Virus record (IMG/VR): IMGVR_UViG_3300032322_001765 | Location: 1-64,000 of that record | DNA: 64,000 bases | Strand: one strand, 5' to 3' | In this document: one piece after another, positions 1 to 64,000 of the stretch | Layout: each line of letters begins with the position of its first letter | Position numbering within the stretch: the first letter of the stretch is position 1 | Translations under genes and position numbers: made by a program | Notes under the pieces: model-generated | What the model saw: only the letters and a program-made list of their open reading frames with translations | What the model was told of the DNA's origin: nothing | Databases searched by the model: none

Positions 1-2
1 TA

Positions 3-848
3 CAATTTACTAACGGTAATTCAAATGTTACTATCAATGCCAACTCAAACACATGGACATTTGATAGTACTGGTAACTTGATTATCCCAGGATCATCGGG
101 CGGATTCATCAAAACAGTAGCAAATTCGTCAATAGGTATTGCGGCAGTTGATAATGGTACAAACAATCCAGCACAATTAATGTCCTTTAATGTTACTGCT
201 AATGCCCCGACTACTATCGTATCAGCGTATGCTACTAATGCGCTTATTCAAACTAATGCAACTGGTGCAATCAATACTTGGTCGTTTGATAGTGCAGGTA
301 ACTTAACATTACCAGGCAACACTTTTGCAGTCAAATATGCAAATGGTACGCAGGTGTCCTTAGCTGGAAGTAGTATTAGTAACGGTAACAGCAATGTCTC
401 TATCGCAACATCAAATGGCAATGTTGTTATAAACGCAGTCGGTAATGCTACGATGACAGTTACTGGTACAGGTGCTAATATTACTGGTACATTAACTTCA
501 ACTGGTAAGATTGGTTATGCATCAGGTGCTACAGTAACACAAACTACAAACAGAGGTCAAGGTGTTACTATAAACAGTTTATCAGGTACTGTCGTTACAA
601 CAAGTGCTGTTATGGTTCCAGATCAAGTAGATGCTATTGCGGTCAATAACAATCAAGTAGATCCTGCAACTGATATTGTATATGCTCAAGTAGTAAGTTA
701 TCACAATGGGTGTTATTTAGTTACGCCGTTGCCTACAAGCCTTGTGGGTAATGGATTTTATTTATACTTAAAAAATATAGATACATTTAGTACAGCCAAT
801 GAAGCAGTAACAATAAGATTTATAGTGCAAAAAGCACCTAACTCATAA
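3..848 (+). CDS. Virion fibre/structural protein, 5'-truncated by the window edge
   Basis: Frame is open from base 3 (QFTNGNSNVTINANSNTWTFDSTGNL...). Repeated TW(T/S)FDS(T/A)GNL units and Asn/Thr/Gly-rich beta-type sequence. The C-terminal ATVTQTTNRGQGVTIN motif is typical of phage fibre/minor virion proteins. Confidence 0.65.
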   Translation, partial: QFTNGNSNVTINANSNTWTFDSTGNLIIPGSSGGFIKTVANSSIGIAAVDNGTNNPAQLMSFNVTANAPTTIVSAYATNALIQTNATGAINTWSFDSAGNLTLPGNTFAVKYANGTQVSLAGSSISNGNSNVSIATSNGNVVINAVGNATMTVTGTGANITGTLTSTGKIGYASGATVTQTTNRGQGVTINSLSGTVVTTSAVMVPDQVDAIAVNNNQVDPATDIVYAQVVSYHNGCYLVTPLPTSLVGNGFYLYLKNIDTFSTANEAVTIRFIVQKAPNS

Positions 849-849
849 T

Positions 850-875
850 AAAAAAGCCCCTTAAGGGGCTTTTTT
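850..875. terminator. Bidirectional intrinsic terminator
   Basis: AAAAAAGCCCC-TTAA-GGGGCTTTTTT between convergent genes. The stop codon of the minus-strand gene lies in the loop. Confidence 0.9.
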
Positions 876-1094
876 ATTGGCTAATTTAGATAGCATATGG
901 TCTGTATATTTGCTTTGACACATGGTTACTACATCTTGAAAGGGCCATTCTAAATGAAACGGACAACCACTTTTCCAGTTGCCATGTTTTTTAAAATAAC
1001 CTAACTCCTTCAAATCAGACATATCAGACGGATCAAAACGTTTACGTCTGTTTGCGTAATCACTAAGCAGTGTCCAATGTGGAGTGTTATTCAT
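861..1094 (-). CDS. Hypothetical phage protein (78 aa)
   Basis: Start moved from the track's 1184 to ATG 1094 (MNNTPHW), immediately after the upstream stop at 1096. The C-terminal GCPFHLEWPF motif looks conserved. Confidence 0.7.
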   Translation of the reverse strand: MNNTPHWTLLSDYANRRKRFDPSDMSDLKELGYFKKHGNWKSGCPFHLEWPFQDVVTMCQSKYTDHMLSKLANKKAP

Positions 1095-1095
1095 T

Positions 1096-1284
1096 TTAAT
1101 CACGTTCCATATGTGCTGCTTCTTGAATAATTTTAGTAACTTCATCCAAAGTTTGGCACATAATTTTTGCGGTAGCCCAATCACCGTCGTCGTTTCTACC
1201 TGAAACTTCTACCATATATCCGTTATCATACATATACACAGACAAGCTATCACTACATTTTGTAAGTTTGTCACTTAGATTCAT
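1096..1284 (-). CDS. Hypothetical phage protein
   Basis: AAGGA RBS before the ATG, operon-like packing, protein-like composition. Confidence 0.75.
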   Translation of the reverse strand: MNLSDKLTKCSDSLSVYMYDNGYMVEVSGRNDDGDWATAKIMCQTLDEVTKIIQEAAHMERD

Positions 1285-1299
1285 ATTTGTCCTTTATAA

Positions 1300-1326
1300 A
1301 AATAGGTAGGGAGCAATTGCTCCCTT
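1300..1326 (-). terminator. Probable intrinsic terminator
   Basis: Perfect palindrome AGGGAGCAATTGCTCCCT (1308-1325) followed on the minus strand by ACCTATTTTT, just after the stop at 1332. Confidence 0.6.
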
Positions 1327-1331
1327 ATCCC

Positions 1332-1679
1332 TTAAGCCGCAACTTCTTCTTTTTTACCACGCTCTTTGATTGCATCAAGACTAGGCTTAGTTGCTTTTGT
1401 TGCCTTAACCTTGACTGTACCCTTAGGCGCCTTTTCACGATCAGCAATTGCATCACCAATCAATGCCTGATCATCTCCGCCTTGATAATCTGCATGTGCT
1501 TGCAGATACTTAAGTGCATCAAGTTTAGTCATTGCACTAGGCAATTCAATCAAATCGATGCGAGTTGCACCACCTTTAGTAAACTGTTTTACACGGCGAA
1601 TCAAATCGTCAGTAAAACGAACTTTGCTGTTACCGTTGTGAGTAGTGATACCTGCTACTTTGAACAATTGTTCAGACAT
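1332..1679 (-). CDS. Hypothetical protein with basic Lys/Ala-rich C-terminus (possible nucleic-acid binding)
   Basis: GAGG RBS and its own sigma70-type promoter at 1732-1760. Tail KAPKGTVKVKATKATKP. Confidence 0.75.
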   Translation of the reverse strand: MSEQLFKVAGITTHNGNSKVRFTDDLIRRVKQFTKGGATRIDLIELPSAMTKLDALKYLQAHADYQGGDDQALIGDAIADREKAPKGTVKVKATKATKPSLDAIKERGKKEEVAA

Positions 1680-1731
1680 AATTACCTCTTAAGGTTGTTA
1701 ATAAAAAAGATGTGTTTTACACACAGATATA

Positions 1732-1760
1732 ATGATAACACCGATCAAGTTTATTGTCAA
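1732..1760 (-). promoter_or_regulatory. sigma70-type early promoter
   Basis: TTGACA (1760-1755), 17 bp spacer, TATCAT (1737-1732), with an extended -10 TG. Confidence 0.75.
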
Positions 1761-1782
1761 GAACCGGTGTTACCAAAATTCT

Positions 1783-1926
1783 TTAGGCTTCGCCCAAAAG
1801 TTGAGCCTTCTTAATTGGGCTTTGACCCATACCCAACATTTGAGCCATCAACCAATTTTCGGCTGCGATAACGATATCAGCCCAATAACTTTCACTCATA
1901 TAAACTCGGACACGAAAATTACGCAT
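1783..1926 (-). CDS. Small hypothetical protein, 47 aa (not in ORF track)
   Basis: GGAG RBS, 2 nt after the upstream stop. Translates as MRNFRVRVYMSESYWADIVIAAENWLMAQMLGMGQSPIKKAQLLGEA. Confidence 0.75.
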   Translation of the reverse strand: MRNFRVRVYMSESYWADIVIAAENWLMAQMLGMGQSPIKKAQLLGEA

Positions 1927-1928
1927 GA

Positions 1929-2342
1929 TTATTTCTCCAAAGTGTAAGGTTTGTTCCAACGACCGATATTAACGTCTACATACCAGCCCACATCAAAGTA
2001 GTCAGTTTGAATATCCGAATTGTCGTGATTACCGTTGTTCATTGCAGTCAAAATTTCCTTGAGAAATTTTTTTGCAACACCGTCAAAATGATCCTGATAC
2101 CAAAACGGGTTAACATCAATGTAATCTACTGCAGGGCGAAAGCCACCGTAGTTTGCGTATCGTGGATCATCAACATTCACAGTATTGTAATTACCGATAA
2201 AATCAATTGCACCCGACTTAATGGTCAAGCACAATGTCATGTGATTACGGACACTCAGTGTACCCTTAACATTATACTTTTTCAGAATTGCCTTAACGAC
2301 TGGGGCGATACGTGCTTTCTTTTCTTGAGACATGTAAGCCAT
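1929..2342 (-). CDS. Hypothetical early protein, LPD29-like C-terminal motif
   Basis: AAGGAG RBS and promoter at 2375-2403. DNSDIQTDYFDVGWY resembles the SDxxTDYFD motif I recall from the LPD29 polyvalent-protein domain. Confidence 0.55.
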   Translation of the reverse strand: MAYMSQEKKARIAPVVKAILKKYNVKGTLSVRNHMTLCLTIKSGAIDFIGNYNTVNVDDPRYANYGGFRPAVDYIDVNPFWYQDHFDGVAKKFLKEILTAMNNGNHDNSDIQTDYFDVGWYVDVNIGRWNKPYTLEK

Positions 2343-2374
2343 TTATTGCTCCTTGTTCATCAGTTAATATAGCT

Positions 2375-2403
2375 ATTATATAGCCAAACCCATTTAATGT
2401 CAA
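2375..2403 (-). promoter_or_regulatory. sigma70 consensus early promoter
   Basis: TTGACA (2403-2398), 17 bp, TATAAT (2380-2375). Confidence 0.9.
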
Positions 2404-2405
2404 AT

Positions 2406-2558
2406 TTATTTTTGAGTTTTGTTATAAAGTTTCAAATATATTTCATATTTGACATTTTCATAAGTTGTATTATTGATAACATTATGTAACAAAATTGCAT
2501 CATTCTTGTGGGCACAGCCCACAAGAAATATTGCTAAAAAGACAATAAAATTTTTCAT
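2406..2558 (-). CDS. Small lipoprotein, 50 aa (not in ORF track)
   Basis: MKNFIVFLAIFLVGC-AHKN...: basic N-terminus, hydrophobic core, lipobox LVGC. No clear RBS. Confidence 0.6.
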   Translation of the reverse strand: MKNFIVFLAIFLVGCAHKNDAILLHNVINNTTYENVKYEIYLKLYNKTQK

Positions 2559-2573
2559 TTTTATGGTCAAAAA

Positions 2574-2873
2574 TCATGAAGACCAATAAGTTTCTGAGGA
2601 CGGACTGCAAAAGTAAGGAGTGTCATAACGCTCCTGAAACGTCATACCGTATTGCAGATTCTTACGTGTTACATAAGTTTCAAAAACTTCAACTACAAAA
2701 CCTAGTTGACGTTTTTGTTCCGCAACCGTTTCGATATAATCCTTAGTACACTCTGCAAAATCAATTGCAGTATAGAAACGTAGACCTGGCTTGCTCTTAC
2801 CATAACGGTCTGCTTTTTTAACTCGCTTGTCTGCTTTGTAAATTTCTAGGGTGTATTCAGTAAGTGTAGACAT
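2574..2873 (-). CDS. Hypothetical early protein (99 aa)
   Basis: True start is ATG 2873 (MSTLTEY) behind an AAGGAG RBS. The track's longer N-terminus runs through the promoter. Confidence 0.8.
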   Translation of the reverse strand: MSTLTEYTLEIYKADKRVKKADRYGKSKPGLRFYTAIDFAECTKDYIETVAEQKRQLGFVVEVFETYVTRKNLQYGMTFQERYDTPYFCSPSSETYWSS

Positions 2874-2879
2874 TTGTTG

Positions 2880-2932
2880 CTCCTTGTTATTGACTATACC
2901 GTTATTATATGCCCAAAACGATTTATTGTCAA
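2880..2932 (-). repeat. 53-bp promoter+RBS cassette, copy 1
   Basis: 48/53 identical to 3136-3188. Contains TTGACA (2932-2927)-17-TATAAT (2909-2904) and AAGGAG. Confidence 0.9.
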
Positions 2933-3129
2933 CCAAAAACTGCCTTATAAACCATCTCACGAACCATGGTGTCATTAGCTTCATGTAGACCACTCACCGT
3001 AGAGATATCTTCCATCATTTCAGTTATTTGGGCAACTGACCAATTAAGTTCTTTTGCAGCGATTACAAGACCGTCGATGACCCTGTTGCCATATTCTGTG
3101 AACATACCGTAATGTTGGACTTGAAACAT
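2929..3129 (-). CDS. Hypothetical early protein (66 aa)
   Basis: True start is ATG 3129 (MFQVQHYGMF) behind AAGGAG. The TGA stop lies inside the next promoter's TTGACA. Confidence 0.8.
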   Translation of the reverse strand: MFQVQHYGMFTEYGNRVIDGLVIAAKELNWSVAQITEMMEDISTVSGLHEANDTMVREMVYKAVFG

Positions 3130-3135
3130 TTGAAT

Positions 3136-3188
3136 CTCCTTGTTATTGACTATACCGTTAGTATATAGCCAAACGGATTTATTGTCAA
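3136..3188 (-). repeat. 53-bp promoter+RBS cassette, copy 2
   Basis: TTGACA (3188-3183)-17-TATACT (3165-3160) plus AAGGAG. 5 mismatches to copy 1. Confidence 0.9.
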
Positions 3189-3340
3189 GTTTCGGGTAAA
3201 GATTTTTTATGTTTTTGTTGTCTTTTGTACAACATTTTGCTTTTGACAACTTTTGGCTTGAAGGGCAGATCGTTGTCAAAAAGAACACGGTGTGCCCTAG
3301 GTTTGACTTGTGTTGTAAAACTGATAACTTCTCGTTTCAT
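3185..3340 (-). CDS. Small basic protein, ArfA-like (51 aa, not in ORF track)
   Basis: MKREVISFTTQVKPRAHRVLFDNDLPFKPKVVKSKMLYKRQQKHKKSLPET, with its own consensus promoter at 3377-3405. PFKPKVVKSKxxYxRxxKH resembles the ArfA core but lacks the KGKGS segment. Confidence 0.5.
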   Translation of the reverse strand: MKREVISFTTQVKPRAHRVLFDNDLPFKPKVVKSKMLYKRQQKHKKSLPET

Positions 3341-3376
3341 GATAGCAAAAATATAACAAAATATTAATTATACCTT

Positions 3377-3405
3377 ATTATATTGCCAAATCTATTTTTT
3401 GTCAA
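3377..3405 (-). promoter_or_regulatory. sigma70 consensus early promoter
   Basis: TTGACA (3405-3400), 17 bp, TATAAT (3382-3377). Confidence 0.85.
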
Positions 3406-3417
3406 ATATTTCTACGA

Positions 3418-3942
3418 TCATGAAGAAAGTTCTTTGAAAGACGATACTTCAAAGTTCCAAATGTCAACAGAGGTTGTTGCATTCGGTGTAAACTGAGGTT
3501 TACCACCAAACTTACTAAAAGGAATTCTTAGTGCAACTTCTCTACGTTTTTGTTTTTGCCCAACATAAAACTCAGGAGGTATTTTAAAATAAAAAACCTC
3601 ATTTACCATAGGATCAACAACAACTACTCTTAGTAAACCCTTTTTATTTTTTGTACTGAAGCCGGCGCCTCGTTTAGGTTTAGCAATTGTTCCTTGATTA
3701 ACCACTGTAACTTTTTTGGCATCACTACCATCATCAAAATCTCTACCAGGAATATTTACTCGTTGAATTTTACCCGTGCGTGATATAGCATTTTCTACAA
3801 GACTTTCCATTGCTAAATCACCACGTGTTGTGGCTTTTTGTAGAATTGGTAAATCTCTTTTTGTATATCCAGCAAAGCGATAAATTTTGTTAAGCAAAAT
3901 CAAATCGCTAGCAAAAACATCTAATGAATATTTACTTGCCAT
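3418..3942 (-). CDS. Hypothetical protein, possible PD-(D/E)xK-fold nuclease
   Basis: E...DFDDGSDAK pattern resembles a restriction-type catalytic motif. TAATG coupling to the upstream gene. Confidence 0.4.
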   Translation of the reverse strand: MASKYSLDVFASDLILLNKIYRFAGYTKRDLPILQKATTRGDLAMESLVENAISRTGKIQRVNIPGRDFDDGSDAKKVTVVNQGTIAKPKRGAGFSTKNKKGLLRVVVVDPMVNEVFYFKIPPEFYVGQKQKRREVALRIPFSKFGGKPQFTPNATTSVDIWNFEVSSFKELSS

Positions 3943-4175
3943 TATCGTTTAGTAGTAGTGTAATGAGTACCTTTAGGACCTTTGCTGATAAAAGTTCTTC
4001 CATATAACTCAGCTTGGTACTCATCACTTTTAACATTATATTTTAAAACAAGTTTAATTTTTCGCTCTAAACTAATGCTAAGTAGAACTTCCGGTTTAAA
4101 TTCTAAAATTTCTGCCATAACGGTTTCACCGTTGTCTACGCATGTTACTTTGGCAGTGTCTTCATACCGTATCAT
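3942..4175 (-). CDS. Hypothetical protein
   Basis: 1-nt stop/start overlaps on both sides. Confidence 0.75.
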   Translation of the reverse strand: MIRYEDTAKVTCVDNGETVMAEILEFKPEVLLSISLERKIKLVLKYNVKSDEYQAELYGRTFISKGPKGTHYTTTKR

Positions 4176-4627
4176 TATAGTTCAGCCTTTTCACCAATTT
4201 TGGTAAATAGAGTATCAATCTTTTTTTCTCTTGTCCAACTATTTAGATATCGATTATCTACATTACAAATGTCAATCGCCTCATCCTCTGTAACCACACG
4301 ATGACTGACAATAATTTCATCCAAATGTTCTTGGCTAAACTCTTTTGCTTCTTTACATACAACAGTATCCAGTGCATATTCTTTTTTGCCTTTGGGTACT
4401 TGAACCATATAACGCATTCTAAACATACTTACGGCTTCAACTAAAACCCATTCAGTTTCGTCTGATGGTTCTATCTTAGAAAGACTGTAAGTCCCATCAT
4501 CGTTCTTTTTCCAATCTAAGGTATCACCTTCTTTCCAACCCAACTCTGCTAACATTTCTTCAGGTAGTGGAATGATAGGATCGCCATTTTCATCTTCTTC
4601 AACAGTAGCAATAAATTTTTTCATCAT
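4175..4627 (-). CDS. AbrB/MazE-like swapped-hairpin domain fused to an acidic C-terminal domain
   Basis: IIPLPEEMLAELGWKEGDTLDW matches the AbrB/MazE/SpoVT signature. Confidence 0.65.
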   Translation of the reverse strand: MMKKFIATVEEDENGDPIIPLPEEMLAELGWKEGDTLDWKKNDDGTYSLSKIEPSDETEWVLVEAVSMFRMRYMVQVPKGKKEYALDTVVCKEAKEFSQEHLDEIIVSHRVVTEDEAIDICNVDNRYLNSWTREKKIDTLFTKIGEKAEL

Positions 4628-4908
4628 AATATCCTTATTAAGCCTATAGTATCAATAACAACAATTAATAAATAATTTGCAATCATACCAAACGAACCTC
4701 TAGTGAATGCAGCCCATGCGTATAACGCACAACCTAAAATCCAAGCTGGATATAGAGCAAGCAGGGGAGGATTAGGTACAGTTAACGCCATGGTTAGCGA
4801 ACAACCAATACTTATTGCCCAAGCTAAAACTTCTATGAAAAACCTAAATGGATTAGTTTTATAGTCCTCTTTGATCCAAACAAGTACATTTATTAAAACA
4901 TTGTTCAT
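4624..4908 (-). CDS. Small multi-pass membrane protein
   Basis: About three hydrophobic segments, ATGA overlap. Confidence 0.7.
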   Translation of the reverse strand: MNNVLINVLVWIKEDYKTNPFRFFIEVLAWAISIGCSLTMALTVPNPPLLALYPAWILGCALYAWAAFTRGSFGMIANYLLIVVIDTIGLIRIL

Positions 4909-5138
4909 TCAATGACTTTAGGTTTACTCATTAATTTTCTACATTGTGTTACTACATATGATGGATACTGCTCCTCAGCACTTAGAACTTCTGGACAACT
5001 AAAAGTTATAGTAATAGTGTCCTCATCATCGAATCTGTTATTTTTTACTAATCCATATACAAAAAAGATAAGAAAAACAATTACCAATAAAGTTACTATT
5101 GGCATGAAGATGCCACCGATTCTGTCAGAGTTAATCAT
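4905..5138 (-). CDS. Membrane-anchored hypothetical protein
   Basis: N-terminal hydrophobic helix (IVTLLVIVFLIFFVYGLV) and a CxxV...C pair. Confidence 0.7.
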   Translation of the reverse strand: MINSDRIGGIFMPIVTLLVIVFLIFFVYGLVKNNRFDDEDTITITFSCPEVLSAEEQYPSYVVTQCRKLMSKPKVIE

Positions 5139-5147
5139 AATATTCTT

Positions 5148-5219
5148 TCAACAACATTTGTCTAAAGCATCAGATTTTGCAACACGGTAGGTATTGCCAC
5201 TTTTAAGAAAGTATGTCAT
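5148..5219 (-). pseudogene. 23-codon gene stub, probable deletion remnant (N-terminus of a phage AAA-ATPase-like gene)
   Basis: MTYFLKSGNTYRVAKSDALDKCC* starts 6 nt after a TATAAT box. The +1 frame continues TNVVERIL* into an ATGA overlap with the next gene. The family assignment is from recall only. Confidence 0.4.
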
Positions 5220-5225
5220 GTTATG

Positions 5226-5254
5226 ATTATATATTAGGTTTCTTTAAATGCAAA
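5226..5254 (-). promoter_or_regulatory. sigma70-type promoter (leaderless spacing)
   Basis: TTTGCA (5254-5249)-17-TATAAT (5231-5226), with ATG 6 nt downstream. Confidence 0.65.
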
Positions 5255-5268
5255 TGTAATTGGGTAAA

Positions 5269-5469
5269 TTAATCTCTAACCCGAACAATCTGTTTGTGTT
5301 CCAAAATAACACGATCACGTACACTACCATATATAGTAATAGGGTCATCCAAAACTACAGTGTGTTTGACATCACCGCCGTATGCAACACGGCTTGATTC
5401 TACCCGACCTGTTACAGGAAACTCATTCATATATTCACCAAACACCTTCATACCTGTGTAATCCCACAT
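5269..5469 (-). CDS. Hypothetical phage protein
   Basis: AAGGAG RBS. Confidence 0.75.
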   Translation of the reverse strand: MWDYTGMKVFGEYMNEFPVTGRVESSRVAYGGDVKHTVVLDDPITIYGSVRDRVILEHKQIVRVRD

Positions 5470-5485
5470 AAAGACACTCCTTAAG

Positions 5486-5689
5486 TTATTTGGTAATCAA
5501 CTTTACAAGATAATTATGGATCATATTCATTTCCTCTTGATCCACGTAAAAATCAGTCAAAGGATCATAGTATTGACCCTCTTTTGGATCGTAGTACAGT
5601 ACACGACCATCAGCATAATAGAAGGGGCCTTCGAGACCTTTGCGAGGTTGCCATTTATTATTACGATCACAAATAACTGCATATCCCAT
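5486..5689 (-). CDS. Hypothetical phage protein (Tyr/Asp-rich)
   Basis: TAATG coupling. GLEGPF...VLYYDPKEGQYYDP motif. Confidence 0.75.
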   Translation of the reverse strand: MGYAVICDRNNKWQPRKGLEGPFYYADGRVLYYDPKEGQYYDPLTDFYVDQEEMNMIHNYLVKLITK

Positions 5690-5925
5690 TATTCAACTCC
5701 AAAATGTTCTTTAAGTTTCGCAACTCTATTATCTAACAATTCTAATCCTTCTAATCCGCCGACATAATCTTCTGCCCAAACTTCGTGATGTTCAGTGGGT
5801 TTAACTATGTCGATACACTCTCGCACAATCAACTCAGCTAGCATTTCCATACGGTGTTGGCAATCCTGGCTGATGTGTTTGTGCAAACCCTTACTTAAAA
5901 TTAATTCTTTAACTCGTTCATTCAT
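5689..5925 (-). CDS. Hypothetical protein of a common phage family (MNERxKEL...AELIVREC...EHFGVE)
   Basis: Recognisable terminal motifs and operon packing. Confidence 0.75.
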   Translation of the reverse strand: MNERVKELILSKGLHKHISQDCQHRMEMLAELIVRECIDIVKPTEHHEVWAEDYVGGLEGLELLDNRVAKLKEHFGVE

Positions 5926-5934
5926 GGGTTGTAA

Positions 5935-6123
5935 TCACCATTCACCTTCGGCACAACTTATCAAATATTGATATACTTTATTTGGTTCTGATTCAAATAC
6001 TATTTTTGGTATTTCACCATCGAAAGCTTTATTTGGAGTAAGCCACCATTCTTGAGCATACTTCTCGCCTAACATGCCTTTTAATAACATATTGCAACGA
6101 TTTTGAATTATGTCGATACTCAT
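5935..6123 (-). CDS. MbcA/ParS/Xre antitoxin C-terminal-like domain protein
   Basis: AQEWWLTPNKAFDGEIP resembles the W-x-x-PN-x-x-(L/F)-x-G-x-x-P signature of that family. Confidence 0.5.
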   Translation of the reverse strand: MSIDIIQNRCNMLLKGMLGEKYAQEWWLTPNKAFDGEIPKIVFESEPNKVYQYLISCAEGEW

Positions 6124-6458
6124 TACATGCCTCGCTTAAACGTATTTAAAGAGGGGTTGCATGTATTGATTAAAAAAGTTTCACGTGAATGAGCTAGTTT
6201 TTTGCCTCGTACAATTTCGAGAACGCCGTAAGAAAAATTGTCAGGACCATAATTACGTAAACTTTGGCACAATCCCCAATCTTTGTTTTCAGTTAATGAT
6301 CTCTGCAAATGCTTTTGCATACGACGATGTAACGTTTTTTTGACGTTGCCTTTGTATGCAATTGCAGTTATCCCAACATATTGCTCATTTGTAACAATAT
6401 TTGTTACACAATAAACAACATGATTCCGATCACTACGCTTTTTACGATTTTTTAGCAT
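6123..6458 (-). CDS. GIY-YIG family endonuclease (111 aa)
   Basis: VVY...YVG motif, HRRMQKH Arg, ETFLI Glu. True start is ATG 6458, 6 nt after the -10 box. Confidence 0.75.
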   Translation of the reverse strand: MLKNRKKRSDRNHVVYCVTNIVTNEQYVGITAIAYKGNVKKTLHRRMQKHLQRSLTENKDWGLCQSLRNYGPDNFSYGVLEIVRGKKLAHSRETFLINTCNPSLNTFKRGM

Positions 6459-6464
6459 GATGCT

Positions 6465-6493
6465 ATTATATAGCCAAATCGATTTATTGTCAA
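6465..6493 (-). promoter_or_regulatory. sigma70 consensus promoter (leaderless spacing)
   Basis: TTGACA (6493-6488)-17-TATAAT (6470-6465). Confidence 0.9.
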
Positions 6494-6495
6494 CC

Positions 6496-6528
6496 AAAAA
6501 GAAATGTTACCCTAAAGCAACATTTCTT
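6496..6528 (-). terminator. Intrinsic terminator abutting the next promoter
   Basis: Minus strand AAGAAATGTTGC-TTTAGG-GTAACATTTCTT (12 bp with one G-U) followed by a T run. Confidence 0.65.
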
Positions 6529-6533
6529 GTCAT

Positions 6534-6722
6534 TTAAGCAACTTGTGTGTATGTTGCTCTAAAGAAACAATCGGGGTCTCCGAAAAAATACCCTTCACAG
6601 AACCTTTTGGCTTCTTCCTCAGTAGTGAAAAACTTCTCACCCATATGCCGCTGACCGTAGCCTCGTTCGTATTCAGTCATTGTCACTTTGAAAAGTGTTG
6701 TTTTTATGTTAACTTCAGTCAT
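6534..6722 (-). CDS. Hypothetical phage protein
   Basis: AAAGGAG RBS. EYERGYGQR...FTTEEEAKRF motif. Confidence 0.75.
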   Translation of the reverse strand: MTEVNIKTTLFKVTMTEYERGYGQRHMGEKFFTTEEEAKRFCEGYFFGDPDCFFRATYTQVA

Positions 6723-6723
6723 A

Positions 6724-6789
6724 TTAGTCTCCTTTAGGGAGTGTTATTATCCAAATAAATATTAGCAAAAGTATAAGAAACCAGAACAT
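6724..6789 (-). CDS. 21-aa hydrophobic membrane peptide (not in ORF track)
   Basis: MFWFLILLLIFIWIITLPKGD, with an AAGGAG RBS and promoter at 6820-6848. Its 3' end carries the next gene's RBS. Confidence 0.65.
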   Translation of the reverse strand: MFWFLILLLIFIWIITLPKGD

Positions 6790-6819
6790 TAAGCTCTCCT
6801 TTTATTCTACTACAATCAT

Positions 6820-6848
6820 ATTGTAGCACCTAAATATTTATTTGTCAA
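6820..6848 (-). promoter_or_regulatory. sigma70-type promoter
   Basis: TTGACA (6848-6843)-17-TACAAT (6825-6820) with an extended -10 TG. Confidence 0.8.
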
Positions 6849-7278
6849 TTTTTAAAAACTGTAGTGCTTTTGACAACACTTCTTGTTGTTTGCTGTACGC
6901 ATCATATTCCCATGGCAAATTGATGTACTCGTCATATGGCATAGATTCTGATAAGTTTTTAGTAATTAAAACCCCATGCCAATAAAACTCACCTTTTCTA
7001 GTTATTTTCAAAACTTTGGTAAATTTTTGATGGACATGAATTAGTTCGTGGACAAGAATCAATGGCACTGACTCAATAGGTAAATCATGATTTATGCCAA
7101 TTCGATTCATATGAATCATATCAATGCCACCGTATACAGACTTGCCTAAATCGTATATACAAACTTCTATAATAGGCGGCAGTTCAATGATATTTGATAC
7201 TGCAAGTGCTATTTTATCAACGATATTTTCATATCGCCAATTGTAGTTATTATTTTGATAAAAATATTTTACGTTCAC
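6838..7278 (-). CDS. Zincin-like metallopeptidase
   Basis: HELIH (HExxH) and downstream PWEYDA. GTGA overlap with the upstream gene. Confidence 0.7.
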   Translation of the reverse strand: MNVKYFYQNNNYNWRYENIVDKIALAVSNIIELPPIIEVCIYDLGKSVYGGIDMIHMNRIGINHDLPIESVPLILVHELIHVHQKFTKVLKITRKGEFYWHGVLITKNLSESMPYDEYINLPWEYDAYSKQQEVLSKALQFLKIDK

Positions 7279-8084
7279 ACGTGTTGAATAGTTGAAAAAC
7301 TTTTATCTAATATTTTTTGTCTTTCTTGTTTTGTTCTTGCGCCCAAAACAATAATGTTGTACAACTGGTTATTTGAAACAACTAACATAGTAATACAAAA
7401 TCCTGCTGCTCTCGTAAAACCAGTCTTAATTGTTATTACACCATTTTGACCAAAATAGTTACTTGTTGCTTTACTAGTCAACACGAAATTTTTTGGTTCA
7501 CGATTTTGTTTTCTTTTCTTTTTCACCTTTTTAATTTTTTTGGTAATGACGCCTTCGGGTGTAGTTATAACCTTTTGTGATTGTGCAGCACTTTTTACAA
7601 TGTCAAAAGTACTCACCGCATTTGTAAGTAAAATTAAATCGTTTACAGAACTATGATTCATTGGGCTTAGACCAGTTGGTTCTACAAATCCTGAATTATG
7701 CATCCCAAGGGTTCGTGCATAATCATTCATTTTGTTTATGAAAGAGGGTTGACCACCAGGGTAATGTTGAGACAAAGTAATTGCTGCTACATTGTCACTA
7801 CTAATAAGAGCCATGTTAACTAACTCTTTTCTAGTTAGAATCATACCTTTCTGTAATTTAGTATTAGGTGTTCTACTTGAGGTTACCTTTAATTTTTCAG
7901 TAAGGTCTTGTTTTTCTTTTAATACAGTATACACAGTTAACAACTTGCTAATGCTAGCAATACTAACCTGTTCTGAATTAAGTGATCCTTGAATGACTTC
8001 ACCGTTACTAACATTGTAAACAACACTAGTAGGTGCGGCAAAGCAAAAGCAAGGAACTAATAAAAGTAAAAATAATTTTCGCAT
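7275..8084 (-). CDS. D-alanyl-D-alanine carboxy/endopeptidase (peptidase S11, PBP5/PBP7-like), secreted
   Basis: SISK (SxxK), SDN (SxN) and KTG motifs are all intact. The signal peptide MRKLFLLLLVPCFCFA implies a start at 8084. Confidence 0.85.
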   Translation of the reverse strand: MRKLFLLLLVPCFCFAAPTSVVYNVSNGEVIQGSLNSEQVSIASISKLLTVYTVLKEKQDLTEKLKVTSSRTPNTKLQKGMILTRKELVNMALISSDNVAAITLSQHYPGGQPSFINKMNDYARTLGMHNSGFVEPTGLSPMNHSSVNDLILLTNAVSTFDIVKSAAQSQKVITTPEGVITKKIKKVKKKRKQNREPKNFVLTSKATSNYFGQNGVITIKTGFTRAAGFCITMLVVSNNQLYNIIVLGARTKQERQKILDKSFSTIQHV

Positions 8085-8164
8085 ATAATATTTATTATAC
8101 ATTACAACAGTAGAAATATGAAGCTATAAAGGTAAGGTAAAAGGTGATAAGTAGCCACTCTTTT

Positions 8165-8172
8165 TATAAATA
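8165..8172 (+). promoter_or_regulatory. T4-type late promoter box
   Basis: TATAAATA, 5 nt before ATG 8178. Confidence 0.7.
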
Positions 8173-8177
8173 TCGAG

Positions 8178-9305
8178 ATGACACTGGAAGAACTGGATGC
8201 TACAGCCAAACAAGCTTACTACAGTATGGATTTACCCACTGCTTTGCGCTGCTATGCTGAAGCATTTGTAAGATATCCTAAGTTGGCACTTGCCTACAAC
8301 AACTATGGAAATATTTTAAGAGAAACGGGTTATCCTGAAGAAGCATATGGGTTTTTGGAGACAGCCATGAAGCTTGACCCAACTGATAGAAATTTCCCAT
8401 TTAATTATGCTGTTGCTCATTTAGCAGCAGGAGATTTAGAAAAAGGGTGGGAACTTTTTGAGGCTCGATGGAGATTTAAACATCACGAACACACTTTAGA
8501 AGGATGGACTAAACCTAGATGGAATGGAGAATCGATAGCAGGCAAACGGTTACTTATCACCTGTGAAGAAGGTGACGGTGACAATATTCAATTTATAAGA
8601 TTTGTTGATCAACTAAGTGAACTTGATATTGAACCAATCATACAAACAGAAGTGCAATTAGAAAAATTATTTAAAAATAGTTTTCCTAAATTTACAGTAA
8701 TTAATAATACTCAAGAATTTGATGACTTTGATTATTGGACTCCTATTTTAAGTATTCCCAAATGTCTAAACATAACGTATGCTAATTTACCAAAAAGTAA
8801 AAAATATTTACAAGCATCAAACAAAAGTTTACAAAAATGGAAAAAAGTTATAGGCAAAAAAACTAAACCAATTATTGGATTATGTTGGAGCGGCACAAGC
8901 AAACGTTATCCGTTAGCTGAACTAATTAAATTATTGCCGGCTACAAAAGAATATGATTATGTTAATTTACAAATAAAATACACGGATGAAGAAAAAAGTA
9001 TTTTAGAAATTAATAATGTAAAGTGTTTTAAAGAAAATGTTAAGGATTGGGAAGATACGGCTGCATTAATTGATTACTGTGATATGGTTATAAGCATAGA
9101 CACAGGAATAGTACACTTAGCAGGATCGTTAAACAAACAAACAGTTTTGTTGTTAGACAAATACAAATCGTGTTGGCGTTGGTTATATGATAGTGAAAAG
9201 ACTTTATGGTATGATAGTTTAACCTTAATTAGACAAAGAGAACAGAATAATTATGATGAACAACTTTTTAGAGTATGGGAAACTATTAAACGTAACGGTC
9301 TGTAA
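8178..9305 (+). CDS. TPR-repeat glycosyltransferase (GT9/heptosyltransferase-like C-terminus)
   Basis: N-terminal TPRs (AYNNYGNIL, FNYAVAHL), W-x-G-E-x-x-x-GK...EEGDGDNIQF, and ISIDTGIVHLAG...CWRW. Confidence 0.8.
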   Translation: MTLEELDATAKQAYYSMDLPTALRCYAEAFVRYPKLALAYNNYGNILRETGYPEEAYGFLETAMKLDPTDRNFPFNYAVAHLAAGDLEKGWELFEARWRFKHHEHTLEGWTKPRWNGESIAGKRLLITCEEGDGDNIQFIRFVDQLSELDIEPIIQTEVQLEKLFKNSFPKFTVINNTQEFDDFDYWTPILSIPKCLNITYANLPKSKKYLQASNKSLQKWKKVIGKKTKPIIGLCWSGTSKRYPLAELIKLLPATKEYDYVNLQIKYTDEEKSILEINNVKCFKENVKDWEDTAALIDYCDMVISIDTGIVHLAGSLNKQTVLLLDKYKSCWRWLYDSEKTLWYDSLTLIRQREQNNYDEQLFRVWETIKRNGL

Positions 9306-9570
9306 ATATTCCTCGTACTGTGCTTCTTGCTAGTAATCTTTGTTCTTTAATAGATTCATAAAATTCATAATTTCTTATGAACTCTGTATCTTTTTCGTAA
9401 TTATAATTTCTTAATAACCTGTGATATTCTTGCAAAGTTAATAGTTTACTTAGTTCTTCCCAATTAACTTCTCTATTTTTTTCCGCATGCCATCTTTGAA
9501 CTTGGTCATTTCTTATTGACCATTGTGATACTTCATTTAGTAGTGTGGATGATATTCTAGGAATAGTCAT
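9286..9570 (-). CDS. Hypothetical protein
   Basis: Last gene of the long minus-strand run. Overlaps the convergent gene by 20 nt. Confidence 0.6.
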   Translation of the reverse strand: MTIPRISSTLLNEVSQWSIRNDQVQRWHAEKNREVNWEELSKLLTLQEYHRLLRNYNYEKDTEFIRNYEFYESIKEQRLLARSTVRGIFTDRYV

Positions 9571-9576
9571 TTGACA

Positions 9577-9711
9577 TTAATCGAACAAATCATCTTTTTT
9601 GTCAGGTTGAACCCATTCATTATATAATATAAAAAATGCTATACTAATTGCACCCATTAATAGGACACCAACTAAAAATCCGATTATAAAATACAATTGT
9701 TCAACACCCAT
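9577..9711 (-). CDS. 44-aa single-pass membrane protein (not in ORF track)
   Basis: MGVEQLYFIIGFLVGVLLMGAISIAFFILYNEWVQPDKKDDLFD. An ATAAATA box (9724-9718) lies 6 nt upstream. Confidence 0.65.
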   Translation of the reverse strand: MGVEQLYFIIGFLVGVLLMGAISIAFFILYNEWVQPDKKDDLFD

Positions 9712-9720
9712 AATAAGTAT

Positions 9721-12102
9721 TTATGACTGTAAATTATTGGTATTAGTGTAATGATTATAGAGCCATTCCCAATCGTAACTTAATTTTAATTTATCAAATT
9801 CACCATTAACTGTTTCATAGTAATCTACCGCATCTTTTGCACCTTTTAAAGACCACTGACTAAATTGCCCATCAGCTACACTTAACCAAACATCTAATCT
9901 ATATCTACTTTGTTCATCAATTACATTTAAAGAATTATATTTTAACTTGATGACTTCTCTAAACGCAGTTCGCCAAGTATCCCATTCGCTAGTATTATAA
10001 ATACCTATTCCAGAATTTATATTGACTAAAGTATGAGGGCTATCTAATGTAAAATCTAGTCCTTTGCCAGTAGTTGATAGGGTAAGATTTTTGTTATTTA
10101 AAACAACAGCCATATGTCCATATTCTAACCCATTTAAAATATTTGTGGCAGTGAAGATATAATGTTTTGAAGTATGAGTTCGTTTTGGTTGATAACTAAA
10201 ATCAAAATTAGGACTGACCTTACACTTGCTGTTTATTAAAAAGTACCAAGGAGTTAAAGCAGCGTTTGCTGCTGCATGTTGACTCGCAACTCTTCCTTTA
10301 ACGTTACTAACTTTTATTACTCTATTCGGCAAATGTTTAGTTACTTCTAATAAATGTTCGTAGCGGTCATTTTCACCTTGTTCTCCGTTACTTAAAAATA
10401 TAATATCTAATGGTTCATGACGATACCCTAAATTATGATATTTGACATATGGATAATCTTCTAATTTATCGTACATCTTTACTTTTGCATTCTTAGGAAT
10501 CAAAGCTGCAACATCATCTACAATATGAACGTGTGGTATTGAGTCATCTGAAATTATATTAGAGAAATTAAGATTAATATTGCCTATATAGGTATATGTG
10601 GTTTCTTCTTTGTATTCATTTATTCTATCAAAAATACTATCAATATACTCTACTTCGTTTATTTTTAAATCACATTTAATCTCATTTATAAATTTATTAC
10701 TTTGTGCATTTTTTGATTTATAAATTACTGTTGGCATATTTTCGCTAGAATGATACTGGTTACCAAACACGTAATTATATTTTTCTTCTGTATCATCTGG
10801 ATGCCAACTAAAATCAAAACTATCAATGTTAATTGGTTCAACAACTCTAAAATTACGTATATTTGGTAATTTGATTACTCGTTGATCCGAACAATATTTT
10901 TTTATAGCTACACTAGATTCAACATATATAGGACCGCCGGTTTTTTGCCATTGAGTTCCAAATTCATAATTCATCAACGGATCATGTGGATTAGGCACCC
11001 AGCCGTAATCGAACATTCTGTCATCAATATCATTAGGTATTTTCCAGTTTTCTTTATTTGGTAATAAAACTGCTTTTATATCTTTGATATATTTTTTATC
11101 AGTCGCATCTTTAACTCTATATTGGTAGGTTGGCATAGTTTCACCATCATACCATTGATTACCAAAAACATAGATGTAGGGAGGGTCGTGCGGGTTCGGC
11201 ACCCAACTTTGATCTATTACTGCATTATTAACTAATGGGCGCCAGCATCTACTATCAACATCAGGTAACAAAGTTGCTAACAAATCATGTACATATTTCT
11301 TTTCAATAGCTCCTTTTACCTTATACTGATAAGTAGGCATTGTTTTACTATCATACCATTGATTACCAAAAACATAAATGTACGGCGGCTCCGTTTCGTC
11401 TGGGTGCCATGAAAAATCAATTGTGCTGTTGCTAACTAAAGGTCTCCAACATCTATCATTACTGTCAGGTAATTTTTTTACTTTTTGAAAGTCAACATAC
11501 TTAACACCATGTGCATTTTCATTTATGTACGTAGGTCCTCCTGTCTTCTGCCATTGAGTTCCGAACTGCCAATTTAAGGGAGGTTCGTATGGATTAGGGC
11601 ACCAACTATAATCAAAGTTACTATCATCAATATTATCAGGAATTTGCCACTTATCTTTGTTTGATAATAAAGTAGCTTTTACATTGTATACATATTTCTT
11701 ATCTGTTGCACCTTTAACTCTATATTGGTATGTGGGCATTGTTTCACTATCATGCCATTGATTACCAAATACATAGATAAAGGGAGGGTCAGTATCGTCA
11801 GGATGCCAACTGTAATCAATAGTTGCATTGGCAATGAGAGGTCTCCAACATCGATTATTAGAATCAGGCAATCTTATTGCGTGTTGAAGATTTTGATATT
11901 TTATTCCTTCATGCTGCGGCACGATGAATTTAGGTCCGCCTGTCTTCTGCCACTGAGTTCCAAATTGATGTATGTAGGGTCTTTCGTAGATATAAGGGCG
12001 CCAATTAAAATCAAAGTTACTTGTATCTAATCCTTCTGGTATCTCCCAATAACCTTGTTCATTTAATTTTTTTCTGCGTTCTAGTTCTTCTTCACTATAC
12101 AT
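9721..12102 (-). CDS. Tandem-repeat protein with C-terminal GT-A-like domain
   Basis: Seven ~66-aa W/P-rich repeats (FD[FY]SWxP...FG[NT]QW), then a domain paralogous to 19771-20718. Confidence 0.75.
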   Translation of the reverse strand: MYSEEELERRKKLNEQGYWEIPEGLDTSNFDFNWRPYIYERPYIHQFGTQWQKTGGPKFIVPQHEGIKYQNLQHAIRLPDSNNRCWRPLIANATIDYSWHPDDTDPPFIYVFGNQWHDSETMPTYQYRVKGATDKKYVYNVKATLLSNKDKWQIPDNIDDSNFDYSWCPNPYEPPLNWQFGTQWQKTGGPTYINENAHGVKYVDFQKVKKLPDSNDRCWRPLVSNSTIDFSWHPDETEPPYIYVFGNQWYDSKTMPTYQYKVKGAIEKKYVHDLLATLLPDVDSRCWRPLVNNAVIDQSWVPNPHDPPYIYVFGNQWYDGETMPTYQYRVKDATDKKYIKDIKAVLLPNKENWKIPNDIDDRMFDYGWVPNPHDPLMNYEFGTQWQKTGGPIYVESSVAIKKYCSDQRVIKLPNIRNFRVVEPINIDSFDFSWHPDDTEEKYNYVFGNQYHSSENMPTVIYKSKNAQSNKFINEIKCDLKINEVEYIDSIFDRINEYKEETTYTYIGNINLNFSNIISDDSIPHVHIVDDVAALIPKNAKVKMYDKLEDYPYVKYHNLGYRHEPLDIIFLSNGEQGENDRYEHLLEVTKHLPNRVIKVSNVKGRVASQHAAANAALTPWYFLINSKCKVSPNFDFSYQPKRTHTSKHYIFTATNILNGLEYGHMAVVLNNKNLTLSTTGKGLDFTLDSPHTLVNINSGIGIYNTSEWDTWRTAFREVIKLKYNSLNVIDEQSRYRLDVWLSVADGQFSQWSLKGAKDAVDYYETVNGEFDKLKLSYDWEWLYNHYTNTNNLQS

Positions 12103-13586
12103 TAGCTACACACTTTTACACCATACAACGTTTCAAATCTATCTGCGTCACTTCTATCATTGACCATAGGTTCGCCTCGTATGTTTAATGATGTATTTAA
12201 GAGCATAGGACAACCAGTCATAATATACCATTTTTCTAGCAATTCTCTGATTCCCGAACCATCTTTTTTAACTGTCTGTACTCGACTGGTGCCGTCAACA
12301 TGGCATATAGCAGGAAAAGAATCAGGAAACTTACAATTAGCGATTGATTGCATATAAGGGCTATGATCCCACCCATTACAGAAATCAAAATACTGGTCAG
12401 CCATTTCATAAAGTATGACAGGGGCGAAGGGTCTAAATTGTTGTCTACGCTTAATTTCATTCACTTTGCCTTTTATATCAATTTGTCTAGGATCAGCCAG
12501 TAAACTTCTATTGCCCAATGCTCTAGGACCAAACTCTGCTTTTCCTGATGCAACACCAACTATTTTATTTTTAAGTAATTCATCTAATATATTATTAACA
12601 GGATACTTACCTTTTATATCATATCCTAAATATGCAGTGTTCCAATTAATAGCCATCCCATATGCAAGCGCAGCAGCACCTAAACTACTACCTGCATCAC
12701 CTGGATTAGGCATTATCCAAATATTATCAAAGTAATGTCCTAAATTTCTATTTGCTAAACAATTTAAGGCAACGCCGCCCATATAAACTAAATTACTACT
12801 AAAATTAAAATCCTTTGCTCTACGCATCACATTATAGATTAAATTTTCTGCTAAGTCTTGCGCACCTCTTGCAATTATAAATTCATCCATTGTGTCAAAC
12901 TCTTTATCATTTAATCCTAAATGTAAATTTTCTTTAAACTGAATTTCCCACTCATCGTTAATAAAATAATCTTTAAGTTGGTTTTTAAAAAGTTCACTAC
13001 TTACGCCATACGCACTCATACCCATTAAAATATATTCTTCTTCCATAGGTTCTAATCCGGCTTTTTGTGTCATTGCACTATAAAATAAACCTATACTATT
13101 TGGATAACCTTGACGCCATAACAACTTATATTTTGCAGCTCCCATATGGTTATACTCAGCAGCCCATATACTTATAGTGTCAAACTCTCCGATAGCGTCT
13201 ATTACAACTACAGTAGCTCTTTGAAAGGGGCTAGTTTGAAATCCGGCTGCGGCGTGACTTAAATGATGGTTATACGAAACAATTTTTTGATTAGATTTAA
13301 GTAATGGTTTAATTTGATCATTTAATACTTGTTTAGTTGTCAATTTATTAATTTGTAAACCTTCACCAGAATACAAACGTCTTAATTGTTTTTTAAAAGG
13401 ATTCTCATAATAAGCAATCGTGCTGATATTATAGTTTTGTACTTCTTGAATTAAATTTTCACAAATATTTTTATCATTTTTTATTTTACTATAACGCTCA
13501 CTATGCCCAGCAAAAACTATGCCACCTGTATTATTAATGACTGTTAATGCTGCATCATGAAAACCTGCACTAATACCAAGTATCAT
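12102..13586 (-). CDS. O-carbamoyltransferase, NodU/CmcH/TobZ family
   Basis: HDAA...ERYSK, HHLSH, GGVALNC, GDAG, EFGPRALGNRSLLADP, FRPFAP, HVDGTSRVQTV and LNTSLN are all present. Confidence 0.95.
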   Translation of the reverse strand: MILGISAGFHDAALTVINNTGGIVFAGHSERYSKIKNDKNICENLIQEVQNYNISTIAYYENPFKKQLRRLYSGEGLQINKLTTKQVLNDQIKPLLKSNQKIVSYNHHLSHAAAGFQTSPFQRATVVVIDAIGEFDTISIWAAEYNHMGAAKYKLLWRQGYPNSIGLFYSAMTQKAGLEPMEEEYILMGMSAYGVSSELFKNQLKDYFINDEWEIQFKENLHLGLNDKEFDTMDEFIIARGAQDLAENLIYNVMRRAKDFNFSSNLVYMGGVALNCLANRNLGHYFDNIWIMPNPGDAGSSLGAAALAYGMAINWNTAYLGYDIKGKYPVNNILDELLKNKIVGVASGKAEFGPRALGNRSLLADPRQIDIKGKVNEIKRRQQFRPFAPVILYEMADQYFDFCNGWDHSPYMQSIANCKFPDSFPAICHVDGTSRVQTVKKDGSGIRELLEKWYIMTGCPMLLNTSLNIRGEPMVNDRSDADRFETLYGVKVCS

Positions 13587-13687
13587 TTGTATATGAAGGG
13601 ATCTCTTTTTCGTAATTCTTTGAGTTTTTTTCGATATTTATATTCACGAATTACAAAATAGTACAATTCAATAATTTTTTTAATCAT
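13583..13687 (-). CDS. 34-aa basic peptide preceding the carbamoyltransferase (not in ORF track)
   Basis: MIKKIIELYYFVIREYKYRKKLKELRKRDPFIYK. ATGA overlap with 13586 and start overlapping the upstream stop. Confidence 0.75.
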   Translation of the reverse strand: MIKKIIELYYFVIREYKYRKKLKELRKRDPFIYK

Positions 13688-14540
13688 TTTTTATCCAATT
13701 AATCACCGTCTCCGCTACTTGCTTATTAAAATAAATACCCGGATGCGATCCATTGCCTTTTTTATCTTTTTGATTAAGTATATTTAGATCAATATCTCTA
13801 GCAGAATATTTGTTTATAAAATCCATGTCAAAAACTTTGGTTTTTACTATTGGTATTTGAAACTGTTCTAACGGTATATGTGTAATTTTTTTATGGTCTT
13901 TTAAAAATTGATCTAAATTACTTTGGTAAGTCGTAAATTCAAAAATTTTAATATTTAAAGACTTGCAAAGCAAGGAAATTGTCTTTCTATAAAAAGCAAA
14001 CCTATTATTAATATGTGAATTTTCTAGAAGAAAGCAGGTATATGCAGGTTTCCAAAATGGCGCCATAGGATTATTAACCAAATAAAACTCTAGTTTATCA
14101 TTAGTCCAGTAACAATTTCTTGTTAATTCAGGCCAATTTATAATAATTGCTTTAGGCCTACATTCATCATTTGATAGCATTTCTATAATATTTAAAAAAC
14201 TAAAATCAACTGATGCCCCACCTATTGCCCCGTTTACATAATCTAATCTCAAAGCTTTGCTAGTAATATAAGAAAATGTTTCTTCTAATGGTAATCCTGT
14301 GCCAGTTGTAAAACTGCAACCAAAAAATGCTATATAATTAGATAAATTTACTTCATCTAATTCTTTTTCCATTCTATATCCATAAGAATTAAACTTGTAT
14401 AGAATTTTACGATTAGACCATATCCATTTATCACCAAATTTTTCTTTATTTTTTACAAATTTTTCTTCCGGATCACCGGGATAAAATTCAGCAGATAAAT
14501 TTAATTCATTTTCATACGGAGATTTCAGTAAATAAGTCAT
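13680..14540 (-). CDS. SGNH/GDSL-like hydrolase or acyltransferase
   Basis: FFGCSFTTG (block I-like), GGASVD, RD...SHPG (block V-like). Likely start is ATG 14540. Confidence 0.6.
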   Translation of the reverse strand: MTYLLKSPYENELNLSAEFYPGDPEEKFVKNKEKFGDKWIWSNRKILYKFNSYGYRMEKELDEVNLSNYIAFFGCSFTTGTGLPLEETFSYITSKALRLDYVNGAIGGASVDFSFLNIIEMLSNDECRPKAIIINWPELTRNCYWTNDKLEFYLVNNPMAPFWKPAYTCFLLENSHINNRFAFYRKTISLLCKSLNIKIFEFTTYQSNLDQFLKDHKKITHIPLEQFQIPIVKTKVFDMDFINKYSARDIDLNILNQKDKKGNGSHPGIYFNKQVAETVINWIKND

Positions 14541-15684
14541 GTAATATTTTATAAAATTCAGAAAAAGTATTTTGATAGGTTTCGTTTCTTGATTCATCTA
14601 ACCATTTATTATATTTAATTCCTTGTTTAAACATTTCAACATTTTCATCTTTAGACACATGACTCAATAAATGCTGATAATTTTTAAGTTTATCAGTTAA
14701 TTTGTATTTTAGGGTTTCGGGTAAAATTCTTACGCTATAAAATTTTGGGTCATAAACAATATTTGATTGAACCTTAATATTTAAATTATTAAAATATTCC
14801 ATAAACTCAGGAACATAATAAATGTTCATCCAACTTATAGTCTGTGTTACACTTGTGTTTATCCAACTATTTTCTTTAAGTTTTTGTAAATTATATTCTA
14901 CATCATCCCATTTAGTTCCTTTTCTGATATAGTCGTTACGCTTACCTAAATCGTCAATACTACAATGTACTTCTACTTCTTTAAAGTTTTTCCAAATGTC
15001 TAATAATTGATTTGGTAGGTTAGACATATTAATACTATACCATAATTTTATTTGTTTGTTTAATCCATGTTCGATAAGTCTTTCTAAATAATTCCAATGT
15101 TTCTCTACTAAAGTAGGTTCACCCCCGTTTATATAAATTAACTCAACATCTTGACTGTGTGATAACAAGTCATTCCAAAATTCATCTGATTGTGTCCAAT
15201 TTGAATTAATCTTATTATCGTAAATTGTAACAAAATTTAATTCAGATTGAAGTTTATTGTACTCACTTATCCATTGAGTACTTGATGCCGGATTACATGT
15301 TCTACATTTTGCATTGCATAAGTTCCCTAACCTTAATTCAATAAACTTAAAATTAGGTTTTATAATTCCGTTTATATCATCATAGTCAGTGCCATATCGA
15401 GAAAGTTCTAATTTTCTTTTACTTTGTAAATTTAAATCTTCTTCTTGGTAACATCTTAAACATGCTTGTGGTTTTATTCCATTGCGCATTTCGTTACGTG
15501 TCTGTACAAAAAAATCGCTATTAACTATTTCTATAACCTTATTTTGATTTAAATTTAATTTTTTTCCGTTGGTTCTAGCAAAACTCATACTGTTAGTATG
15601 ATCACTAATGCAACATAATGAACTAGTTCCTTCAGGATGTGTTGCTAAATGCATCCATGGCAATGGACAAAAAGTGTCGGTCAT
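14512..15684 (-). CDS. Radical SAM protein with N-terminal Twitch-type domain
   Basis: CNAKCRTC (CxxxCxxC), INGGEP, and N-terminal C..W...LCC...CLRC. Confidence 0.9.
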   Translation of the reverse strand: MTDTFCPLPWMHLATHPEGTSSLCCISDHTNSMSFARTNGKKLNLNQNKVIEIVNSDFFVQTRNEMRNGIKPQACLRCYQEEDLNLQSKRKLELSRYGTDYDDINGIIKPNFKFIELRLGNLCNAKCRTCNPASSTQWISEYNKLQSELNFVTIYDNKINSNWTQSDEFWNDLLSHSQDVELIYINGGEPTLVEKHWNYLERLIEHGLNKQIKLWYSINMSNLPNQLLDIWKNFKEVEVHCSIDDLGKRNDYIRKGTKWDDVEYNLQKLKENSWINTSVTQTISWMNIYYVPEFMEYFNNLNIKVQSNIVYDPKFYSVRILPETLKYKLTDKLKNYQHLLSHVSKDENVEMFKQGIKYNKWLDESRNETYQNTFSEFYKILHDLFTEISV

Positions 15685-16988
15685 ATATTTTTATACCAAA
15701 TTAAAATATCTTTGTTTCTTGATAATATTGAAAGTAACATATCATTTTCGTTTCTGTGTAAGTCGATTTTGTTAAACCTACGCTTTCCAGCTTTTAAACC
15801 ATTTACATGGTCGCTATACTTTTCGTCAAATGTTTGCCGATACTTCATATCATTAAATGTTTCACTATAAACCTTTGTTAAATGGTTACCTTTTATATTT
15901 TCGTATTCTATAAGGTCATCTAACATCGGGTCTAAAATTCTATGGGGCACACACATGGGACTCATTAATACACTTGATTCAAAATCGAAAGTTATTTTTA
16001 CATAAGATTTTACATTAAGTTGAACCGCTAAATCAATCATGTTTTTCATATCTAGCATTCCAGGGAGGGTCAATGTCACATCTAACACCATTGCATCCAT
16101 ACCATATATGTCATTTAAAAATAATCCCTTTTTAAAATTAGTTAACCATTCATTATATTTTAGACCAGATCGAATATACTCCGCAACTTCACCCGTAGCA
16201 TCCATACTAGCACATATATTAACTTTTTTGAAATTAGGAAGTAAATCATATAGGTTTTGATTTTTGTATGATACACGACTTAGATTAGTATTATATCTAA
16301 CAACAACGTTTTTACTATGTCCTGATTCAACCAAATATTTCATAACTTCCCAATGTATATCATACATTAGTGGCTCTCCACCGACCCAATAAATTTCTTC
16401 AATAGTATTATTTTTTACAGCTTCCCATAGTTCACTTTCAACGACTGTAGTTTGAAAATTTTCAATTTGATTTTTATTTTCATGTACCATCCATCTGTCG
16501 ACCGACGGGTTCCACATGTTTAAAATTCTTTTTTCACTTTCCCAAGAACTTGACAATTGCTCCCCACACATTCTGCATTTAAAATTACAAAGGTTATGTA
16601 TTCTATAATCAAACGAAATTGGTTTCATTGTGGTATGACCAGTTTCATCTGTTGAACTTAATATTTCATCAATTTTATGTGGGAATAAATTTTCGGTAAA
16701 ATACTGTCGATAGGTATATAAATTCAATATATTATTATTACAGACTTGACATTCAGGAATGTTTTCTCCATTAAGTATTCTACGACGAACACTACGCATA
16801 TGTTCGCTATTCCAATGTTCTTCCAGTGTCGTTGGTTTATACTCGTTACTATCAGAACCTTCGCTATCAATATATTGTTTTTGCCAACTAGCCTGTTCAC
16901 GACTAGCACAGCATAATCTACGTTCGCTTTGTGGGCTTATGTAAGTATGTGTCCATGGTGCAACACAAAATGTCTTTTTATCAATCAT
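15681..16988 (-). CDS. Radical SAM protein with N-terminal Twitch-type domain
   Basis: CNFKCRMC, VGGEP, and N-terminal CVAPW...LCC...CQVC. Confidence 0.9.
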   Translation of the reverse strand: MIDKKTFCVAPWTHTYISPQSERRLCCASREQASWQKQYIDSEGSDSNEYKPTTLEEHWNSEHMRSVRRRILNGENIPECQVCNNNILNLYTYRQYFTENLFPHKIDEILSSTDETGHTTMKPISFDYRIHNLCNFKCRMCGEQLSSSWESEKRILNMWNPSVDRWMVHENKNQIENFQTTVVESELWEAVKNNTIEEIYWVGGEPLMYDIHWEVMKYLVESGHSKNVVVRYNTNLSRVSYKNQNLYDLLPNFKKVNICASMDATGEVAEYIRSGLKYNEWLTNFKKGLFLNDIYGMDAMVLDVTLTLPGMLDMKNMIDLAVQLNVKSYVKITFDFESSVLMSPMCVPHRILDPMLDDLIEYENIKGNHLTKVYSETFNDMKYRQTFDEKYSDHVNGLKAGKRRFNKIDLHRNENDMLLSILSRNKDILIWYKNI

Positions 16989-18408
16989 ATGTTGCTAATG
17001 GCTCATCTATATTTGTACCATCACCGCTATTCAATGGTTGGTAGGGTAATACTGTGGTTTCAATTGATTCTATCCAATCTGTTAAAATTTTAGGAAACAC
17101 ACTTAACGATTTGTTTCTACGTTGGTCGTATTCGGCGTAGAATGTTTTAAAATCTTTCCATAATAACTCTTTATTACTTGTCCTACGATGTGGGGCGTCA
17201 ACAACTTCTAAATAGTCTATCAAACGCTCTATGCTAGCTTTTTCACTCTCATGCCACAGTGGTTTGTTTTTTGCATTTTCATACCAATTACTTAAATTAT
17301 TTCTAACGTAATCTTTAATGTGATCAGGTAATGCTAATGGACTTTGAAAGCTCGGAAAACGCAATAGATTTAAGCTAACCGTGGGGCTCTTACAGTTTGG
17401 ATCTTCTTTAAGTTCATATATCTCGTCCAAGAAGTGATGAATACTGAATAAACATAAACTGTTTATTGTCATCATAACGTGAAGGCCTTCGAGATTTGCC
17501 TCAGATGCAATACGTTTAAAATTTTTCTTCCATAGTTTATATTCTAATCCATCACGAATATATTCAGCATGTTTACCCGTAGCTTCGCATGAAGTATACA
17601 AATGAAACCTTTTTATATTTTTTGTTTTTAAAATTAATTTGTCAATGATATCCTCTTTTGCAATTAAATTACTATTAACCGCAAAGCGCATATTACTATC
17701 CTGTTTCTCGAACCAATCGAACAACTTCCAAGTATTACCGGACATGAGTGGTTCGCCACCTGTAATACGTAGTTCTTCTAAACTTTCATTAAGACCATTA
17801 TCCCACCATTCCCAAAATGCTTGCACATAAGGATTTTCACTATCATCTTTGTAAGGCTGTGCCCATGATCCGTCTTGTTGAAAGGCGCCGGCGCCATCGC
17901 TAACTAAGTTTTGATAAGGTCCTTTTTTCTTTATGTCATTCGCCCAAGTTGTACTAAAACTTGCATTGCAATAACTACAAGCCAAATTACACACTCTATC
18001 AAAACTAATTTCAAAGGTTTTCAATAATACATCATGATCCCAAGGAGTCTGATTTGTTTTTGATATATCTTCATCACTATAGATAATTGTTTTAAATGTT
18101 CTATCAGAAACTTGGTCACCACCTATATCTTCAATTTTCCAACAATATTCACACTCTCTAGGTCTTTCACCTTCGAGCATCATTTTACGCATTAATTTTT
18201 TATGGTTAGTATTGTGTATAGCCGAAACATTTACTTTAACTTCTTCTATAGGAATTCTGTGAGCCGGCGGGTGATGACAGCTTGCAGTTGTACCAGACCC
18301 CAACCAAGTAGTTGCATTGTACCATTTTGCTGCACAATAACTTGGACTAATTTTATTGATTACTCTATTTCTATAGTCTGTCAAACTCTCATCAGGTTTT
18401 TTAGGCAT
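16981..18408 (-). CDS. Radical SAM protein with N-terminal Twitch-type domain (SCHH subtype)
   Basis: CNLACSYC, TGGEP, and N-terminal CAAKW...SCHHP...CEYCW. Confidence 0.9.
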   Translation of the reverse strand: MPKKPDESLTDYRNRVINKISPSYCAAKWYNATTWLGSGTTASCHHPPAHRIPIEEVKVNVSAIHNTNHKKLMRKMMLEGERPRECEYCWKIEDIGGDQVSDRTFKTIIYSDEDISKTNQTPWDHDVLLKTFEISFDRVCNLACSYCNASFSTTWANDIKKKGPYQNLVSDGAGAFQQDGSWAQPYKDDSENPYVQAFWEWWDNGLNESLEELRITGGEPLMSGNTWKLFDWFEKQDSNMRFAVNSNLIAKEDIIDKLILKTKNIKRFHLYTSCEATGKHAEYIRDGLEYKLWKKNFKRIASEANLEGLHVMMTINSLCLFSIHHFLDEIYELKEDPNCKSPTVSLNLLRFPSFQSPLALPDHIKDYVRNNLSNWYENAKNKPLWHESEKASIERLIDYLEVVDAPHRRTSNKELLWKDFKTFYAEYDQRRNKSLSVFPKILTDWIESIETTVLPYQPLNSGDGTNIDEPLATYD

Positions 18409-19771
18409 TTAATTCTTTCCAAAAGTTTTCATATTGGGGAAACGTACTTATAAAGTCTGTACCTCTCCGTAAATCGTATTCATTTATAAACTTCACAAAA
18501 TCTTCTTGTAAATCTATTCTTGTTTCATTGTTTGTAAGGTAATCGCAAAATCTTTTGATTTGATCCCATTCCTCAAGATACAGTCTTGCGTGTTCAGCTT
18601 TGATATAGTATTTTAGTAATAATTCTGACTTTGCTAAAATATCTTTGGCAAAATGCTCTCTTACATCTTTCGGAAGAATAAGGACATTTAAATGGGGAGG
18701 CCAACGTAGATAATTTATACTTACAGGAACTCTATTATTTGCACTCGTTAAATTAAATTCTTTTCGTAATTCAATAACCAAATCTAAAAAATCAGTAGTA
18801 GTTGGTAAACTTAGCACATTCATTGTGGTCATAATACTCACTGTAGAATCTGTATTACTTAAAATTTTTCTAACGTTATCTATCCATTTGTTGTAATTTA
18901 ATCCATATCTGCTGTATTCTGCTTGTTCACCTATCGATTCCAAACTTGTATAAATATCCACTCGTTTAACAGAATTGGATAGTTTATTAATTGTTTCTAT
19001 AAAATTATCTATCAATTTATCGTCTACACATAAATTAGAATTAATTGCTAATTCTAAGTTTGGTTTGGGATTATCGATAAGGTACGATAAAGTTTTTTGT
19101 ACATCTTTACTTAACAGCGGTTCACCACCTGTAATTCTAAACACTCGTAAATCGTCAATAATAGTAGGAAAATATTTATGGAAAGTATTTACATATGGAT
19201 TATCGTCACTATGCTTGTAAGGAAAACGTCCTACTTGTTTTAACCAATCTAGATTATGATTACTATTAAATGTAGGATAGGGCCCATGTCTTTCAATTTC
19301 TTCCATCCACTTGCTCGACACCTCAGGACTGCAATAACTACATTTAAAATTACACACATTACTGAATGAAACTTCTAAATAAGCAGGATTTATATCAGCA
19401 TATGGATCGCTACGTGCGACTTCATCTATTCTGTCCCACGCCCAATAATCTGCTGTTTTATAATGTCTATCACTAAAGTAAGATTTATCCAAATCTTCTA
19501 CGTTCCAACAATAGTCGCATTCTTGAGGTCGTTCGCCTTTTAACATTTTAACACGTTGTTCTTTTTTATAAGAACTGTTATGCAAGCTTGCTGGATTTTG
19601 TAATTCGCTTAATTGAATTTTATGTGGGCTGGGATGATGACAACTATGGTTATAACCATTTTGTAAATTTAAAGTTGTTTGCAACCACTTGGCACTACAA
19701 AAACTAGAACTAATATTGTTAATTTTTATAACTTTTTGTTTTAATTCCTCAATTCTCTGTTCGTTGCTCAT
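18401..19771 (-). CDS. Radical SAM protein with N-terminal Twitch-type domain (SCHH subtype)
   Basis: CNFKCSYC, TGGEP, and N-terminal CSAKW...SCHHP...CDYCW. The TAATG overlap supports a start at 19771. Confidence 0.9.
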   Translation of the reverse strand: MSNEQRIEELKQKVIKINNISSSFCSAKWLQTTLNLQNGYNHSCHHPSPHKIQLSELQNPASLHNSSYKKEQRVKMLKGERPQECDYCWNVEDLDKSYFSDRHYKTADYWAWDRIDEVARSDPYADINPAYLEVSFSNVCNFKCSYCSPEVSSKWMEEIERHGPYPTFNSNHNLDWLKQVGRFPYKHSDDNPYVNTFHKYFPTIIDDLRVFRITGGEPLLSKDVQKTLSYLIDNPKPNLELAINSNLCVDDKLIDNFIETINKLSNSVKRVDIYTSLESIGEQAEYSRYGLNYNKWIDNVRKILSNTDSTVSIMTTMNVLSLPTTTDFLDLVIELRKEFNLTSANNRVPVSINYLRWPPHLNVLILPKDVREHFAKDILAKSELLLKYYIKAEHARLYLEEWDQIKRFCDYLTNNETRIDLQEDFVKFINEYDLRRGTDFISTFPQYENFWKELNA

Positions 19772-20718
19772 TACCACCCTTCTATTTTTCTGATTACATC
19801 TATCTCTTTTACTAATGGTCCTAAATTATGTCTATCACTTTTATAATGCCTTTTAAAAAATTTACTTTGTTCAGAACTTAACATACATATTGGTAATCCT
19901 AATTTAGTATCAAGTAAATTTCCTATTCTGTCAATTTCATCTAATAAATTAACTTTTTCATGTTCTTCCCAAAGCTTTTCAAAATTATCAAACCATTGTA
20001 CTTCATTTGAATTCCAATCAGTGAGCATAGTCATGTACGTTCCTAATCTTGCACCATAAATACCCCATAAACCATTCTCAACGTCTGCACCTACATTATG
20101 CCAAATAGTTAAGTTATCAAGGTTTCTACTTACTACGCTTCGTTGAAAATCGTTTATGTTTGGTTTTGTTCCATTAATTAAACACATTTTCACTCCTTCT
20201 CTGAAACCTGCACGCCAAGCCTGAAATGGTCTGTAGTTAGGATAAGTAGTGCTATAACAATCGTTCATGCTCCAGTATAACCCATTTGTATAATCTAAAC
20301 AAAAATCTACTGTAGTGATATTATTGCCGTCACTTGCCTCATGAGTTTTCATATTTTCTACATAGGTTTTAGTCCAACTACTTATACCGCCGTTTCCATA
20401 TTGTAAGCCATTGATTATATTTTTTGCTTTCCAACGATACTGTGCTTTTTGATAACTTTCATCTTTGTCTGTAAAATCTAGTGTTAAATTAAAAAACTCA
20501 AAATTAGGTAAATTATCTCCGTCAATTAATATAAAACGTTCAGTATCACTTTCTTCTGCTGCGGCTTTATGTGCTGCGTCACTTCCTTTAACACCGTCTA
20601 CTCTACGTGCCCATGGTACCATGTTTTTAATTTTAACCCAAAATTCTTCTTTTTGTGGCTCATCATAACTTAAATAAATGCAATCTAAGTCTGCTATATC
20701 AACTTTATCATAACTCAT
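19771..20718 (-). CDS. GT-A-like glycosyltransferase
   Basis: YLSYDEP...VDGVKG..AAH..AA...FILIDGDN (DxD motif), NGLQYGNGG, WRAGFREGVK. Confidence 0.6.
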   Translation of the reverse strand: MSYDKVDIADLDCIYLSYDEPQKEEFWVKIKNMVPWARRVDGVKGSDAAHKAAAEESDTERFILIDGDNLPNFEFFNLTLDFTDKDESYQKAQYRWKAKNIINGLQYGNGGISSWTKTYVENMKTHEASDGNNITTVDFCLDYTNGLYWSMNDCYSTTYPNYRPFQAWRAGFREGVKMCLINGTKPNINDFQRSVVSRNLDNLTIWHNVGADVENGLWGIYGARLGTYMTMLTDWNSNEVQWFDNFEKLWEEHEKVNLLDEIDRIGNLLDTKLGLPICMLSSEQSKFFKRHYKSDRHNLGPLVKEIDVIRKIEGW

Positions 20719-20998
20719 ATATTTTTGCTTCCCATCTACAAACTTTACCTAAATAATCTTCATCCACAAGTATTGCATTATCTTCATATGCGCATCTTAC
20801 ACCATTGACATTTGGTACTACTTTAATAAAATTTATTTTACCTGCAAGCTTGACTATTTTTTGTTCGACGATTCGTATATCAAATCTACACTCTGCATAA
20901 GTTTGAGCATCGACCACTATATAATTTCCAGGCAAATCCTCACAAGTATAGAATAATACATCTCCGTTTTCATCGTAATATAATCTAAACTCTACCAT
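20708..20998 (-). CDS. Hypothetical protein
   Basis: Overlaps both neighbours in the coupled cluster. Confidence 0.7.
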   Translation of the reverse strand: MVEFRLYYDENGDVLFYTCEDLPGNYIVVDAQTYAECRFDIRIVEQKIVKLAGKINFIKVVPNVNGVRCAYEDNAILVDEDYLGKVCRWEAKIYEL

Positions 20999-21785
20999 AT
21001 TCTTCCTTTACAATCTTAGCAAAATCTTTATTATGATAGTGGAAAATATAAGTCTGTGGTATTTTTTGAATTCGAATTGGGTGAGTTAATTCATAAACTA
21101 ACTCTCGCTTCCAATCATCAGTAATCAAATTATTTACATATTGTTTCATATGAACGAAACTAAATCCATCGACGCAGGGCATAGTTGTATTTTCTACTCC
21201 CATAATATGACAAACTATACTATAAACCCAATCCGTAGTTGGTAACTCATCTACATTGCATTTAAATTTTTTAATTATATCATACCAATTTTCAAAAACA
21301 AACCGCACATTCTTAAAAAATAGTTCAGCAAATGGTGACTTTTTAAAATATGTTACTGCATTATAAACGTCGGGCAAATTATTATCATCAATAAACTTTC
21401 TGTAAAATCTTACATCACTTATTTGTTGTTTATAATCTCTTATGGTTGTACAAACACAAACATCCTTTAAACTCAACACATCAAATAGATAATCAATATC
21501 AGTGTTGACTATCATATCCGCTTCTAGTTTTATTGTATGATCATATGGGCTGGCTTCATAGACCTGCCAATCATTAACCAACTTCCATGCACTATTTGGT
21601 TCTAAGTCCCCGTATGGCAATTCGATAACATTGTCAAATGCAGCACACATACTTACGTCATTACTTAATAATGTTATGTTTGCTTTTGGATTTGCTTTTT
21701 TTAAACTCAAAGCAAGTGCGTCTGCACAATCAATATAATTTGTTTCTTTCGTATTTTGTGCTAAAACAAGATAACCTTTCGTCAT
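20985..21785 (-). CDS. GT-A-like sugar transferase paralogue (GT8/GT71-like)
   Basis: GYLVLA...SPYDHTIKLEADM (EAD at the DxD position). Paralogue of 21782-22579. Confidence 0.6.
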   Translation of the reverse strand: MTKGYLVLAQNTKETNYIDCADALALSLKKANPKANITLLSNDVSMCAAFDNVIELPYGDLEPNSAWKLVNDWQVYEASPYDHTIKLEADMIVNTDIDYLFDVLSLKDVCVCTTIRDYKQQISDVRFYRKFIDDNNLPDVYNAVTYFKKSPFAELFFKNVRFVFENWYDIIKKFKCNVDELPTTDWVYSIVCHIMGVENTTMPCVDGFSFVHMKQYVNNLITDDWKRELVYELTHPIRIQKIPQTYIFHYHNKDFAKIVKEEYGRV

Positions 21786-22579
21786 ACTATTTCCATAAAG
21801 TTTTGTTTATTAAGACAATGAAAATCCATATCTTTAACTATGATATAATTCTTTTTTATTTTTTCTTTATGAATTTTTTCTCTGTATATTTTATATTCTG
21901 TATTGTAAAGCTCTTGTCCAACTCTTTCGATTTTTAATTCTTTGTCTACATGTACAAGATTCCATGGCATATGGCATTCGGGATCATCTAAATGTCCATT
22001 AATAATTCTGTGCGCAATAGTTAGTGCATAGTCATTTCGATACATAAGACTGTACATTCCATATAATTCCGCATAATATCTATAGTTATGTTGAATCATT
22101 TTAATACATTCAAATAACTGTTTTGTTTTGTTCGTTTTTTTGAAAACAATAATTGTAGCCCACATCGTAGGGTAAGATATTGGGCTAATTAATTCATTTT
22201 CTATATTCTCCATTAAAAATTTTATGTTATTCGGAACGACATAATCAGTGCATATATTAAACAGTAAGTTAAGCGAATCACTATTAATTAAATAATCTGT
22301 ATCTAATAATAATGTTTCATCATACGGCGTTAAGTCGTATGCTTGATATCTACCTTTGTTAATCCAAACCGTTTTATTCTTTTTATTACTTTTATCAGAA
22401 TCAACTATAAAAACATTATCAAATTTATAATCATATTTCGCTATATCAGTATTAATATCTGTAACTACACTAGATTTTAAACCTAAAAAATGTTCCGCAC
22501 GTTTTGCGGTTGCGATAGCCATTTTAAAATAGTCAACACTATCAGTGTTGAACGCAAATAATAGAATGCCTCTGCTCAT
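21782..22579 (-). CDS. GT-A-like sugar transferase (GT8/GT71-like)
   Basis: GILLFA...TPYDETLLLDTDY (DxD) and YRNDYA. Confidence 0.65.
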   Translation of the reverse strand: MSRGILLFAFNTDSVDYFKMAIATAKRAEHFLGLKSSVVTDINTDIAKYDYKFDNVFIVDSDKSNKKNKTVWINKGRYQAYDLTPYDETLLLDTDYLINSDSLNLLFNICTDYVVPNNIKFLMENIENELISPISYPTMWATIIVFKKTNKTKQLFECIKMIQHNYRYYAELYGMYSLMYRNDYALTIAHRIINGHLDDPECHMPWNLVHVDKELKIERVGQELYNTEYKIYREKIHKEKIKKNYIIVKDMDFHCLNKQNFMEIV

Positions 22580-22881
22580 CTATTATTTTTTAATAATGAA
22601 TGTTCTTCATACCATTGAGTAATTATATTGTTATAATTCTCTTTTGCTTTATCTAAGAGTTGTTTCCTGTTTACTTTAATTGGGTTTTCATAATTATCTA
22701 ATAAAATAATTGTCTCCTCATCGATTCCATTAAGTTCAGAAATAAAATTTAAAGAACTTACCCATAATCCTCCTTGGTCAGCAAAAATCATCTTGCTTTG
22801 ATATTTTTCTTTGAGTTGATTTTTTTGAGAAATAAAATCGAATCTAATCTTAGACTCAACCAAAAGATTTTCCACGTTCAT
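22576..22881 (-). CDS. Hypothetical protein (possible fibre-assembly-type)
   Basis: AGGAG RBS before ATG 22881. ATGA coupling to the downstream GT. Confidence 0.65.
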   Translation of the reverse strand: MNVENLLVESKIRFDFISQKNQLKEKYQSKMIFADQGGLWVSSLNFISELNGIDEETIILLDNYENPIKVNRKQLLDKAKENYNNIITQWYEEHSLLKNNR

Positions 22882-22924
22882 AAACACTCTCCTAAGAGTA
22901 TTTACTAGGTATAATTTTGTTTAT

Positions 22925-23935
22925 TTAATTTCCGACAACTAAAGATTGGACATTAACAGAACCCCAAGTATTTGTTAACACACCACCTGAGGCTACGCTC
23001 TTAGGGTATCTAACAACTAAGGTTGTTGTTGAATTATTGACTGGACCCGTATTGTTTCCTGCTGCTATACTAAAACTGTTAGGATCTTGATCCCACACAC
23101 ATGTTACAGTTAATATAGAACCTATGTCACCATTAGTACCTTGAGTGCCGTTTGTTTTAGCAAACACCGAAATATTGGTTCCTGAATAAAACCCGATATC
23201 TGATACAATACCTGTAATAGTTGGATACATTCTAAATAATTGCCTATCTGATGTTGATAAACTATAGTATCCAATTGATGTATTAAGAATTTGTGGGGTT
23301 CCGGTACCACCTATTCTTGTAAAACCGTTGTATGTTGTTCCGGCAATTTTAGCTGTAGAAGTTCCTGTAGGGGCACTTAAAACCAAAGTTCCAATAGAAT
23401 TAGCTAAAGAATTAAATAGGATATCTGCTTTTGATGTTGTTGCTGCGTGGGTGAAATTTAATACTATCTGTCCGCCCGCATTAAAAAAATATCTAGCTTT
23501 ATCACCTGATTCAAATGTGCAAATAAAGGTAAAGGTGATTTTGTCACTCCAATTTGATGTTGTAAATCGTGTTGTAGTTGTTTCTGTTATGCCCTGAGCC
23601 AAAGCATAGTGTTTATTGTTTTCTATTTGTGCTAAGCCTGTTGTTACTGCACTAAGATATGTGATAACATTGTTATCGACCGGTGGGGTAAGAGGATTAA
23701 CTAAAGACACTCCTTGATGCGAGGCTATGGTATTAATATTGTTTATTAAATTAGCCCAATTTTCACTTTCAATTAGAACGTTTTGATTTACTGATGTAAG
23801 TGCAGGTTGACCGTAACCCGAATCACGCAAACCTGTCGCAAAAATTTCGTTTAAATTAGGATTGGTAGTTGCTTGTGTGCCAATTAAGGTGTTGTAATCA
23901 ATGGCTTGTATTAAGCCACCAGCTTGATAAGTCAT
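22925..23935 (-). CDS. Virion structural protein (paralogue of 23937-24890)
   Basis: Shared MTY..GLI.A.D.N, W..LIN and ARYFFNAGGQI motifs. Thr/Gly-rich. Confidence 0.7.
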   Translation of the reverse strand: MTYQAGGLIQAIDYNTLIGTQATTNPNLNEIFATGLRDSGYGQPALTSVNQNVLIESENWANLINNINTIASHQGVSLVNPLTPPVDNNVITYLSAVTTGLAQIENNKHYALAQGITETTTTRFTTSNWSDKITFTFICTFESGDKARYFFNAGGQIVLNFTHAATTSKADILFNSLANSIGTLVLSAPTGTSTAKIAGTTYNGFTRIGGTGTPQILNTSIGYYSLSTSDRQLFRMYPTITGIVSDIGFYSGTNISVFAKTNGTQGTNGDIGSILTVTCVWDQDPNSFSIAAGNNTGPVNNSTTTLVVRYPKSVASGGVLTNTWGSVNVQSLVVGN

Positions 23936-23936
23936 A

Positions 23937-24890
23937 TTAACTACCCGTTACTGAACCTGTTACAGAAATACTTCCCCAAGTGTTAGATAAGTAGCTTATT
24001 GACGGAGGTCTTATAGTACAAGTTGTGGTTGAACCTGACGTTAACCCAAGAGTTGAGCCTCCGTTAGGATCTTCATCCCACAATGTTGTAATTGTTAATA
24101 CACTGCCGGATCCTGGAAGGGCATTTAGTCTTAAATTTACAGAAATAAATGTTCCTGTATATGCTGACGGTGTTCCTGTTCCTAGCTGTCTGTACACTTC
24201 TTGGTTAGTAGTTGTCAATGCATAAAAACCGGTATTCGCCGACAACGTGGCCGGTGTTCCAGAGCCACCAATTTTAGTAATACCATTATAAGTTGTACCT
24301 GCAATTGTGCAGCTGCCCGAATTTATACCACTAATAACCAATGTACCCATTGCAGTTGCTAAATTACTTAGTAAAGCATTTACACCTGTTCCAGTAGGAT
24401 GAGCGAAAGTTAATGCTATTTGTCCTCCTGCATTGAAAAAATACCTAGCTTCCGCCGCACCAGCAAACGTTACTGAATGAGTAAAAGTTATCGCTGAACT
24501 CCAAGCTGTTGAATTGGTTGTTGCAGTTGGAGAAGATGTTCCTTGTGCAACAGCACTAAATCTAGAATTGTAAATATTTTGTAGATTTGTAGATATTGCA
24601 TTAATTACCTCTATTCTATCTCCTTGGCTAGGGGCAGTAATTGAAGTAATTGCTGTTCCTTGGTGACTGGCTACAGTTTGTGTAGTATTAATTAAATTTG
24701 CCCAATCCGTATGTGAGACCAAAGTGAAGGCCTCTACGTTAGGGACACCAGTTTGTCCATAGCCGGCGTTGCCTATCCCTAAACCCCATACAGTATTTAA
24801 AGTATTAGTTGTTGAAATTCCACTGGTAGCATTACCGACAAACGTATTAAAATCTGCTGCTTCAATCAGCCCAAAGCTAGAATATGTCAT
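23937..24890 (-). CDS. Virion structural protein
   Basis: Same motifs as above. AAGGTG RBS. Located in the tail module. Confidence 0.7.
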   Translation of the reverse strand: MTYSSFGLIEAADFNTFVGNATSGISTTNTLNTVWGLGIGNAGYGQTGVPNVEAFTLVSHTDWANLINTTQTVASHQGTAITSITAPSQGDRIEVINAISTNLQNIYNSRFSAVAQGTSSPTATTNSTAWSSAITFTHSVTFAGAAEARYFFNAGGQIALTFAHPTGTGVNALLSNLATAMGTLVISGINSGSCTIAGTTYNGITKIGGSGTPATLSANTGFYALTTTNQEVYRQLGTGTPSAYTGTFISVNLRLNALPGSGSVLTITTLWDEDPNGGSTLGLTSGSTTTCTIRPPSISYLSNTWGSISVTGSVTGS

Positions 24891-24899
24891 ATGTCACCT

Positions 24900-26111
24900 T
24901 TAACTAATTATAACAACTGCTTCGATGACACCTTCACCATCATCATTTTTGTCGGTCAACGCTCTACCAATTGTGTTAAATGGCGTTATTTCGTCCTTTG
25001 CTCCTGCTCTTGCTAACCCATTGCCTGCACTCACTAGTCTGTCGCCTTTAGTAATCTTACCAATAACATTGACAGTAACACGACCAGCTAAAGCTACTGC
25101 AGGGTGAGTAGAATCATCACCTGCCATACTATTCATCAAATACGCGGCGCTGTTACTAATTACACCAAAAACATGTTCACTCAAGTCTTCCTTAACTGCG
25201 GTAATTTCTTTTTCACCACCTAATTCAACTACGGTTCCTACGCCATATGGTTGATCCGATTCATATCTTTCTGCTAAGTCAGCATAAGTTGCTTGTATTC
25301 TTGCACCGGAAGCCAATGTCCAAACGTTTGCAATAGTGCCGCCGCCCGCAATATATGTTGTCGTTACTCTTGTTGGGGCAATATTTCCTGTAAACTGAGA
25401 AACACTATTAGCTCCGGTTAAGTAATCAGAAACATTAGCATTAGTATATGTACCGCTCGGATTAAATGGTGCTCCGTTACCAAGCATATAATTATCACAT
25501 TTAATACCAAAAGTAGCTGAACTAAATGCAATATTTCCGTTTCCTAAAACAATACCATTTGCACTTGTATTACCATTAACCGTCCAAACACCCGTTAAAG
25601 TACCAGCAGTTGTTGAGCTTCCTGTAGTTATTACTTGAGTTCTTAGTGTTGCAATATTAGCAGTGGTGCTTACGTTTGCATTTGCTGTTGTTAGATTTGC
25701 TGCGATTGTTGCAAAATTTACTGTTATGGAGTTACCAGAAATAGCATTGTTTACTGATAAATTATTTGCGAGTACATTACCTGTGACATTAACATTTCCT
25801 AAAGTAGTATCACCTGCACTTGTAGCTGATGTTAAAATAACCCAGTTGCTAGCAGTTGTTGTGTTATCCGCAGGACAAACTCTTAATGTTCCGTCAGTTG
25901 TATTGTACCATAGCTGACCTCTAATGGGGTTCGCAGGAACGCTGTCATCAGCAAAATTTTCTAGCATCCTAACAAAGTTAGTATCTAAAATTTGTCCATA
26001 ACTAGCTTGATTTCTGCCGGGTAGGCTCAAACTAGTACTCGTTGTATTAACAGTACCATCTTGAATGGTAGTTAATACACTTCCGTCGCTTCTAATAATT
26101 GTATATGCCAT
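24900..26111 (-). CDS. Tail fibre with C-terminal intramolecular-chaperone (peptidase G2-like) domain
   Basis: N-terminal MAYTI..DG...G.NYGQ...NF..MLENFA...P..GQLWY baseplate-attachment motif. C-terminal ADLAERY...GTVV...GVIS...VALAGRV...KGD.LV. Confidence 0.7.
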   Translation of the reverse strand: MAYTIIRSDGSVLTTIQDGTVNTTSTSLSLPGRNQASYGQILDTNFVRMLENFADDSVPANPIRGQLWYNTTDGTLRVCPADNTTTASNWVILTSATSAGDTTLGNVNVTGNVLANNLSVNNAISGNSITVNFATIAANLTTANANVSTTANIATLRTQVITTGSSTTAGTLTGVWTVNGNTSANGIVLGNGNIAFSSATFGIKCDNYMLGNGAPFNPSGTYTNANVSDYLTGANSVSQFTGNIAPTRVTTTYIAGGGTIANVWTLASGARIQATYADLAERYESDQPYGVGTVVELGGEKEITAVKEDLSEHVFGVISNSAAYLMNSMAGDDSTHPAVALAGRVTVNVIGKITKGDRLVSAGNGLARAGAKDEITPFNTIGRALTDKNDDGEGVIEAVVIIS

Positions 26112-26131
26112 AAGTTACTCCAGTAATATAT

Positions 26132-26138
26132 TATTTAT
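26132..26138 (-). promoter_or_regulatory. Late promoter box
   Basis: ATAAATA, 20 nt upstream of ATG 26111, with a GGAG RBS in between. Confidence 0.6.
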
Positions 26139-26139
26139 C

Positions 26140-26760
26140 TTACACTGTGACCAGGTTAGTTAAGCTTTGGATTCGGACAGTATAATCTATCTGTATTTGT
26201 CTGTTTAAGCTTTTCTGTACAGGGTGAAAAATCACATGTGTAATTAACTTCGTTAGTTCATTACCAAAAGTGTCGGTTCCGTCGTAGGCCAATAGTCCTA
26301 GTTCATCAAAAACATAAGCACTTTCAGTTTGTGTTCCATTATCAAATGCTAGCTGACCCGGTGGCTCACCATAATCTAATAGACATTGGACAATAATATC
26401 TGTATAAACTTTACCTGAAGTATGATTAATAGTAATCTTATTTCTTGCAGGATTTAAATTTAAGATATTAGTGTCGTCTACTACTTTTGCATAAGTTTGA
26501 TTGTAGAGACTAGCATTTTGTCCTGTGGTGTTGGGCGGTAAATATGTTATAATTCCGGTTTCATCAACACTTGCACCCCCGTTTCCAAAAGCCATTTTAT
26601 ATATAGTGCCCAATCCCTTGTTACTTAGTGATTCCGCAATAGCTATACTTATATTTTCATAATGAATAGCATTGTGCTTATCCACAAAAACTTCGTCATT
26701 ATTGGGATCATATATTTTTAAAAACCCGTCAATTTTAATAGGAATCGTGTAGTGTGACAT
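26140..26760 (-). CDS. Conserved baseplate/fibre-attachment structural protein
   Basis: MAFGNGG, FDELGL and THVIFHPVQKSLNR motifs. Located in the tail module. Confidence 0.65.
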   Translation of the reverse strand: MSHYTIPIKIDGFLKIYDPNNDEVFVDKHNAIHYENISIAIAESLSNKGLGTIYKMAFGNGGASVDETGIITYLPPNTTGQNASLYNQTYAKVVDDTNILNLNPARNKITINHTSGKVYTDIIVQCLLDYGEPPGQLAFDNGTQTESAYVFDELGLLAYDGTDTFGNELTKLITHVIFHPVQKSLNRQIQIDYTVRIQSLTNLVTV

Positions 26761-26912
26761 TAGTTATCGCCTCGTATTTGCACTAACACCTCATTCGTGT
26801 TAGGGTCGTGAATTTTTATAGCAGAACTGAAATAAAAGCCCGAATATTCGTTTAAAGAATCTCTTTTTTCTGCTTCAACCTGCTTTTCTATCTTCTCTGA
26901 TTTTTCCATCAT
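26760..26912 (-). CDS. 50-aa protein (not in ORF track)
   Basis: MMEKSEKIEKQVEAEKRDSLNEYSGFYFSSAIKIHDPNTNEVLVQIRGDN. TAATG coupling, with a late box 7 nt upstream. Confidence 0.75.
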   Translation of the reverse strand: MMEKSEKIEKQVEAEKRDSLNEYSGFYFSSAIKIHDPNTNEVLVQIRGDN

Positions 26913-26919
26913 AATTTCT

Positions 26920-26926
26920 TATTTAT
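26920..26926 (-). promoter_or_regulatory. Late promoter box
   Basis: ATAAATA just after the giant gene's stop. Confidence 0.6.
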
Positions 26927-26928
26927 CT

Positions 26929-29900
26929 CTAAAAAGGAGCGTTATTTTGTAAAAATACTGCTGTGTCAGTAACGCTGATTTGTAATGGATCACCATTACT
27001 AGTAATTGTTTCACTATTCCAAGTATCAGCATATTCGGCATCCGTAATTCTTCTAGCAGGATTAATTCCATATCCTATAGAATATTTGCTATGCGTATCA
27101 GCCGTACTCGTTCCTTGCACGCCTCTGGTCAATCCTGTTAGGGTATTTGTTTCAGTATTGATTACATCAAACCTTATTCTTTCACCATTAATTTCTACAA
27201 CATTTCCAATCGTTATAGTAACCGTTACTAAATCACCTACTGATACTCCTGAACTGAATATTACTGCCGGTTTTCCATTGAATAATGTTAATCCATATTG
27301 GCTAGATGCAAGTGTTGAGATTGTAGTTTTATTATAAACTTGAACTCCTTTAACCTCATTAATATCACATTGTACATATGTATAAATTGTTCCTGATTCG
27401 TCATTAACTATTAAATCAGTTGAAATTGGTTCAACTAGATTACTTACATTATAAAAATACATAGTAGTATCAGTTGATATAAAATCCTGTGTTAACCAAG
27501 AACCATCAGTAGAATTAGTTCTTGTCACAAACCCATTGCCATATTTATTGACAGTAATATTGAATGACATTGGATTAGGACTTTCTCCTGTAACCATACT
27601 CGTTATTAGTATATAATCATCTACATTCGTATCAGTAAATAATGATAATCTATTATCATATTCCGTATTCATTTCAACAGAACTAACTGTTTGGCTATTA
27701 TTAACTTCATAAGTTCCTATTCCACCAAAGCCTGATATGTACGCAGTAATTACAGTTCCCGATGCTATGTTTCCTCCAAATATTTCTTGACCTATATTTA
27801 AAACTCCCTTATCAATATTTGCTACTGTTAATGTTGTTCCTAATATTGAGCCAGTAAATAATGCGCTAGTACTATAGTTAGTCAATGTTGGCAACAATCT
27901 AACTCCATTAGATCCCAATGGTGCGCTATTTTCTATTATTGTAATCCAATTTCTATTACCCTCATCATATGTCATATTTGGCATAGTTCCTGGCACAGTT
28001 GGATAAGGAATAATGATAGTTTCTGAATCTAACCAAGCGTATCCTCCTGAAACAAAGCCAGTTAAATTAGGACCAATTACTGGGTATCCCAAACTACTAT
28101 CTTTAAATAGTTCATACGTTGTTGCAGAAACCTTATTAATATAAAAGGTCATTTGATTAAGTTCGGTTGTGCCTTGAACACCATCAATTCGGATTAGATC
28201 ATTAGTTGCAAATCCAGGATCACTATTAAAGGTTAATAACACAGGAGTTTTACTTATATCAACAAAAGATATACCAGTGCATTTTATTCCGTCAGACATT
28301 CCATTGAATAGATTTGTCGTTAAGTATTGTCTACTTGTATCATAGAAGGTAGTTACTGCAATAGTGTCGCTTCCTGAACCACCTACCGATATAAAAAGAT
28401 GCAAATACCATGTTCCGCCTATGTTTTGAAACTCATAATCAGCTCCTGGTACACCTGCAGGAAATAATCTTTCACCATTTTTTTCTACAATACTATTATT
28501 GACGTTATTACCTGACAACGTAGTAAGTTCTAAATTTAATTGAAAGCTAGAAGTTACCCCTGTTGTTACAAAAACTTCAGTTTCAGGTATCGAATAACCA
28601 TATTGAACTGACCCAAATACTGAAGTACTGTCTCCTAATATTGAAAACACAATGTAATCCGTCGCAGAATCATACGTATCAGTAATAAAAAGAATTTTAG
28701 TAAAGCCTAAAATATCTGGTATTACTAAGTAGTCTACATTATATTCTAGTTTGGTTAAAGGTCCACCAGAAACACTAACACAAACTAATGGTTCATTGAT
28801 GACCGGAGTGAATTCAATATTAAAATCAAAATATGATTGTCCGGTATCCTCATCCTGTTTTAATGGATAATATTTAGAATTGTTTCTAATTAATTCTTTT
28901 CCATTACCAATTTCATATACTTCAATCAAAATGTAAGTACCTGCAGGAATAGATTGATTTAATGTTATCGTTTCTTCCATCCAATCTACAGTATAACTGT
29001 AAGGTAAGTTAGCTGAAGATTGATTCTCGTAAATGCGACGACCCCTATCCGATACTCTTTCACCAATAATGAATACTGACAATCTAGCCGGATTTACAAC
29101 AAGATTAGCAAAACTAAGTTTTAAGTTATAATTTGGAACACCTGTTTTAGTTTGCATATTAAATCCTGTATGCTTATACCAAATTGGTGAATTAAAATCT
29201 ATATCCCAATATGCACCCGGCGCAGTATTTACATACATAGATAATGTGTCCGTTACTACTCCTGCTACTAATTCTTCTGGTCCATATCCATATAAGAAAT
29301 CGTTTCCTTGTACTACATAATAAGGATCATCAACAGATATAGAAGAAACATCTGTCCATGAACTACCGTTCGTTGACCTCAAGAAGGTATCATTTTCACC
29401 AACTGCATAAAAGAAATTATCTGCAAAATATACGTAAGTTAAATTTTCAGTTGTAATATATTGACTTGAAATTTGCGTCCAAGTTATTCCGTTTACAGAT
29501 GTGAGAATTAAACCAGGATCACTAGTTCCATTACCTGTTTTATCTCCTACTGCAACAAAAATAGAATTACCATAAACTACTGATTTAATATTAGTAGTAA
29601 TTGGGCTCCCTGATATTGAAGCCTGAACCCAGTTACTTGCGTTAGAGCTATAGTAAATTACCCCTGCGTCACCAACAATAACAATTCTATTCAAACTTAC
29701 CGAAGATGTTACTGAGTTAAATCCGTTTGTAGTTAACGAAGGCGTTATTGTACTCCATACTGTGCCATTAATGCTAGTTAAAATAGCAGATTGTGTAGAA
29801 ACTGTAGGAGCCGATGTACCTGATCCTGAGGTTACTTGATAAGTTAAACCAACCACTATAAAACCAACGAAAGTGGTATTGTTTACATATGCAATATCAT

Positions 29901-32900
29901 TTAAATTATTTTGAAACGTTGGGCTTGTAAAATCATACACTTGATCCCAAGTTATGCCGGTACTGCTTCTTAAAATTTTACCACCAACTGCATAAAATAC
30001 CCCATTCACATTTATGACAGAGCTTAATGAAACATTACCCACTCCTATTTGTGAAGTATCGAATGTTCCTTGATCGTATCCAAGAATGTCAAATCCTGTA
30101 ACACTACCTGTAGACACCCAATCTGATTTATCAAAGCTTAAATATATTGGACTTGCAGTAGTTGTTGTAACTACAATATATGCACCGCCTGAATATATAA
30201 TATCTGTTATACCTAAAGTTATCGATGCTATTTCATAACTAGACCAAGCACCAGTTTGCGTAAGCGTAAGAATAAAACTTGCTTCGCTACTTTCACCTGC
30301 CGCTACGAAAGTAGTACCATCATATGTTATAGCCTTGATATCTATTCCTGTAGGATAGAAAGGCAAGCTTTGTACAACAGTATCTATAGGGAATTCATCT
30401 TCTGGTGCAAAAGAATTTCCATAATAAACATTATTAGGATAGGTAATACCTTTTACTAGTTGTTGGGCATCTTTGCCAGGCATACCAACAGTTGGCTGAT
30501 AATAAGCTTCAATTCTATCCAATGCATTTATTGCATTATCACTACTTAATAATGGATACCATTTAGAAGGATTAAATTCTTGATCATTGTTAGCCTCTAT
30601 ACATTGCCAAATAAAACCTTGGTATATTACTAGTGAACTAGTGTTATAATTATAGTTATAATTATTAACTATTGGTTCTGGTAAATATCCGTAATTATTA
30701 CCAGAACCATTCCAAATAAATGATGAGTAACTTACTGGTACGGTTAACAATGTATTTTCAAAAACTCCTATTGTTCCTGTTTGTGTAGAACTATCATAAT
30801 CTAGTGCCTTTACATAGTACTGACTGAATTCACCTATTGATAGCCCTTCAATTGTAGCATTAAAAATACTATTTGATTCAGAAACAATATCTATAGTAAT
30901 TTTAGCATCATTAACAAGAGGTGCACCACCTAATAAAGCGCCTGATATAATAATTGTATTGCCGGCATTGTATATAAACCCGGGATTAAGAATTTCCATA
31001 TAATACAAATTGTTAATATTATCTGGATTAAACTTGGGTCTACTAATTCTAATTAATGCACCGCCTCCTGTGTACATTTGTGAAGTAGTGACAGTTTGTA
31101 CAGATGATACAGTATAAGTTCCTGCGCCACCCGAACCAGTTCCGAATGCAGTTATTTCACATGACCCAATAATATTCGGATTATATACTTTATCTCCTAC
31201 AACCAAAGATTCACCATCTTCTATAACATCAACCGTAAGTGTAGTACCTGTTATACTCCCCACAAAGTTTTTACCGGTATCATCGTAAATGTAGCTACTG
31301 TGAATTTTATAAAAATACATGTAAGACCCGTTAATCTGTCCGGGCTTCAAATCACTGTAACTATAGTCTAGTGTAACTACCGCTTGACCGTCAACATCGT
31401 CTAAATCTAATATTGGTAATACTGCTCCTTGTAGACTGCTTAAACTTGCATCGTTAGAAACGCCATATACTGAAATTTCCGTAATTCCGCCATTTCCATC
31501 TATATCTTCTACCACAATTAAACAATTATTAGGAATATTTCCAGTTAAGAAAAGAAGAGGACCTGTACCTGATTCAGTGGCAGGCTCACTTATCATAATG
31601 TTGTTATTGGTTGTTTTGCTTTTAACTACAGCCCCATATGGTATACCAAATCCGGTAACATAATCACCGATACTAATACCAGTTGTATTTACCATTTCAA
31701 TAATAGAAGAACCTTCAACAGTTGTACCTTCTAATTGTTCTGTCGCATTAGCCCCGCCTAAAGAAGTACCTTGAACAGTTAACACATCTCCTGTAACATA
31801 ATCTTCACCTATAGTTACAATGTCGGCGTAGTATGTTCCACCCAGTAATACATTAAAGATGTTGAATTCAGCTCCATTACCTGAACCGCCGGTTGGTGCT
31901 CTTTCGCCTGAATCTACTGATGCAAAAAGTTTAGTAGTATTACTTGAATCGTTGCCTATGCTTAGATACGGGCTTGAATAGAAAGTATTCGGCATCCATT
32001 CAGTTATTGAACTTCTATAACTGGTCCTATCAAATTTTAATATTGGTTTGATACTTCTTACTTTTTCGCTCACCATTGTAGGAATAGCTTTTGCAGTAAG
32101 AGAAATTCTATGTGTATATGTAGGTTCTAATAAAGTTTGATTAATAAACGGTACTGGATTGTTACCAGTCAAAGCGTCATCGTATGTTCTATGTAATGTC
32201 ACAACCGCTGCATTTATAAGAGAAAATGCAACTACGGTTCTTGTTGTAAATATATCAATATTATGGATATAGTAATATCCATCCGGAACTAATTTATAAC
32301 CATTTGTTGTGATGCCGGTAGAATAAATTAAATCTCCGCTTATTAGGTTAGTAGTCAAATACTGAATAGAAAAACCAACAAAATTTATTCTTTCAATAGA
32401 AGATTCATAAGATACACTAGGCTCAAAAACGATTTCAGGAGGCACTACATAACCTTCACCGGCATCAATTATGTTTATTGATACAACTTTATCGCCACTT
32501 AGATTAGATGTAAGCAGTGCTTGACGTTTTGGCGCAGGATATTTTGTTGTATCAATAAACGCCGTAACAGTTGGAGGAGTAACATAATCTCTACTTCCAT
32601 TAAATACGCTTACTGCCGGCATATTAATATAAATTGGTGTTCCGGCAAAATGTGATTCTGCCTGAGAATCGTTAATAGCTCGACTAATGCCTAATATTAT
32701 TCCCCTCTGTCTATCAACACTTGTATAACCGATAAACTCATTGTTAATTTTTAATGTCCCTGTAACAGGCAATCCTTCGGCATTGTCTACAATTATTTGC
32801 AAATCAGTATTGCTTATAAAACTACCAACATTACATATGATTACATTATCTATTACTCCTAAACTCAATCCATAATTATTATACCATTCAGTATATTTAG

Positions 32901-35900
32901 GATCATTCCAAATATCGCTGTTTGTTGTAAACTGATCAGGATAACTTGGATAAACAGGATTTGTTGCAGAATAACTACTTCCGTAAAGCAGTTGAGGAGT
33001 AATAAATCTGCCCTCTGCGTCATCATAAATTGCTGGCAAATCATAATCAGTTATATTAGCGTTATATGGTTCATTTCTTGTATAGCGTAAATAAAAATCT
33101 TTAAACACAACATGATAAGGCTTCATCTCTGTTATATAACCTTCTAACAAAGATTGATTATCACGTTGAAATTTTTGATTAGTGGTTAATTCTCTTACAG
33201 TATAACCAACATCCGCAAAACTTGTTTTAGTTAACCAAGGTAAATAATTTTGTCCCTCTATATTTTCACTTTGAATATATTCAAATAATTTAGTTAAACT
33301 TACATTTCTATCCTTAAATAAAGGTCCTAAATAAATTTGTTCATTTAATGCACGGATTATATAGCGTGTTTCAGTTGAAGGGAATGCGTCGAACCCATTA
33401 CTATCAAAGCCTGTGCCAAACCCAGTGCCATATTTTTCATAATCCCATAAACTATCTAAAAAATGTATGGTGCCGTTTTGTAGACCTATTCTCACCCATT
33501 CAGAATTTTGATATATGTATACTTCTCTATTTCCCTGACTATTGCTTGCAACACCTACTATCATACCTTCAGTGGTAGGTAGTGTTAATAAATCCGTATA
33601 TATTGAAACTTCTAGTTCGGCTCTAGTGCTATCATCATATCCTTCGGCCCACCAATAAATGTTCGCCCAATAATTAGAAGTGTTTACAAAATCCCCTTGT
33701 ATACTTAAGAATGTAGTGTTACCAAATTCATTTACTGGATAAGCCTTTACTACAGTGTTAGCGTACTGTAGATATGTTTTTAACGCAGACAGTCTGTTTA
33801 CAAAAAAGCTTTGGCGAGGTCTTACGTTTATACCAGTTTGTAAAAGTTTAGGTACGGAATAATCAGGAACACTTGCACCTGTTTCATCCAATCCAGCAAA
33901 ACTATCTAACATTCTATCGTAAAGCCCAGTAGGGGTATTAAAACCTTTGTCAACATTTGGGAATCCTGGCAAAAAATCGTCTGGATAATTTGTTCTAATT
34001 AATTTGAAATCTAAATGACCAGTTGGACCATTTGCATTAGCACTATATCCTAAATGTAGATTAGTTGATGTGTCATTAATATATTCACTTGCATTGTAAA
34101 AAGCATAAACATTAGGTTCTAGTGATGCAAAAAATGCTACACCGGAATCTTTTGGATTAGCGATATATTGCTCTACAATTGTATCACTTAATGTTTTACC
34201 TATATTAGTTGAAATTATATTTGTATTTCTAACCCAATAATAATATTTTGCAACTAGATTATTGTTACTATCTGTGGTATACGCGGTAGAGTATTTTGCA
34301 GGATCATATGGTGTCCCATTTCCTGCATAGAAGAAAGGTAGTACATCACTTTCAATCCAAGTGTAAACTGTAACATCGCTTCCTTCAAATACTGTTCCCC
34401 AGTACTTACTATTATATTGATTATCATTTTGATGATAATTCATAAATCGTGATGAAGAAGGATTATACCATAATTTTCCAATATGACTATCAGTCCAAAC
34501 TATATTACCCACAGTATTATCAGGCGAATTGTATCCGGCAGGATCTGTAGGTGTTATGTAATCTATGTTTTCTGCGACAACACCCAATAATTTTCCTTGT
34601 AGAGGATCTATAAAATCTAATCCAGTTAAGGTTTCATTGTTTCTGTTATCATATAAAGAAACTTTTTGTATTTTTTCTACGTCAACTACAGGATTAGATT
34701 GTCTATATAAATGCCAATTAGATATCTGTGTTGAATTTTCAAAAACAAGTACTTTACCACCTAACGTTGTTGGTTGAAAGTTGGGGGAGCCTATAATTAC
34801 TACACCGTTATTAAACGACAATGCAGTTCCATATAAAGGTTGTGACCCGTAATTCTGATCTATATCATTCAATGACTGCGCATAAGCATATTTTCCAATA
34901 TTGGTTAAACTTTCATCATATGATTGAATATAATCATACATGTATGCGGCACCAGCATTACTGTTAGTATCTTCAAAAATAGTTAGATTGTTGTCAAATA
35001 CTGTATCATTATGTATGTTATTGTCATTTGAAAAATCAAAAGTAGTATTAATATATCTAATAGCGACCGGTGCACTTACAACAAAACTATTTTCTTCATT
35101 GTATCTTACTGCATAGCCAAATTGTGTTCTTGTTTGCTTGTGACTATCCTGAATTATTTGAGATTTGATATAATCAGTGAACCCCATCTCATATAAATAA
35201 TTCCCATTAAAAACACTAATGTTGAGTTTATTATTCATTGGTCCTAAATTAATATCTCTTAATCTAATAATTAAACGACCATCTTCTGTTGCATAAGCAA
35301 AAACGTTTGTTACACCTGCGCTGTTAATTGCACCAGCTAACGTAGCTGCGTTTCCAGCTGGCATATACACACGATAACCATTTATTAAAAGGTAAGTATC
35401 AGCAGTAAGATTAGCCGCAAGTAAACCAGTCATTGTGCCAAAACGCTTACCCTCATTAGTAAATCTATATACTGCACCTTCTGTTTGCACATTATTGATT
35501 ACATCAAATGGTGCACCAACTAATAATTCACTGCCAAAAGTGTTTGTATCGACCGAGAATCCAAACAACTCACCCTGTCTTAAGTCACCAGTATTATCGA
35601 ACCCGTATATTTGTTGTGTTAACACAAACTGGGCGCTGCTTATTGTAATGATATCTCCTGCAAATAAACCTATCGTACCTATAACAATAATGTTTACAAT
35701 TACAACATAATTGCTTGTTGACAGTAACTTCCCATTTACATATATTCGTGTTTGATTTGTAGGTTCGAAGGCTAATACGATAAGTAGCGGATCAGTAGGA
35801 CGTTGATCATATTGTACTTCAATATTTTCAATTAATCTGTCATACATATACACTACACCGGTATTTGTGAGTGTTATATCATAATCTGTATAAGGAGCAC

Positions 35901-38900
35901 CTACAAATAATTTACTACCGTCGTGATTTGTTGCTACGCTGAAACCAAATTTGTCTCCTATCTCTGCCATTGGGGGACTAATAGATCCAACTAAACTGAA
36001 ATTAACACTAGCAATAAAAATGTTTGAACCTGTAGTTGCTGTGTACTGAATTTGTTCTATCGTATAAAAAGTAGTTGTATTTGCAGAAACGTTATAAGTA
36101 CCAGTTATTACGGTTACTGAAGCATCATCACTAAATGTTACGGTGTAAATTGGTGATCCAGCTGCAATTGTACTATAAATCATTTCAACGGTATAGAACG
36201 TTGTTCTGTTAGTGCCTGGATCATATGCCTCATTGGCAATAGTATATAATCTAGAACTAATTGGTCCTGTGTTAGAAAATGCAACTTTATCACCGTGTGC
36301 TAACTTACTACGCTGGTCTCCTGAACATCTAAACAAATAAGTACCTTCTACTACAGTGAATAATGTTGTTGCGCCAATAGCACTATATGAAGTAACAAAA
36401 TTTACCATTTGTCCTTCGTTAATATAACTTAAGCGATTTCCTGATACAGTAAATTGTCTTTGATTTACAACGGTAGCTGTTGATAACGAAATACCTGCAC
36501 TTGAATATGTTAGAGTTTTATCTCTTTGAAATGCTAAAACTGTTTCGTCATTTTGTGCACCTAAATATAACAAGTTACTGTCACCTGAAATATCCATTGC
36601 ATCACCAACTCTACCTCCTGTGATAGATATGACTTGCTCTTGAATAATACTGTTTATTGTTCCGTTAGGTGGTATTCTATAAACAAAAATTTGGCTTATG
36701 ATATTATTTGGTTTAGAAACAATTAACAAATCATTACTGTAGACTATAGTTTTACCAAACTCCCCGCCGTTATTAATTGTATTCTTTAAGAAAAATACAC
36801 CATTAGGAGAAATATCATAGTGATATACTTTACCATCTCCTGAATCACCTATAAAATACCCAACGTTAGGTACATAAGCAACGCCTGAACCAAATGTGTT
36901 TGCGTCTAGTAATCCAGAATTTAAATTATTAAGTATATAGTTATTTGTTTTCTCATAAACTGCCCAGCTCCCGTCTACACCCCGATCTACCCAAACTTTA
37001 TTAACTGCATATTCTGCATTTAATAGTGGTAATGAATCGATATCACGGGCAGTATTTAATCTTTGGCTTTGCAGTAAATAAACTAATCCGTTTCCAAATA
37101 AGACATTAATTTGGCTATTTAAGTCTAGTGAAACTCTTATAGATTCTAATGATAATACATCTTCTACTTTATAAAAACCATTAACTACTACCTCAAAATT
37201 TAAAACAGCTATGAGTTGATTTTTCAGTAATCCATGTGGTTTTTGAAATACGAAGGTAACATTACCGTCTAAATTGTTATAGACTATGCGCAATTCTGAT
37301 TGAATTGACAACGGCGTATAAATTTGCCACGTGTTGTCTTTATCTGCTACCCAAATATAATCATTTTTGTAAATGTCTTGTAAGTCAATCGCTGCCAACC
37401 CTGCAATATTATAGGATTGTCCTCTAGTATCATCAATGTTTACATAACCTGCGCTGGCTAATTTTTCAGTATAACTATTTGATATTACCGGCAATATATC
37501 TGTTGATACCACCGATCTTCCATAATTTTTAAGATTATATAATGGAATGTTTTGTTGTATACCATTTGGCGCTACATTATCTGTGATACCTAAAATGCTT
37601 GGATTTCCTGTCAAATCATATTCATTGAGAGTTACCTCAATAAAATTCTGATTCATTAGTCCACCATATTCTCCTGTTTTTATAGCCCAGTTTTCATAAA
37701 TTTCATAATTTAATTGATTCTGTTGAATATTAACGCCCTGTAACTTAGTGACACTATCTACCGTACCCTTAGAAGTTATCATATTTTTATACAGGTTAAT
37801 TTGAGTACCGTCTGTAAAATTAGCGTCAGCGAAATACTGTCTTGGTCTAAATCCTATCAATGATGCACTTAATAAATCACCGTCATTCTCTAAATTTGGA
37901 TTAACAGTATTGTAGAACAAGGTGGCTTCATATGACCGTGTACTTGAATTTGGTAATAACCCTTTTTGAATATTATCATATGATGTCTTAGACCACTCAT
38001 TATAATCAAATTCGTTCTTTGGTAAAATAGTAACTTTATTCGCAATATAATAATCATTCTTGAATATGACTATCATACCTTTTACATACTTTACATTAGA
38101 TTGCCATTCTTGAATATTATCTTGATTTAAAATAAAACCGGCGGCATTTACCGTACCATTCCATTCCGCAGATTTTGTACCGGATACAAAAATTCTTTGT
38201 TGTCTTAGTCCTGTAATTAAGTTATAAATTACATCATTAAACACTGTGACGTTATCAAAAACGACAACATGTTCGATAGTACTAAGATTAGCAGTCATAA
38301 ATGCTATTGCGTCACCTTCGTTAAGTGCTTTGACACTAAACTCAGTTCCGTTTCTATAAACGAAAAGGTCTGTCAACGAAATAGGAATTAAGTTTTGATT
38401 TAAAACAAAATTGTCTTTAGTAAATGTAAGTGGTTGGACAATTGAATTTTCTTTGTTGATAACGACTGCTCTAGCATTAGGGTTAATATTAATCGTGCTT
38501 CCAAATTCCCAACCAGTGTCTACCCAATATAATAATTCATATATTATTTGGTCCCAGTTTAACTCTAACCCATTCTCAACGTTTTCAAATTTTACACCTT
38601 GTTCTTGTAAATATAATCCATATCCTCTTATAAAAGCACACAAATCATCTAATGTAGTATATTCATATCCGTAAGGTGTAGTTATTTTAATGTTAGTATA
38701 ATTTTTTGGAATTTTAACTACAGTTGTATCAATTTGAAACGTATCTAAAACACCATTATTATTTGGGGCAAAAGAAATAAAATAATTTTTATTTTGGCTG
38801 TTACCAAAAATTTTATATCCTTTAATAGTTTTTTGTACAATTATAGACCCATACGTAATTGTATCGATTGATTGATTTTCATATAATAATACACCAAAGC

Positions 38901-41900
38901 TTTCATCCGGAATTAATAAAGAATTATTTTTGCTGTTAGTAGATCCTTTTTCGACATAAAATTTAAGTAAGTCTTTATCACTAAATCCTGCTAATCTGTA
39001 TGACAATCTAACATCTAAATTTTGTACTAAATCAGTGATCGTAGTAGTTCCATCTACTCCAAATTGATATAGATAATCAACGATCCAGTTCACGTAACTG
39101 TGAGTTGCATTTCCATTACCATATACAGTTAGATTTGCTAAAGTTGTTCTAAATCTATTATTGTATAGGTACTGTTTAAATTCTTCATTATACTTGTACT
39201 TGTCTACATCAATTCCCAAACCAAACAGTTGCGCAGGTTTTAATAAAGCTGCGATACGTATTAAATCGAAGGGCCAATTTGAACTCTTTAAATATGCGTA
39301 TTCAGCAGGACCAACATCACCTGTAGCCCATAGCTTACCAAAATTACTTACATCATATGAACCTAATAAAAACTCAAAAGGATTTTTTAATTTTCCTAAA
39401 GTATCAACTGGTATAATATCTAATAAAGCAGGTCTAATTGCATTCTCATTGATATATGGATCACCGTTATTATAAACGTATCCAGCTGCAAGATCAGCCC
39501 ACAGGTAAGTATTATCGCTTGTATATGGTGCTACACCATACCGTTGTATCCACCAATCGGGTTGTTCGGAAAAACCTAACATTTCCCATGGTCTTGTATC
39601 TGGATTTGAAGTGTCATACAACCATAAATAAATCCCTCTCCAATTACCTTTTTGAATTTTTTTATTATTAAAATTAAAAGTGCTATCTTTATAATTATAC
39701 GTAAAGGGCTTTAAAGGATCATATAAATGTTCTTCATAATCAATTCTGTTTATTCCGACCCAATTCAAAAATTGATAGTTATAAATGGCTTGATATTCCT
39801 CATAGCTTATACCTATATTTCTAAACGCACCTGGCGTAACATCAAATTGAGTAATCGGGAGTTGAGAACTTATCTTTAAATTATTATAGATTCTTAATTC
39901 AAATTCCAATAATACTCTGTCACGATAATCACTTAGAACATTGTTATTGTAATTACCATAAAGTTTATTATAAGAACCGTCATGACCTACTAAGAAATAA
40001 GTAGGTGTAGAGTATGTGTTATCTAAAACTATTTTTGGAACACTGCTTGGGTATAGACCTAATTTAGTTGGCGTATTGGGAACATAACTTCCATAAGTTT
40101 GATAATATTCTTTAATCGTAATTATATCATCATTTTGTAAATCTTTAGTAATAGTTAAATTGGGTTCAGTTGGAGAAACTACATAATCAATATTTTTTAT
40201 TAATTGAAATGTTTCTACCTGATTAACGCTGTTGCGTCTTGTTAAATAAACCAAAACTCCATAGTAATTAGCACTGGTATAATCATAAACTCTACTTAAA
40301 TTGAAAATACTTGTATATAATTCAGTTTTGAATACATAATTGTTTGTGATATATGCATTTTTTGATGGCAACATATCAGACCAAAAGAATGGACTAGTAT
40401 CAACCTTTGAAATAGACAACTGATCTAATACATCATCTAAAATAAATGCTGGGGTTTGTAAAGGTGTATACTCGCCGTTGGTCAAAGTTTGTATCATTAA
40501 TCCTTTAAATTTACTGTACTCTAAAGAATTATAATTTAATGCATCAAAAAAATTATTATTAGTATTACGCAAGAATGTGGCGCAATTTACCAAAGAAGAA
40601 CTGTTTTGAATAATACGTGTACCGTATGGTACTATATTACCTAAATCCCTATAATTATTTGCTCCAAATGCAGGTCCTTGCAAATTAGGCACATTATTAC
40701 AAATACTCTTATAATGTCCTCTAACATCACCAAGGTTGATTGTAGTGATATTATCATTAAATGGATTATGGTCTAAATTCAAAGGTATTTGATAGTAACC
40801 TATTTTTGAAACTTGGTCACTATATAACATAATTGTTATTTGTTCCCCTAAAATTGGCTGCTCATTAAAAGTTACAGAGGTTGTAGTATTTGTTGTAGTA
40901 ACTGTATAGCCGGATGCCGACACTCTTTCATTATTTTTATATACAACAATTACAGGCCATTTAGTTGTTGCTTGATCTTTTACCTTAATATCGCATGTGA
41001 TTGCAGGATTCGCTGTTGTTCCGGTATATGTCGAATCAAATACTTGATATTGAAAACTATCTTCTATAGCTGTTTGCCATCCTATTAACCTGTCATATAA
41101 TACATTAGTTTTATATTGGTAAATATAACCATCAGAAACAGATTTAGTGACAACTTGTTGATTTTCAACATATGTAAAGTTTTGAGAGTTTAAAGAAACA
41201 TTAAATTGAATATCACTATAGTTACTATCCGAACTGTATTTTATAGGAAATAGTAGAACAGGATCATCCGCTCCTGTACCAATTGAGTATTCAAAAAGTG
41301 TACAGCCTGCAAAATCACTACCGTAGTAGAAGTCGTTGTCGCCGTAACTTATTCCATTTTTATCAAATAAATCAAACAACGGTGGTTGATTTACACGTGT
41401 TTTTAGTTGTGCTTCATGCCAATTATTTCCATCAAAATAGAAAGTCGTACCTGTATAATTTTCACCTAATGAAAATACTGTTTGTTCATTAATTAGTACC
41501 TCACCACCAGGTGCAATACTAAGTGTTATAACCGGTGTGCTAGTTCCTGTAACGGATTCAAGTTGTACTCTCCAAATTTTATTTCTAACCTCTAAATTTT
41601 CATCACCTGCAAATACTATAGTTGCACCATCGAATAATGCAGAGGTAGGACCGTCTGGAGCAAAACTTGTTTGTCCTGCTACCTGTGTAAAGGCATCTGT
41701 AACCGAAAAATTAATATAGTTAGTAGAAGTCCTTGCTATTGATCCTGAATTATATAATTTTAAGTTAGGGTAAAATTCAATAATAGGTCGCTTTGCTCTA
41801 TTATTGGGATTATTTAATGCTTCAACACTTATGGTACTTACTGGAGAATTAGCAATAACAGTGTTTAGTACGTCGATGTGGAACCAGCGATTTCCTCTAC

Positions 41901-44013
41901 TCCAGGAGTTTTTATCCAAACTGTTTCTAGCAATTACGATGTAATCTTGTTCCGATGGGTAAAAAAGTGTGTCACCAAAAGGATAAGTATCGTAGGGATT
42001 GGCATCATATGGTGTAGTTAATGGGGTACCAAATAGTTCAGGTGTTTGAAATTCGCTGTCTGGTATTAATTGAATACCTAAACCCACATTTTCAACATAG
42101 TATTGATCAGCTTTATATTTTTCAGGTACAATGTTTCCACTGAATATAACTTTTAATCCATTCGTAAAAGTAATTCCATTTGGGCTAGTATATTCTAACT
42201 TCCCTAAAATATCTTTTTCTACATCAATAAAATTATATTGAGGATTATCGACTAATTTAATTACACCCACACGCTGTGGATTAGTACCATCTTGATAGTA
42301 CAATGTATCGAGTGCCGCAGTTAATATAGGAACTAAGAATATTTCAGCATAAGAATTTTTTACAAAATTTCTACCTATATATGTAGCACCGTAGTTTATT
42401 GTAATTTTAGTGTTATCAGGTAATGCTCCTGCTTCTGTTAATCTTATTATAAAATCGTTATTACCTGCATTTATTAAATTTATTCTATAATAATTTTTAT
42501 TAATTTCAGTAGCTACTTGTTGTTCAAATAAACCTTGATCTATTGTTGCTGCCATTGAACCACTAGCTGTGACTAGTTGAACTTCGCTGCCGTTTGGTTC
42601 AGTGGAAATAGTAAATGCAGTATTACTAAGTATTTCTCTCACATAGTACATACCACCATAAAATGCAGCAGAGATTGTAGTTGCTGTATTAGCAGTAATG
42701 TCAACTTCTGGACCGCCCGGGGTCGCAGAAATTGTAAATTGCGTACTACTTACTACATTTTTTATATAGTATTGGGTTCTAGCCGTTATACCAGCAATAG
42801 TAGAACCAAAAGAAAGTGGCTGATTTGCAGAAAAACCCGTTGTATCAGAGGTTGTTAATCTATTGTTAGCTGCTGTTGTTGCAGAGACTATGAATGTTCT
42901 ACCATTGGTAACACCACCAAATACCGGTCCTGAAAAGTTAATACCTTCATTAACACGTAAGTTTGCTGTAGAGGCACAGATTAGCTCATTCTCTGTGGTG
43001 CTAGTATTAGTAGCCGTAATTGTAATTGTAGAGCTAGGTGTTAATGTAGGATTGTTTATATCATAATTTGTTGAGTCATAAAATTGACCAACGTAACCCA
43101 AACTGCTAGGTGTTGAACCATAGAATAGCAAAGTTTTATTATTTAAATTTGCTATACCATCAATACCTTTTAAATTAGATAATAACGCTCCGTTAATTTG
43201 ACTGAACGATTTGTCAGTAACTAAATCTATATCAAGATTACCTGGGTATAACCAATCGTTTTGTTCGTTCGCATATGGCACTTCAAACGTCATTATGCCT
43301 GATGATGTACCATTAAAATCTACACCATATATTTCACGTGTGCTTAAGTTGGGTCTTGCTGAATTTTTTCCGCTTATTCCTGGTTCAGTTTGAATCCAAA
43401 AAGGTGACTTACCATTTAGTACAAAACTATATGTGCCGCCTCTTATGAGTGTTAGTATTGGATTATCACCTTCTACAGGAATGCTGTCTGTTATAAAATT
43501 ATAACTAAAATTAAATAAAGACTCATCACCAACTTCTACATCATACGTGACGTTATTTCGTAGGGGCGCAGTAGTAACATTTAGTACATCAGGACCATTA
43601 GGAAGCCAAAAATATTGCGCATAGTTAACTAACTTATCTAAATTGCAAAAACTATCCCACGAATAGAATTGATTAGAAAAAAGATTATTGTTATTATCAA
43701 CACTGCCGTTTTGTAATTTTAACGCATCTAAAATTCCTGGATAAGTTATTAAGTCTACGGCTCTCGCTGTATCTTTTTTCTTAAAAACAACCGCAGGTTC
43801 TAGTTGATAGTCTCTACGAATTTTTGAGGTTTCAGCAAGATAGCTATCTCTAGATGAGATGCCATATCCAAATTTGCTACCTATATAACCTTCAATTCTT
43901 GTAAAATTAGGTTGTTGTACAAGTTGATCTAACGTAGCATCAAGAAATTGTTGATTAGTTTTTGTTTTGAAGACTTCAGGTAAGAAATCAATTGTTCTAA
44001 CTTTTGTTACCAT
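26929..44013 (-). CDS. Giant (5694 aa) baseplate wedge/receptor-binding protein, positional T4 gp7 equivalent
   Basis: Single 17 kb ORF directly after gp6. Contains FG-GAP-like repeats (FGFSV...LxVGAP), BNR/Asp-box-like repeats (AVG..G.I..S.NG..W), CBM5/12-like W...Y..G..V motifs and EM..YHV.F (gp7-like PYH motif). Confidence 0.7.
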   Translation of the reverse strand: MVTKVRTIDFLPEVFKTKTNQQFLDATLDQLVQQPNFTRIEGYIGSKFGYGISSRDSYLAETSKIRRDYQLEPAVVFKKKDTARAVDLITYPGILDALKLQNGSVDNNNNLFSNQFYSWDSFCNLDKLVNYAQYFWLPNGPDVLNVTTAPLRNNVTYDVEVGDESLFNFSYNFITDSIPVEGDNPILTLIRGGTYSFVLNGKSPFWIQTEPGISGKNSARPNLSTREIYGVDFNGTSSGIMTFEVPYANEQNDWLYPGNLDIDLVTDKSFSQINGALLSNLKGIDGIANLNNKTLLFYGSTPSSLGYVGQFYDSTNYDINNPTLTPSSTITITATNTSTTENELICASTANLRVNEGINFSGPVFGGVTNGRTFIVSATTAANNRLTTSDTTGFSANQPLSFGSTIAGITARTQYYIKNVVSSTQFTISATPGGPEVDITANTATTISAAFYGGMYYVREILSNTAFTISTEPNGSEVQLVTASGSMAATIDQGLFEQQVATEINKNYYRINLINAGNNDFIIRLTEAGALPDNTKITINYGATYIGRNFVKNSYAEIFLVPILTAALDTLYYQDGTNPQRVGVIKLVDNPQYNFIDVEKDILGKLEYTSPNGITFTNGLKVIFSGNIVPEKYKADQYYVENVGLGIQLIPDSEFQTPELFGTPLTTPYDANPYDTYPFGDTLFYPSEQDYIVIARNSLDKNSWSRGNRWFHIDVLNTVIANSPVSTISVEALNNPNNRAKRPIIEFYPNLKLYNSGSIARTSTNYINFSVTDAFTQVAGQTSFAPDGPTSALFDGATIVFAGDENLEVRNKIWRVQLESVTGTSTPVITLSIAPGGEVLINEQTVFSLGENYTGTTFYFDGNNWHEAQLKTRVNQPPLFDLFDKNGISYGDNDFYYGSDFAGCTLFEYSIGTGADDPVLLFPIKYSSDSNYSDIQFNVSLNSQNFTYVENQQVVTKSVSDGYIYQYKTNVLYDRLIGWQTAIEDSFQYQVFDSTYTGTTANPAITCDIKVKDQATTKWPVIVVYKNNERVSASGYTVTTTNTTTSVTFNEQPILGEQITIMLYSDQVSKIGYYQIPLNLDHNPFNDNITTINLGDVRGHYKSICNNVPNLQGPAFGANNYRDLGNIVPYGTRIIQNSSSLVNCATFLRNTNNNFFDALNYNSLEYSKFKGLMIQTLTNGEYTPLQTPAFILDDVLDQLSISKVDTSPFFWSDMLPSKNAYITNNYVFKTELYTSIFNLSRVYDYTSANYYGVLVYLTRRNSVNQVETFQLIKNIDYVVSPTEPNLTITKDLQNDDIITIKEYYQTYGSYVPNTPTKLGLYPSSVPKIVLDNTYSTPTYFLVGHDGSYNKLYGNYNNNVLSDYRDRVLLEFELRIYNNLKISSQLPITQFDVTPGAFRNIGISYEEYQAIYNYQFLNWVGINRIDYEEHLYDPLKPFTYNYKDSTFNFNNKKIQKGNWRGIYLWLYDTSNPDTRPWEMLGFSEQPDWWIQRYGVAPYTSDNTYLWADLAAGYVYNNGDPYINENAIRPALLDIIPVDTLGKLKNPFEFLLGSYDVSNFGKLWATGDVGPAEYAYLKSSNWPFDLIRIAALLKPAQLFGLGIDVDKYKYNEEFKQYLYNNRFRTTLANLTVYGNGNATHSYVNWIVDYLYQFGVDGTTTITDLVQNLDVRLSYRLAGFSDKDLLKFYVEKGSTNSKNNSLLIPDESFGVLLYENQSIDTITYGSIIVQKTIKGYKIFGNSQNKNYFISFAPNNNGVLDTFQIDTTVVKIPKNYTNIKITTPYGYEYTTLDDLCAFIRGYGLYLQEQGVKFENVENGLELNWDQIIYELLYWVDTGWEFGSTININPNARAVVINKENSIVQPLTFTKDNFVLNQNLIPISLTDLFVYRNGTEFSVKALNEGDAIAFMTANLSTIEHVVVFDNVTVFNDVIYNLITGLRQQRIFVSGTKSAEWNGTVNAAGFILNQDNIQEWQSNVKYVKGMIVIFKNDYYIANKVTILPKNEFDYNEWSKTSYDNIQKGLLPNSSTRSYEATLFYNTVNPNLENDGDLLSASLIGFRPRQYFADANFTDGTQINLYKNMITSKGTVDSVTKLQGVNIQQNQLNYEIYENWAIKTGEYGGLMNQNFIEVTLNEYDLTGNPSILGITDNVAPNGIQQNIPLYNLKNYGRSVVSTDILPVISNSYTEKLASAGYVNIDDTRGQSYNIAGLAAIDLQDIYKNDYIWVADKDNTWQIYTPLSIQSELRIVYNNLDGNVTFVFQKPHGLLKNQLIAVLNFEVVVNGFYKVEDVLSLESIRVSLDLNSQINVLFGNGLVYLLQSQRLNTARDIDSLPLLNAEYAVNKVWVDRGVDGSWAVYEKTNNYILNNLNSGLLDANTFGSGVAYVPNVGYFIGDSGDGKVYHYDISPNGVFFLKNTINNGGEFGKTIVYSNDLLIVSKPNNIISQIFVYRIPPNGTINSIIQEQVISITGGRVGDAMDISGDSNLLYLGAQNDETVLAFQRDKTLTYSSAGISLSTATVVNQRQFTVSGNRLSYINEGQMVNFVTSYSAIGATTLFTVVEGTYLFRCSGDQRSKLAHGDKVAFSNTGPISSRLYTIANEAYDPGTNRTTFYTVEMIYSTIAAGSPIYTVTFSDDASVTVITGTYNVSANTTTFYTIEQIQYTATTGSNIFIASVNFSLVGSISPPMAEIGDKFGFSVATNHDGSKLFVGAPYTDYDITLTNTGVVYMYDRLIENIEVQYDQRPTDPLLIVLAFEPTNQTRIYVNGKLLSTSNYVVIVNIIVIGTIGLFAGDIITISSAQFVLTQQIYGFDNTGDLRQGELFGFSVDTNTFGSELLVGAPFDVINNVQTEGAVYRFTNEGKRFGTMTGLLAANLTADTYLLINGYRVYMPAGNAATLAGAINSAGVTNVFAYATEDGRLIIRLRDINLGPMNNKLNISVFNGNYLYEMGFTDYIKSQIIQDSHKQTRTQFGYAVRYNEENSFVVSAPVAIRYINTTFDFSNDNNIHNDTVFDNNLTIFEDTNSNAGAAYMYDYIQSYDESLTNIGKYAYAQSLNDIDQNYGSQPLYGTALSFNNGVVIIGSPNFQPTTLGGKVLVFENSTQISNWHLYRQSNPVVDVEKIQKVSLYDNRNNETLTGLDFIDPLQGKLLGVVAENIDYITPTDPAGYNSPDNTVGNIVWTDSHIGKLWYNPSSSRFMNYHQNDNQYNSKYWGTVFEGSDVTVYTWIESDVLPFFYAGNGTPYDPAKYSTAYTTDSNNNLVAKYYYWVRNTNIISTNIGKTLSDTIVEQYIANPKDSGVAFFASLEPNVYAFYNASEYINDTSTNLHLGYSANANGPTGHLDFKLIRTNYPDDFLPGFPNVDKGFNTPTGLYDRMLDSFAGLDETGASVPDYSVPKLLQTGINVRPRQSFFVNRLSALKTYLQYANTVVKAYPVNEFGNTTFLSIQGDFVNTSNYWANIYWWAEGYDDSTRAELEVSIYTDLLTLPTTEGMIVGVASNSQGNREVYIYQNSEWVRIGLQNGTIHFLDSLWDYEKYGTGFGTGFDSNGFDAFPSTETRYIIRALNEQIYLGPLFKDRNVSLTKLFEYIQSENIEGQNYLPWLTKTSFADVGYTVRELTTNQKFQRDNQSLLEGYITEMKPYHVVFKDFYLRYTRNEPYNANITDYDLPAIYDDAEGRFITPQLLYGSSYSATNPVYPSYPDQFTTNSDIWNDPKYTEWYNNYGLSLGVIDNVIICNVGSFISNTDLQIIVDNAEGLPVTGTLKINNEFIGYTSVDRQRGIILGISRAINDSQAESHFAGTPIYINMPAVSVFNGSRDYVTPPTVTAFIDTTKYPAPKRQALLTSNLSGDKVVSINIIDAGEGYVVPPEIVFEPSVSYESSIERINFVGFSIQYLTTNLISGDLIYSTGITTNGYKLVPDGYYYIHNIDIFTTRTVVAFSLINAAVVTLHRTYDDALTGNNPVPFINQTLLEPTYTHRISLTAKAIPTMVSEKVRSIKPILKFDRTSYRSSITEWMPNTFYSSPYLSIGNDSSNTTKLFASVDSGERAPTGGSGNGAEFNIFNVLLGGTYYADIVTIGEDYVTGDVLTVQGTSLGGANATEQLEGTTVEGSSIIEMVNTTGISIGDYVTGFGIPYGAVVKSKTTNNNIMISEPATESGTGPLLFLTGNIPNNCLIVVEDIDGNGGITEISVYGVSNDASLSSLQGAVLPILDLDDVDGQAVVTLDYSYSDLKPGQINGSYMYFYKIHSSYIYDDTGKNFVGSITGTTLTVDVIEDGESLVVGDKVYNPNIIGSCEITAFGTGSGGAGTYTVSSVQTVTTSQMYTGGGALIRISRPKFNPDNINNLYYMEILNPGFIYNAGNTIIISGALLGGAPLVNDAKITIDIVSESNSIFNATIEGLSIGEFSQYYVKALDYDSSTQTGTIGVFENTLLTVPVSYSSFIWNGSGNNYGYLPEPIVNNYNYNYNTSSLVIYQGFIWQCIEANNDQEFNPSKWYPLLSSDNAINALDRIEAYYQPTVGMPGKDAQQLVKGITYPNNVYYGNSFAPEDEFPIDTVVQSLPFYPTGIDIKAITYDGTTFVAAGESSEASFILTLTQTGAWSSYEIASITLGITDIIYSGGAYIVVTTTTASPIYLSFDKSDWVSTGSVTGFDILGYDQGTFDTSQIGVGNVSLSSVINVNGVFYAVGGKILRSSTGITWDQVYDFTSPTFQNNLNDIAYVNNTTFVGFIVVGLTYQVTSGSGTSAPTVSTQSAILTSINGTVWSTITPSLTTNGFNSVTSSVSLNRIVIVGDAGVIYYSSNASNWVQASISGSPITTNIKSVVYGNSIFVAVGDKTGNGTSDPGLILTSVNGITWTQISSQYITTENLTYVYFADNFFYAVGENDTFLRSTNGSSWTDVSSISVDDPYYVVQGNDFLYGYGPEELVAGVVTDTLSMYVNTAPGAYWDIDFNSPIWYKHTGFNMQTKTGVPNYNLKLSFANLVVNPARLSVFIIGERVSDRGRRIYENQSSANLPYSYTVDWMEETITLNQSIPAGTYILIEVYEIGNGKELIRNNSKYYPLKQDEDTGQSYFDFNIEFTPVINEPLVCVSVSGGPLTKLEYNVDYLVIPDILGFTKILFITDTYDSATDYIVFSILGDSTSVFGSVQYGYSIPETEVFVTTGVTSSFQLNLELTTLSGNNVNNSIVEKNGERLFPAGVPGADYEFQNIGGTWYLHLFISVGGSGSDTIAVTTFYDTSRQYLTTNLFNGMSDGIKCTGISFVDISKTPVLLTFNSDPGFATNDLIRIDGVQGTTELNQMTFYINKVSATTYELFKDSSLGYPVIGPNLTGFVSGGYAWLDSETIIIPYPTVPGTMPNMTYDEGNRNWITIIENSAPLGSNGVRLLPTLTNYSTSALFTGSILGTTLTVANIDKGVLNIGQEIFGGNIASGTVITAYISGFGGIGTYEVNNSQTVSSVEMNTEYDNRLSLFTDTNVDDYILITSMVTGESPNPMSFNITVNKYGNGFVTRTNSTDGSWLTQDFISTDTTMYFYNVSNLVEPISTDLIVNDESGTIYTYVQCDINEVKGVQVYNKTTISTLASSQYGLTLFNGKPAVIFSSGVSVGDLVTVTITIGNVVEINGERIRFDVINTETNTLTGLTRGVQGTSTADTHSKYSIGYGINPARRITDAEYADTWNSETITSNGDPLQISVTDTAVFLQNNAPF

Positions 44014-44030
44014 GTAAATTTACCTATTAA

Positions 44031-47000
44031 TTATACTGTAATTGTTTGCAATTCATTTGGAGTTAATGCAGAAATCACAACTATATCCGTTGCTTGTGCT
44101 GCATTTACAAAAATTTCATAAGGTGCACTTCTTATTTCATACAAATCACCAAACGTCATGTTAGGATTATTCGGCACTAAAACAGCCGAACTTATTAAAT
44201 CACCCAACTCAGAATGTAAGTAGGCGCTTAATTCGCTGAAATAAAATGTATCGCCAAACGTCCATGTATCAATGCTAAAATATGTATTCATAGCAGAAAG
44301 AACCGCTGAACGTATTTCACTCACACTGGCTGTTGTGGCTGATGATTTTATAACCTTTATTGTAGCTCTTAAATTTGGTTCTGCTTTTGCACCAAACAAA
44401 GGTTTAAATCTTGCGCTATTCATAATAACACTATCTGATAGCATCTTATATTCTGAAATTTGACTAAATTGACTTGTTAGTTCATTTATGGTTGGTCTTG
44501 CTGGCTCAGGTACCGTGCCAGTTGTATCTTTAATCCAATTTTGATATTGAGTATAATAACTTTGTGTTAGTAAGTACAAATCAATAATGTTAGTTGTACC
44601 GGGATCAACTCTAGTTGTTTCTCCTGATATATGTTTATATTGGAAGTATAATCCTTGTCTACCTGTTTTGACCAAATAATCTGAAAGTAATTCTAAGTTT
44701 ACAATATTAGCCGATGTATTATCGTTAACAGTTCTATAAAATTTACTTTCTATTACTGCATAAAAAACTTGACCCACTGGATATTCGTATTTTACAATTG
44801 CGATATCCGCTTGTGTTCCATATGCATAAACAATTGAACTAGAAGGCACCATCTCATACCTTGTCAATAAGTTAGCATCGATTACTCTACGGAAAAAGAC
44901 AAAGTTTGTATAATTTCTTGTTCCCGGCACATATCCAGTTACGTCAATAAAGAAATCAGGATTTTTATAGGATCCAACAGTAGTTAAATCTGCCGCACTT
45001 ACTTCAACAGCAAAATCGTCTACATATCCGTCATTCTGAATAGTTTGTCCTGTAACGTTTAATGTAACATCTCTAGGGAAGGGAAAATTATAGTTAGGTA
45101 AGGTATTGCATTTTAATATGCTTATAAAATCTTGTAATAGTTTACCTGTGCTAGGATCATATACTATTTTATCTCTGTCAAATGTAAATCTTACATCGTA
45201 TACACTTCCAAAATAATATGCGACACTACGCCATGTTACCAAATATCTACCATAGCCCAAACTTTGAAATCTAACAAAATATGAGGTATTATTATATGTG
45301 CTTGTCGCCCAACGTTCTTGATTTGCTAATAATGCGTTGTTAAAAATTAAACTGAAATTTTGATTTAATCTTATTTTAGTCACACACTCTGAAACCAGTG
45401 CTGCTCCTAAAACATTCGTTAAACTAGGAATGACTACACTTAACACAGCGCCATCAGGAATAGAATTAGTTAATCTAACTGGACCTAATCCGTTATCTAA
45501 ATTACCATCACCTCCGTTACTGCCATCACCTACAACAAGTGATACACTTGTCCATATGGATGTTTGATCGCTGGGTAAAGGTAATCCTGCTACTAGTCTA
45601 TTGTCGCTTCCAAAATAATATCCGGGTGGCGCAGTAAATCCTAATAATGCTCCTTGAGTAATGTACTTTACATTTCCTGTTGTAAATACACCGACACTGA
45701 TTGGTGCGCCACCTGATGTAAAGAATCCGGTACTCTCTCCATTTATATTATTAGTTTGACTCCATAATATTACATTATCAGTTGTAAGATATCTAGGGTA
45801 TGCTTGCGTGTAATATTGATACGCTCTTTCACCACCTAATATATTTGGAATATTTTCAGTTAAGAAATTAATAATATCATTAGTAGTATTAGCAGTAAAA
45901 ATAGTAAAACCATCATTCAAATCTTCATACAGCCCGCCGTCATCCGCAAAATCATTTGTACTCGAATACTTTGCACTAGGATCTACTAAATCAAAATTTC
46001 TACTAGTACCTACACTTGTTCTATTAATCGCCTTACTTTTAATAATTGAATTATACAAGGTGAATGGAAAATTGTTATAATCTTCTCCGTTTACCATACG
46101 ATTTTGTGTATAGTATCTTTGTGGTGCTCTTATTTTAATGTCAGCTAATGTTTCACGTGCTTGTGCATTACTAACAGGTAACTGTAAATTCATTGTTATA
46201 GTTAGTGTTTCTTGACGTCCTGTTCTACTAATGTAGGGAATGTTTATAGTAATGTTTTGAAACTCACTTGGATCAATCGTATACGTCAACCCGTTACTTG
46301 ATCTTACAAAACTCGAAAATGTTCCAATTGGTATCGCACTAAAAACACCATCTCCAAAAACATAAGTAACCTGATCATTTGTTCTTGAATTTACGCTAAA
46401 AACTTTTTTTTCTGAAGTTAATCTTTGCAGGTTTGAATTAGCAAAAACACTTTCTACTTGCTTCCATTCAATAAACTCGTTAGTTATTGAATTCAATTCG
46501 TATAACCATGTGTCAGTATTATTAATACCTTGAATATCAATGTTTATGGCTTGATTACTAATTTGTTCTTGAATAGTAAAATTATATGTTTGTAACTGCC
46601 CTTGCTTAAAGTAAATGAAAAATCCTGTGTTTGGACTACCGTAACCTAATTTGTCATTTCTATAAAGAATATTAAAAACACCGCTATCACCAGGTGGAAG
46701 TTCATATAATGTGTCACTATCAACACTAGTCATACTAGTGCCTTCAAATGACATAGCTATTCCATCTACTACGGTGCTGAAAGGCAAAACGGGGGTAAAT
46801 CCATCAGGTATTCTGATTCCGTATTCATCAGTTTTAATGTCTAACAATACTTTACTATTACCCGGTTTACCTACTTTTTGTGTATCAACAAATGTTGCAT
46901 TTAATATGGTATTGAATTGCTCTTGCCAATTAGGATTAGCAGGATCATTCCATAAGACTGTTATTCCACTCAAATTTAAATTGGTATAGTCACGTATTTG

Positions 47001-47381
47001 TTCTGTGGTACTTATTGATGTTACTTTTGCGAAGCCTTGACCAGCAATATTTCTTTTAGGAGTATAGCCAACTAAGTTTGCCAACTTAATTACGCTATCT
47101 CGTCTTTCTGCCGTATCAATAAAATTTTCTCTAGTGTTGAGATCGTTTCTAAAACTTAAGGCCTGACCCATAAACGCAACAACATCCATTAATGCGCTAA
47201 ACTCACTACTTTCGATGTAGTCGTTAAATGTTTCAGGGTAGTATAAACGTAAATAATCTACAAAAGTTTTACGTATTGTCTCAAAATCATAGCTTTGAAA
47301 ATCTGCTTGACTATACGTTTTGTAGATTGATTTCCAATCGTTTACACCAAATACACTAGATTGTCTTGAACTTGTAGCCAT
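44031..47381 (-). CDS. Baseplate wedge protein, T4 gp6-like
   Basis: DFQSYDFETI...DY..SSEFSAL.D..A...TAERRDSV..LA..GYTP and RAP..Y.TQNR.V..EDY. Confidence 0.85.
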   Translation of the reverse strand: MATSSRQSSVFGVNDWKSIYKTYSQADFQSYDFETIRKTFVDYLRLYYPETFNDYIESSEFSALMDVVAFMGQALSFRNDLNTRENFIDTAERRDSVIKLANLVGYTPKRNIAGQGFAKVTSISTTEQIRDYTNLNLSGITVLWNDPANPNWQEQFNTILNATFVDTQKVGKPGNSKVLLDIKTDEYGIRIPDGFTPVLPFSTVVDGIAMSFEGTSMTSVDSDTLYELPPGDSGVFNILYRNDKLGYGSPNTGFFIYFKQGQLQTYNFTIQEQISNQAINIDIQGINNTDTWLYELNSITNEFIEWKQVESVFANSNLQRLTSEKKVFSVNSRTNDQVTYVFGDGVFSAIPIGTFSSFVRSSNGLTYTIDPSEFQNITINIPYISRTGRQETLTITMNLQLPVSNAQARETLADIKIRAPQRYYTQNRMVNGEDYNNFPFTLYNSIIKSKAINRTSVGTSRNFDLVDPSAKYSSTNDFADDGGLYEDLNDGFTIFTANTTNDIINFLTENIPNILGGERAYQYYTQAYPRYLTTDNVILWSQTNNINGESTGFFTSGGAPISVGVFTTGNVKYITQGALLGFTAPPGYYFGSDNRLVAGLPLPSDQTSIWTSVSLVVGDGSNGGDGNLDNGLGPVRLTNSIPDGAVLSVVIPSLTNVLGAALVSECVTKIRLNQNFSLIFNNALLANQERWATSTYNNTSYFVRFQSLGYGRYLVTWRSVAYYFGSVYDVRFTFDRDKIVYDPSTGKLLQDFISILKCNTLPNYNFPFPRDVTLNVTGQTIQNDGYVDDFAVEVSAADLTTVGSYKNPDFFIDVTGYVPGTRNYTNFVFFRRVIDANLLTRYEMVPSSSIVYAYGTQADIAIVKYEYPVGQVFYAVIESKFYRTVNDNTSANIVNLELLSDYLVKTGRQGLYFQYKHISGETTRVDPGTTNIIDLYLLTQSYYTQYQNWIKDTTGTVPEPARPTINELTSQFSQISEYKMLSDSVIMNSARFKPLFGAKAEPNLRATIKVIKSSATTASVSEIRSAVLSAMNTYFSIDTWTFGDTFYFSELSAYLHSELGDLISSAVLVPNNPNMTFGDLYEIRSAPYEIFVNAAQATDIVVISALTPNELQTITV

Positions 47382-47399
47382 AGTAATATCTCTTTGTAG

Positions 47400-47406
47400 T
47401 ATTTAT
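47400..47406 (-). promoter_or_regulatory. Late promoter box
   Basis: (G)ATAAATA, 18 nt upstream of the gp6-like ATG. Confidence 0.6.
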
Positions 47407-47427
47407 CAATACTAAAAATGGCGATTT

Positions 47428-47919
47428 TTACCGTGATACGCCGGGCATTAACATAGATGCGCCGCCAGTTCCAGCTGGACTTGCACGACCTGTTTGCTGA
47501 TCAAAATTGACTGCTAAGGTTTGAACAAAGTTGAAGGGGCTTACTGCTATTTCTACTTCTATTAAAACTCCGTTTTCATACGGATAAACAATTACACTAT
47601 TCACAAGAAGTCTAGGATCAAGATTCGCCATTCTTCTTATTTCAGACTCTACTGCGACTTGTAAATCTATGGTGTTCGGTTCAAATACAAAATCCCAAAG
47701 AGTAGTACCATAGTCTGGTCTACCTGGTTTAGAACCCTGTGGAATGTTTAATGAATTTAAAAAATCTTGCAAAACTAGTTCAGTATCAACCATTCTAAAT
47801 TTTTTATTTAAAACAACAGGATTAGTGATTGAACCGGATCCACCGTCTGCACCGGATGCTATGTTAGTTTTTCTAACCTGATCTAATTGTAGTGTACTGA
47901 AACCGATGTAAGTTGGCAT
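47428..47919 (-). CDS. Baseplate wedge/sheath initiator, T4 gp25-like
   Basis: LN...G.KPGRPDYGT.LWDFVFEP...I.R....DPR. Confidence 0.85.
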   Translation of the reverse strand: MPTYIGFSTLQLDQVRKTNIASGADGGSGSITNPVVLNKKFRMVDTELVLQDFLNSLNIPQGSKPGRPDYGTTLWDFVFEPNTIDLQVAVESEIRRMANLDPRLLVNSVIVYPYENGVLIEVEIAVSPFNFVQTLAVNFDQQTGRASPAGTGGASMLMPGVSR

Positions 47920-47937
47920 GTGATTTTCCTAATATAT

Positions 47938-47945
47938 TATTTATA
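47938..47945 (-). promoter_or_regulatory. Late promoter box
   Basis: TATAAATA, 18 nt upstream of ATG 47919, with an AGGA RBS. Confidence 0.7.
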
Positions 47946-47946
47946 A

Positions 47947-50900
47947 TTAATCTAAAGGCAGATTTGATCCCAAAGAGTTATAGTACTTTTGTCGGGCTTT
48001 TTCTGCATCATCTATGGCTGAATAAAAATCCTTTTCTATCTTTAACAATTGATCTTTAGATAAAGTTCCATTATTAAATGCTTCTTGCGCATTTTTATAA
48101 GCTTCTTTTTTAGCATTTACAACATTTTGAGCAGAGTTTGCACTCGACAATGTTGATGCGTTAGGTTGCGGTGAACTATTTTTGTTTGTTGATGCTACTG
48201 TTGATTTAACAGGTGAAGGTATCTTACTATTGCCTAATAAACTCTTACTTTGATTCGCTAATCCTTGATTATTAAATGTATTATTTGCTACAGTTGGTGC
48301 TTTTATATCGATTGCACCAGGTGTTCCTGCTGAGGCTAACTGAGATTCAAACTCTTGAATTTCAGTATCAGATAACCCTGTTGTCGCTAAAGCATTAACC
48401 GATCCACTGTTTTTTGCCAAATCTGTAGATAATTCATTGACTTCGGCTTTAACTCCCTGTTTACCTTTAAATAAATTAGAAGCAACATTTTTAATCTTAT
48501 CCCCTAATTTTCCTATCGTTAATGGTTCTTGTCCCTTATCTAATATTTTTGCTGTTATTGCTAAACCACCGGCAACCTTAGCTAAGTTAGAAGCCGAAGC
48601 TGCCGGGCCACCGGCAAGTAAGCTAGTTGTCATTAACGCATCTGCAACACTAACATTACTTAAACTATTTTTCACTTTATCAGTAAAATTAGATTTATTT
48701 TGTTGTTCTGCCCCCAACGCATCACTAGATGTTTGTTTTGGTTTCTCTGCTGTACTATTTGCCGCATCTAAATTTTGTGGTTTATTGGCTGTGAGTTTTT
48801 TCAATGATCCTGTTATTTTACTCCAAACACTAGCCGCTGCTCCTTGTACGCTGCTACCTACTTTTTTAAGTAGACCGCCTAATCCTGTATTTTGTTTGTC
48901 TGCTAAATTAGCCGCTGCATTACCTCCGGCAATTAATTTAGTTGGATCATTGTTAGATGCTGATAATTTTGATGTTCCTATATTCGCAAAGTTTGACCCA
49001 CTGCCTATAGCAGAGGCTTTTAAAACATCAAGTGTTGGTCCTACCCCTACTGTAGCACCTGCTAATACTAAACCGCCTATTTGTCCTGAACTTTCTTTAC
49101 CTGTTATTGCACCTGCTTGTATGAGTGCTTGTTCGCTATTGCCTAATACATCAGCCGCCGCAACAGATTGAGCGGATGCGTTGTTTATTAAATCACCACT
49201 CTGTGCTATACCATTCTTTCCAGTAAAGACATTTGGAGGCATTGCTTGCTCTATTGTTTTGCCATTACTTATTGCTGTGTTAACCGCTACCGAACTACCT
49301 GGTTTCAAATAACCTGCTTCTTCTAGTTGAGTTGGTGTTAGTGCTAAAGAACCAATACTTGCTACTTTTTGACCGTTAATATCAACTACTCCTGCTGAAC
49401 TGCGTACTGCATTTGCGCTTGGTCCATTAGCTGCATCTACTGCCATTTGAGAAACTAGGGCAGTAGTAGTCACTTTATCCAGAGGATTGCCAACTGGATT
49501 CAAATTAGGAACAGTGGCCATTACCGCCGGTGACGTTACTGGAGTAGGAGTTCCAACTACAGATTGGTTTAGTTGTTGGACATTTTCACTTGGTGGGGAA
49601 GGAAAGTTTGCACTAGCCGACATATTGACCTTTACATCGACGCCTTGGTTTCCATTAGCCCATGGTTGATGTGCAGGTGCTCTGCTAACAATACTTGATA
49701 ATTTACCGGGAGCAGGTAAATAACCTTTTGAATCATCATATAAAGTATCGGTGTGAGCTATGATAGGCAACTGTTTAACTTCTTCGGGCACTAGTGAACT
49801 TGCTCCTGTGTTTAAATGAACATTAGGTCCACCATTTAGGTAGTTTGTTTTATCACTTTTTATACTACTATCATCTTTACTATATAAACTCATTTTTGAG
49901 TTTACTTTTAATGTATAATTATTTTTAACAAAGCCTTTATAATCGGTTCCAACAAACTGTGAAGTGGCCTGTAAACTTTCCATATTAATATTTTCTGCAC
50001 TAATATTCAAATTCTTTTTAGCATTTACGTTAATGTTATTGTCCGCATGTAAATTCAAGTCACCCTGTGTTCTGATATTAACGCTATTGGTAGCGTACAT
50101 ATCTATTGTGCCTTCTTTACCTAATTCTACCCATGACTGACCATTAGCGTGTATTATGAATAACGTTTCAGCAGAATCATTCATTAATAACATGTGACCC
50201 TGTGATGTTCGTAATCTAAGCAATTTATTATTGCCATCATAATCACCATCATCTAATATTAAACTGTGTCCACCGGTTCTTCCAATAACAGCAAATTGCT
50301 CATCAGGAATGCTACTATCATTTATTGCTTCACTTAATGTTTTACTACCCGAACCGTTAAAACCACCTGCATAAATAGGGCTGCCGGGTGTGCTTAGTCC
50401 GAACACATGACTAGGGCTTTCTCGCATTGCACTACTCGAAATAGTACCTCGTACGGTGTCTCTAATCAATCCCTGTACATTTAAAATAGCAGCTTGATAA
50501 CTATGAATTGGTCTAGCAATTTTAGGAAGTTCGGGAGTATTTTCATATTCAGCGTTAGCGTCATTTAATTCTGTTACCGGTAAGCTTGTGGCGCCACCGT
50601 AACTATCAGCTTCACCCTCATTTGGTATAATATTTTTACTTGATCCTATTCCAGGCACCATGTGTATAAGTGCAGGAGGAGGAATAGATGCTATGTAATA
50701 ACCTAAATCAGGTTGACCATTGATGAAAAAACAAATTACTTGAGTATTAATATCAGGTGGCGTGGCCCAAAAACCATAACTGTTTCTGTTACCTACAAAC
50801 GTTCCATCACCATTATTACTTGCTGTATTTTGTGTGTATCCAAAGAAGGGGCTGGCATAATTGACCCAAGTCCAGTTATCAGGATCATCTTGATCGGGCC

Positions 50901-51063
50901 CATTTAGTCTGTCCAAATAAACTTGGATTTTTCCTGATCGCAAAGGATCAATATTGTTTTTTACAATGCCTATAATAGGATGATCGTATGTGACGCTACC
51001 GCCACGATTATCCTTAAAAATATTAAATACACCCCGTTGCTTTATAAGGTCTTCATTTGCCAT
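47947..51063 (-). CDS. Baseplate central spike, gp5/VgrG-like, with long C-terminal extension
   Basis: OB-fold motif (GIVKNNIDP...GK.QV...W...PF.G...GFW..PPD..TQV) and beta-helix repeats (RT.GGHSLILDD, HM.LMND). Confidence 0.8.
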   Translation of the reverse strand: MANEDLIKQRGVFNIFKDNRGGSVTYDHPIIGIVKNNIDPLRSGKIQVYLDRLNGPDQDDPDNWTWVNYASPFFGYTQNTASNNGDGTFVGNRNSYGFWATPPDINTQVICFFINGQPDLGYYIASIPPPALIHMVPGIGSSKNIIPNEGEADSYGGATSLPVTELNDANAEYENTPELPKIARPIHSYQAAILNVQGLIRDTVRGTISSSAMRESPSHVFGLSTPGSPIYAGGFNGSGSKTLSEAINDSSIPDEQFAVIGRTGGHSLILDDGDYDGNNKLLRLRTSQGHMLLMNDSAETLFIIHANGQSWVELGKEGTIDMYATNSVNIRTQGDLNLHADNNINVNAKKNLNISAENINMESLQATSQFVGTDYKGFVKNNYTLKVNSKMSLYSKDDSSIKSDKTNYLNGGPNVHLNTGASSLVPEEVKQLPIIAHTDTLYDDSKGYLPAPGKLSSIVSRAPAHQPWANGNQGVDVKVNMSASANFPSPPSENVQQLNQSVVGTPTPVTSPAVMATVPNLNPVGNPLDKVTTTALVSQMAVDAANGPSANAVRSSAGVVDINGQKVASIGSLALTPTQLEEAGYLKPGSSVAVNTAISNGKTIEQAMPPNVFTGKNGIAQSGDLINNASAQSVAAADVLGNSEQALIQAGAITGKESSGQIGGLVLAGATVGVGPTLDVLKASAIGSGSNFANIGTSKLSASNNDPTKLIAGGNAAANLADKQNTGLGGLLKKVGSSVQGAAASVWSKITGSLKKLTANKPQNLDAANSTAEKPKQTSSDALGAEQQNKSNFTDKVKNSLSNVSVADALMTTSLLAGGPAASASNLAKVAGGLAITAKILDKGQEPLTIGKLGDKIKNVASNLFKGKQGVKAEVNELSTDLAKNSGSVNALATTGLSDTEIQEFESQLASAGTPGAIDIKAPTVANNTFNNQGLANQSKSLLGNSKIPSPVKSTVASTNKNSSPQPNASTLSSANSAQNVVNAKKEAYKNAQEAFNNGTLSKDQLLKIEKDFYSAIDDAEKARQKYYNSLGSNLPLD

Positions 51064-51065
51064 AA

Positions 51066-53513
51066 TTAAAATCTAATATTAAGAATTTCTACTTGTCCTT
51101 GATAACTGTCATCATCAGCAGTTACATTTGTTCTTCCTGCGCCACCTGCATTATTAGCGTTACCGGCAGCAACATTTGTTAATTCAACCGTGTTGTTGTT
51201 ATTTGTAGGTGATACTGGATTATTCTGAATAGAGGCTAATATATTAGCTCTTGTTTGTTCTGCGGTTGAAGCCTGTCCCCTAGCAGTAAAGACTTCTCTT
51301 TGAGGCTCTGCAACTGGCGGTGGTGCATTTTGGCTTGAATTAGTAAAGCCCGGTGAAGCATTTGATGTGTTTACGGATACTGCATTTTTCTGAATTGTTG
51401 ATACAATATTTGCCTTCTTTTCTTCTGCTGTTGAAACTTTTTCTCTTGCTGTCTTATTAGTAGATGAAGGGTTCTTTGTTTTTGCGAAATCAGGTAACAC
51501 TGATTTTAAATCTTGTGTGAATACGCCATTGTTAAATTTACTGGAAACCCGTGTTACCATGTATATCATTCTGCCTTCAGATTGTACCTCAATATCAGGA
51601 GTATAGTTCCAAAACTTTACATTATTTTTTGGTTCTAATAATCCAGACTGTATGTTATAATCTTGAACTTCATTAAATCCTATTTCGATAAACACTTGAC
51701 CAGTATTAGCATTAATAGAATAATCTGGTCCATACCATTTGTTTAATGCATCTGATAAACTACCGGCTTCCACTGGCATTAAAAAATCAGGATCACCCAA
51801 TATTTTAATGTTTGCTTTTAATTGATCCGCTGGGCTATATAAAAAGGTTTTAACTGTATTTTGTAACTCATTAGTGCCAGGAAGTTTTCCCATTGGATTA
51901 CTATTTGTAGCTGGTAATACCGCGTTTGGTGCACTGTCACTATTTTCTTCAATTAGTCCACCTTCACTACTTAAAACTTGTGTATTAAAATACAAAAGAT
52001 TATAGGACATTTCATAAGCTAATACTTCTGTGTTTTGTCCAGTATACCAATATTTGTATACCTTACTTGGTCCATAATATCCTGTTTGCAATTGTAGGGC
52101 TAAAGAACGCAAATAAGGAACGCTGTAGGGTTGGATCAAATATGTTATTTCATATGCGTAATCGTTTCTTAAAGGATCAAAGTCGATTATTTTTACCTGA
52201 GGTTTTACGATATACCATTGAAATCCTTTTTTAGTATTTGCTCCTTCTTTTTTGGTATCTTCTAGTGTTGATTCTTCTGGTTTGGTTGGTGCTGTTTCTT
52301 CCTTGTCAAAGAATACCATACTATCTCTAAGATATGTACTTTGACCTATAATTTGATCAATCGCACCTAACACCGACAAACCAGTACCTAAATTTATTTG
52401 TCTTAATTCTTTTTTTATCGTCTGTGATTTAAAGTAAGCTGTTCTATCATTTACCGCTTGCACTTTATCCACTAAGGTTGTAGGAGTATAAGCTTTAGTA
52501 TAAAAATCTTCATTAACTATACTTGAAGATCCAATAGTGCTATTTGGTGCAAATACTACCTTATATACATCTGCGATTTTTTGCTTTGGTTTTCCTTTTT
52601 GAGGACTGACATGTTCTTTTTGTAAATTATTAAAGACATCAAATAAACCTTTTGTTTGTCCTGGTTTAGTGTCTTGACCTCCCAAAGCATTCGCTACCGT
52701 ATCGGCAACAATTGACATAGGTTTAGGTATCACTCCTCTTTTTAAAGAGTATCCAATTTGTTCATTTAACATTTTTGCTTCAATATCATAAACAGTTGCT
52801 TTATTTTCTAGTTTAAATGACATTTTAGTGAGGACAATAGGAAACGCACGTTCAAACGCTGCGGTACTGTCTGTTTTAGTATACGAAGGTGTTGCAGGTG
52901 CATCTATGGGTTTAGTGACTACATTTCCATTTTCGTCATAACCATAAAATCTTACAACAAGTAGGTAAGGACAAAGTAAAGCATCAGTTTGATTTTCTAT
53001 TGGTCTCTTAATTTTCGCTTTTTTCTGTGCTTCTTCTTGTGCGGCAACTAATCTGCTAGGAAAACTCATCGCATAAGGTTCAATTATTTGAAACTTAACG
53101 TTAGAAACATTACCAGCTACCATTGATTCTTTACCATTTGTCAATGTAGTTATTTCTAGATTATCTATAAAAAAATCTAAATCAAAAAATTTATTCTTAG
53201 GTGTAGAGGGAGAGTTTACTGGTGCACCTGCGCTTTGCACTAATAACTCCATATCTTTTAATAACCACTTACCATTAACAAAATAACTATTGTAACTGTC
53301 CGCGTTTAAAGCATACAAACTTATTCTATAAGTAACACTACTAAATTTACTTAAAGGATTGTATTGTCTTTTATTGGGCTTATCTAATTCAAAGCTTTCT
53401 GGACTAGCAGTAACAACTACATCAGGTAATCTGCCTTCTGTTTTTGTAGGATTATTGTTTGTTCTATTGAAGTTATTATCGTCTTGAGTCTGATTTTGAG
53501 AAACCTCTGCCAT
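51066..53513 (-). CDS. Baseplate hub protein (probable gp27-like)
   Basis: Lies between the gp53-like and gp5-like genes. YNPL..F.S.TY.ISLY, Y.YWYTG.N.EV and I.GDP.F motifs. Confidence 0.55.
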   Translation of the reverse strand: MAEVSQNQTQDDNNFNRTNNNPTKTEGRLPDVVVTASPESFELDKPNKRQYNPLSKFSSVTYRISLYALNADSYNSYFVNGKWLLKDMELLVQSAGAPVNSPSTPKNKFFDLDFFIDNLEITTLTNGKESMVAGNVSNVKFQIIEPYAMSFPSRLVAAQEEAQKKAKIKRPIENQTDALLCPYLLVVRFYGYDENGNVVTKPIDAPATPSYTKTDSTAAFERAFPIVLTKMSFKLENKATVYDIEAKMLNEQIGYSLKRGVIPKPMSIVADTVANALGGQDTKPGQTKGLFDVFNNLQKEHVSPQKGKPKQKIADVYKVVFAPNSTIGSSSIVNEDFYTKAYTPTTLVDKVQAVNDRTAYFKSQTIKKELRQINLGTGLSVLGAIDQIIGQSTYLRDSMVFFDKEETAPTKPEESTLEDTKKEGANTKKGFQWYIVKPQVKIIDFDPLRNDYAYEITYLIQPYSVPYLRSLALQLQTGYYGPSKVYKYWYTGQNTEVLAYEMSYNLLYFNTQVLSSEGGLIEENSDSAPNAVLPATNSNPMGKLPGTNELQNTVKTFLYSPADQLKANIKILGDPDFLMPVEAGSLSDALNKWYGPDYSINANTGQVFIEIGFNEVQDYNIQSGLLEPKNNVKFWNYTPDIEVQSEGRMIYMVTRVSSKFNNGVFTQDLKSVLPDFAKTKNPSSTNKTAREKVSTAEEKKANIVSTIQKNAVSVNTSNASPGFTNSSQNAPPPVAEPQREVFTARGQASTAEQTRANILASIQNNPVSPTNNNNTVELTNVAAGNANNAGGAGRTNVTADDDSYQGQVEILNIRF

Positions 53514-53531
53514 AAGTTTATTCCATTAAAA

Positions 53532-53831
53532 TTAAAAACCTAAAGCCGCTTTCAGATTTGGCAATTGCGGAATATAGATGTACTTTCCTGCAACAAAATC
53601 AAATAAAGGATCTTTAAGCGTATTGGGATTTCTTTGAGAAAATACCCACCACAATTCACTGTCGCCATACAAATCATATGCCAATAAATCAGGTCTTAAA
53701 TTATAAGTTTGATTTATTTGCCAATAGCTATCTTGAGGATCAACCGGAATAGGTCGATTTACCATAACATCAAGAAATTGCCTATTAAAAACTTGTGTCA
53801 AATAATACGGACTTGTTTGCGGATAAGACAT
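53532..53831 (-). CDS. Baseplate wedge protein, T4 gp53-like (LysM-like)
   Basis: Y.I...Y..RPDLLAYDLYG...LWWVF. The TAATG overlap gives a start at 53831. Confidence 0.85.
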   Translation of the reverse strand: MSYPQTSPYYLTQVFNRQFLDVMVNRPIPVDPQDSYWQINQTYNLRPDLLAYDLYGDSELWWVFSQRNPNTLKDPLFDFVAGKYIYIPQLPNLKAALGF

Positions 53832-55528
53832 TACCAAAAACCTCCTCTATAGAGTGTACCTTTTGCATAGTTAGCAACACTAAATTTTTGAGAAGTGTTA
53901 TATCTAGTGACAATAGGTATACATGTCAATGAAATAGTTAATTTAGTTGGAACATAAGTTACATCTTTGTTTGATAAATGTCCGCTAAAAGTAGGTTCTT
54001 CAGAAATGCCGCCCGGCGTTAACCCACTATTTCTTACCCTAAACCAACTTTTTATTGTACCAGAAAACGAAGTTGGTTTAGGTTCTTTTGTCTTTTTGGG
54101 TATATAAAATGCGTTACTCTGACCTTCATATAAATTAGGGTTTCCAGCACGAATATAATCTACATCGTTCGGTAATGTATAAGAAAATTGACTAACTAAT
54201 AAAGGATGATCTTTGTATTGATCGGGTCCATATCCAAACAAATAACAAAGTGGCGGTGGATTACCTGCTGCAGGACCAATAGTGCCGTTAGGATCTTGAC
54301 CATAAAACATTTTAGTAACCGTTCTAAAAAAATGTATCATAGCTAAAACATAATTTGCTTCACCTGTACTTTGTGCAGTAAAATCTGCTGTAATTTGTAT
54401 TTCATCTACAGAACTATTTTTGTAAAAATACTGTTTGTAATTACTATGTATTATATCTACTGATTCATAATTTGCTCGATATGAATTTGTAATTTGAGGT
54501 GTGTATGGAAAAACAACACCGTCTGTATCTCTTAATGGATATAAGATATCGCCGGGTTCTGCTAAATTATATAGATATGTTGCGTTTGATGCCAATGATA
54601 ATCTAACACGCCAATCCAATCCTTGGTACAACGCTTCTCTTGCTATAACACCACCGGTTGCTCTTGCTGCATCCACGCTTGCAGCAGTTGGTGCAGGTAA
54701 TGTTTCAGTAATTGTTCCGCCCTGAAAATCATTTCTAGTAACACGTTGAGTTCCATCAGCAAATGTTTCTATGATTGAACCATCTTCAAACGTTTCGGAT
54801 TTTACCGGTATTGGTGTAGGAGTTTGAATTTTGATTGCATTTAAAACACTTTGATTAGTTTGTGCAACATAACTTTCAGCCGGTGTCGGTGCTCCTATAG
54901 CACTCAATACGCTGGCGTTTGTTGCTTGATTAAATTGTGCCGATGGCACTTCAAGTCGTCCTACGACTGTCGGCTGAGTAACTATTGTTCCTAATACATT
55001 TTGATTTGTTTGTTGTACGTAGGCTTCACCTACGTTTGGTGCGCCAATAGATTTTAATACTTGATTATTCGTATTACGGTTATAACTCTCAGCAGTTTGT
55101 GAGTTAAAGTTTTGTACAGGGTTTGAAGTTAATGGAACTGAATCCGTTGGACTTTGACCCGGTGTATTAGTAGCGGGCGGCGGCACAGAGTTGTTAACCG
55201 CTTGTTGTCTAGCCTGTTGAGTAAGTGATGCTGAATACGCTCTTTCCGCTTGGGCAAGTTCTGCTTGTGATGCATCATATGCTGATCGATAATCTTGCTC
55301 CAGTTTTGCAGCATCATTAGTTGCTTGTCTTGCAGTCTCATATGCTTGTTGATTCGCTGGCGTGGGATTAGCAAAAAATGCTTCTTCTGCTCGGTCTTGT
55401 TTGTTTTGTAGTAATTCTTTTACATTAGTTGCAGACTGCAAGCCTTTCAAATTTTCTGCCGAATTGGTTTCGGCAGCAGCTAATTGATTTCTGTTATTTT
55501 GTACTGCAATGTCCCATTGATTAGCCAT
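53831..55528 (-). CDS. Baseplate-tail tube junction protein (gp48/gp54-like) with long N-terminal extension
   Basis: C-terminal GVVFPYTP.I, I.I.A.FT.Q...EA.Y.LA..HF.R..TKM.YG and PP...L.GYG tube-fold motifs. Start at ATG 55528 (MANQW). Confidence 0.6.
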   Translation of the reverse strand: MANQWDIAVQNNRNQLAAAETNSAENLKGLQSATNVKELLQNKQDRAEEAFFANPTPANQQAYETARQATNDAAKLEQDYRSAYDASQAELAQAERAYSASLTQQARQQAVNNSVPPPATNTPGQSPTDSVPLTSNPVQNFNSQTAESYNRNTNNQVLKSIGAPNVGEAYVQQTNQNVLGTIVTQPTVVGRLEVPSAQFNQATNASVLSAIGAPTPAESYVAQTNQSVLNAIKIQTPTPIPVKSETFEDGSIIETFADGTQRVTRNDFQGGTITETLPAPTAASVDAARATGGVIAREALYQGLDWRVRLSLASNATYLYNLAEPGDILYPLRDTDGVVFPYTPQITNSYRANYESVDIIHSNYKQYFYKNSSVDEIQITADFTAQSTGEANYVLAMIHFFRTVTKMFYGQDPNGTIGPAAGNPPPLCYLFGYGPDQYKDHPLLVSQFSYTLPNDVDYIRAGNPNLYEGQSNAFYIPKKTKEPKPTSFSGTIKSWFRVRNSGLTPGGISEEPTFSGHLSNKDVTYVPTKLTISLTCIPIVTRYNTSQKFSVANYAKGTLYRGGFW

Positions 55529-55540
55529 TATTTTACCCTT

Positions 55541-55556
55541 GATAAATATATTTATC
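55541..55556. promoter_or_regulatory. Perfect 16-bp palindrome made of two back-to-back late-promoter boxes
   Basis: GATAAATA-TATTTATC at the divergence point between the baseplate and gp55 operons. Confidence 0.7.
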
Positions 55557-55588
55557 TGCACAAAAACACCCTATTTTTACCATAACCG

Positions 55589-55617
55589 TTGCAATTCTGT
55601 CAACGTTATACTATACT
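55589..55617 (+). promoter_or_regulatory. sigma70-type promoter for the gp55-like gene
   Basis: TTGCAA (55589-55594)-17-TATACT (55612-55617). Confidence 0.7.
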
Positions 55618-55642
55618 TTTCACAACAAATTTACGGAGAACT

Positions 55643-56530
55643 ATGAGCCTCACACCAAAAAAACCTGTCAATTATTTGAATAATAAAGACATTTTAAAAG
55701 AGATACACTACAGTAAAAACACCTATTGTAGCTATAAAAACCCAGAAAAAGATCACAAATATGATTTAATAATCGATCACCCAAATGATCCATTGAAAAA
55801 ATGCTTTGATTTTTGTCTGAAGCGTGATGCTTTAAAACAGGCTAAAGAAAATCGGGCAGCTAGAATATTTGTAGAAACAGGGGAAAAAGTGGATATTAAA
55901 AATATCCCAGAAACTGATTTGGTGTTTAGAATCATGACCTGGGATCATATACCTGTGGCTCCTAAGCAACCTAGAAAGGTAGATAAAAAGAAAACTGCAA
56001 AGGATATATTCGATTTTGAAGATGATACTGAAACTTTTGAGGATTTAGAAGATGTATCCGGCGGCGATATCGACGATATGGTACATGTCAAAGTTAATTT
56101 TCCTCCGTTTCAACATTTTAGAATGGATAAAAATAGAACCTTTCGTTGTATAGGCAAAAGCCATTGGATGGGAAATATGACTGATGGTGAATTTAGCAAA
56201 GAACACGGAAACATCACTGACAAACTAGCACGTATGTACATTATGATGTGTGAAAAATATGCCATGAAATTTAATTGGCGTGGGTACACATATAATGATG
56301 AAATGCGTAATAGTGCTATTCTTCAATTAACCTACGTAGGGTTGCGATTTAACGAAGCCAAATCTCAAAACCCATTTGCATATTATACGGCAGCAATTAC
56401 CAATAGTTTTTGCCGTGTACTAAACAGTGAAAAACGTAATCAAAACATACGTGATGACATATTAGAAATAAATGGATTAAATCCTAGTTGGACTCGTCAA
56501 GGTCAAGTTAGCATGTCATACGAAGAATAA
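55643..56530 (+). CDS. Late-transcription sigma factor, T4 gp55-like
   Basis: NYLNNKD, NW.GYTY..EM...A, F...KS.NPFAY.T....NSF.R....EK. GGAG RBS before ATG 55643. Located directly upstream of gp47/gp46 as in T4. Confidence 0.85.
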   Translation: MSLTPKKPVNYLNNKDILKEIHYSKNTYCSYKNPEKDHKYDLIIDHPNDPLKKCFDFCLKRDALKQAKENRAARIFVETGEKVDIKNIPETDLVFRIMTWDHIPVAPKQPRKVDKKKTAKDIFDFEDDTETFEDLEDVSGGDIDDMVHVKVNFPPFQHFRMDKNRTFRCIGKSHWMGNMTDGEFSKEHGNITDKLARMYIMMCEKYAMKFNWRGYTYNDEMRNSAILQLTYVGLRFNEAKSQNPFAYYTAAITNSFCRVLNSEKRNQNIRDDILEINGLNPSWTRQGQVSMSYEE

Positions 56531-56539
56531 CCTTTTATA

Positions 56540-56568
56540 TTGTCATTTTACAAAATTTAGATTAAACT
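56540..56568 (+). promoter_or_regulatory. sigma70-type promoter (leaderless spacing)
   Basis: TTGTCA-17-TAAACT, with ATG 56575 6 nt downstream. Confidence 0.55.
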
Positions 56569-56574
56569 TACTGG

Positions 56575-57588
56575 ATGAATAACCTTTTTAAAAAAGCAGC
56601 ACTGTTTACAGATATACATTTTGGTCTTAAGACAAATAGTTTACAACACAATCAAGATTGCGCCAATTTTATCGATTGGTTCATAAGTGAGGCTAAAAAA
56701 GAAAATTGTGAAACTTGTTTCTTTTTAGGAGACTGGCATCATCATAGAGCAAGTATTAATTTACATACTCTACAGTTTAGTTTAAATGCTATCGAGAAGT
56801 TAAGTCAAAATTTTGACAGGGTATTTTTTATACCAGGTAATCACGATTTATACTATCGTGACAGGCGAGACATACATTCAGTTGAGTGGGCTAAACATTT
56901 ACAAAACATAACTTTAGTAAATGATTGGTACACTCAAGGAGATGTCACTATTGCGCCATGGTTAGTACAAGACGATTACAAAAAACTGAAGAAATTAAAT
57001 GGCAAATATTTGTTTGGTCATTTTGAATTACCACACTTCTATATGAACGCTATGGTAGAGATGCCAGACCATGGTGAACTTAACGAATCTCACTTAGGCG
57101 GATTCGATAAAGTATTCAGTGGTCATTTTCACAAAAGACAAGCAAGAAAAAATATTTGGTATATGGGAAATGCTTTTCCACACAACTATGCTGATGCGGG
57201 TGATGATGCACGTGGTATGATGATATTAGAATGGGGTGAAGAACCAGTATTTAAATCATGGCCTAGACAACCATTGTATCGAGTGTATAAACTAAGTGAA
57301 GTATTAGAAAATCCAGAAGGCTTATTATTAATTGATAGTCACGTTCGTGTTCATTTAGATATCGATATTAGTTATGAAGAAGCTAATTTTATTAGAGAAA
57401 CACTTATACCAGAACATAAATTAAGAGAAATGACATTAATACCTATGAAGCTTGATCAAATTGAACAACAAGGATTTGAAGGATTGCAGTTTGAATCTGT
57501 GGATCAAATTGTTATTGATCAAATTAATGCGATAGAATCCGCAGCATTTGATAAGAAAATATTGTTGGACATTTATAATAATCTATGA
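56575..57588 (+). CDS. Recombination nuclease, T4 gp47/SbcD/Mre11-like
   Basis: TDIHFG, LGDW, GNHD and SGHFH phosphoesterase motifs. Confidence 0.92.
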   Translation: MNNLFKKAALFTDIHFGLKTNSLQHNQDCANFIDWFISEAKKENCETCFFLGDWHHHRASINLHTLQFSLNAIEKLSQNFDRVFFIPGNHDLYYRDRRDIHSVEWAKHLQNITLVNDWYTQGDVTIAPWLVQDDYKKLKKLNGKYLFGHFELPHFYMNAMVEMPDHGELNESHLGGFDKVFSGHFHKRQARKNIWYMGNAFPHNYADAGDDARGMMILEWGEEPVFKSWPRQPLYRVYKLSEVLENPEGLLLIDSHVRVHLDIDISYEEANFIRETLIPEHKLREMTLIPMKLDQIEQQGFEGLQFESVDQIVIDQINAIESAAFDKKILLDIYNNL

Positions 57589-59348
57589 TAACATTAAAAA
57601 ATATTACTCTCCGTAATTTTTTAAGTACGGGTCAAGTAACACAAGCAATAGATTTACATAAACAAGAACTAACACTAATACTAGGAGAAAATCTAGATTT
57701 AGGAGGTGACGGTGCCCGTAACGGCACTGGCAAAACCACATTGATACAGGGTCTTAGCTATGCGTTGTTCGGTGTTCCTATTAATGACATTCGCAAAGAC
57801 AATCTAGTTAACAGAACAAACAGTAAAGGAATGTTAGTTACATTAGAGTTTTCTGTTAACGGTATCGATTATAAAATAGAGCGCGGTAGAAAACCAAATA
57901 TATTAAAATTTTATGTAAACAACGATTTACAAAAAACGCAAGATGACACTCAAGGCGAAAATAAAGAAACACAACAAGCAATTGAAAAAGTAGTTCACAT
58001 GAGCAAGGATATGTTTACGCATATCATTGCGCTTAATACGTACACGCAACCTTTTCTAGCACTTAAGTCTAATGAGCAAAGAGATATTATCGAACAGCTT
58101 TTAGGTATAACCTTATTGTCAGAAAAAGCTGAAGTAATTAAATCATTAATAAAGGATACCAAAGACGAAATTCAACAAGAAGATTTTCGCATTAAAGCCG
58201 TCGAAGAGGCAAACAAACGTGTACAAGAACAGATAGAGGCATTAAAGCGCAGGCAGAAGTTGTGGAAAACAAAATATGATCAAGATGTTTTAGAACTTAA
58301 AACTAGCTTAGAAGAATTAAGTAAGATTGACATTGAAAATGAATTGTCAATGCATAAAAAATTAGCGGAGCATACTGAAATATACAAAAAGTATACCGAC
58401 TTAAACAAATTTATATCAAGAGCCGAATTGGATCTTGATAAAGAAACGAAAACAAACAATAAGCTTAAAAAAGAAATTGAATCTTTACAAAATCATAAAT
58501 GTTACGCATGTGGGCAAGATTTGCATGATAAGAAACACGACGAAGTTTTAAAATTAAAAGAATCTCAGTTAAGTGATTCTGGACTGATATGCTTGACTTT
58601 ATCTGGTGAGATCCTTGAACTACAAGAACAACTAAAAGTTATCGGTGAGCCAGGACCCGCACCTAAAACGTTTTATGATGCGGAAAGTGACGCAGTAGAA
58701 CATCGTAGTACAATGAACAATATATCTACTATGCTTGCTGCTAAACTAAAGGAAATAGATCCATATCAAGAACAAATAAATGATATGGAGAGTCAGGCGT
58801 TACAAGAAATAAGTTTTGATCAAATAAACAGGCTAACAAGAACTATGGAACATCAAAAATTTCTATTAGACTTGTTAACTAGCAAAGATAGCTTTGTTCG
58901 CAAAAAGATTATCGATCAAAATCTAAGTTATCTGAATGCAAGACTAACTCACTATCTTGACAAAATTGGATTGCCCCATCAGGTTGTATTTAAAAATGAT
59001 TTACAAGTAGAAATTACTGAATTGGGTAGAGAATTAGATTTCGACAATTTATCTAGAGGCGAGAGAAACAGATTAATATTAGGGTTAAGTTTCGCATTTC
59101 GTGATGTTTGGGAAAGTTTATACACACCGATCAATACGTTGTTTATCGACGAACTTATAGATTCTGGTTTAGATACTTTGGGAGTTGAAAACAGTATTGC
59201 TATTTTAAAAGATATGAGTAGACGTAGGCATAAATCTATATGGTTGGTATCACACAGAGAAGAATTAGCAGGTAGAGTTCCTAGCGTACTTAAGGTCATT
59301 AAAGAAAACGGGTTTACAACATACAACACAGCGATTGACATAGAATGA
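57585..59348 (+). CDS. Recombination ATPase, T4 gp46/SbcC/Rad50-like
   Basis: Walker A GTGKT, coiled coil with CYAC zinc hook, LSRGE signature, Walker B LFIDE. Confidence 0.92.
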   Translation: MITLKNITLRNFLSTGQVTQAIDLHKQELTLILGENLDLGGDGARNGTGKTTLIQGLSYALFGVPINDIRKDNLVNRTNSKGMLVTLEFSVNGIDYKIERGRKPNILKFYVNNDLQKTQDDTQGENKETQQAIEKVVHMSKDMFTHIIALNTYTQPFLALKSNEQRDIIEQLLGITLLSEKAEVIKSLIKDTKDEIQQEDFRIKAVEEANKRVQEQIEALKRRQKLWKTKYDQDVLELKTSLEELSKIDIENELSMHKKLAEHTEIYKKYTDLNKFISRAELDLDKETKTNNKLKKEIESLQNHKCYACGQDLHDKKHDEVLKLKESQLSDSGLICLTLSGEILELQEQLKVIGEPGPAPKTFYDAESDAVEHRSTMNNISTMLAAKLKEIDPYQEQINDMESQALQEISFDQINRLTRTMEHQKFLLDLLTSKDSFVRKKIIDQNLSYLNARLTHYLDKIGLPHQVVFKNDLQVEITELGRELDFDNLSRGERNRLILGLSFAFRDVWESLYTPINTLFIDELIDSGLDTLGVENSIAILKDMSRRRHKSIWLVSHREELAGRVPSVLKVIKENGFTTYNTAIDIE

Positions 59349-59851
59349 ATACTTTATACCTTGATATGGACGGGGTTGTTGCAGATTTTGATGCTTATGC
59401 TTATAATACATTAGGTTTAGGTCCTTCAGAAGGTATATATCCAAATAGTGAATGGGAAAAGTTACGCAGCAATCCTAGACTCTACAGAGATTTAGAAAAA
59501 ACACCTTACGCAGATGAATTAGTGTTTCAATGTAGTGTTTTTGCAAAACGTAATAATTTTAATTTAAAGTTTTTAACAGCAGTACCAAAAGATAATGATT
59601 TACCTTGGGCTTTCTATGACAAGTTTAAATGGGTAGAAAAGAACGGTTTTAGTAATATTCCTATCATGTTTGGCCCTTATAGTAAAGACAAACATATGCA
59701 TTGTAAAACTGGTGATATCTTAATTGATGATAGAACTAGTAACATTGAAGAATGGATAGCAGCAGGTGGATATGGTATATTACATAGAACAAGTTATGAA
59801 CATACATTAGAGGAGTTATTCAATTATGAAAATATTATTAACAGGTCATAA
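59345..59851 (+). CDS. 5'(3')-deoxyribonucleotidase, HAD superfamily
   Basis: LDMDGVVADF and ILIDD...NI.EW...GG. Confidence 0.85.
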   Translation: MNTLYLDMDGVVADFDAYAYNTLGLGPSEGIYPNSEWEKLRSNPRLYRDLEKTPYADELVFQCSVFAKRNNFNLKFLTAVPKDNDLPWAFYDKFKWVEKNGFSNIPIMFGPYSKDKHMHCKTGDILIDDRTSNIEEWIAAGGYGILHRTSYEHTLEELFNYENIINRS

Positions 59852-60647
59852 AGGTTTCATTGGTCAAAATATGCTTAAGTATCTCCAATCTAATACAGAT
59901 TGGTCTATTGATACATATGACATTAAAGATGAATTCCAAGGGGTCATGTCTTATGACTGGGTAATTCATTTAGGTGCAGTAACAAGTACAACCGAAAAAA
60001 ACTTAGATAAAGTTTTAACTCAAAATTATGAGTTTTCTAAAAATCTGTTTGACGAATGCAAAACGTTTGGGGTGAATTTACAATATGCTAGTTCTGCTAG
60101 TGTATATGGACAAAATTTAGAATTTACAGAAGAAAGTCCATTAGATCCAATAACTCCGTACGCATGGTCAAAATATCTTTTCGAGCGACACGCCTCAAAT
60201 AATATGGGAGGTAATATAGTTCAAGGGTTTAGGTATTTTAACGTTTATGGAAAGCACGAAGATCATAAAGAAGGTCAGTCCAGTCCTATTCATCAGTTTA
60301 CAAAACAAGCTAAAACAAACGGAAAAATAAAGATTTTTGATGATAGTCATAAAATGTTTAGAGATTTTATTTGTGTTGATGATGTTTGTAGAGTACAGAT
60401 TGAGTTTATTAAAAGCGTTAAAGAATCAGGCATTTGGAATTTAGGCACAGGTAGGCCGACTAGTTTTGAGAAAGTTGCCGAATATATCAAAGATATATAT
60501 GGCGGAAAGTTAAAGTATGCTATGATGCCAGATCAGTTACAGAGAAGTTATCAATATTATACATGCAGTGATAATACCAAATTAGAAAATACCATTGGCA
60601 AGCAGAGTTGGATAAAAATTAAAGATTTTTTAAAACAAGACAAGTAA
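59826..60647 (+). CDS. hldD: ADP-L-glycero-D-manno-heptose 6-epimerase-like (extended SDR)
   Basis: TGHKGFIG, HLGA..STTE, YASSASVYG, YAWSK, FRYFNVYG..E.HK and RDFICVDDV. Confidence 0.75.
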   Translation: MKILLTGHKGFIGQNMLKYLQSNTDWSIDTYDIKDEFQGVMSYDWVIHLGAVTSTTEKNLDKVLTQNYEFSKNLFDECKTFGVNLQYASSASVYGQNLEFTEESPLDPITPYAWSKYLFERHASNNMGGNIVQGFRYFNVYGKHEDHKEGQSSPIHQFTKQAKTNGKIKIFDDSHKMFRDFICVDDVCRVQIEFIKSVKESGIWNLGTGRPTSFEKVAEYIKDIYGGKLKYAMMPDQLQRSYQYYTCSDNTKLENTIGKQSWIKIKDFLKQDK

Positions 60648-60649
60648 AG

Positions 60650-60656
60650 ATAAGTA
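60650..60656 (+). promoter_or_regulatory. Late promoter box variant
   Basis: ATAAGTA, 5 nt before ATG 60662 (same spacing as at 8165). Confidence 0.5.
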
Positions 60657-60661
60657 GATTC

Positions 60662-61222
60662 ATGCCAAGTCCACAAAAAGCAAAAGGTTCAAGTTTTGAA
60701 AGAGAAATTGCGAAATTTCTTTCAGAATTATACGGAGAAAGTTTTATACGTGCCCCAGGGTCCGGAGCGTATGTGGGCGGTACAAATCAAAGCAGGAAGC
60801 AATTTTTACACGAAGGTCAAATTCGCAGTTTTAAGGGAGACATTGTTCCAGGACAAAGTTTTTCTAAATTTAATGCGGAGTGTAAGAGTTATAAAGACTT
60901 CCCATTTCACTTATTACTTACGGGTGAGAACAAACAATTTGACCAATGGATAGCACAAATGATAGAAGTATCAGACCAAGATGATTTTAATATTCTTTTT
61001 ATGAAGTTTAATCGCATTGGTAAGTTCGTAGCAGTACAACCAAAATTTACATGGGTGTTAGATAATTATACTTTTTATTCAAGTAAAACGGTTGGTGATT
61101 GGATACTTACAGAATTTGATAGCTTTTTCAAAAACAACAAAGACTTAGTTAAAAATTACTCAGGCTCAATAGACACAACGTCACAATCTCAAAATTTAAC
61201 GAATTTACAATTAGCCGACTGA
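60662..61222 (+). CDS. Holliday-junction resolvase-like PD-(D/E)xK nuclease (Hjc-type)
   Basis: K.KG..FER.IA.., R.P.SG, GDI and ECKSY. Confidence 0.7.
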   Translation: MPSPQKAKGSSFEREIAKFLSELYGESFIRAPGSGAYVGGTNQSRKQFLHEGQIRSFKGDIVPGQSFSKFNAECKSYKDFPFHLLLTGENKQFDQWIAQMIEVSDQDDFNILFMKFNRIGKFVAVQPKFTWVLDNYTFYSSKTVGDWILTEFDSFFKNNKDLVKNYSGSIDTTSQSQNLTNLQLAD

Positions 61223-61680
61223 GTTGTCAGTCCTCCTTGAGGAAGTACAGGTAGTGCTGTGCCGACGGATCTGGAGTATACATGTCAGTAATGACATGGA
61301 ATGTCGAGAGGGCAATCTTTGTTAGGGAACCCTCAATGAGTTTGTATCTTACTCTGTTTTGCGGATACAAAACATGCGTTGCCGAAGAGCTAAATGAAAA
61401 AATAAGTTTAGTAGCTTCACTACAGTCCCATTATACTTACAGGGCAACCGACGGCGTATAGCAACTAAAAGTGTTAGCTATTCGGGGAATAAACAGCAAG
61501 TGGATGACGGGCATGGCAAGTTTCCAATTGGTAGTGCTGAATAGCACTACCATGGCTTCAAAGCGGCAATATATAAGCCCTAAAGAAAAGTTTTCGAAAG
61601 TTATAACAGTCAATAAAATTCCGAACAATGCGAACGTAGTGAGCATGTGAAGGAATTAGATGAACGAAGTTCATCTTTTA
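61217..61680 (+). ncRNA. Candidate large structured non-coding RNA (unassigned)
   Basis: About 460 nt with no credible ORF, visibly GC-richer than flanks, and at least eight nested helices including CATGTCA-GTAA-TGACATG (GNRA loop on +). Ends in a terminator-like hairpin. Confidence 0.6.
61658..61680 (+). terminator. Terminator-like hairpin
   Basis: AGATGAAC-GAA-GTTCATCT followed by TTTA. Confidence 0.55.
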
Positions 61681-61734
61681 ATAATTCTAATAATATTAAT
61701 GGTAATCCTAAGTTATGATAATGAATATCTACGG

Positions 61735-61911
61735 TTAGAAGAAAGGTAACTTTGTGTTCTTTGTTGTTTCTAAGTTTTCTTCTATTAAATTGCCGATGGC
61801 TTGTCTTTCCTTAAATGACATATTGAGTATGTCTATATAAGATGCCCCACCCCTCATATACCATGCCATTTTTAATGCATTGGCTTTAATGGCTTCACAA
61901 TCTTTTTCCAT
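61735..61911 (-). CDS. T4 gp51-like hub/tail assembly chaperone segment (58 aa from ATG; -1 frame open back to 61971; not in ORF track)
   Basis: MEKDCEAIKANALKMAWYMRGGASYIDILNMSFKERQAIGNLIEENLETTKNTKLPFF. No RBS before its ATG. Confidence 0.7.
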   Translation of the reverse strand: MEKDCEAIKANALKMAWYMRGGASYIDILNMSFKERQAIGNLIEENLETTKNTKLPFF

Positions 61912-61921
61912 ATCGTCTATT

Positions 61922-61971
61922 AACTTCTGAACCTCATCGGGGGCTAGGGCCAGAAGTCTTAGACGAAAAAA
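61922..61971 (-). promoter_or_regulatory. Putative -1 programmed ribosomal frameshift element
   Basis: Slippery T-TTT-TTC (61971-61965), 6-nt spacer containing the frame-0 stop, then a stem GACTTCTG...CAGAAGTT. Confidence 0.7.
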
Positions 61972-62783
61972 TCAGATATGTTTAGATCAAATGGTTGTTC
62001 GTAATTGTGGCTACAACTTGGACAAGTAAATGCTAAAGGTTTAGCTTCAGTTGTTTTTCTTAGATTAATACTTTGGTCTTTGATGTTATCATATTCTTTC
62101 TTTGGTATATTTTCTAAGAACTCTTTTATGTACTCTTTTTCAATGACTACGCTTTCAGGAGTTTTGACATATTCTACAATTTCTAATATCAATTCTGTTG
62201 CAATCTCATTCATTTCTTTTACCAACTCAGACATTTTATTTTCTTTGTCAGCACCTTCTTCCATTTTTGATATTATTCCATATGCTCTTTGTAAGTCAAA
62301 TTGTTTTTGACTGTTCTCATTTACTTTTGTATATGTCAATGGTTTAAATTTTATTTGCACATCGTTGTACACTGGATAAAGTTTGTTATAATCCCCTGGA
62401 CTGAATTCATTAAGCATTCCAGTTAAATTTACATCGTATTTGGCGTCGTGATTGCAATTTGGGCATACAGTTAAAATTTCCATAGTAGACCCATTAGTTG
62501 CAATTTTAATTGCTAGAAGAATAGGATCTAAATCAATTTGTAGTAATTGCCATGGGTCTTTGATATTTGGTGCGCAACTGTGAATAATTTCAACTACTGC
62601 TTGGCCATTAAAAAGTGCATCTGGTGTGCGTGTGGTAATTTCGTCTAATGCAGTCATGGGAAAAATTGGTATCTCCCCTGACTCCGGTAAATCAATGGCA
62701 TTTTCTTTATATCCTATGCCTTTGCTAGGTAATTTCAAATATAATGCAGGTTTACGAAAATAACTTTTTAGTGGGTTAGACAT
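61959..62783 (-). CDS. T4 gp26-like baseplate hub/tail assembly chaperone
   Basis: NPLKSYFRKPALYLKLPS.G, MTA.DE, two CPxC motifs, C-terminal DFF. GGAG RBS before ATG 62783. Confidence 0.75.
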   Translation of the reverse strand: MSNPLKSYFRKPALYLKLPSKGIGYKENAIDLPESGEIPIFPMTALDEITTRTPDALFNGQAVVEIIHSCAPNIKDPWQLLQIDLDPILLAIKIATNGSTMEILTVCPNCNHDAKYDVNLTGMLNEFSPGDYNKLYPVYNDVQIKFKPLTYTKVNENSQKQFDLQRAYGIISKMEEGADKENKMSELVKEMNEIATELILEIVEYVKTPESVVIEKEYIKEFLENIPKKEYDNIKDQSINLRKTTEAKPLAFTCPSCSHNYEQPFDLNISDFFV

Positions 62784-62816
62784 TTTTTCTCCAAAATTTG
62801 ACAGTAATTTTTCAAC

Positions 62817-62835
62817 TAAATACAAGATATTTATA
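62817..62835. promoter_or_regulatory. Divergent late promoter boxes
   Basis: TAAATA on + (62817-62822) and TATAAATA on - (62835-62828), between the chaperone and tape-measure genes. Confidence 0.55.
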
Positions 62836-62846
62836 GGTAAAATATT

Positions 62847-64000
62847 ATGGCTGAAATTAACGACGAAAGACTAGAACGGTTCTTCGAACTCATTGGAGAT
62901 ATCAATGAAGCCCTTACAGTTGAGGAGCGTGAAAAGAAACGTTTACAGAAAGAAGCGGATGAGCGAAGGGCAAAAGTAGTTACTTTGTTCAAGGGATTGG
63001 GAGATAGTCTTTCTAATTTTGGTAAAGCAATTTCAAATTCAGACCAAGGATTTTCAAAATTTAGTGGCAGCGTTAATGCAACTACGGATGCAGTAGCAGG
63101 ATTCGCCTCAAATATGGGACCAGCTGGAAAGGCTGTTGCGGCATTAACTAAAGTTATTGGCGGGTTAGTAACTTTAAGTTTTGAGCAAAATGACAAATTG
63201 CTTAAAGCTTACCAAGGCTTGAGTAGAATGGGTAGTGTAACTACTGGGGGATTAGAAGAACTTCAAAGTAGGATGAATAAAATGGGTTACACAAGTGAAA
63301 AGGATTATGAAAAATTCCTTGAAGTGCTGAAACCTGTTACCAAAGAAATGGCATTGCTTGGTGGGTCTGTAACATTTGGTCGAGATAAACTAGAGCAAAT
63401 TTTTCAAGGTTTTATATCATCAGATAATCAACGTGAAGCTGCCTTAAAAAGATTAGGATATACAACAGAAGAATATCAAGCCGGTATCGCAGAATACCTA
63501 CAACTGCAAACACGATTAGGTATTGCACAAACTAAAACGGTTAAAGATTTAGATAAAGAAGCATTTAAATATCTTAGAACAATTAAAGATTTAGAAGAAA
63601 TTACAGGTTTAACACGTGATGAACAAGCTAAGGCAAGAGAAAAACTTATGTCTGATGCACGTGCGGATCTATATTATACAAAACTTCAACAAGAAAATAG
63701 AGGCAAAGAAGCAGACAACTTTATGAACTTTATGGTATCTTTCAATGAAAGATACGGCGATGAAGCTGCTCAAGGTCTGCAAGACCTATTAATGAATCAA
63801 GGCAGAATAACAACTGATGCCGCCGCCGCAATATTCCAAGCAGCCCCTAATGCTTATCAAGAAGCACTTAAGGCGATGGATAAAGGTTCAGATTATTTTA
63901 ATGTTGCTATGAAAAATATCGGTCAGTCCGGTATGAATAGAGTTAAGCAACTTGAAGGCACGTTTATGCTTCAAGAAAATGTCTTAAAAGATATGGGGTT
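62847..64000 (+). CDS. Tape-measure-like protein, 3'-truncated by the window edge (not in ORF track)
   Basis: Open from ATG 62847 (MAEINDERLERFFELIG...) to the end. Helical Ala/Gly/Leu-rich sequence (GPAGKAVAALTKVIGGL, LEEITGLTRDEQ). Confidence 0.7.
   Translation, partial: MAEINDERLERFFELIGDINEALTVEEREKKRLQKEADERRAKVVTLFKGLGDSLSNFGKAISNSDQGFSKFSGSVNATTDAVAGFASNMGPAGKAVAALTKVIGGLVTLSFEQNDKLLKAYQGLSRMGSVTTGGLEELQSRMNKMGYTSEKDYEKFLEVLKPVTKEMALLGGSVTFGRDKLEQIFQGFISSDNQREAALKRLGYTTEEYQAGIAEYLQLQTRLGIAQTKTVKDLDKEAFKYLRTIKDLEEITGLTRDEQAKAREKLMSDARADLYYTKLQQENRGKEADNFMNFMVSFNERYGDEAAQGLQDLLMNQGRITTDAAAAIFQAAPNAYQEALKAMDKGSDYFNVAMKNIGQSGMNRVKQLEGTFMLQENVLKDMG

What the first reader, a model, noticed from the sequence alone, without database searches (positions are those of the whole stretch)
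8178..9305. Late TPR-GT9 glycosyltransferase that may pair with the phage HldD
GT9-type enzymes use ADP-heptose, and the same genome encodes an HldD-like epimerase (59826-60647). The TPRs suggest a protein substrate, by analogy to Aah/TibC protein heptosyltransferases. The candidate function is heptosylation of virion proteins or host LPS.
Basis: inference. Interest (0 to 1): 0.6.

Follow-up and report, generated by a model that had tools for sequence, protein, structure and literature searches.

The report
Phage TPR-heptosyltransferase-like protein glycosyltransferase
A freshwater jumbo phage encodes a small enzyme that joins a peptide-binding TPR module to a heptosyltransferase-type (GT9) sugar-transferring domain; it probably glycosylates a protein, and it is not tied to the phage's HldD-like epimerase.

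Summary

At least 525 IMG/VR viral contigs encode relatives. In most, the gene sits alone on the opposite strand beside the gp23-like capsid gene. The window's clade has moved next to a Peptidase_S11 gene. A TAAATA box lies about 5 nt before the ATG in 44 of 46 distinct upstream regions, which fits a late, leaderless transcript.

The 59826..60647 epimerase is HldD-like. The genome also encodes RfaE-like kinase and adenylyltransferase genes, so a phage-made ADP-heptose-like donor is plausible.

The proposed pairing fails the co-occurrence test. Two complete relatives carry the TPR-GT gene but only GalE, and 125 cultured-phage records, mostly cyanophages, carry the epimerase while none has a close TPR-GT relative. 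Donor and acceptor remain inferred.

The parts
8165..8172 (+). TATAAATA box (T4-late-promoter-like), 5 nt upstream of the ATG, with no Shine-Dalgarno between. Probable promoter of a leaderless monocistronic mRNA.
   Evidence: Read directly from the sequence. A TAAATA core starts at -14..-9 in 44 of 46 distinct upstream regions of homologues, against 35 of 530 other ORFs in the same loci. In G000 the same box lies at -23..-27, followed by an SD, before structural genes. Promoter function is inferred, not shown.
8178..9305 (+). TPR-GT9-like glycosyltransferase gene (375 aa + stop)
8178..8477 (+). N-terminal domain of three TPRs (residues 1-100). N42 (8301-8303) and N76 (8403-8405) are invariant and align with the Asn of OGT's 'SNLGN' and 'INLA' TPR positions.
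   Evidence: Helices 3-15, 19-32, 37-49, 57-66, 72-83 and 87-100 in the model. Alignment to human OGT TPRs. Invariant columns in 23- and 78-sequence alignments. That these positions form OGT's peptide-binding ladder is from my knowledge of Jinek et al. 2004 and later OGT work, not tested here.
8526..9302 (+). Compact GT-B catalytic domain of GT9 / heptosyltransferase type (residues ~117-375)
8577..8582 (+). G134-D135 within the invariant ExGxGDxxQFxR motif. Aligns with WaaC G12-D13, the catalytic base.
   Evidence: Invariant in A1 and A3. The structural alignment starts model residue 123 at WaaC residue 1. A gap-free local alignment pairs RLLITCEEGDGD with RVLIVKTSSMGD. The role of D13 is from the literature on WaaC, recalled.
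8901..8903 (+). K242 in 'SKRYP'. Aligns with the Lys of the GT9 'KRWP' motif (phosphate-binding Lys; K192 in WaaC).
   Evidence: Conserved in at least 90% of sequences. Alignments to WaaF.
9099..9119 (+). D308-T-G-I-V-H313-L314, the GT9 donor-sugar motif D(T/S)GxxHL. Aligns with WaaC D261..H266-L267.
   Evidence: D308 and H313 are invariant in both family alignments. T309 and L314 are invariant in A1 and at least 90% conserved in A3. Profile-to-PDB alignment to WaaC 244-276. hhalign probability 92%.
7275..8102 (-). Divergently transcribed neighbour: Peptidase_S11 D-Ala-D-Ala carboxy/endopeptidase with a signal-like N-terminus. It is the conserved neighbour of the TPR-GT gene in the window's clade only.
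   Evidence: Pfam 123.6 bits. The same arrangement is seen in L001-L006 and in an independent 95-kb metagenome contig. A functional link is not shown.
59826..60647 (+). It lies in a tight + strand run gp47-like / gp46-like / NT5C-like / epimerase / PDDEXK nuclease.
   Evidence: TIGR02197 221 bits (cut-off 274.6). It is 34% identical to Salmonella HldD over 256 residues. The YxxxK motif and the 'HK' Lys (HldD K178 position) are conserved, and about 26 residues are deleted after the first Rossmann strand.

Best explanation
The gene encodes a soluble, cytoplasmic protein glycosyltransferase built like a miniature OGT but with a heptosyltransferase-type catalytic domain.

Proposed mechanism:
- Three TPRs with a conserved asparagine ladder hold an extended stretch of an acceptor protein.
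- They present a hydroxyl (Ser/Thr/Tyr) to a compact GT-B domain.
- That domain keeps the GT9 catalytic Asp, the phosphate-binding Lys and the D-T-G-x-x-H sugar-nucleotide motif, so it should work as an inverting transferase using an ADP-heptose-type donor.
- The donor could come from the host. In this phage it could also come from the phage's own RfaE-like kinase, RfaE-like adenylyltransferase and HldD-like epimerase.
- The gene is probably transcribed on its own from a T4-late-like TAAATA box as a leaderless mRNA.
- Its ancestral, lineage-wide position is directly beside the major capsid gene. The most likely acceptors are therefore virion proteins (capsid or fibre proteins) made at the same time.

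Shown here: the gene, the fold, motif conservation, the family's spread in phages, synteny, and the promoter-like box.

Inferred: catalytic activity, the donor, a protein acceptor, a virion target, and late timing.
For: Fold and motifs:
- Searches show GT9 as the best structural class. The residues aligned to WaaC D13, K192, D261 and H266 are invariant or nearly so in 78 sequences.
- All functionally characterised best fold matches (WaaC, WaaF, TibC) use ADP-heptose. TibC transfers it to protein serines. The top hit, 3TOV, is an uncharacterised GT9 structure.

Protein acceptor:
- The TPR domain aligns best with OGT TPRs, E 4e-18.
- N42 and N76 are invariant at the ladder positions.
- The whole-model Foldseek hits with the lowest E-values are TPR+GT-B protein glycosyltransferases SPY and OGT.

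Phage role:
- At least 525 IMG/VR contigs encode relatives.
- ESM Atlas clusters of the family are mostly Uroviricota.
- Of 26 related loci with at least 4 kb of downstream sequence, 23 have the gp23-like capsid gene downstream (median gap 953 nt) and 3 are the S11 type.
- The capsid-adjacent arrangement is also seen on long or complete contigs (L011, L029, L039, L053) and on a 202-kb metagenome contig not filtered for viruses.
- In a quick tree the phage genes form one clade against bacterial modules, and the window's S11-linked clade is nested among capsid-linked ones.

Timing: the TAAATA box is conserved at a fixed distance in 44 of 46 upstream regions, and the same box precedes structural genes in G000.

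Donor supply: G000 has an RfaE domain II-like adenylyltransferase (119 bits; the next best family scores 56), an RfaE domain I-like kinase (146 bits; ribokinase scores 49), a cupin, and the HldD-like epimerase. The same cassette and epimerase are present in relative G004.
Against: - No experiment or expression data exist. No RNA runs hold the gene.
- Sequence similarity to characterised GT9 enzymes is weak. Profile against WaaC gives E 0.026, and NCBIfam heptosyltransferase equivalogs score 18-29 bits against cut-offs of 135-185. Donor specificity therefore cannot be read from homology.
- TPR+GT-B enzymes can use quite different donors. FlmG uses CMP-pseudaminic or CMP-legionaminic acid (PMC7591256; bioRxiv 10.1101/2022.03.25.485807).
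- Complete relatives G002 and G003 have the gene but no HldD-like epimerase and no RfaE-like kinase. No genome examined has GmhA or GmhB.
- The window's own copy is 62 kb from the capsid gene, next to a secreted peptidase. Synteny with structural genes is therefore lost in this very genome.
- The gene is always on the strand opposite to the structural operon, with homing-endonuclease genes nearby in some relatives. That also fits a mobile 'moron'-like accessory gene.
- The co-fold with the capsid protein gave no answer.
Confidence: 0.4

Rival explanations
1. Same architecture and a protein acceptor, but a different donor. The GT9-like domain would transfer another activated sugar (CMP-nonulosonic acid as in FlmG, or a UDP/GDP-hexose), and the phage's HldD/RfaE-like genes would serve other transferases, such as the GT9-like paralog, GT25 and GT2 in the 132-139 kb island.
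For: - FlmG shows that a TPR + GT-B enzyme can use CMP-Pse or CMP-Leg (PMC7591256; 10.1101/2022.03.25.485807).
- The TPR-GT gene occurs in complete genomes without HldD or the RfaE-like kinase. Those genomes carry GalE and NTase-PMI-cupin fusions instead.
- In G000 the RfaE-like cassette lies next to other glycosyltransferases, not next to this gene.
- Similarity to heptosyltransferases is remote.
Against: - The D-T-G-x-x-H-L motif and the KRxP lysine typical of ADP-heptose enzymes are strictly kept.
- All functionally characterised best fold matches are ADP-heptose enzymes.
- No nonulosonic-acid synthesis genes were noticed, but they were not searched for systematically.
Confidence: 0.25
2. 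The enzyme glycosylates host proteins rather than virion proteins. This would be a takeover or counter-defence function, for example modifying a host surface-appendage subunit, translation factor or defence protein.
For: - The TPR asparagine ladder says only 'peptide', not whose peptide.
- Bacterial relatives are long TPR proteins in many phyla with no conserved neighbourhood. The module is evidently versatile.
- In the window's clade the gene left the structural block.
- The opposite-strand, own-promoter layout is typical of accessory genes.
Against: - The position beside the capsid gene is conserved across the lineage, and a late-type promoter box is present.
- A late-made enzyme has little time to reprogram the host.
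Confidence: 0.18
3. It is an LPS or glycolipid heptosyltransferase that remodels the host envelope, for example to block superinfection. The TPRs would serve oligomerisation or membrane-complex docking.
For: - The Pfam family is the LPS heptosyltransferase family.
- The window copy is paired with a cell-wall enzyme, Peptidase_S11.
- The genome also has a GT25 'LPS biosynthesis' protein.
Against: - It fails all WaaC, WaaF and WaaQ equivalog models by a wide margin.
- The acceptor (N-terminal) lobe is shortened and preceded by a peptide-binding TPR module that is conserved to the residue.
- No LPS heptosyltransferase I know of carries TPRs.
- Late expression in a lytic jumbo phage gives little benefit from LPS remodelling.
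Confidence: 0.08
4. It is not an enzyme. It would be a TPR scaffold or assembly chaperone that retains a degenerate GT-B fold, or a DNA glycosyltransferase like the GT-B enzymes that put heptose on 5hmC.
For: - Phage GT-B enzymes that add heptose to 5hmC are described (bioRxiv 10.1101/2023.12.21.572611).
- The paralog in G000 has lost the Asp of the DTG motif.
Against: - All catalytic and donor-binding positions are invariant or nearly so over sequences as little as 35% identical. This argues for a working active site.
- The best fold matches are GT9 enzymes, not T4 beta-glucosyltransferase.
- G000's thymidylate-synthase-family gene scores like a normal ThyA, 350 bits over the full profile, so there is no sign of a 5hmC pathway. 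This was not tested further.
Confidence: 0.06

Closest known systems
LPS heptosyltransferases WaaC / WaaF and other GT9 enzymes (PDB 2H1H, 1PSW, 3TOV)
   Different: No TPRs in those enzymes. Their acceptor is Kdo2-lipid A or the inner core at the membrane. The phage domain is about 60-80 residues shorter. NCBIfam equivalog scores are far below their cut-offs. Sequence identity is 14-16%.
Bacterial autotransporter heptosyltransferases TibC / Aah (BAHT family, PDB 4RAP/4RB4)
   Different: TibC recognises its substrate without TPRs and forms an iron-containing dodecamer. It is encoded beside its autotransporter substrate. None of these features was seen or tested here. Identity is 10-12%.
GT41 O-GlcNAc / O-fucose transferases (OGT, SPINDLY, bacterial OGT homologues)
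   Same: N-terminal TPR superhelix with an asparagine ladder fused to a GT-B catalytic domain. The TPRs of the phage protein align best with OGT TPRs. These are the lowest-E Foldseek hits for the whole model.
   Different: The catalytic domain is not GT41: there is no PF13844 hit and whole-chain TM is about 0.3. The phage protein has 3 TPRs instead of 11-13. GT41 donors are UDP-GlcNAc or GDP-fucose.
FlmG flagellin glycosyltransferase of Caulobacter / Brevundimonas
   Same: Two-part logic shown by experiment. The TPR domain binds the acceptor protein and the C-terminal GT-B domain of about 290 aa sets donor specificity. It is cytoplasmic and uses a soluble donor (PMC7591256).
   Different: FlmG is 596 aa, uses CMP-pseudaminic or CMP-legionaminic acid, and is confined to Caulobacterales flagellar loci. 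Whether its GT-B domain is homologous to this family was not tested, because no sequence was at hand.
Mycobacteriophage virion glycosylation (Freeman et al. 2023, cited in PMC12619734)
   Same: Phage-encoded glycosyltransferases that decorate capsid and tail-tube subunits. Their genes are linked to the structural module.
   Different: Different enzyme families, Gram-positive-type hosts and different glycans. No TPR-GT9 enzyme is involved, to my knowledge.

Membership tests
GT9 / Pfam Glyco_transf_9 (heptosyltransferase superfamily) | Match to the family model above the curated cut-off | tested here: met
   PF01075 scores 33.5 bits against a cut-off of 22, E 3.5e-8, but covers only profile positions 79-207. 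The genome scan gives 34.1 bits.
GT9 / Pfam Glyco_transf_9 (heptosyltransferase superfamily) | GT-B fold closest to solved GT9 structures | tested here: met
GT9 / Pfam Glyco_transf_9 (heptosyltransferase superfamily) | Catalytic Asp in the N-terminal G-D motif (WaaC D13) | tested here: met
   G134-D135 is invariant in 78 sequences. It aligns with WaaC G12-D13. The catalytic role is from the literature and was not assayed.
GT9 / Pfam Glyco_transf_9 (heptosyltransferase superfamily) | Donor motif D(T/S)GxxHL and the phosphate-binding Lys (WaaC D261/H266, K192) | tested here: met
   D308-T-G-I-V-H313-L aligns with WaaC 261-267. D308 and H313 are invariant. K242 in 'KRYP' aligns with the WaaF 'KRWP' Lys.
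GT9 / Pfam Glyco_transf_9 (heptosyltransferase superfamily) | Uses ADP-L-glycero- or ADP-D-glycero-beta-D-manno-heptose as donor | not testable with these tools
   Needs an enzyme assay or a ligand-bound structure.
LPS heptosyltransferase I/II/III (WaaC/WaaF/WaaQ equivalogs) | Score at or above the NCBIfam equivalog cut-off | tested here: not met
   TIGR02193 scores 28.6 against 185.3. TIGR02195 scores 20.5 against 134.6. TIGR02201 scores 18.3 against 170.2.
BAHT protein heptosyltransferases (TibC/Aah) | Fold similarity to TibC | tested here: met
BAHT protein heptosyltransferases (TibC/Aah) | Iron-finger Cys cluster, dodecameric ring, and a gene adjacent to an autotransporter substrate | tested here: inconclusive
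   No autotransporter gene lies next to it in any locus. The iron-finger and the oligomer state were not examined. Identity to TibC is 10-12%.
GT41 (OGT/SPY) | TPR superhelix with an Asn ladder N-terminal to the catalytic domain | tested here: met
   The TPR region aligns to OGT TPRs at E 3.8e-18. N42 and N76 fall on the 'SNLGN' and 'INLA' asparagines and are invariant.
GT41 (OGT/SPY) | GT41-type catalytic domain | tested here: not met
   No Glyco_transf_41 hit in Pfam. Whole-chain TM is about 0.3 with rmsd above 11 A. The catalytic domain aligns better with GT9.
FlmG-class flagellin glycosyltransferases | Sequence homology of the GT-B domain; a flagellin and nonulosonic-acid gene context | not tested
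   No FlmG sequence was available through the tools. No flagellar or Pse/Leg genes were seen near the phage gene, but no targeted search was made.
HldD, ADP-glyceromanno-heptose 6-epimerase (for the proposed partner at 59826..60647) | Equivalog score; catalytic Tyr-x3-Lys plus the second base Lys (K178) | tested here: inconclusive
   TIGR02197 scores 221 bits, below the cut-off of 274.6, but is three times the next family. YAWSK and 'DHK' align with the HldD Y140/K144 and K178 positions. About 26 residues of the NADP-binding region are missing.

The most novel reading that the evidence does not exclude
A whole lineage of freshwater T4-like jumbo phages carries a dedicated 'mini-OGT' protein heptosyltransferase. 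It would put heptose on the Ser/Thr-rich, hypervariable surface loop of the major capsid protein, or on fibre proteins. In some members (G000, G004) the donor would come from a phage-encoded short ADP-heptose pathway (cupin isomerase, RfaE-like kinase, RfaE-like adenylyltransferase, HldD-like epimerase). If so, this would be, to my knowledge, the first virion protein heptosylation system in phages, and a third, independent solution to protein heptosylation and TPR-guided glycosylation alongside TibC/Aah and OGT/FlmG.
Probability: 0.12. Interest if true: 0.8.

Novelty: new variant of a known kind. Interest (0 to 1): 0.52.

Why it matters
Protein glycosylation of phage particles is known from only a few systems, yet it changes immune recognition, stability and host range.

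This gene family is present in hundreds of uncultured freshwater phage contigs, usually directly beside the capsid gene. It combines two well-understood modules in an arrangement that has not been characterised: an OGT-like peptide-holding TPR ladder and a heptosyltransferase-like catalytic domain.

If the enzyme is a protein heptosyltransferase, it gives three things:
- a compact 375-aa tool for site-directed protein glycosylation
- a marker for virion glycosylation in metagenomes
- a reason why some jumbo phages carry their own ADP-heptose-type genes

If it uses another donor, it still defines a phage-specific branch of a widespread, unstudied bacterial TPR-GT9 family.

The negative result on HldD pairing also matters. 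The HldD-like epimerase of T4-like phages should not be assumed to feed this enzyme.

Tried and rejected
1. Co-fold of the TPR-GT protein with the G000 major capsid protein: 'no answer', score 0.00. This is no evidence either way.
2. Megablast of the region against cultured phages: no match. The phage is uncultured. The nearest cultured gp46 is PA5oct-like at 49%.
3. Single-sequence PDB search of the GT domain: only E ~1 to WaaF. A profile was needed, and it still aligned only the donor motif.
4. hhalign of the family against Salmonella WaaC: only 36 columns aligned. A full residue-by-residue donor-pocket comparison was therefore not possible, and model coordinates are not exposed to scripts.
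5. Pfam on the conserved neighbours of the capsid-linked type (the ~195-aa and ~260-aa proteins and the variable ORFs): no families except HNH in one variable ORF. Local HMMs of both proteins found no homologue in G000, so they cannot be the universal acceptor.
6. Bacterial neighbourhoods of 80 cellular relatives: no conserved context, so no functional hint.
7. Epimerase co-occurrence on five more TPR-GT contigs: all are 13-29% complete fragments and so uninformative.
8. Single-protein scan of IMG/VR with the epimerase: found only a 100% identical copy on another contig.
9. Sequencing-run search: lake and freshwater DNA runs only, with no RNA holders. Read laying was therefore not used and expression timing could not be checked.
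10. GmhA and GmhB searches: none found. G000 is estimated at only 61% complete, so absence there is not conclusive.
11. 'Moraphage' paper (PMC12619734): checked as a possible description of this lineage. Nothing ties it to these T4-like phages.
12. Whether FlmG's GT-B domain belongs to this family could not be tested.

The large representative-protein search was not used, because the word search and the viral and genome scans already gave ample relatives.
Full report
**What is at the coordinates**

Window 8178..9305(+) is an uninterrupted 375-aa ORF. It is the only + strand gene in a long run of - strand genes. Pfam finds Glyco_transf_9 (PF01075) above its curated cut-off (33.5 against 22 bits, E 3.5e-8). 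The match covers residues 203-324 and only the donor-binding half of the profile. Eight TPR models hit residues ~10-95, the best of them just under its cut-off. NCBIfam's heptosyltransferase I/II/III equivalogs are hit only at 18-29 bits against cut-offs of 135-185. The protein is therefore GT9-like but not an LPS-core heptosyltransferase orthologue. PHROGs gives one family of unknown function.

**Structure**

An AlphaFold2 model on a 78-sequence alignment (A3) is very confident, with pLDDT 95.1 and pTM 0.92. It shows six helices forming three TPRs (residues 3-100), a short linker, and then a two-lobed Rossmann GT-B domain.

Foldseek's lowest E-values go to TPR+GT-B protein glycosyltransferases (SPINDLY, OGT), but with a poor overall TM of ~0.3. 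The highest TM values go to GT9 3TOV, WaaF 1PSW and TibC 4RAP, at 0.47-0.48.

**Active-site features**

In alignments of 23 and 78 family members, down to 35% identity, the following stand out:
- Invariant columns include E130, G132, G134, D135, F139 and R141.
- Further on, D302, D308 and H313 are also invariant.
- K242 is at least 90% conserved.

A profile of the GT domain alone finds WaaC as the best PDB sequence (E 0.026). It aligns D308-T-G-x-x-H313-L with WaaC D261-T-G-L-S-H266-L, and hhalign against Salmonella WaaC gives 92% probability.

The structural alignment starts model residue 123 at WaaC residue 1. This puts G134-D135 on WaaC G12-D13. K242 in 'SKRYP' aligns with the Lys of WaaF's 'KRWP'. 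From my knowledge of the WaaC literature, these are the catalytic base, the phosphate-binding lysine and the heptose/phosphate-binding motif. Their strict conservation argues for a working, GT9-type, inverting active site.

**TPR features**

The TPR region aligns best with human OGT TPRs at E 3.8e-18. N42 and N76 fall on the asparagines of OGT's 'SNLGN' and 'INLA' positions and are invariant in the family. In OGT these asparagines form the ladder that holds the backbone of substrate peptides (recalled from the OGT structural literature). I take this as the main argument that the acceptor is a protein.

**Family and genomic context**

The word-index protein search found 182 relatives, nearly all 370-400 aa and mostly unnamed or called 'TPR repeat protein'. 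Cultured phages hold only six distant (23-26%) relatives. A pattern scan of IMG/VR found at least 525 viral contigs encoding relatives. ESM Atlas clusters of the family are mostly Uroviricota and carry the automatic name 'tetratricopeptide repeat-containing glycosyltransferase family protein'.

I called ORFs in 80 fetched loci and compared them with the whole 220,867-bp genome of the window (G000). Two arrangements appear.

- **Common, capsid-linked type** (36-42% identity to the window protein). The gene sits alone on the opposite strand inside the late structural block. The order is: fibre-like proteins, a ~195-aa protein, a ~260-aa protein, the TPR-GT gene, 0-3 variable ORFs, the gp23-like major capsid protein, scaffold, prohead protease and portal. 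The capsid proteins are ~85% identical to G000's.
- **S11-linked type** (six loci, 51-64% identity, as in the window). The gene is divergent from a Peptidase_S11 gene.

Of 26 loci with at least 4 kb of downstream sequence, 23 have the capsid gene downstream (median gap 953 nt) and 3 are the S11 type.

IMG/VR's viral calling could bias short contigs towards hallmark genes. The capsid-linked layout nevertheless holds on long or complete contigs (251, 337, 349 and 98 kb) and on a 202-kb contig from an unfiltered metagenome. The S11 layout is confirmed on an independent 95-kb contig.

A quick maximum-likelihood tree places all phage sequences in one clade against ten bacterial modules. The careful search did not finish, and long branches are present. 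The S11-linked sequences form one clade (SH-aLRT 100) nested among capsid-linked ones. The capsid-adjacent site is therefore probably ancestral, and the window's copy is a relocated, fast-evolving derivative.

Bacterial relatives (at most 32% identity) exist in many phyla. There the module is always the C-terminal end of longer TPR proteins (412-2273 aa), without a conserved neighbourhood. The phage form is the minimal version.

**Is it 'late'?**

A perfect TATAAATA lies at 8165-8172, 5 nt before the ATG, with no Shine-Dalgarno. A TAAATA core at the same distance occurs in 44 of 46 distinct upstream regions of homologues, against 35 of 530 other ORFs in the same loci. In G000 the box occurs at -11 before 11 genes. 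It occurs at -23..-27, followed by an SD, before recognisable structural genes. The capsid gene itself has a strong SD and no box of its own.

I infer a T4-late-type promoter giving a leaderless mRNA. No RNA data exist for this phage, so this is an inference.

**The proposed partner**

Window 59826..60647 encodes a 273-aa epimerase. Its best family is HldD (TIGR02197, 221 bits; GalE scores 74), although this is below the equivalog cut-off. It is 34% identical to Salmonella HldD. It keeps the YxxxK motif and the lysine at the K178 position, but lacks ~26 residues of the NADP-binding region. It lies in a tight operon with gp47-like, gp46-like, NT5C-like and PDDEXK genes. Some cyanomyoviruses likewise have the epimerase next to gp46.

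G000 also encodes a glycosylation island outside the window, at 131.9-139.2 kb:
- a 571-aa GT9-like paralog fused to a methyltransferase-like region (hhalign probability 99.8%, but with the DTG aspartate lost)
- a GT25 protein, a GT2-like protein and two methyltransferases
- an RfaE domain II-like adenylyltransferase (119 bits; the next family scores 56)
- an RfaE domain I-like kinase (146 bits; ribokinase scores 49)
- a cupin
- NrdA/NrdB immediately after the island

GmhA and GmhB were not found, but G000 is estimated at only 61% complete.

**Co-occurrence**

Five large contigs carrying the TPR-GT gene were compared with G000.

| Genome | Size | Completeness | HldD-like epimerase | RfaE-like kinase | RfaE-II-like NTase |
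|---|---|---|---|---|---|
| G000 (window) | 221 kb | 61% | yes | yes | yes, in an NTase-kinase-cupin cassette |
| G004 | 215 kb | 61% | yes (47% identity) | yes | yes, same cassette (55/47/62% identity) |
| G002 | 337 kb | 100%, terminal repeats | no; GalE (above that family's cut-off) | no | NTase-PMI-cupin fusion |
| G003 | 349 kb | 97% | no; GalE (above that family's cut-off) | no | NTase-PMI-cupin fusion |
| G001 | 252 kb | 72% | none | no | NTase-PMI-cupin fusion |
| G005 | 115 kb | 33% | none | no | one RfaE-II-like hit (77 bits), not characterised further |

Conversely, 125 cultured-phage records carry the epimerase, while none has a close TPR-GT relative.

The epimerase, kinase and adenylyltransferase travel together in G000 and G004. 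The TPR-GT gene does not depend on them. This does not exclude ADP-heptose as donor, because Gram-negative hosts make it. It does remove the specific 'pairing' argument. The GT9-like paralog inside the island is the more natural client of the phage's own pathway.

**Verdict**

The most likely reading (confidence about 0.4 for the whole chain) is a late-expressed, cytoplasmic protein glycosyltransferase. Its TPR asparagine ladder would feed a phage protein, most likely a virion protein, into a GT9/TibC-like active site that uses an ADP-heptose-type donor.

The capsid protein's only variable stretch is an S/T/A-rich segment around residues 100-150, in an alignment that is otherwise about 94% identical. 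That makes it a tempting target, but it is speculation. The co-fold test gave no answer.

Rivals are a different donor, host-protein targets, LPS remodelling, and a non-catalytic or DNA-directed role. They are ranked in the report sections.

I rate it a new variant of a known kind. The modules and the logic are known from OGT, FlmG and TibC. To my knowledge the combination and its phage-lineage-wide, capsid-adjacent deployment are uncharacterised.

The phage itself is an uncultured freshwater T4-like jumbo phage. Lake and freshwater DNA runs from 16 studies hold the gene, and the nearest cultured gp46 is PA5oct-like at 49%.

- Read laying was not used, because there were no RNA holders.
- Because the word search sees only 0.55-1.75 times the query length, longer kin were sought separately with the genome scan. 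The GT domain was also searched on its own.
- The large representative search was not needed.
- Only table 11 was used.

Noticed in passing
window 26929-44013 (-): A single 5694-aa ORF in the tail/fibre block, followed by 1116-, 1038- and 815-aa ORFs. One of these has a weak Phage_base_V hit. It is probably a giant fibre or decoration protein.
   Followed up: no
window 12102-19771 (-): A carbamoyltransferase (Carbam_trans_N/C) is followed by an unannotated 305-aa ORF and four tandem radical-SAM/SPASM-like paralogs (390-475 aa). This is an unexplained modification cluster 3-10 kb from the TPR-GT gene. A homologue of one paralog lies between the TPR-GT and capsid genes in L024 and L040.
   Followed up: partly
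window 9721-12102 (-): A 793-aa protein with 4-5 internal repeats (motifs FGTQWQKTGGP and YIYVFGNQW). It has no Pfam, NCBIfam or PHROG family.
   Followed up: no
window 7275-8102 (-): A phage-encoded Peptidase_S11 (D-Ala-D-Ala carboxy/endopeptidase, 123.6 bits) with a signal-like N-terminus. It is the conserved divergent neighbour of the TPR-GT gene in the window's clade, seen in L001-L006 and in an independent 95-kb contig.
   Followed up: partly
G000 131965-139209 (outside the window; L093:3965-11209): A glycosylation island. It holds a GT9-like paralog fused to a methyltransferase-like region (Asp of the DTG motif lost), a GT25 protein, a GT2-like protein, two methyltransferases, an RfaE domain II-like adenylyltransferase, an RfaE domain I-like kinase and a cupin. 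NrdA/NrdB follow directly. The NTase-kinase-cupin cassette is conserved in relative G004.
   Followed up: yes
G000 128230-131904 (L093:230-3904): A 1224-aa protein with RCC1 repeats (WD40_RLD 378 bits) and Laminin-G/ConA-like domains, just upstream of the island. It is a likely surface or fibre protein and a possible glycosylation target.
   Followed up: no
G000 genome-wide; window 8165-8172, and e.g. G000 67396, 149731-152438, 178631: A TAAATA box lies exactly 5 nt before the ATG, without an SD, at 11 or more genes. The same box lies at -23..-27 with an SD before structural genes. This suggests two classes of late transcripts, one of them leaderless.
   Followed up: partly
L095, L096, L098 (relatives G003, G001, G002): Fusion proteins of ~252 aa join an RfaE domain II-like nucleotidyltransferase to a PMI-type cupin. 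They are present in TPR-GT-bearing jumbo phages that lack the kinase and HldD. The same genomes carry GalE.
   Followed up: partly
L029:11143-11925, L190:11842-12615 and 17100-17690: HNH and NUMOD3 homing-endonuclease genes are inserted between the TPR-GT gene and the capsid gene, and within the head module, in several relatives. This marks a variable hot spot.
   Followed up: no
G000 70355-71557 (L085:6355-7557), residues ~100-150: The gp23-like capsid protein is ~85% identical across the lineage. Its only variable stretch is an S/T/A-rich segment.
   Followed up: partly
L183 (IMGVR_UViG_3300033571_018919, 127 kb): A second IMG/VR contig carries a 100% identical copy of the epimerase. It is probably another assembly of the same or a very close phage.
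   Followed up: no
window 59345-59851 (+): An NT5C-like 5'-deoxynucleotidase gene overlaps the start of the HldD-like epimerase gene by 26 nt, within the gp47/gp46 operon. This is an odd neighbourhood for a sugar-nucleotide epimerase. Some cyanomyoviruses share it.
   Followed up: no

What the first reader, a model, noticed from the sequence alone, without database searches (positions are those of the whole stretch)
10670..12050. Seven ~66-aa Trp/Pro repeats of two types (B-A-B-A-A-B-A) fused to a glycosyltransferase-like domain
Type A reads WRPL...ID.SWHPD...PYIYVFGNQW....MPTYQY, and type B reads W.IP..ID...FD..W.P......FGTQWQKTGGP. Both share an FD.SW.P...FG.QW core. Aromatic-rich arrays like this could bind glycan or set chain length as a ruler, or scaffold the cluster's enzymes.
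Basis: partly seen in the sequence, partly recalled or inferred. Interest (0 to 1): 0.6.

Follow-up and report, generated by a model that had tools for sequence, protein, structure and literature searches.

The report
Phage glycosyltransferase-like protein with repeat arm
An uncultured freshwater giant phage encodes a protein in which seven copies of an undescribed 66-residue beta module precede a sugar-transferase-like domain lacking the usual metal-binding motif; it belongs to a very large, wholly uncharacterised phage family whose module count runs from 3 to about 31.

Summary
ORF 9721-12102 (minus strand, 793 aa) carries seven tandem 65-68-aa repeats in the order B-A-B-A-A-B-A (window 10666-12060).

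- **C-terminal domain.** It models with high confidence as a GT-A glycosyltransferase fold.
- **DxD site.** The DxD metal site reads N-S-K here. In 295 distinct family domains it is N/F/P-x-K and never Asp; the Lys is invariant.
- **Paralogues.** Two paralogues in the same phage keep DxD. One lies in the same gene string.
- **Repeats.** They match no Pfam, PHROG, NCBIfam or PDB entry. Their only similarities are to the stretch just after the DxD position of their own GT domain (hhalign E 7e-6; shuffles at best 0.04) and weak structural matches, almost all to GT-A enzymes. They may therefore be amplified copies of part of the catalytic domain.
- **Family.** At least 3,335 relatives, all named "hypothetical" where a source names them, and found only on phage-like contigs. 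Arrays hold 3-31 modules and were always seen fused to this domain.
- **Context.** A carbamoyltransferase or a twitch radical-SAM gene lies directly upstream in 43 of 52 loci, at the edge of the baseplate/fibre module.

Best reading (about 0.35): a phage glycan-tailoring transferase that works without a metal, with a rigid, multivalent acceptor-binding arm. Activity and acceptor are untested.

The parts
9721..12102 (-). Whole gene (793 aa, P0001): repeat array plus GT-A-like domain. Its start overlaps the stop of the upstream carbamoyltransferase gene by one base.
12061..12102 (-). N-terminal 14 aa, predicted as a short helix. R10, L13, G17, Y18 and W19 are conserved in relatives.
11863..12060 (-). 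Repeat 1, type B (aa 15-80)
11668..11865 (-). Repeat 2, type A (aa 80-145)
11464..11661 (-). Repeat 3, type B (aa 148-213)
11269..11466 (-). Repeat 4, type A (aa 213-278)
11065..11262 (-). Repeat 5, type A (aa 281-346)
10861..11058 (-). Repeat 6, type B (aa 349-414)
10666..10863 (-). Repeat 7, a diverged type A next to the GT domain (aa 414-479)
10423..10665 (-). About 80-aa alpha/beta linker subdomain (aa 480-560). It is absent from the DxD paralogues and no fold match covers it.
9994..10422 (-). GT-A-fold core (aa 561-703)
10225..10233 (-). N624-S625-K626, at the position where paralogues have DxD (DGD or DAD). Family-wide this is N/F/P-x-K with the Lys invariant.
10186..10206 (-). FDFSYQP motif (aa 633-639) inside the GT domain, the centre of the stretch that resembles the repeats' FDxSWxP motif
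9724..9993 (-). C-terminal helical bundle (aa 704-793) with the W-R-x-x-F-R-E-x-x-K motif shared with the DxD paralogues
12102..13586 (-). NodU/CmcH-type carbamoyltransferase, directly upstream. This position is conserved in 33 of 52 related loci.
13680..14597 (-). 305-aa ORF of unknown family. It recurs between the rSAM and carbamoyltransferase genes in relatives.
14512..19777 (-). Four tandem twitch-domain radical SAM genes (NF033640, 301-343 bits against a cut-off of 170)
19771..20718 (-). Standalone 315-aa paralogue of the GT-A-like domain with an intact DGD motif ('o315')

Best explanation
P0001 is a soluble, acidic protein of an uncultured freshwater jumbo myophage distantly related to T4. 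From the N terminus it has a short helix, seven rigidly stacked ~66-aa all-beta modules, an ~80-aa linker subdomain, a GT-A-fold domain and a helical bundle.

The GT domain belongs to a GT-A-like family so far seen only on phage or phage-like contigs. Other members, including one in the same gene string, keep the DxD metal site. In P0001's subfamily that site is N/F/P-x-K with an invariant Lys.

I take it to be the last enzyme of a phage glycan-building and tailoring gene string. That string holds a DxD transferase, four twitch radical-SAM enzymes, an unknown 305-aa protein and an O-carbamoyltransferase. In this reading the protein transfers a sugar without a metal, the Lys taking the cation's place at the donor phosphates. 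The module array appears to have been amplified from the part of the GT domain just after the DxD strand. It would act as a length-tunable, multivalent arm that holds a repetitive acceptor, which could be a polysaccharide of the host envelope or a repetitive virion (fibre) protein.

Shown: the anatomy, the fold, the loss of DxD, the variation in module number, the synteny and the restriction to phage contigs. Inferred: catalytic activity, the role of the Lys, the acceptor and the function of the array.
For: - **Fold.** The AF2 model of aa 480-793 has pLDDT 92.3. VIA-align matches are GT-A transferases or nucleotidyltransferases of the same fold class: Z 9.7 for B4GALNT1, 9.3 for CHSY3-CHPF, 9.2 for WrtF, about 139 residues at about 3 A. 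Foldseek's best match is SunS, E 5.7e-4, probability 0.99.
- **Family link.** hhalign to the DxD-bearing o315 family gives 98.4% probability, E 9e-15 over 193 columns. BLASTP to the tandem paralogue gives 7e-19, and that paralogue has sub-threshold GT2 Pfam hits on its DxD region.
- **Retained residues.** About 25 residues invariant across both subfamilies are kept, including two Asp (the VDF..D segment in o315) and the WR..FRE..K motif. This argues for a working pocket.
- **DxD site.** The triplet is N-x-K in 196, F-x-K in 98 and P-x-K in 1 of 295 distinct domains.
- **Context.** A carbamoyltransferase lies immediately upstream in 33 of 52 loci and an rSAM gene in 10 of 52. The same GT family sits beside rSAM genes at a second locus of this phage and in Ralstonia phage RsoM2USA.
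- **Array shape.** pLDDT 92.8 and pTM 0.66. The overall shape is reproduced in independent models of relatives: TM 0.55-0.56 over 389-409 residues in the Atlas, and 0.51 in BFVD.
- **Array variation.** 3-31 modules, never seen without the GT domain.
- **Origin of the repeats.** hhalign of the type A profile against the GT domain gives E 6.7e-6 over 24 columns. The best of 30 column shuffles is 0.039 and the reversed alignment gives 0.7. By my reading of the entry titles, about 15 of the 17 PDB chains with Z >= 2 are GT-A or related nucleotidyltransferase enzymes, including the same top chains as for the catalytic domain.
Against: - No activity, donor or acceptor is known for any member. All named relatives are 'hypothetical'.
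- Loss of DxD is also what a dead pseudo-enzyme looks like.
- GT-A Z-scores of 8-10 are only modestly above the tool's stated background of 7-8.
- The repeat-to-GT similarity spans only 19-24 columns. It is absent against the o315 paralogues, and the structural matches are weak (Z at most 3.5 with a 480-residue query).
- A rod of up to 31 modules is unusual for a cytoplasmic enzyme, and the gene lies beside baseplate and fibre genes, which fits a virion protein equally well.
- Start/stop overlap with the neighbouring gene is common in phages and proves no functional link.
Confidence: 0.35

Rival explanations
1. Non-catalytic pseudo-glycosyltransferase. The DxD-less domain and the GT-derived modules only bind the acceptor (or the nucleotide sugar) and present it to the canonical DxD transferase o315 encoded nearby. 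On my own knowledge of those systems (not tested here), this is how inactive GT-like partners such as GtfB or CHPF are thought to work.
For: DxD is lost in all 295 domains. A DxD paralogue lies in the same gene string, and in several relatives a second copy lies directly downstream of the repeat-GT gene. CHSY3-CHPF, a complex of GT-like chains, is among the best structural matches.
Against: The invariant Lys and the retained family-wide Asp, Arg and Glu residues are more conservation than a pure scaffold needs. An o315-like gene was found within the fetched flank in only 15 of 41 loci.
Confidence: 0.2
2. Virion fibre or decoration protein. The module array is a structural rod, and the degenerate GT-A domain at its tip has been re-used as a glycan- or ligand-binding head. 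The vaccinia H3 envelope protein is a precedent for a GT-A fold used for binding.
For: The gene lies at the end of the baseplate/fibre module. That module includes a baseplate wedge subunit, a virion structural/tail-fibre-like protein and a 5,694-aa protein. The rod is rigid with a copy number of 3-31. DxD is lost. Vaccinia H3 is among the weak structural matches. A hypervariable host-recognition cluster that mixes fibres, glycosyltransferases and rSAM cassettes has been described in related aquatic myophages (PMC7029224).
Against: There is no PHROG or Pfam structural-protein match. The C-terminal head is the most conserved part, the opposite of typical receptor-binding tips. The directly adjacent genes are enzymes in 43 of 52 loci. 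There is no trimerisation or anchor domain.
Confidence: 0.2
3. Scaffold that assembles the cluster's enzymes (rSAMs, carbamoyltransferase) into a complex, one docking site per module.
For: The carbamoyltransferase or an rSAM gene is persistently adjacent. The number of rSAM genes next door varies from none to four.
Against: Module number (3-31) shows no obvious relation to the number of neighbouring enzyme genes. The complex prediction with the carbamoyltransferase gave no verdict, so it is not evidence either way.
Confidence: 0.08
4. DNA-modifying glycosyltransferase, as in T-even phages.
For: Phage GTs often glucosylate DNA. This is general knowledge; nothing specific was found here.
Against: The array and the whole protein are acidic (pI 5.7-5.8; each module carries a net charge of -1 to -3). 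No nucleic-acid-binding domain was found. The gene lies in the structural region, not among replication or nucleotide-metabolism genes.
Confidence: 0.03

Closest known systems
GT2-type GT-A glycosyltransferases (SunS/ThuS, ArnC/GtrB, SpsA, TarS/TarP, B4GALNT1, chondroitin polymerases)
   Same: The same Rossmann-like GT-A core (Z 8-9.7 over about 139 residues; Foldseek probability up to 0.99). There is an S-x-x-E segment after strand 1, and helices follow the core as in SunS, HAS and BcsA (218-223 residues aligned).
   Different: No DxD: it reads N-S-K, with the Lys invariant across the family. No Pfam or NCBIfam GT model matches. No membrane segment. An N-terminal array of modules is absent from all of these.
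Metal-independent GT-A enzymes (GT14 C2GnT-L, GT42 Cst-II). Named from my own knowledge, not tested here.
   Same: GT-A fold without DxD. In C2GnT-L, basic side chains take the role of the metal.
   Different: No detectable sequence relation. The basic residue here sits exactly at the third DxD position. Activity is unproven.
DxD-bearing paralogues in the same phage lineage: o315 (window 19771-20718), the 533-aa tandem protein at G000:C1:178631-180232, and Ralstonia phage RsoM2USA gp348
   Same: Homologous GT-A-like domain (hhalign E 9e-15; BLASTP 7e-19; tblastn 1e-11). They share invariant residues and the helical bundle. They are likewise adjacent to radical SAM genes.
   Different: They keep DGD or DAD, lack the repeat array and the 80-aa linker, and show no similarity to the repeats.
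Aromatic-rich repeat arms on carbohydrate-active proteins (clostridial CROPs, choline-binding/CW_binding repeats, glucan-binding YG repeats, the TarS C-terminal tandem domains). Named from my own knowledge.
   Same: A tandem, aromatic-rich array of variable copy number attached to a GT-A domain. The array here is 16% W+Y+F and 8.6% Pro.
   Different: The unit is 66 aa, not 20-30 aa. It sits N-terminal to the GT domain. No Pfam match to any of these families. The fold resembles part of a GT-A domain rather than a beta-solenoid or a CBM.
Host recognition cluster of aquatic T4-like myophages (PMC7029224)
   Same: A hypervariable island beside the fibre genes that holds glycosyltransferases and radical-SAM cassettes.
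   Different: That paper does not describe this protein, its repeats or a DxD-less GT. The present phage is closer to PA5oct-like jumbo phages (49% identity in the SbcC-like protein).

Membership tests
GT-A fold nucleotide-sugar glycosyltransferases (GT2-like) | alpha/beta/alpha Rossmann-like GT-A core | tested here: met
   Model pLDDT 92.3. VIA-align Z 9.7, 9.3 and 9.2 with rmsd about 3 A over about 139 residues. The listed hits are GT-A transferases or nucleotidyltransferases of the same fold class. Foldseek best match is SunS at 5.7e-4.
GT-A fold nucleotide-sugar glycosyltransferases (GT2-like) | DxD (Asp-x-Asp) divalent-cation/diphosphate-binding motif at the end of strand 4 | tested here: not met
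   N624-S625-K626 aligns with DGD or DAD of the paralogues. Across 295 distinct family domains the triplet is N/F/P-x-K and never D.
GT-A fold nucleotide-sugar glycosyltransferases (GT2-like) | Match to a curated GT family model (Pfam PF00535/PF13641 or NCBIfam) above threshold | tested here: not met
   No hits for P0001. Only the DxD paralogue gives sub-threshold hits: PF13641 E 0.0017 and PF00535 E 0.016.
GT-A fold nucleotide-sugar glycosyltransferases (GT2-like) | Glycosyl transfer from an activated donor | not testable with these tools
   Needs biochemistry.
Known carbohydrate-binding or cell-wall-binding repeat families (CBMs, CW_binding_1, CROPs, SH3b, LysM and similar) | Sequence match to a family model | tested here: not met
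   No Pfam, NCBIfam, PHROG or PDB-sequence hit for the array.
Known carbohydrate-binding or cell-wall-binding repeat families (CBMs, CW_binding_1, CROPs, SH3b, LysM and similar) | Fold match to a known binding module | tested here: inconclusive
   Foldseek PDB gives nothing below E 1.6. VIA-align gives only 17 chains at Z >= 2, mostly GT-A enzymes.
Phage tail fibre or decoration proteins | Match to structural PHROGs or Pfam fibre/Ig-like domains | tested here: not met
   No PHROG or Pfam hit for P0001. In BFVD only two uncharacterised relatives match.
Phage tail fibre or decoration proteins | Presence in the virion | not testable with these tools
   No cultured relative carries the repeats: tblastn of 50,697 phage records found only a C-terminal-domain hit in RsoM2USA.
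Phage-restricted 'o315-type' GT-A-like family (unnamed) | Homology over the core plus helical bundle, with shared invariant residues (L-S..E, K-G, N..NG..YG, DF..D, WR..FRE..K) | tested here: met
   hmmsearch E 3e-16, hhalign 98.4% and E 9e-15, alignment A3.

The most novel reading that the evidence does not exclude
The 66-aa modules are a new domain class born by partial duplication of the acceptor-side half of a GT-A catalytic domain. They were then amplified into a rigid rod of 3 to about 31 units. The rod acts as a molecular ruler or processivity arm for a metal-independent transferase in which a Lys replaces DxD. Together with a DxD paralogue, twitch radical-SAM enzymes and a carbamoyltransferase, this enzyme would decorate the phage's giant fibre protein, or the host envelope, with an unusual carbamoylated glycan at defined spacing.
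Probability: 0.15. Interest if true: 0.75.

Novelty: new variant of a known kind. Interest (0 to 1): 0.55.

Why it matters
The family is large. The word-indexed search returned at least 3,335 clusters at 90% identity, and more than 8,000 for the DxD paralogue. It is widespread in lake and other aquatic phage contigs, and no member has a name or a function.

It offers three testable things:
- a GT-A domain in which an invariant Lys sits where the metal-binding DxD should be;
- a possible case of a new repeat domain made from a fragment of an enzyme's own catalytic domain;
- a recurring phage cassette (GT-A-like genes, twitch radical-SAM genes, carbamoyltransferase) beside the host-recognition genes.

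Its product could be a virion glycan or a modification of the host surface. Either would bear on phage host range, superinfection exclusion and the unexplained abundance of radical-SAM genes in aquatic T4-like phages.

Tried and rejected
- **Family and sequence searches with no hit.** Pfam, PHROGs, NCBIfam and PDB-sequence searches (single sequence and profile) of P0001 gave nothing usable.
- **Cultured phages.** tblastn against 50,697 phage records found no repeat match, only a C-terminal-domain hit in RsoM2USA.
- **Fold searches on the array.** Foldseek PDB was noise. The ESM Atlas by shape, and BFVD, returned only uncharacterised relatives. The Atlas feature search on two modules gave no usable hit, and the Atlas's own model is poor (pLDDT 0.47), so its structural rows were ignored.
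- **Complex prediction.** Carbamoyltransferase with P0001 aa 349-793: no verdict. It is evidence neither for nor against binding.
- **Promoter and terminator scan of 7000-21500.** No more sites than in shuffles, so nothing could be said about operon structure.
The contigs confirm the gene in four lake studies. The many joints inside the array come from short contigs at 90% likeness and were not accepted as evidence of copy-number polymorphism.
- **Length differences inside 90% clusters.** Most are N-terminally truncated gene calls at contig ends. One case (584 against 781 aa with both true ends) may be real or an assembly collapse.
- **Scan of 185,579 species genomes with the GT profile.** 11 loci, all on MAG contigs of unrelated taxa, which I take to be mis-binned phage contigs. 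It gave no informative bacterial context.
- **My early assumption of a marine cyanophage or pelagiphage was wrong.** The DNA is held by lake-water and freshwater runs, and its SbcC-like gene is closest to PA5oct-like jumbo phages.
- **Literature searches.** Searches for the motifs, for NF033640 and for the gene combination found no description of this protein.
- **DNA-binding role.** Judged unlikely because the protein is acidic.
- **The large representative search was not run.** Its best-150 list would be filled by close relatives.
Full report
**1. What is there**

The finding lies inside one ORF, window 9721-12102 on the minus strand, 793 aa (P0001). The motif FG[TN]Q[WY] occurs at aa 47, 112, 180, 245, 313, 381 and 446, spaced 65 or 68 residues apart. 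Modules with FGTQWQKTGGP (type B) are numbers 1, 3 and 6. Modules with FGNQW/Y followed by MPT (type A) are numbers 2, 4, 5 and 7.

HMMs built from several hundred modules of relatives delimit the array at aa 15-479, window 10666-12060, with per-module i-E-values of 1e-28 to 1e-37. The A and B profiles are clearly homologous (hhalign E 1e-23).

Inside this protein, A2/A4/A5 are 65-74% identical. A7, next to the C-terminal domain, is diverged (39-44%). B modules are 38-55% identical to each other, and A against B is 17-36%. DNA identity is at most 73%. These are old copies, not an assembly artefact.

The family-wide signature is W ... FDySW.P ... PP.i..FG.QW ... (MPT or GGP) ... KY. The array is acidic (pI 5.7), with 16% W+Y+F and 8.6% Pro. 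The protein has no hydrophobic segment.

**2. The C-terminal domain**

P0001 matches no Pfam, PHROG, NCBIfam or PDB sequence.

An AlphaFold2 model of aa 480-793, built on 32 aligned relatives, has mean pLDDT 92.3 and pTM 0.88. Model residues 82-224 (aa 561-703) are a GT-A fold. With VIA-align against 48,161 PDB representatives, the listed entries are GT-A glycosyltransferases or nucleotidyltransferases of the same fold class. The best are B4GALNT1 (Z 9.7, rmsd 3.1, 139 residues), CHSY3-CHPF (9.3) and WrtF (9.2). Hyaluronan and cellulose synthases align over 218-223 residues, including the helices that follow the core. Foldseek's best hit is the S-glycosyltransferase SunS (E 5.7e-4, probability 0.99). 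These Z-scores are only moderately above the tool's stated background, so the fold call rests on the uniformity of the list together with the sequence links in section 3. An ~80-aa subdomain (aa 480-560) precedes the core and has no match.

**3. Paralogues, and the missing DxD**

The window belongs to an IMG/VR virus record of 220,867 bp that CheckV rates 61% complete. Searching it with family HMMs found two more genes carrying this GT-like domain.
- One is a 533-aa protein at 178631-180232 with two tandem copies, carrying DGD and DAD.
- The other is a standalone 315-aa protein in the same gene string as P0001, window 19771-20718 ('o315'), carrying DGD.

The tandem paralogue gives sub-threshold GT2 Pfam hits on its DxD region. 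The profile-profile match between the P0001 domain and the o315 family is 98.4% probability, E 9e-15, over 193 columns.

In the alignment, P0001 has N624-S625-K626 where the paralogues have D-x-D. About 25 other residues that are invariant across both subfamilies are kept, including two Asp (the VDF..D segment in o315) and a WR..FRE..K motif.

Across 295 distinct domains of the repeat-bearing subfamily, the triplet is N-x-K (196), F-x-K (98) or P-x-K (1), and never Asp. The Lys is invariant.

So the domain is GT-A by fold and by descent but fails the DxD criterion. An invariant Lys in a pocket that is otherwise conserved suggests to me a metal-independent enzyme in which the Lys contacts the donor phosphates. 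Metal-independent GT-A enzymes are known from the literature as I recall it, but I did not test that here. A non-catalytic binding domain is the obvious alternative.

**4. The repeat modules**

A model of aa 1-480 built on 44 relatives has pLDDT 92.8 and pTM 0.66. Each module has a short strand, a long irregular loop carrying FDxSWxP, and then three strands.

The overall shape is reproduced in independent predicted models of relatives: TM 0.55-0.56 over 389-409 residues in the ESM Atlas, and 0.51 in BFVD. I therefore infer a fairly rigid rod rather than beads on a string.

Foldseek against the PDB found nothing. VIA-align found only 17 chains with Z >= 2, the top at 3.5. By my reading of the entry titles, about 15 of these are GT-A or related nucleotidyltransferase enzymes, each aligned to a single module. 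They include the same chains that lead or stand high in the list for the catalytic domain (9h6j_A, 6p61_A, 2c0n_A).

An independent sequence test points the same way. The type A profile aligns to the GT domain of the same family over 24 columns centred on FDFSYQP (aa 633-639), just after the DxD-equivalent strand. The hhalign probability is 85% and E is 6.7e-6. The type B profile gives E 1.8e-4. As controls, a reversed alignment gives E 0.7 and 30 column shuffles give at best 0.039. HMMER also reports the reciprocal weak hits. The order of secondary-structure elements around the motif is the same in the module and the domain.

The repeats show no similarity to the o315 paralogues. If they derive from a GT domain, it is from the fused lineage. 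A shared functional motif, or intragenic exchange, cannot be excluded. I put the 'amplified fragment of the catalytic domain' idea at roughly 0.4. I could not fold a single module or superpose coordinates.

**5. Distribution and variation**

The word-indexed search returned 3,335 relatives within the length window. Those that carry a source's name are all 'hypothetical protein'.

HMM architectures show 3 to 16 modules in that set. Among 65 distinct proteins from 80 IMG/VR loci, complete arrays hold 3 to 31 modules, median 8.5. Array patterns include (BA)n, An-BBB and (ABBB)n, which indicates duplication of higher-order units.

In the proteins, loci and genome examined here, every module-bearing ORF ended in the GT domain apart from apparent fragments at contig ends. 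Two subfamilies exist. The N-x-K subfamily has a median of 6 modules and usually ends B-A. The F-x-K subfamily has a median of 12 and ends B-B.

The ESM Atlas clusters are 100% viral. A scan of one genome per prokaryote species found the GT family only on 11 MAG contigs of unrelated taxa, which I take to be phage DNA binned with bacteria. BFVD holds two uncharacterised members from 'uncultured Caudovirales phage'. No cultured phage in the collection has the repeats. No paper in the library mentions the motifs.

**6. Genomic setting**

The window carries the following phage genes:
- a T4 baseplate protein;
- a gp5-like OB domain;
- a baseplate wedge subunit (PHROG E 1e-255);
- virion structural and tail-fibre-like proteins;
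- a 5,694-aa ORF;
- SbcCD-like genes.

The SbcC-like protein is closest (49%) to PA5oct-like Pseudomonas jumbo phages. The DNA is held by lake-water and freshwater runs from 17 studies, and contigs from four of them tile the gene.

Downstream of the giant ORF, on the minus strand, come several conserved small ORFs and then this string:
1. o315 (DxD GT-like);
2. four tandem twitch-domain radical SAM genes (NF033640, 301-343 bits);
3. a 305-aa unknown;
4. a NodU/CmcH-type carbamoyltransferase;
5. P0001, whose start overlaps the carbamoyltransferase stop by one base.

Relatives keep this layout with none to four rSAM genes. Among 52 loci with enough upstream sequence, the gene directly upstream is a carbamoyltransferase in 33 and an rSAM in 10.

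The same GT family also neighbours rSAM genes at the second locus of this phage and in Ralstonia phage RsoM2USA. The record holds 11 rSAM genes in all. rSAM-rich T4-like environmental genomes have been noted before without explanation (PMC5332604). So has a host recognition cluster that mixes fibres, glycosyltransferases and rSAM cassettes (PMC7029224).

**7. Interpretation**

Shown: the anatomy, the GT-A fold, homology to DxD-bearing phage paralogues, family-wide replacement of DxD by x-x-K, a high-confidence repeat fold with a reproducible overall shape, extreme copy-number variation, obligatory fusion to the GT domain, restriction to phage contigs, and conserved adjacency to carbamoyltransferase and rSAM genes at the edge of the fibre module.

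Inferred: that the protein is the last enzyme of a phage glycan-tailoring pathway, working without a metal, and that its array is a multivalent or spacing arm for a repetitive acceptor. I give this 0.35.

The main rivals are these:
- a non-catalytic pseudo-GT that presents the acceptor to o315 (0.2);
- a virion fibre or decoration protein with a re-used GT-like head (0.2);
- an enzyme scaffold (0.08). The only test, a complex prediction, gave no verdict;
- DNA glycosylation (0.03), disfavoured by the protein's acidity.

**8. Novelty and verdict**

The catalytic-type domain is a divergent, DxD-less member of the known GT-A fold class. The 66-aa module is not in any library searched. Its apparent derivation from the enzyme's own domain, and its 3-31-fold amplification, are undescribed as far as I could find. 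I rate this a new variant of a known kind, with moderate to good interest (0.55). Its interest is limited by the absence of any functional data.

Noticed in passing
window 26929-44013 (-): A single 5,694-aa ORF next to the baseplate genes, with only weak FG-GAP and E1_FCCH hits. Relatives carry 5,219-5,312-aa versions at the same place.
   Followed up: partly
window 14512-19777 (-); also G000:C1:153247-178635: Four tandem twitch-domain radical SAM paralogues (NF033640) lie in the window. The 221-kb record holds 11 rSAM genes in all, 7 above the family cut-off. Their function is unknown.
   Followed up: partly
window 19771-20718 (-): A 315-aa standalone GT-A-like protein with an intact DGD motif. 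None has a Pfam domain. It looks like a core gene of this phage group.
   Followed up: partly
G000:C1:178631-180232 (-) (locus L002 1477-3078): A 533-aa protein made of two tandem GT-A-like domains (DGD and DAD), directly beside a 337-aa radical SAM gene.
   Followed up: partly
window 7275-8102 (-) and 8178-9305 (+): The phage encodes an S11 D-Ala-D-Ala carboxypeptidase (E 1e-35), whose N terminus looks by eye like a signal peptide (not tested). It also encodes a TPR plus GT9 heptosyltransferase-like protein. Both suggest cell-envelope-directed functions.
   Followed up: no
window 13680-14597 (-): A 305-aa ORF with no family match recurs between the rSAM and carbamoyltransferase genes in many relatives.
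   Followed up: no
loci L019, L021, L022, L029, L030, L035-L037, L045, L054: In these relatives a second o315-like DxD gene lies immediately downstream of the repeat-GT gene.
   Followed up: no
window 4175-4627 (-): A 150-aa ORF with a weak MazE/AbrB-type antitoxin domain hit (E 1e-4, just below the Pfam cut-off).
   Followed up: no
window 59826-60647 (+): An NAD-dependent sugar epimerase/dehydratase (PF01370, E 3.5e-30) lies beyond the SbcCD-like genes. It is another sugar-nucleotide enzyme in this phage.
   Followed up: no
proteins P0250 versus P0051/P0246 (one 90%-identity cluster): 584 aa (4 modules) against 781 aa (7 modules), with identical true N and C termini. This is either a recent three-module change or a collapse in a short-read assembly.
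   Followed up: partly

Follow-up and report, generated by a model that had tools for sequence, protein, structure and literature searches.

The DNA stretch under study (the window, 64,000 nucleotides of the uncultured jumbo phage record IMGVR_UViG_3300032322_001765) carries, right behind its tail-fibre genes, 13 tightly packed genes encoding sugar-adding, radical SAM and carbamoyl-adding enzymes. The set recurs in well over a hundred, and probably several hundred, other phage contigs and most likely builds an unusual sugar decoration, whose target, probably the virion's own fibres, is untested. A first-pass annotation had described the region 9721-22881 as thirteen consecutive genes overlapping without a gap (a hypothetical, two GT8/71-like, a hypothetical, a GT-A, four twitch radical SAM, an SGNH, a peptide, a carbamoyltransferase and a repeat-GT), and our analysis confirmed this observation. 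The block and its upstream partners (u1 to u4 and a giant ORF) are laid out as follows, all on the minus strand:

26929..44013 (-), giant ORF of 5694 aa that heads the conserved block
26140..26760 (-), u4, virion or fibre-type protein, candidate acceptor
24900..26111 (-), u3, virion or fibre-type protein, candidate acceptor
23937..24890 (-), u2, virion or fibre-type protein, candidate acceptor
22925..23935 (-), u1, virion or fibre-type protein, candidate acceptor
22576..22881 (-), g1, about 101 aa, unknown function, first gene after the fibre genes
21782..22579 (-), g2, 265 aa, GT8-like glycosyltransferase, paralog of g3
20985..21785 (-), g3, 266 aa, GT8-like glycosyltransferase with a glycogenin-like N-terminal half
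20708..20998 (-), g4, 96 aa, unknown function
19771..20718 (-), g5, 315 aa, GT-A-fold glycosyltransferase with a helical C-terminal domain
18401..19777 (-), g6, 458 aa, N-terminal-twitch radical SAM enzyme, orthogroup 1
16981..18408 (-), g7, 475 aa, N-terminal-twitch radical SAM enzyme, orthogroup 2
15681..16988 (-), g8, 435 aa, N-terminal-twitch radical SAM enzyme, orthogroup 3
14512..15684 (-), g9, 390 aa, N-terminal-twitch radical SAM enzyme, orthogroup 4
13680..14540 (-), g10, about 286 aa (305 aa from the longest ORF, which starts at 14597), putative SGNH-like esterase or acyltransferase
13583..13687 (-), micro-ORF, 34 aa
12102..13586 (-), g12, 494 aa, NodU/CmcH/TobZ-family O-carbamoyltransferase
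10618..12060 (-), g13 N-terminal part, seven repeats of about 66 aa
9721..10425 (-), g13 C-terminal domain, about 230 aa, GT-A-like

All 13 ORFs lie between 9721 and 22887, the g1 start at 22881 being an ATG located 8 nt after an AGGAG and two codons inside the longest GTG ORF. When junctions are taken from the longest ORFs, all 12 overlap, by 4, 4, 14, 11, 7, 8, 8, 4, 86, 8, 4 and 1 nt, while the 86-nt g9/g10 overlap falls to 29 nt if g10 starts at Met20, where the alignments to homologs begin. In contrast, only 12 of 30 same-strand junctions outside the cluster overlap in the window, so that 12 of 12 is well beyond the window's own habit (0.4^12 is about 2e-5, a rough figure). The GC content of the cluster matches the rest of the phage. 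Only 43 nt separate u1 from g1, and no terminator signal exceeds chance. None of the proteins g1 to g13 has a membrane segment, and no flippase, polymerase or lipid-carrier transferase is found among them.

The upstream genes are of virion or fibre type. u3 matches PHROG virion structural and tail fibre families as well as PA5oct virion structural and tail-pin annotations. u1 and u2 have no annotated relatives, and they are low-charge proteins rich in Ser, Thr, Asn and Gly. The giant ORF displays an FG-GAP repeat and is homologous (E 2e-12) to ORF361 of Ralstonia phage RsoM2USA, a virion protein confirmed by mass spectrometry (PMC8504454).

We next examined the identity of each gene, and the domain calls made previously are essentially right. 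The family profile of g3 hits glycogenin-1 and -2 in the PDB (E 7e-6 to 2e-4, profile positions 3-110), and a profile-profile alignment (hhalign) of g2 against the g3 family gives a probability of 99.5 with E 2.7e-22; g2 has no direct PDB or Pfam hit, but its invariant D93 and D95 form a DxD. For g5, an AlphaFold model (pLDDT 82.7) was compared with known folds using Foldseek, and the hits are GT-A/GT2 enzymes, the top one being the PBCV-1 capsid-glycosylating A64R (E 6e-4), although with low TM scores (0.27-0.38) and 13% identity; invariant D66, D68 and N69 form the DxD of g5. No Pfam, PHROG or PDB match was found for g1, which is possibly a fibre chaperone or pathway adaptor, and no PDB hit was found for g4.

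The four radical SAM enzymes match NCBIfam NF033640 with E 6.5e-99 (g6), 1.2e-89 (g7), 1.3e-90 (g8) and 2.9e-102 (g9), and g6, g7 and g8 each form their own clade in the tree. In g8, Pfam places a SPASM-type match at residues 8-84, ahead of the Radical_SAM match at 130-286. In g9, the invariant residues comprise C6, C25, C75 and C78 (auxiliary cluster), C123, C127 and C130 (SAM cluster) and GGEP at 187-190. The AlphaFold model of g9 (pLDDT 91.8) has SkfB, CteB, anSME, BlsE, viperin and MoaA as nearest folds, at a TM of about 0.4 only, and no PDB sequence match exists for these enzymes. The four orthogroups are kept in the same order across lineages, 491 genes of the family were counted in 85 loci, and polypeptides matching the profile in two or three separate stretches exist.

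The SGNH label of g10 is only weakly supported. Its family has invariant G74-C75-S76, G80, N103, G108, D249 and H266, but the matches are limited to a PDB lysophospholipase L1-like esterase (E 0.025) and to Pfam Lipase_GDSL in 3 of 12 members (E 0.018 or worse). The micro-ORF is a real, conserved gene, ending in the motif RKRDPFIY(K/R), with its stop overlapping the carbamoyltransferase start; it also contains a TATAAATA (13635-13642). The DPFIY codons differ at third positions in all four aligned loci. Among 55 carbamoyltransferase genes, 41 have the motif ORF in the 330 nt upstream, 40 of them ending within about 11 nt of the start, and 7 more loci carry it elsewhere in the locus; no convincing copy was found in loci without the transferase. 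g12 itself shows Pfam Carbam_trans_N (E 3e-32) and Carbam_trans_C (E 3e-48), PHROG 1601 (E 1.5e-95), PDB matches to a NovN-type enzyme (E 1e-43), GdmN (E 3e-41) and TobZ (E 1e-28), and the HHLSH and DAIGE motifs.

The g13 protein carries repeats of two alternating kinds (FGTQWQKTGGP and FGNQW..MPTYQY), a motif restricted to this family, whose homologs range from 520 to 1388 aa; no Pfam domain was detected. Its C-terminal domain is homologous to g5 (BLASTP E 1e-8, 27% identity over 220 aa), but it has N-[A/G/S]-K (N-S-K in the window) where g5 has D-G-D. It lacks the DxD motif, so it may not be a conventional transferase. The Lys is kept in 41 of 41 family members, whereas g5 and RsoM2USA ORF348 and ORF350 keep DGD.

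In order to determine whether the genes scatter independently in relatives, an outcome specified in advance as counting against a common pathway, we surveyed gene order around g3 homologs. More than 558 viral contigs encode relatives of g3, and in 80 of 80 loci fetched from these the order is giant virion protein, u4, u3, u2, g1-g5, with small insertions or duplications in some. In most of them g6, the most widely kept of the four radical SAM genes, follows, usually right after g5. The g1 family is present in 77, g4, which is conserved in the jumbo clade, in 79 and g5 in 79 of the 80 loci. A variable tail of extra radical SAMs and nucleotide-sugar enzymes comes next. The same block is kept in a divergent marine clade at only 21-42% identity and in one isolate, RsoM2USA, where g1 corresponds to ORF354 and g6 is 45% identical to ORF349; in the marine loci and in RsoM2USA a family of roughly 200 aa takes the place of g4. 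Scatter is however not wholly absent, since RsoM2USA splits the set into a fibre-linked core and, about 90 kb away and beside its DNA ligase, a module comprising the g7 ortholog (ORF202, 57% identical), DUF6071 and the carbamoyltransferase. Likewise, a marine sub-cassette (radical SAM, carbamoyltransferase, repeat protein) lies beside a DNA ligase rather than fibres. Relatives also insert additional genes among the radical SAMs, including UDP-Glc/GDP-Man dehydrogenase-family and NeuB genes, SDR nucleotide-sugar epimerase/dehydratase genes, a sugar aminotransferase, a cupin and a nucleotidyltransferase-kinase, and in relatives the same cassette carries methyltransferases.

The previous interpretation, that the cluster makes a carbamoylated/acylated, radically modified glycan most plausibly decorating virion fibres, is partly supported. 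The glycan chemistry is well supported, by four GT-type domains, by a sugar- or antibiotic-type O-carbamoyltransferase and by the accessory genes of relatives, and the position behind the fibre genes is deeply conserved. On the other hand, the fibres have not been demonstrated to be the acceptor, and "acylated" rests on the weak SGNH call. Our literature searches found no characterised equivalent, the only mention being in passing in a pelagimyophage paper (PMC7029224).

Our preferred, still tentative, explanation is that the 13 genes form a late, cytoplasmic cassette, read through from the fibre genes, that builds and edits a glycan which most likely ends up on the phage's own fibre or baseplate-distal proteins (u1-u3, perhaps the giant protein) before or during tail assembly. 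In this view, the GT8-like pair g2/g3 and g5 would transfer sugars from host nucleotide-sugars onto Ser, Thr or Tyr residues of the fibre proteins and extend the chain. The radical SAM enzymes g6-g9, as ancient and non-redundant paralogs each with a SAM cluster and one auxiliary 4-Cys cluster, would each carry out one radical step on a sugar (epimerisation, dehydrogenation, deoxygenation or similar), as the twitch enzymes BtrN, HygY, AprD4 and BlsE do on carbohydrates, turning common sugars into rare ones without a full nucleotide-sugar pathway. g10 would add or remove an O-acyl group, while g12 would make carbamoyl-AMP from carbamoyl phosphate and ATP and O-carbamoylate a sugar hydroxyl, controlled or assisted by the micro-ORF in front. 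Finally, g13 would use its Trp-rich repeats to hold the glycan or fibre and its DxD-less GT-A-like domain to cap or measure it. What the sequence data establish are the gene order, the overlaps, the domain identities, the absence of membrane segments, and the conservation and modularity across relatives, while every reaction, the acceptor and the timing are inferred, late expression being assumed from position only. Protein-directed relatives support this proposal, since g3 resembles glycogenin, which glucosylates itself, and the top fold match of g5 is the chlorovirus capsid-glycosylating A64R. The conserved core followed by a hypervariable tailoring tail suggests diversifying selection on a surface structure that matters for adsorption, stability or evasion.

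Other explanations appear less likely, although there is no direct evidence for any acceptor. The soluble enzymes could act during infection at the cytoplasmic face on host LPS core, O-antigen or capsule precursors and change the cell surface, for example to block superinfection or to stop progeny sticking to debris. GT8 is a classic LPS transferase family, best known from LPS synthesis, and this role was proposed for GT8 genes in the fibre-adjacent "host recognition cluster" of pelagimyophages (PMC7029224). In addition, the window encodes, just downstream on the other strand, a GT9 heptosyltransferase-like protein with TPR repeats and an S11 D-Ala-D-Ala carboxypeptidase, and relatives carry NeuB, UDP-sugar dehydrogenase and sulfotransferase genes typical of surface polysaccharide loci. 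Against host envelope remodelling, no membrane protein, flippase, polymerase or lipid-carrier transferase is present in g1-g13 or was identified among the accessory families scanned, a lytic jumbo phage gains little from late surface conversion, and the strict linkage to fibre genes across deep divergence is not explained.

Decoration of a hydroxymethylated base in phage DNA by the transferases, the carbamoyltransferase and the radical SAMs to evade restriction is still more doubtful, but it is kept alive by the split organisation in RsoM2USA and the marine sub-cassette, the ligase family being found in 11 of 85 loci. Phage glycosyltransferases commonly target DNA, a phage NodU/TobZ-family enzyme carbamoylates 5hmC in DNA (PMC8670742), and RsoM2USA encodes two thymidylate-synthase-like genes. 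However, according to the same study, the DNA-modifying carbamoyltransferases co-occur with a thymidylate-synthase homolog, whereas those on unmodified contigs sit next to glycosyltransferases, and a tblastn search (E 1e-3) found no TS-like gene in the 64-kb window or in any of the 185 fetched loci (3.4 Mb in all). Besides, the core sits inside the late structural block, and NeuB-type nonulosonic-acid chemistry has, to our knowledge, no DNA precedent. Least likely is that the radical SAMs cross-link or epimerise a peptide or the fibre proteins themselves, or that the whole set makes a diffusible aminoglycoside-like or mycofactocin-like glycosylated metabolite. The nearest structural neighbours of the radical SAM are mostly peptide- and protein-modifying enzymes (SkfB, CteB, SuiB, EpeE and anSME), the micro-ORF ends in a Tyr-containing motif like the MftA and PqqA precursors, TobZ- and BtrN-like parts recall aminoglycoside clusters, and a cyanophage paper labelled similar genes "antibiotic synthesis" (PMC12801897). 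Yet the micro-ORF tracks the carbamoyltransferase and not the radical SAMs, as loci with many radical SAMs but no transferase lack a convincing copy, no RRE domain, peptidase or exporter was seen, and there is no inosose synthase or other scaffold-forming enzyme.

Among described systems, mycobacteriophages carry glycans on capsid and tail-tube subunits (Freeman et al. 2023, Cell Host Microbe, as cited in PMC12619734), made in the cytoplasm by phage-encoded glycosyltransferases whose genes lie next to structural genes. Those phages carry a small number of transferase genes, two being listed for phage Maravista (PMC11256854), and no radical SAM, carbamoyltransferase, micro-ORF or repeat protein is reported there. 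The general logic of radical editing plus O-carbamoylation of sugars is the same as in aminoglycoside and nucleoside antibiotic pathways (TobZ, NovN and GdmN; BtrN, HygY, AprD4 and BlsE), but in g6-g9 the auxiliary-cluster domain is N-terminal, not C-terminal, and the setting is a phage structural operon. The 5-hydroxymethylcytosine carbamoyltransferase of the MetaGPA study (PMC8670742) belongs to the same Pfam family pair and is encoded on a phage contig, although it is paired with a thymidylate-synthase-type hydroxymethylase, while here the neighbours are glycosyltransferases and radical SAMs. The pelagimyophage "host recognition cluster" has the same layout, with a giant baseplate protein, tail fibres, then GT8 genes and "radical SAM cassettes" that differ between close genomes, and our marine loci probably include such phages, which is an inference. 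That paper only notes these genes and guesses at O-chain modification, without recognising the conserved core, the four radical SAM orthogroups or the carbamoyltransferase/micro-ORF/repeat-protein module. Chlorovirus PBCV-1 (A064R) and Mimivirus, with its fibril glycosylation clusters, are eukaryotic viruses without a radical SAM battery, and the similarity of the PBCV-1 enzyme to g5 is at fold level only. Nevertheless, these viruses supply their own transferases, and in Mimivirus also sugar-nucleotide enzymes, to coat surface proteins or fibrils, and those clusters vary by clade, like the variable tail seen here.

The region analysed is the first 64 kb of the IMG/VR contig IMGVR_UViG_3300032322_001765 (220,867 bp), which belongs to a low-GC (about 33%) jumbo myovirus whose baseplate wedge protein is 31-35% identical to those of GAP32, CBB and Atu_ph07. 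On the minus strand a structural block runs from baseplate hub and wedge genes through a giant ORF and four smaller genes, and after a 43-nt spacer it is followed by the cluster of 13 ORFs under study (g1-g10, a 34-aa micro-ORF, g12 and g13). The features whose positions are needed here are the following:
26929-44013 (-), giant ORF of 5694 aa, with an FG-GAP repeat
26763-26911 (-), ORF of roughly 49 aa that fills the gap between the giant ORF and u4, its stop overlapping the u4 start
26760-22925 (-), the four smaller genes u4, u3, u2 and u1
13583-13687 (-), the 34-aa micro-ORF
9721-10425 (-), the GT-A-like domain at the end of the repeat protein g13
8178-9305 (+), a GT9 (heptosyltransferase-family) protein with N-terminal TPR repeats, converging on the end of the cluster
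7275-8102 (-), an S11 D-Ala-D-Ala carboxypeptidase beside the GT9 gene
59826-60647 (+), an NAD-dependent sugar epimerase/dehydratase

The first-pass annotation had described thirteen consecutive genes overlapping without a gap, and this observation holds. Every junction of the cluster overlaps, in most cases by 1 to 14 nt, while the g9/g10 overlap is 86 nt when taken from the longest ORF and 29 nt if g10 starts at its likely Met20. In contrast, only 12 of 30 same-strand junctions overlap elsewhere in the window. None of the 13 products has a hydrophobic stretch long enough to span a membrane. GC content of the cluster matches the rest of the phage, and recent horizontal acquisition was rejected on this ground. 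A megablast search of the 13 kb against 50,697 phage records returned nothing, and scans for sigma-70 promoters and terminators performed no better than on shuffled sequence.

The genes g6-g9 encode full-length members of the NCBIfam family NF033640, the N-terminal twitch radical SAM family (E 1e-90 to 1e-102), with HMM scores of 331.7, 301.2, 304.4 and 342.7 bits, all above the curated cut-off of 170 bits. The auxiliary domain precedes the radical SAM core, with a Pfam SPASM match at residues 6-84 and Radical_SAM at 119-286. Seven cysteines are invariant in 55 sequences that include g6-g8, four of them in the N-terminal domain (C6, C25, C75 and C78) and three in the CX3CX2C radical SAM motif (C123, C127 and C130), while the SAM-binding motif G187-G188-E189-P190 is invariant as well; binding of the Fe-S cluster itself was not assayed. 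A confident structural model of g9 (pLDDT 91.8) has only generic SPASM/twitch, viperin and MoaA neighbours at a TM of about 0.4, and a PDB sequence-profile search found no match for the radical SAM.

We next examined the putative glycosyltransferases. The family profile of g3 hits glycogenin (GT8) at E 7e-6, but only over its N-terminal 110 positions; the Pfam GT8 model is not hit, and g2 is linked to GT8 only as a paralog of g3 (hhalign probability 99.5), so that assignment of this pair to CAZy GT8 by profile similarity is left undecided. The DxD metal and nucleotide-sugar motif is nevertheless present, with invariant D93 and D95 in g2 and an invariant D90 in g3, where the family consensus is LDxDM and the window copy reads E-A-D. 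The g5 product is predicted to adopt a GT-A fold (confident model, pLDDT 82.7) with an invariant D66-G-D68; all leading Foldseek hits are GT-A/GT2 enzymes, the best being the PBCV-1 capsid-glycosylating A64R, although TM scores are low. The g13 protein has seven Trp-rich repeats of about 66 aa and ends in a domain homologous to g5 (E 1e-8). In this domain the DxD motif is absent, the position reading N-[A/G/S]-K with Lys kept in 41 of 41 homologs, and it is either a metal-independent variant or non-catalytic. Pfam searches on seven long g13 homologs showed no extra domains, so there was no fusion evidence tying the repeats to a fibre domain.

The g12 gene encodes a two-domain NodU/CmcH/TobZ-family O-carbamoyltransferase, both Pfam domains scoring above their gathering cut-offs (112.7 bits against 24 and 164 bits against 27), with PDB hits to NovN-type, GdmN and TobZ enzymes. 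Whether its acceptor is a sugar or antibiotic hydroxyl was not measured, the only indication being the glycosyltransferases on both sides of the gene. The g10 product displays some features of SGNH/GDSL hydrolases, in that G74-C75-S76...G80 and N103 are invariant; however, the invariant Asp249 and His266 lie 17 residues apart rather than in a DxxH, and HMM matches are marginal (E 0.018-0.025), which does not settle its membership either way. Pfam, PHROGs and NCBIfam searches gave nothing for g1, g2, g4, g5, g10 or g13, while g3 had a single weak PHROG hit of unknown function. PDB sequence-profile searches found nothing for g2, g1 or g4 and noise only for g5; g1 and g4 thus have no assigned function.

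The micro-ORF between g10 and g12 ends in RKRDPFIYK, and we rejected the idea that it is an artefact of an AT-rich spacer. In four aligned loci the DPFIY codons differ at third positions only. Among the fetched loci, 41 of 55 carbamoyltransferase genes have an ORF with this ending in the 330 nt upstream, and in 40 of them it stops within about 11 nt of the start codon, while seven more loci carry it elsewhere in the locus. No convincing copy occurs where the carbamoyltransferase is absent. Across these 48 of 55 loci the micro-ORF is 34-80 aa long, with an N-terminal part variable in length and sequence and an almost invariant C-terminal ...LRKRDPF[IV]Y[RK]. It is therefore coupled to g12 and not to the radical SAM genes. 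The pattern resembles a regulatory leader or arrest peptide or a small partner subunit, and the data do not discriminate between these possibilities and a substrate. Neither a precursor peptide coupled to the radical SAM enzymes nor a peptide-recognition (RRE) domain, as in radical SAM/SPASM RiPP maturation systems, was observed, no RRE match being found by Pfam or NCBIfam.

In order to determine whether the genes scatter independently in relatives, an outcome that had been named in advance as one that would count against a common pathway, we surveyed gene order in two sets of loci. A search seeded with g9 relatives returned 80 viral loci, which together with five other loci hold 491 N-twitch radical SAM genes, typically 4 to about 10 per locus. 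The g6, g7, g8 and g9 orthologs keep their order and form four separate clades in a tree, while further paralog clades come and go. A search seeded with the g3 family matched more than 558 contigs; all 80 loci fetched show the order giant ORF, u4, u3, u2, g1, g2, g3, g4, g5, in most followed by g6, with small insertions or duplications in some, and a variable tail comes next. A marine clade keeps the same block at 21-42% identity. The tail and the marine versions contain UDP-Glc/GDP-Man-dehydrogenase-family genes, NeuB, SDR epimerase/dehydratases, a sugar aminotransferase, methyltransferases, a cupin, a nucleotidyltransferase-kinase, a 2OG oxygenase, a sulfotransferase, DUF6071 and DUF6492, which is the content of a glycan pathway. 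Besides, an ATP-dependent DNA ligase gene lies next to the radical SAM/carbamoyltransferase cassette in 11 of the 85 loci (L009, L013, L023, L024, L028, L030, L036 and L072-L075), for a reason that is unknown, and also in the isolate described below.

The radical SAM family is large, with at least 6,833 cluster representatives at E 1e-30 or better. Many polypeptides of 800-1400 aa (proteins P0241-P0390) match the profile in two or three separate stretches, which suggests paralogs that work together, although some could be gene-calling fusions. A scan of genome contigs returned one locus, in a Bacteriovoracaceae MAG; the search patterns were specific to g9 orthologs, and the scan therefore says little about bacterial distribution. 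On the 71-kb contig JAIEMA010000045.1 (L005), binned as bacterial, three N-twitch radical SAM genes are present, including g8- and g9-like copies at 62% and 45% identity; whether this is a prophage, a mis-binned phage or a true bacterial locus was not determined.

Of 50,697 deposited phage genomes, only Ralstonia phage RsoM2USA (MG752970.1) carries g3, g5 or the g13 C-terminal domain, and all of its cassette genes are annotated as hypothetical. In one region (L184, 204750-233682), ORF361, which is homologous to the giant ORF and was found in virions by mass spectrometry (PMC8504454), and the fibre-like ORF355 are followed by ORF354-347. These correspond to g1, g2, g3, the family that replaces g4, g5, g6, a stand-alone GT-A that keeps D-G-D (ORF348), and a further conserved family. 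In a second region about 90 kb away (L185, 114482-134026), the g7 ortholog (57% identity), three DUF6071 genes and the carbamoyltransferase lie beside a DNA ligase (ORF204-199). So the cassette has two modules, a fibre-linked core and a tailoring module that is usually appended to the core but can live elsewhere.

The first-pass annotation had proposed a pathway making a carbamoylated or acylated, radically modified glycan, most plausibly for decorating virion fibres; this interpretation is supported in part. The domain content and the accessory genes make a glycan pathway the well-supported part, which we consider likely, whereas the target is inferred. We favour virion fibre proteins because the core has stayed linked to the fibre genes across very deep divergence, because all parts are soluble and no export machinery is present, because the nearest characterised relatives of g3 and g5 glycosylate proteins, and because there are precedents in mycobacteriophages and giant viruses. 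The glycosyltransferase genes are adjacent to structural genes, as in virion-glycosylation cassettes of phages; attachment of a glycan to virion proteins was not measured here, and the RsoM2USA study identified only major gel bands and did not look for glycans. The radical SAM enzymes probably edit sugars, as the twitch enzymes BtrN, HygY and AprD4 do on carbohydrates; BlsE also appears among the fold matches of g9.

Alternatively, the products could remodel the host envelope, which is the published guess for pelagimyophages (PMC7029224) and which the nearby GT9-TPR and S11 carboxypeptidase genes fit, although the TPR-plus-transferase layout also recalls protein-glycosylating enzymes. DNA hypermodification is another possibility, since a related phage enzyme carbamoylates 5hmC (PMC8670742). 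However, that enzyme is paired with a thymidylate-synthase-type hydroxymethylase, and no TS-like match was found in the window or in the 185 fetched loci (3.4 Mb); the other 157 kb of the contig was not examined, and g12 was not compared residue by residue with the published 5hmC carbamoyltransferase. A peptide or small-molecule product is a further rival.

Virus-encoded glycosylation is already known, but this enzyme set and its architecture have not been described. Literature searches on N-terminal twitch enzymes, on NF033640 and on radical SAM with nonulosonic acid and phage found nothing relevant, and we found no paper on this family or on this cassette. The pelagimyophage paper mentions radical SAM cassettes and GT8 genes only in passing, while a 2025 paper on 'moraphages' lists four glycosyltransferase orthogroups among core genes of an aquatic jumbo lineage, which we could not relate to or separate from the present one. 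If the favoured reading is right, glycosylation of tail fibres is a conserved, ancient and rapidly diversifying trait of a large group of environmental myoviruses, including abundant marine ones, with bearing on how these phages recognise hosts, resist proteases or escape recognition. It would also give a first biological role to a radical SAM family with no characterised member that we could find, and the family would be a source of enzymes that edit unactivated sugar C-H bonds. RsoM2USA, a cultured phage, carries a minimal version, which makes the question directly testable.

A more far-reaching and rather unlikely reading is not excluded, in which many uncultured myoviruses and one isolate carry their own glycan-editing factory for their fibres. 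In this view, a fixed core (g1-g6) would lay down a protein-linked sugar, and a fast-evolving battery of 1 to about 10 N-terminal-twitch radical SAM enzymes would then rewrite individual sugars by radical chemistry, so that the virion gets a lineage-specific coat. This would give the large, uncharacterised family NF033640 its first function, as carbohydrate-editing enzymes, and add a new layer to phage host-range and defence-evasion biology, while the RKRDPFIY micro-ORF would be a new carbamoyltransferase control element.

Finally, two further features of the window were noted. The sugar epimerase/dehydratase (Pfam E 3.5e-30) sits among recombination and nucleotide genes, about 37 kb from the cluster, and could feed the glycan pathway. 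The T4 late-promoter box TATAAATA is rarer in the window than chance, with 8 copies (at 759, 8165, 13635, 47938, 62828 and three other positions) against 15.7 expected; four of the eight copies lie on the coding strand up to about 50 nt upstream of a start codon, including one in front of g12 and one in front of the GT9-TPR gene.
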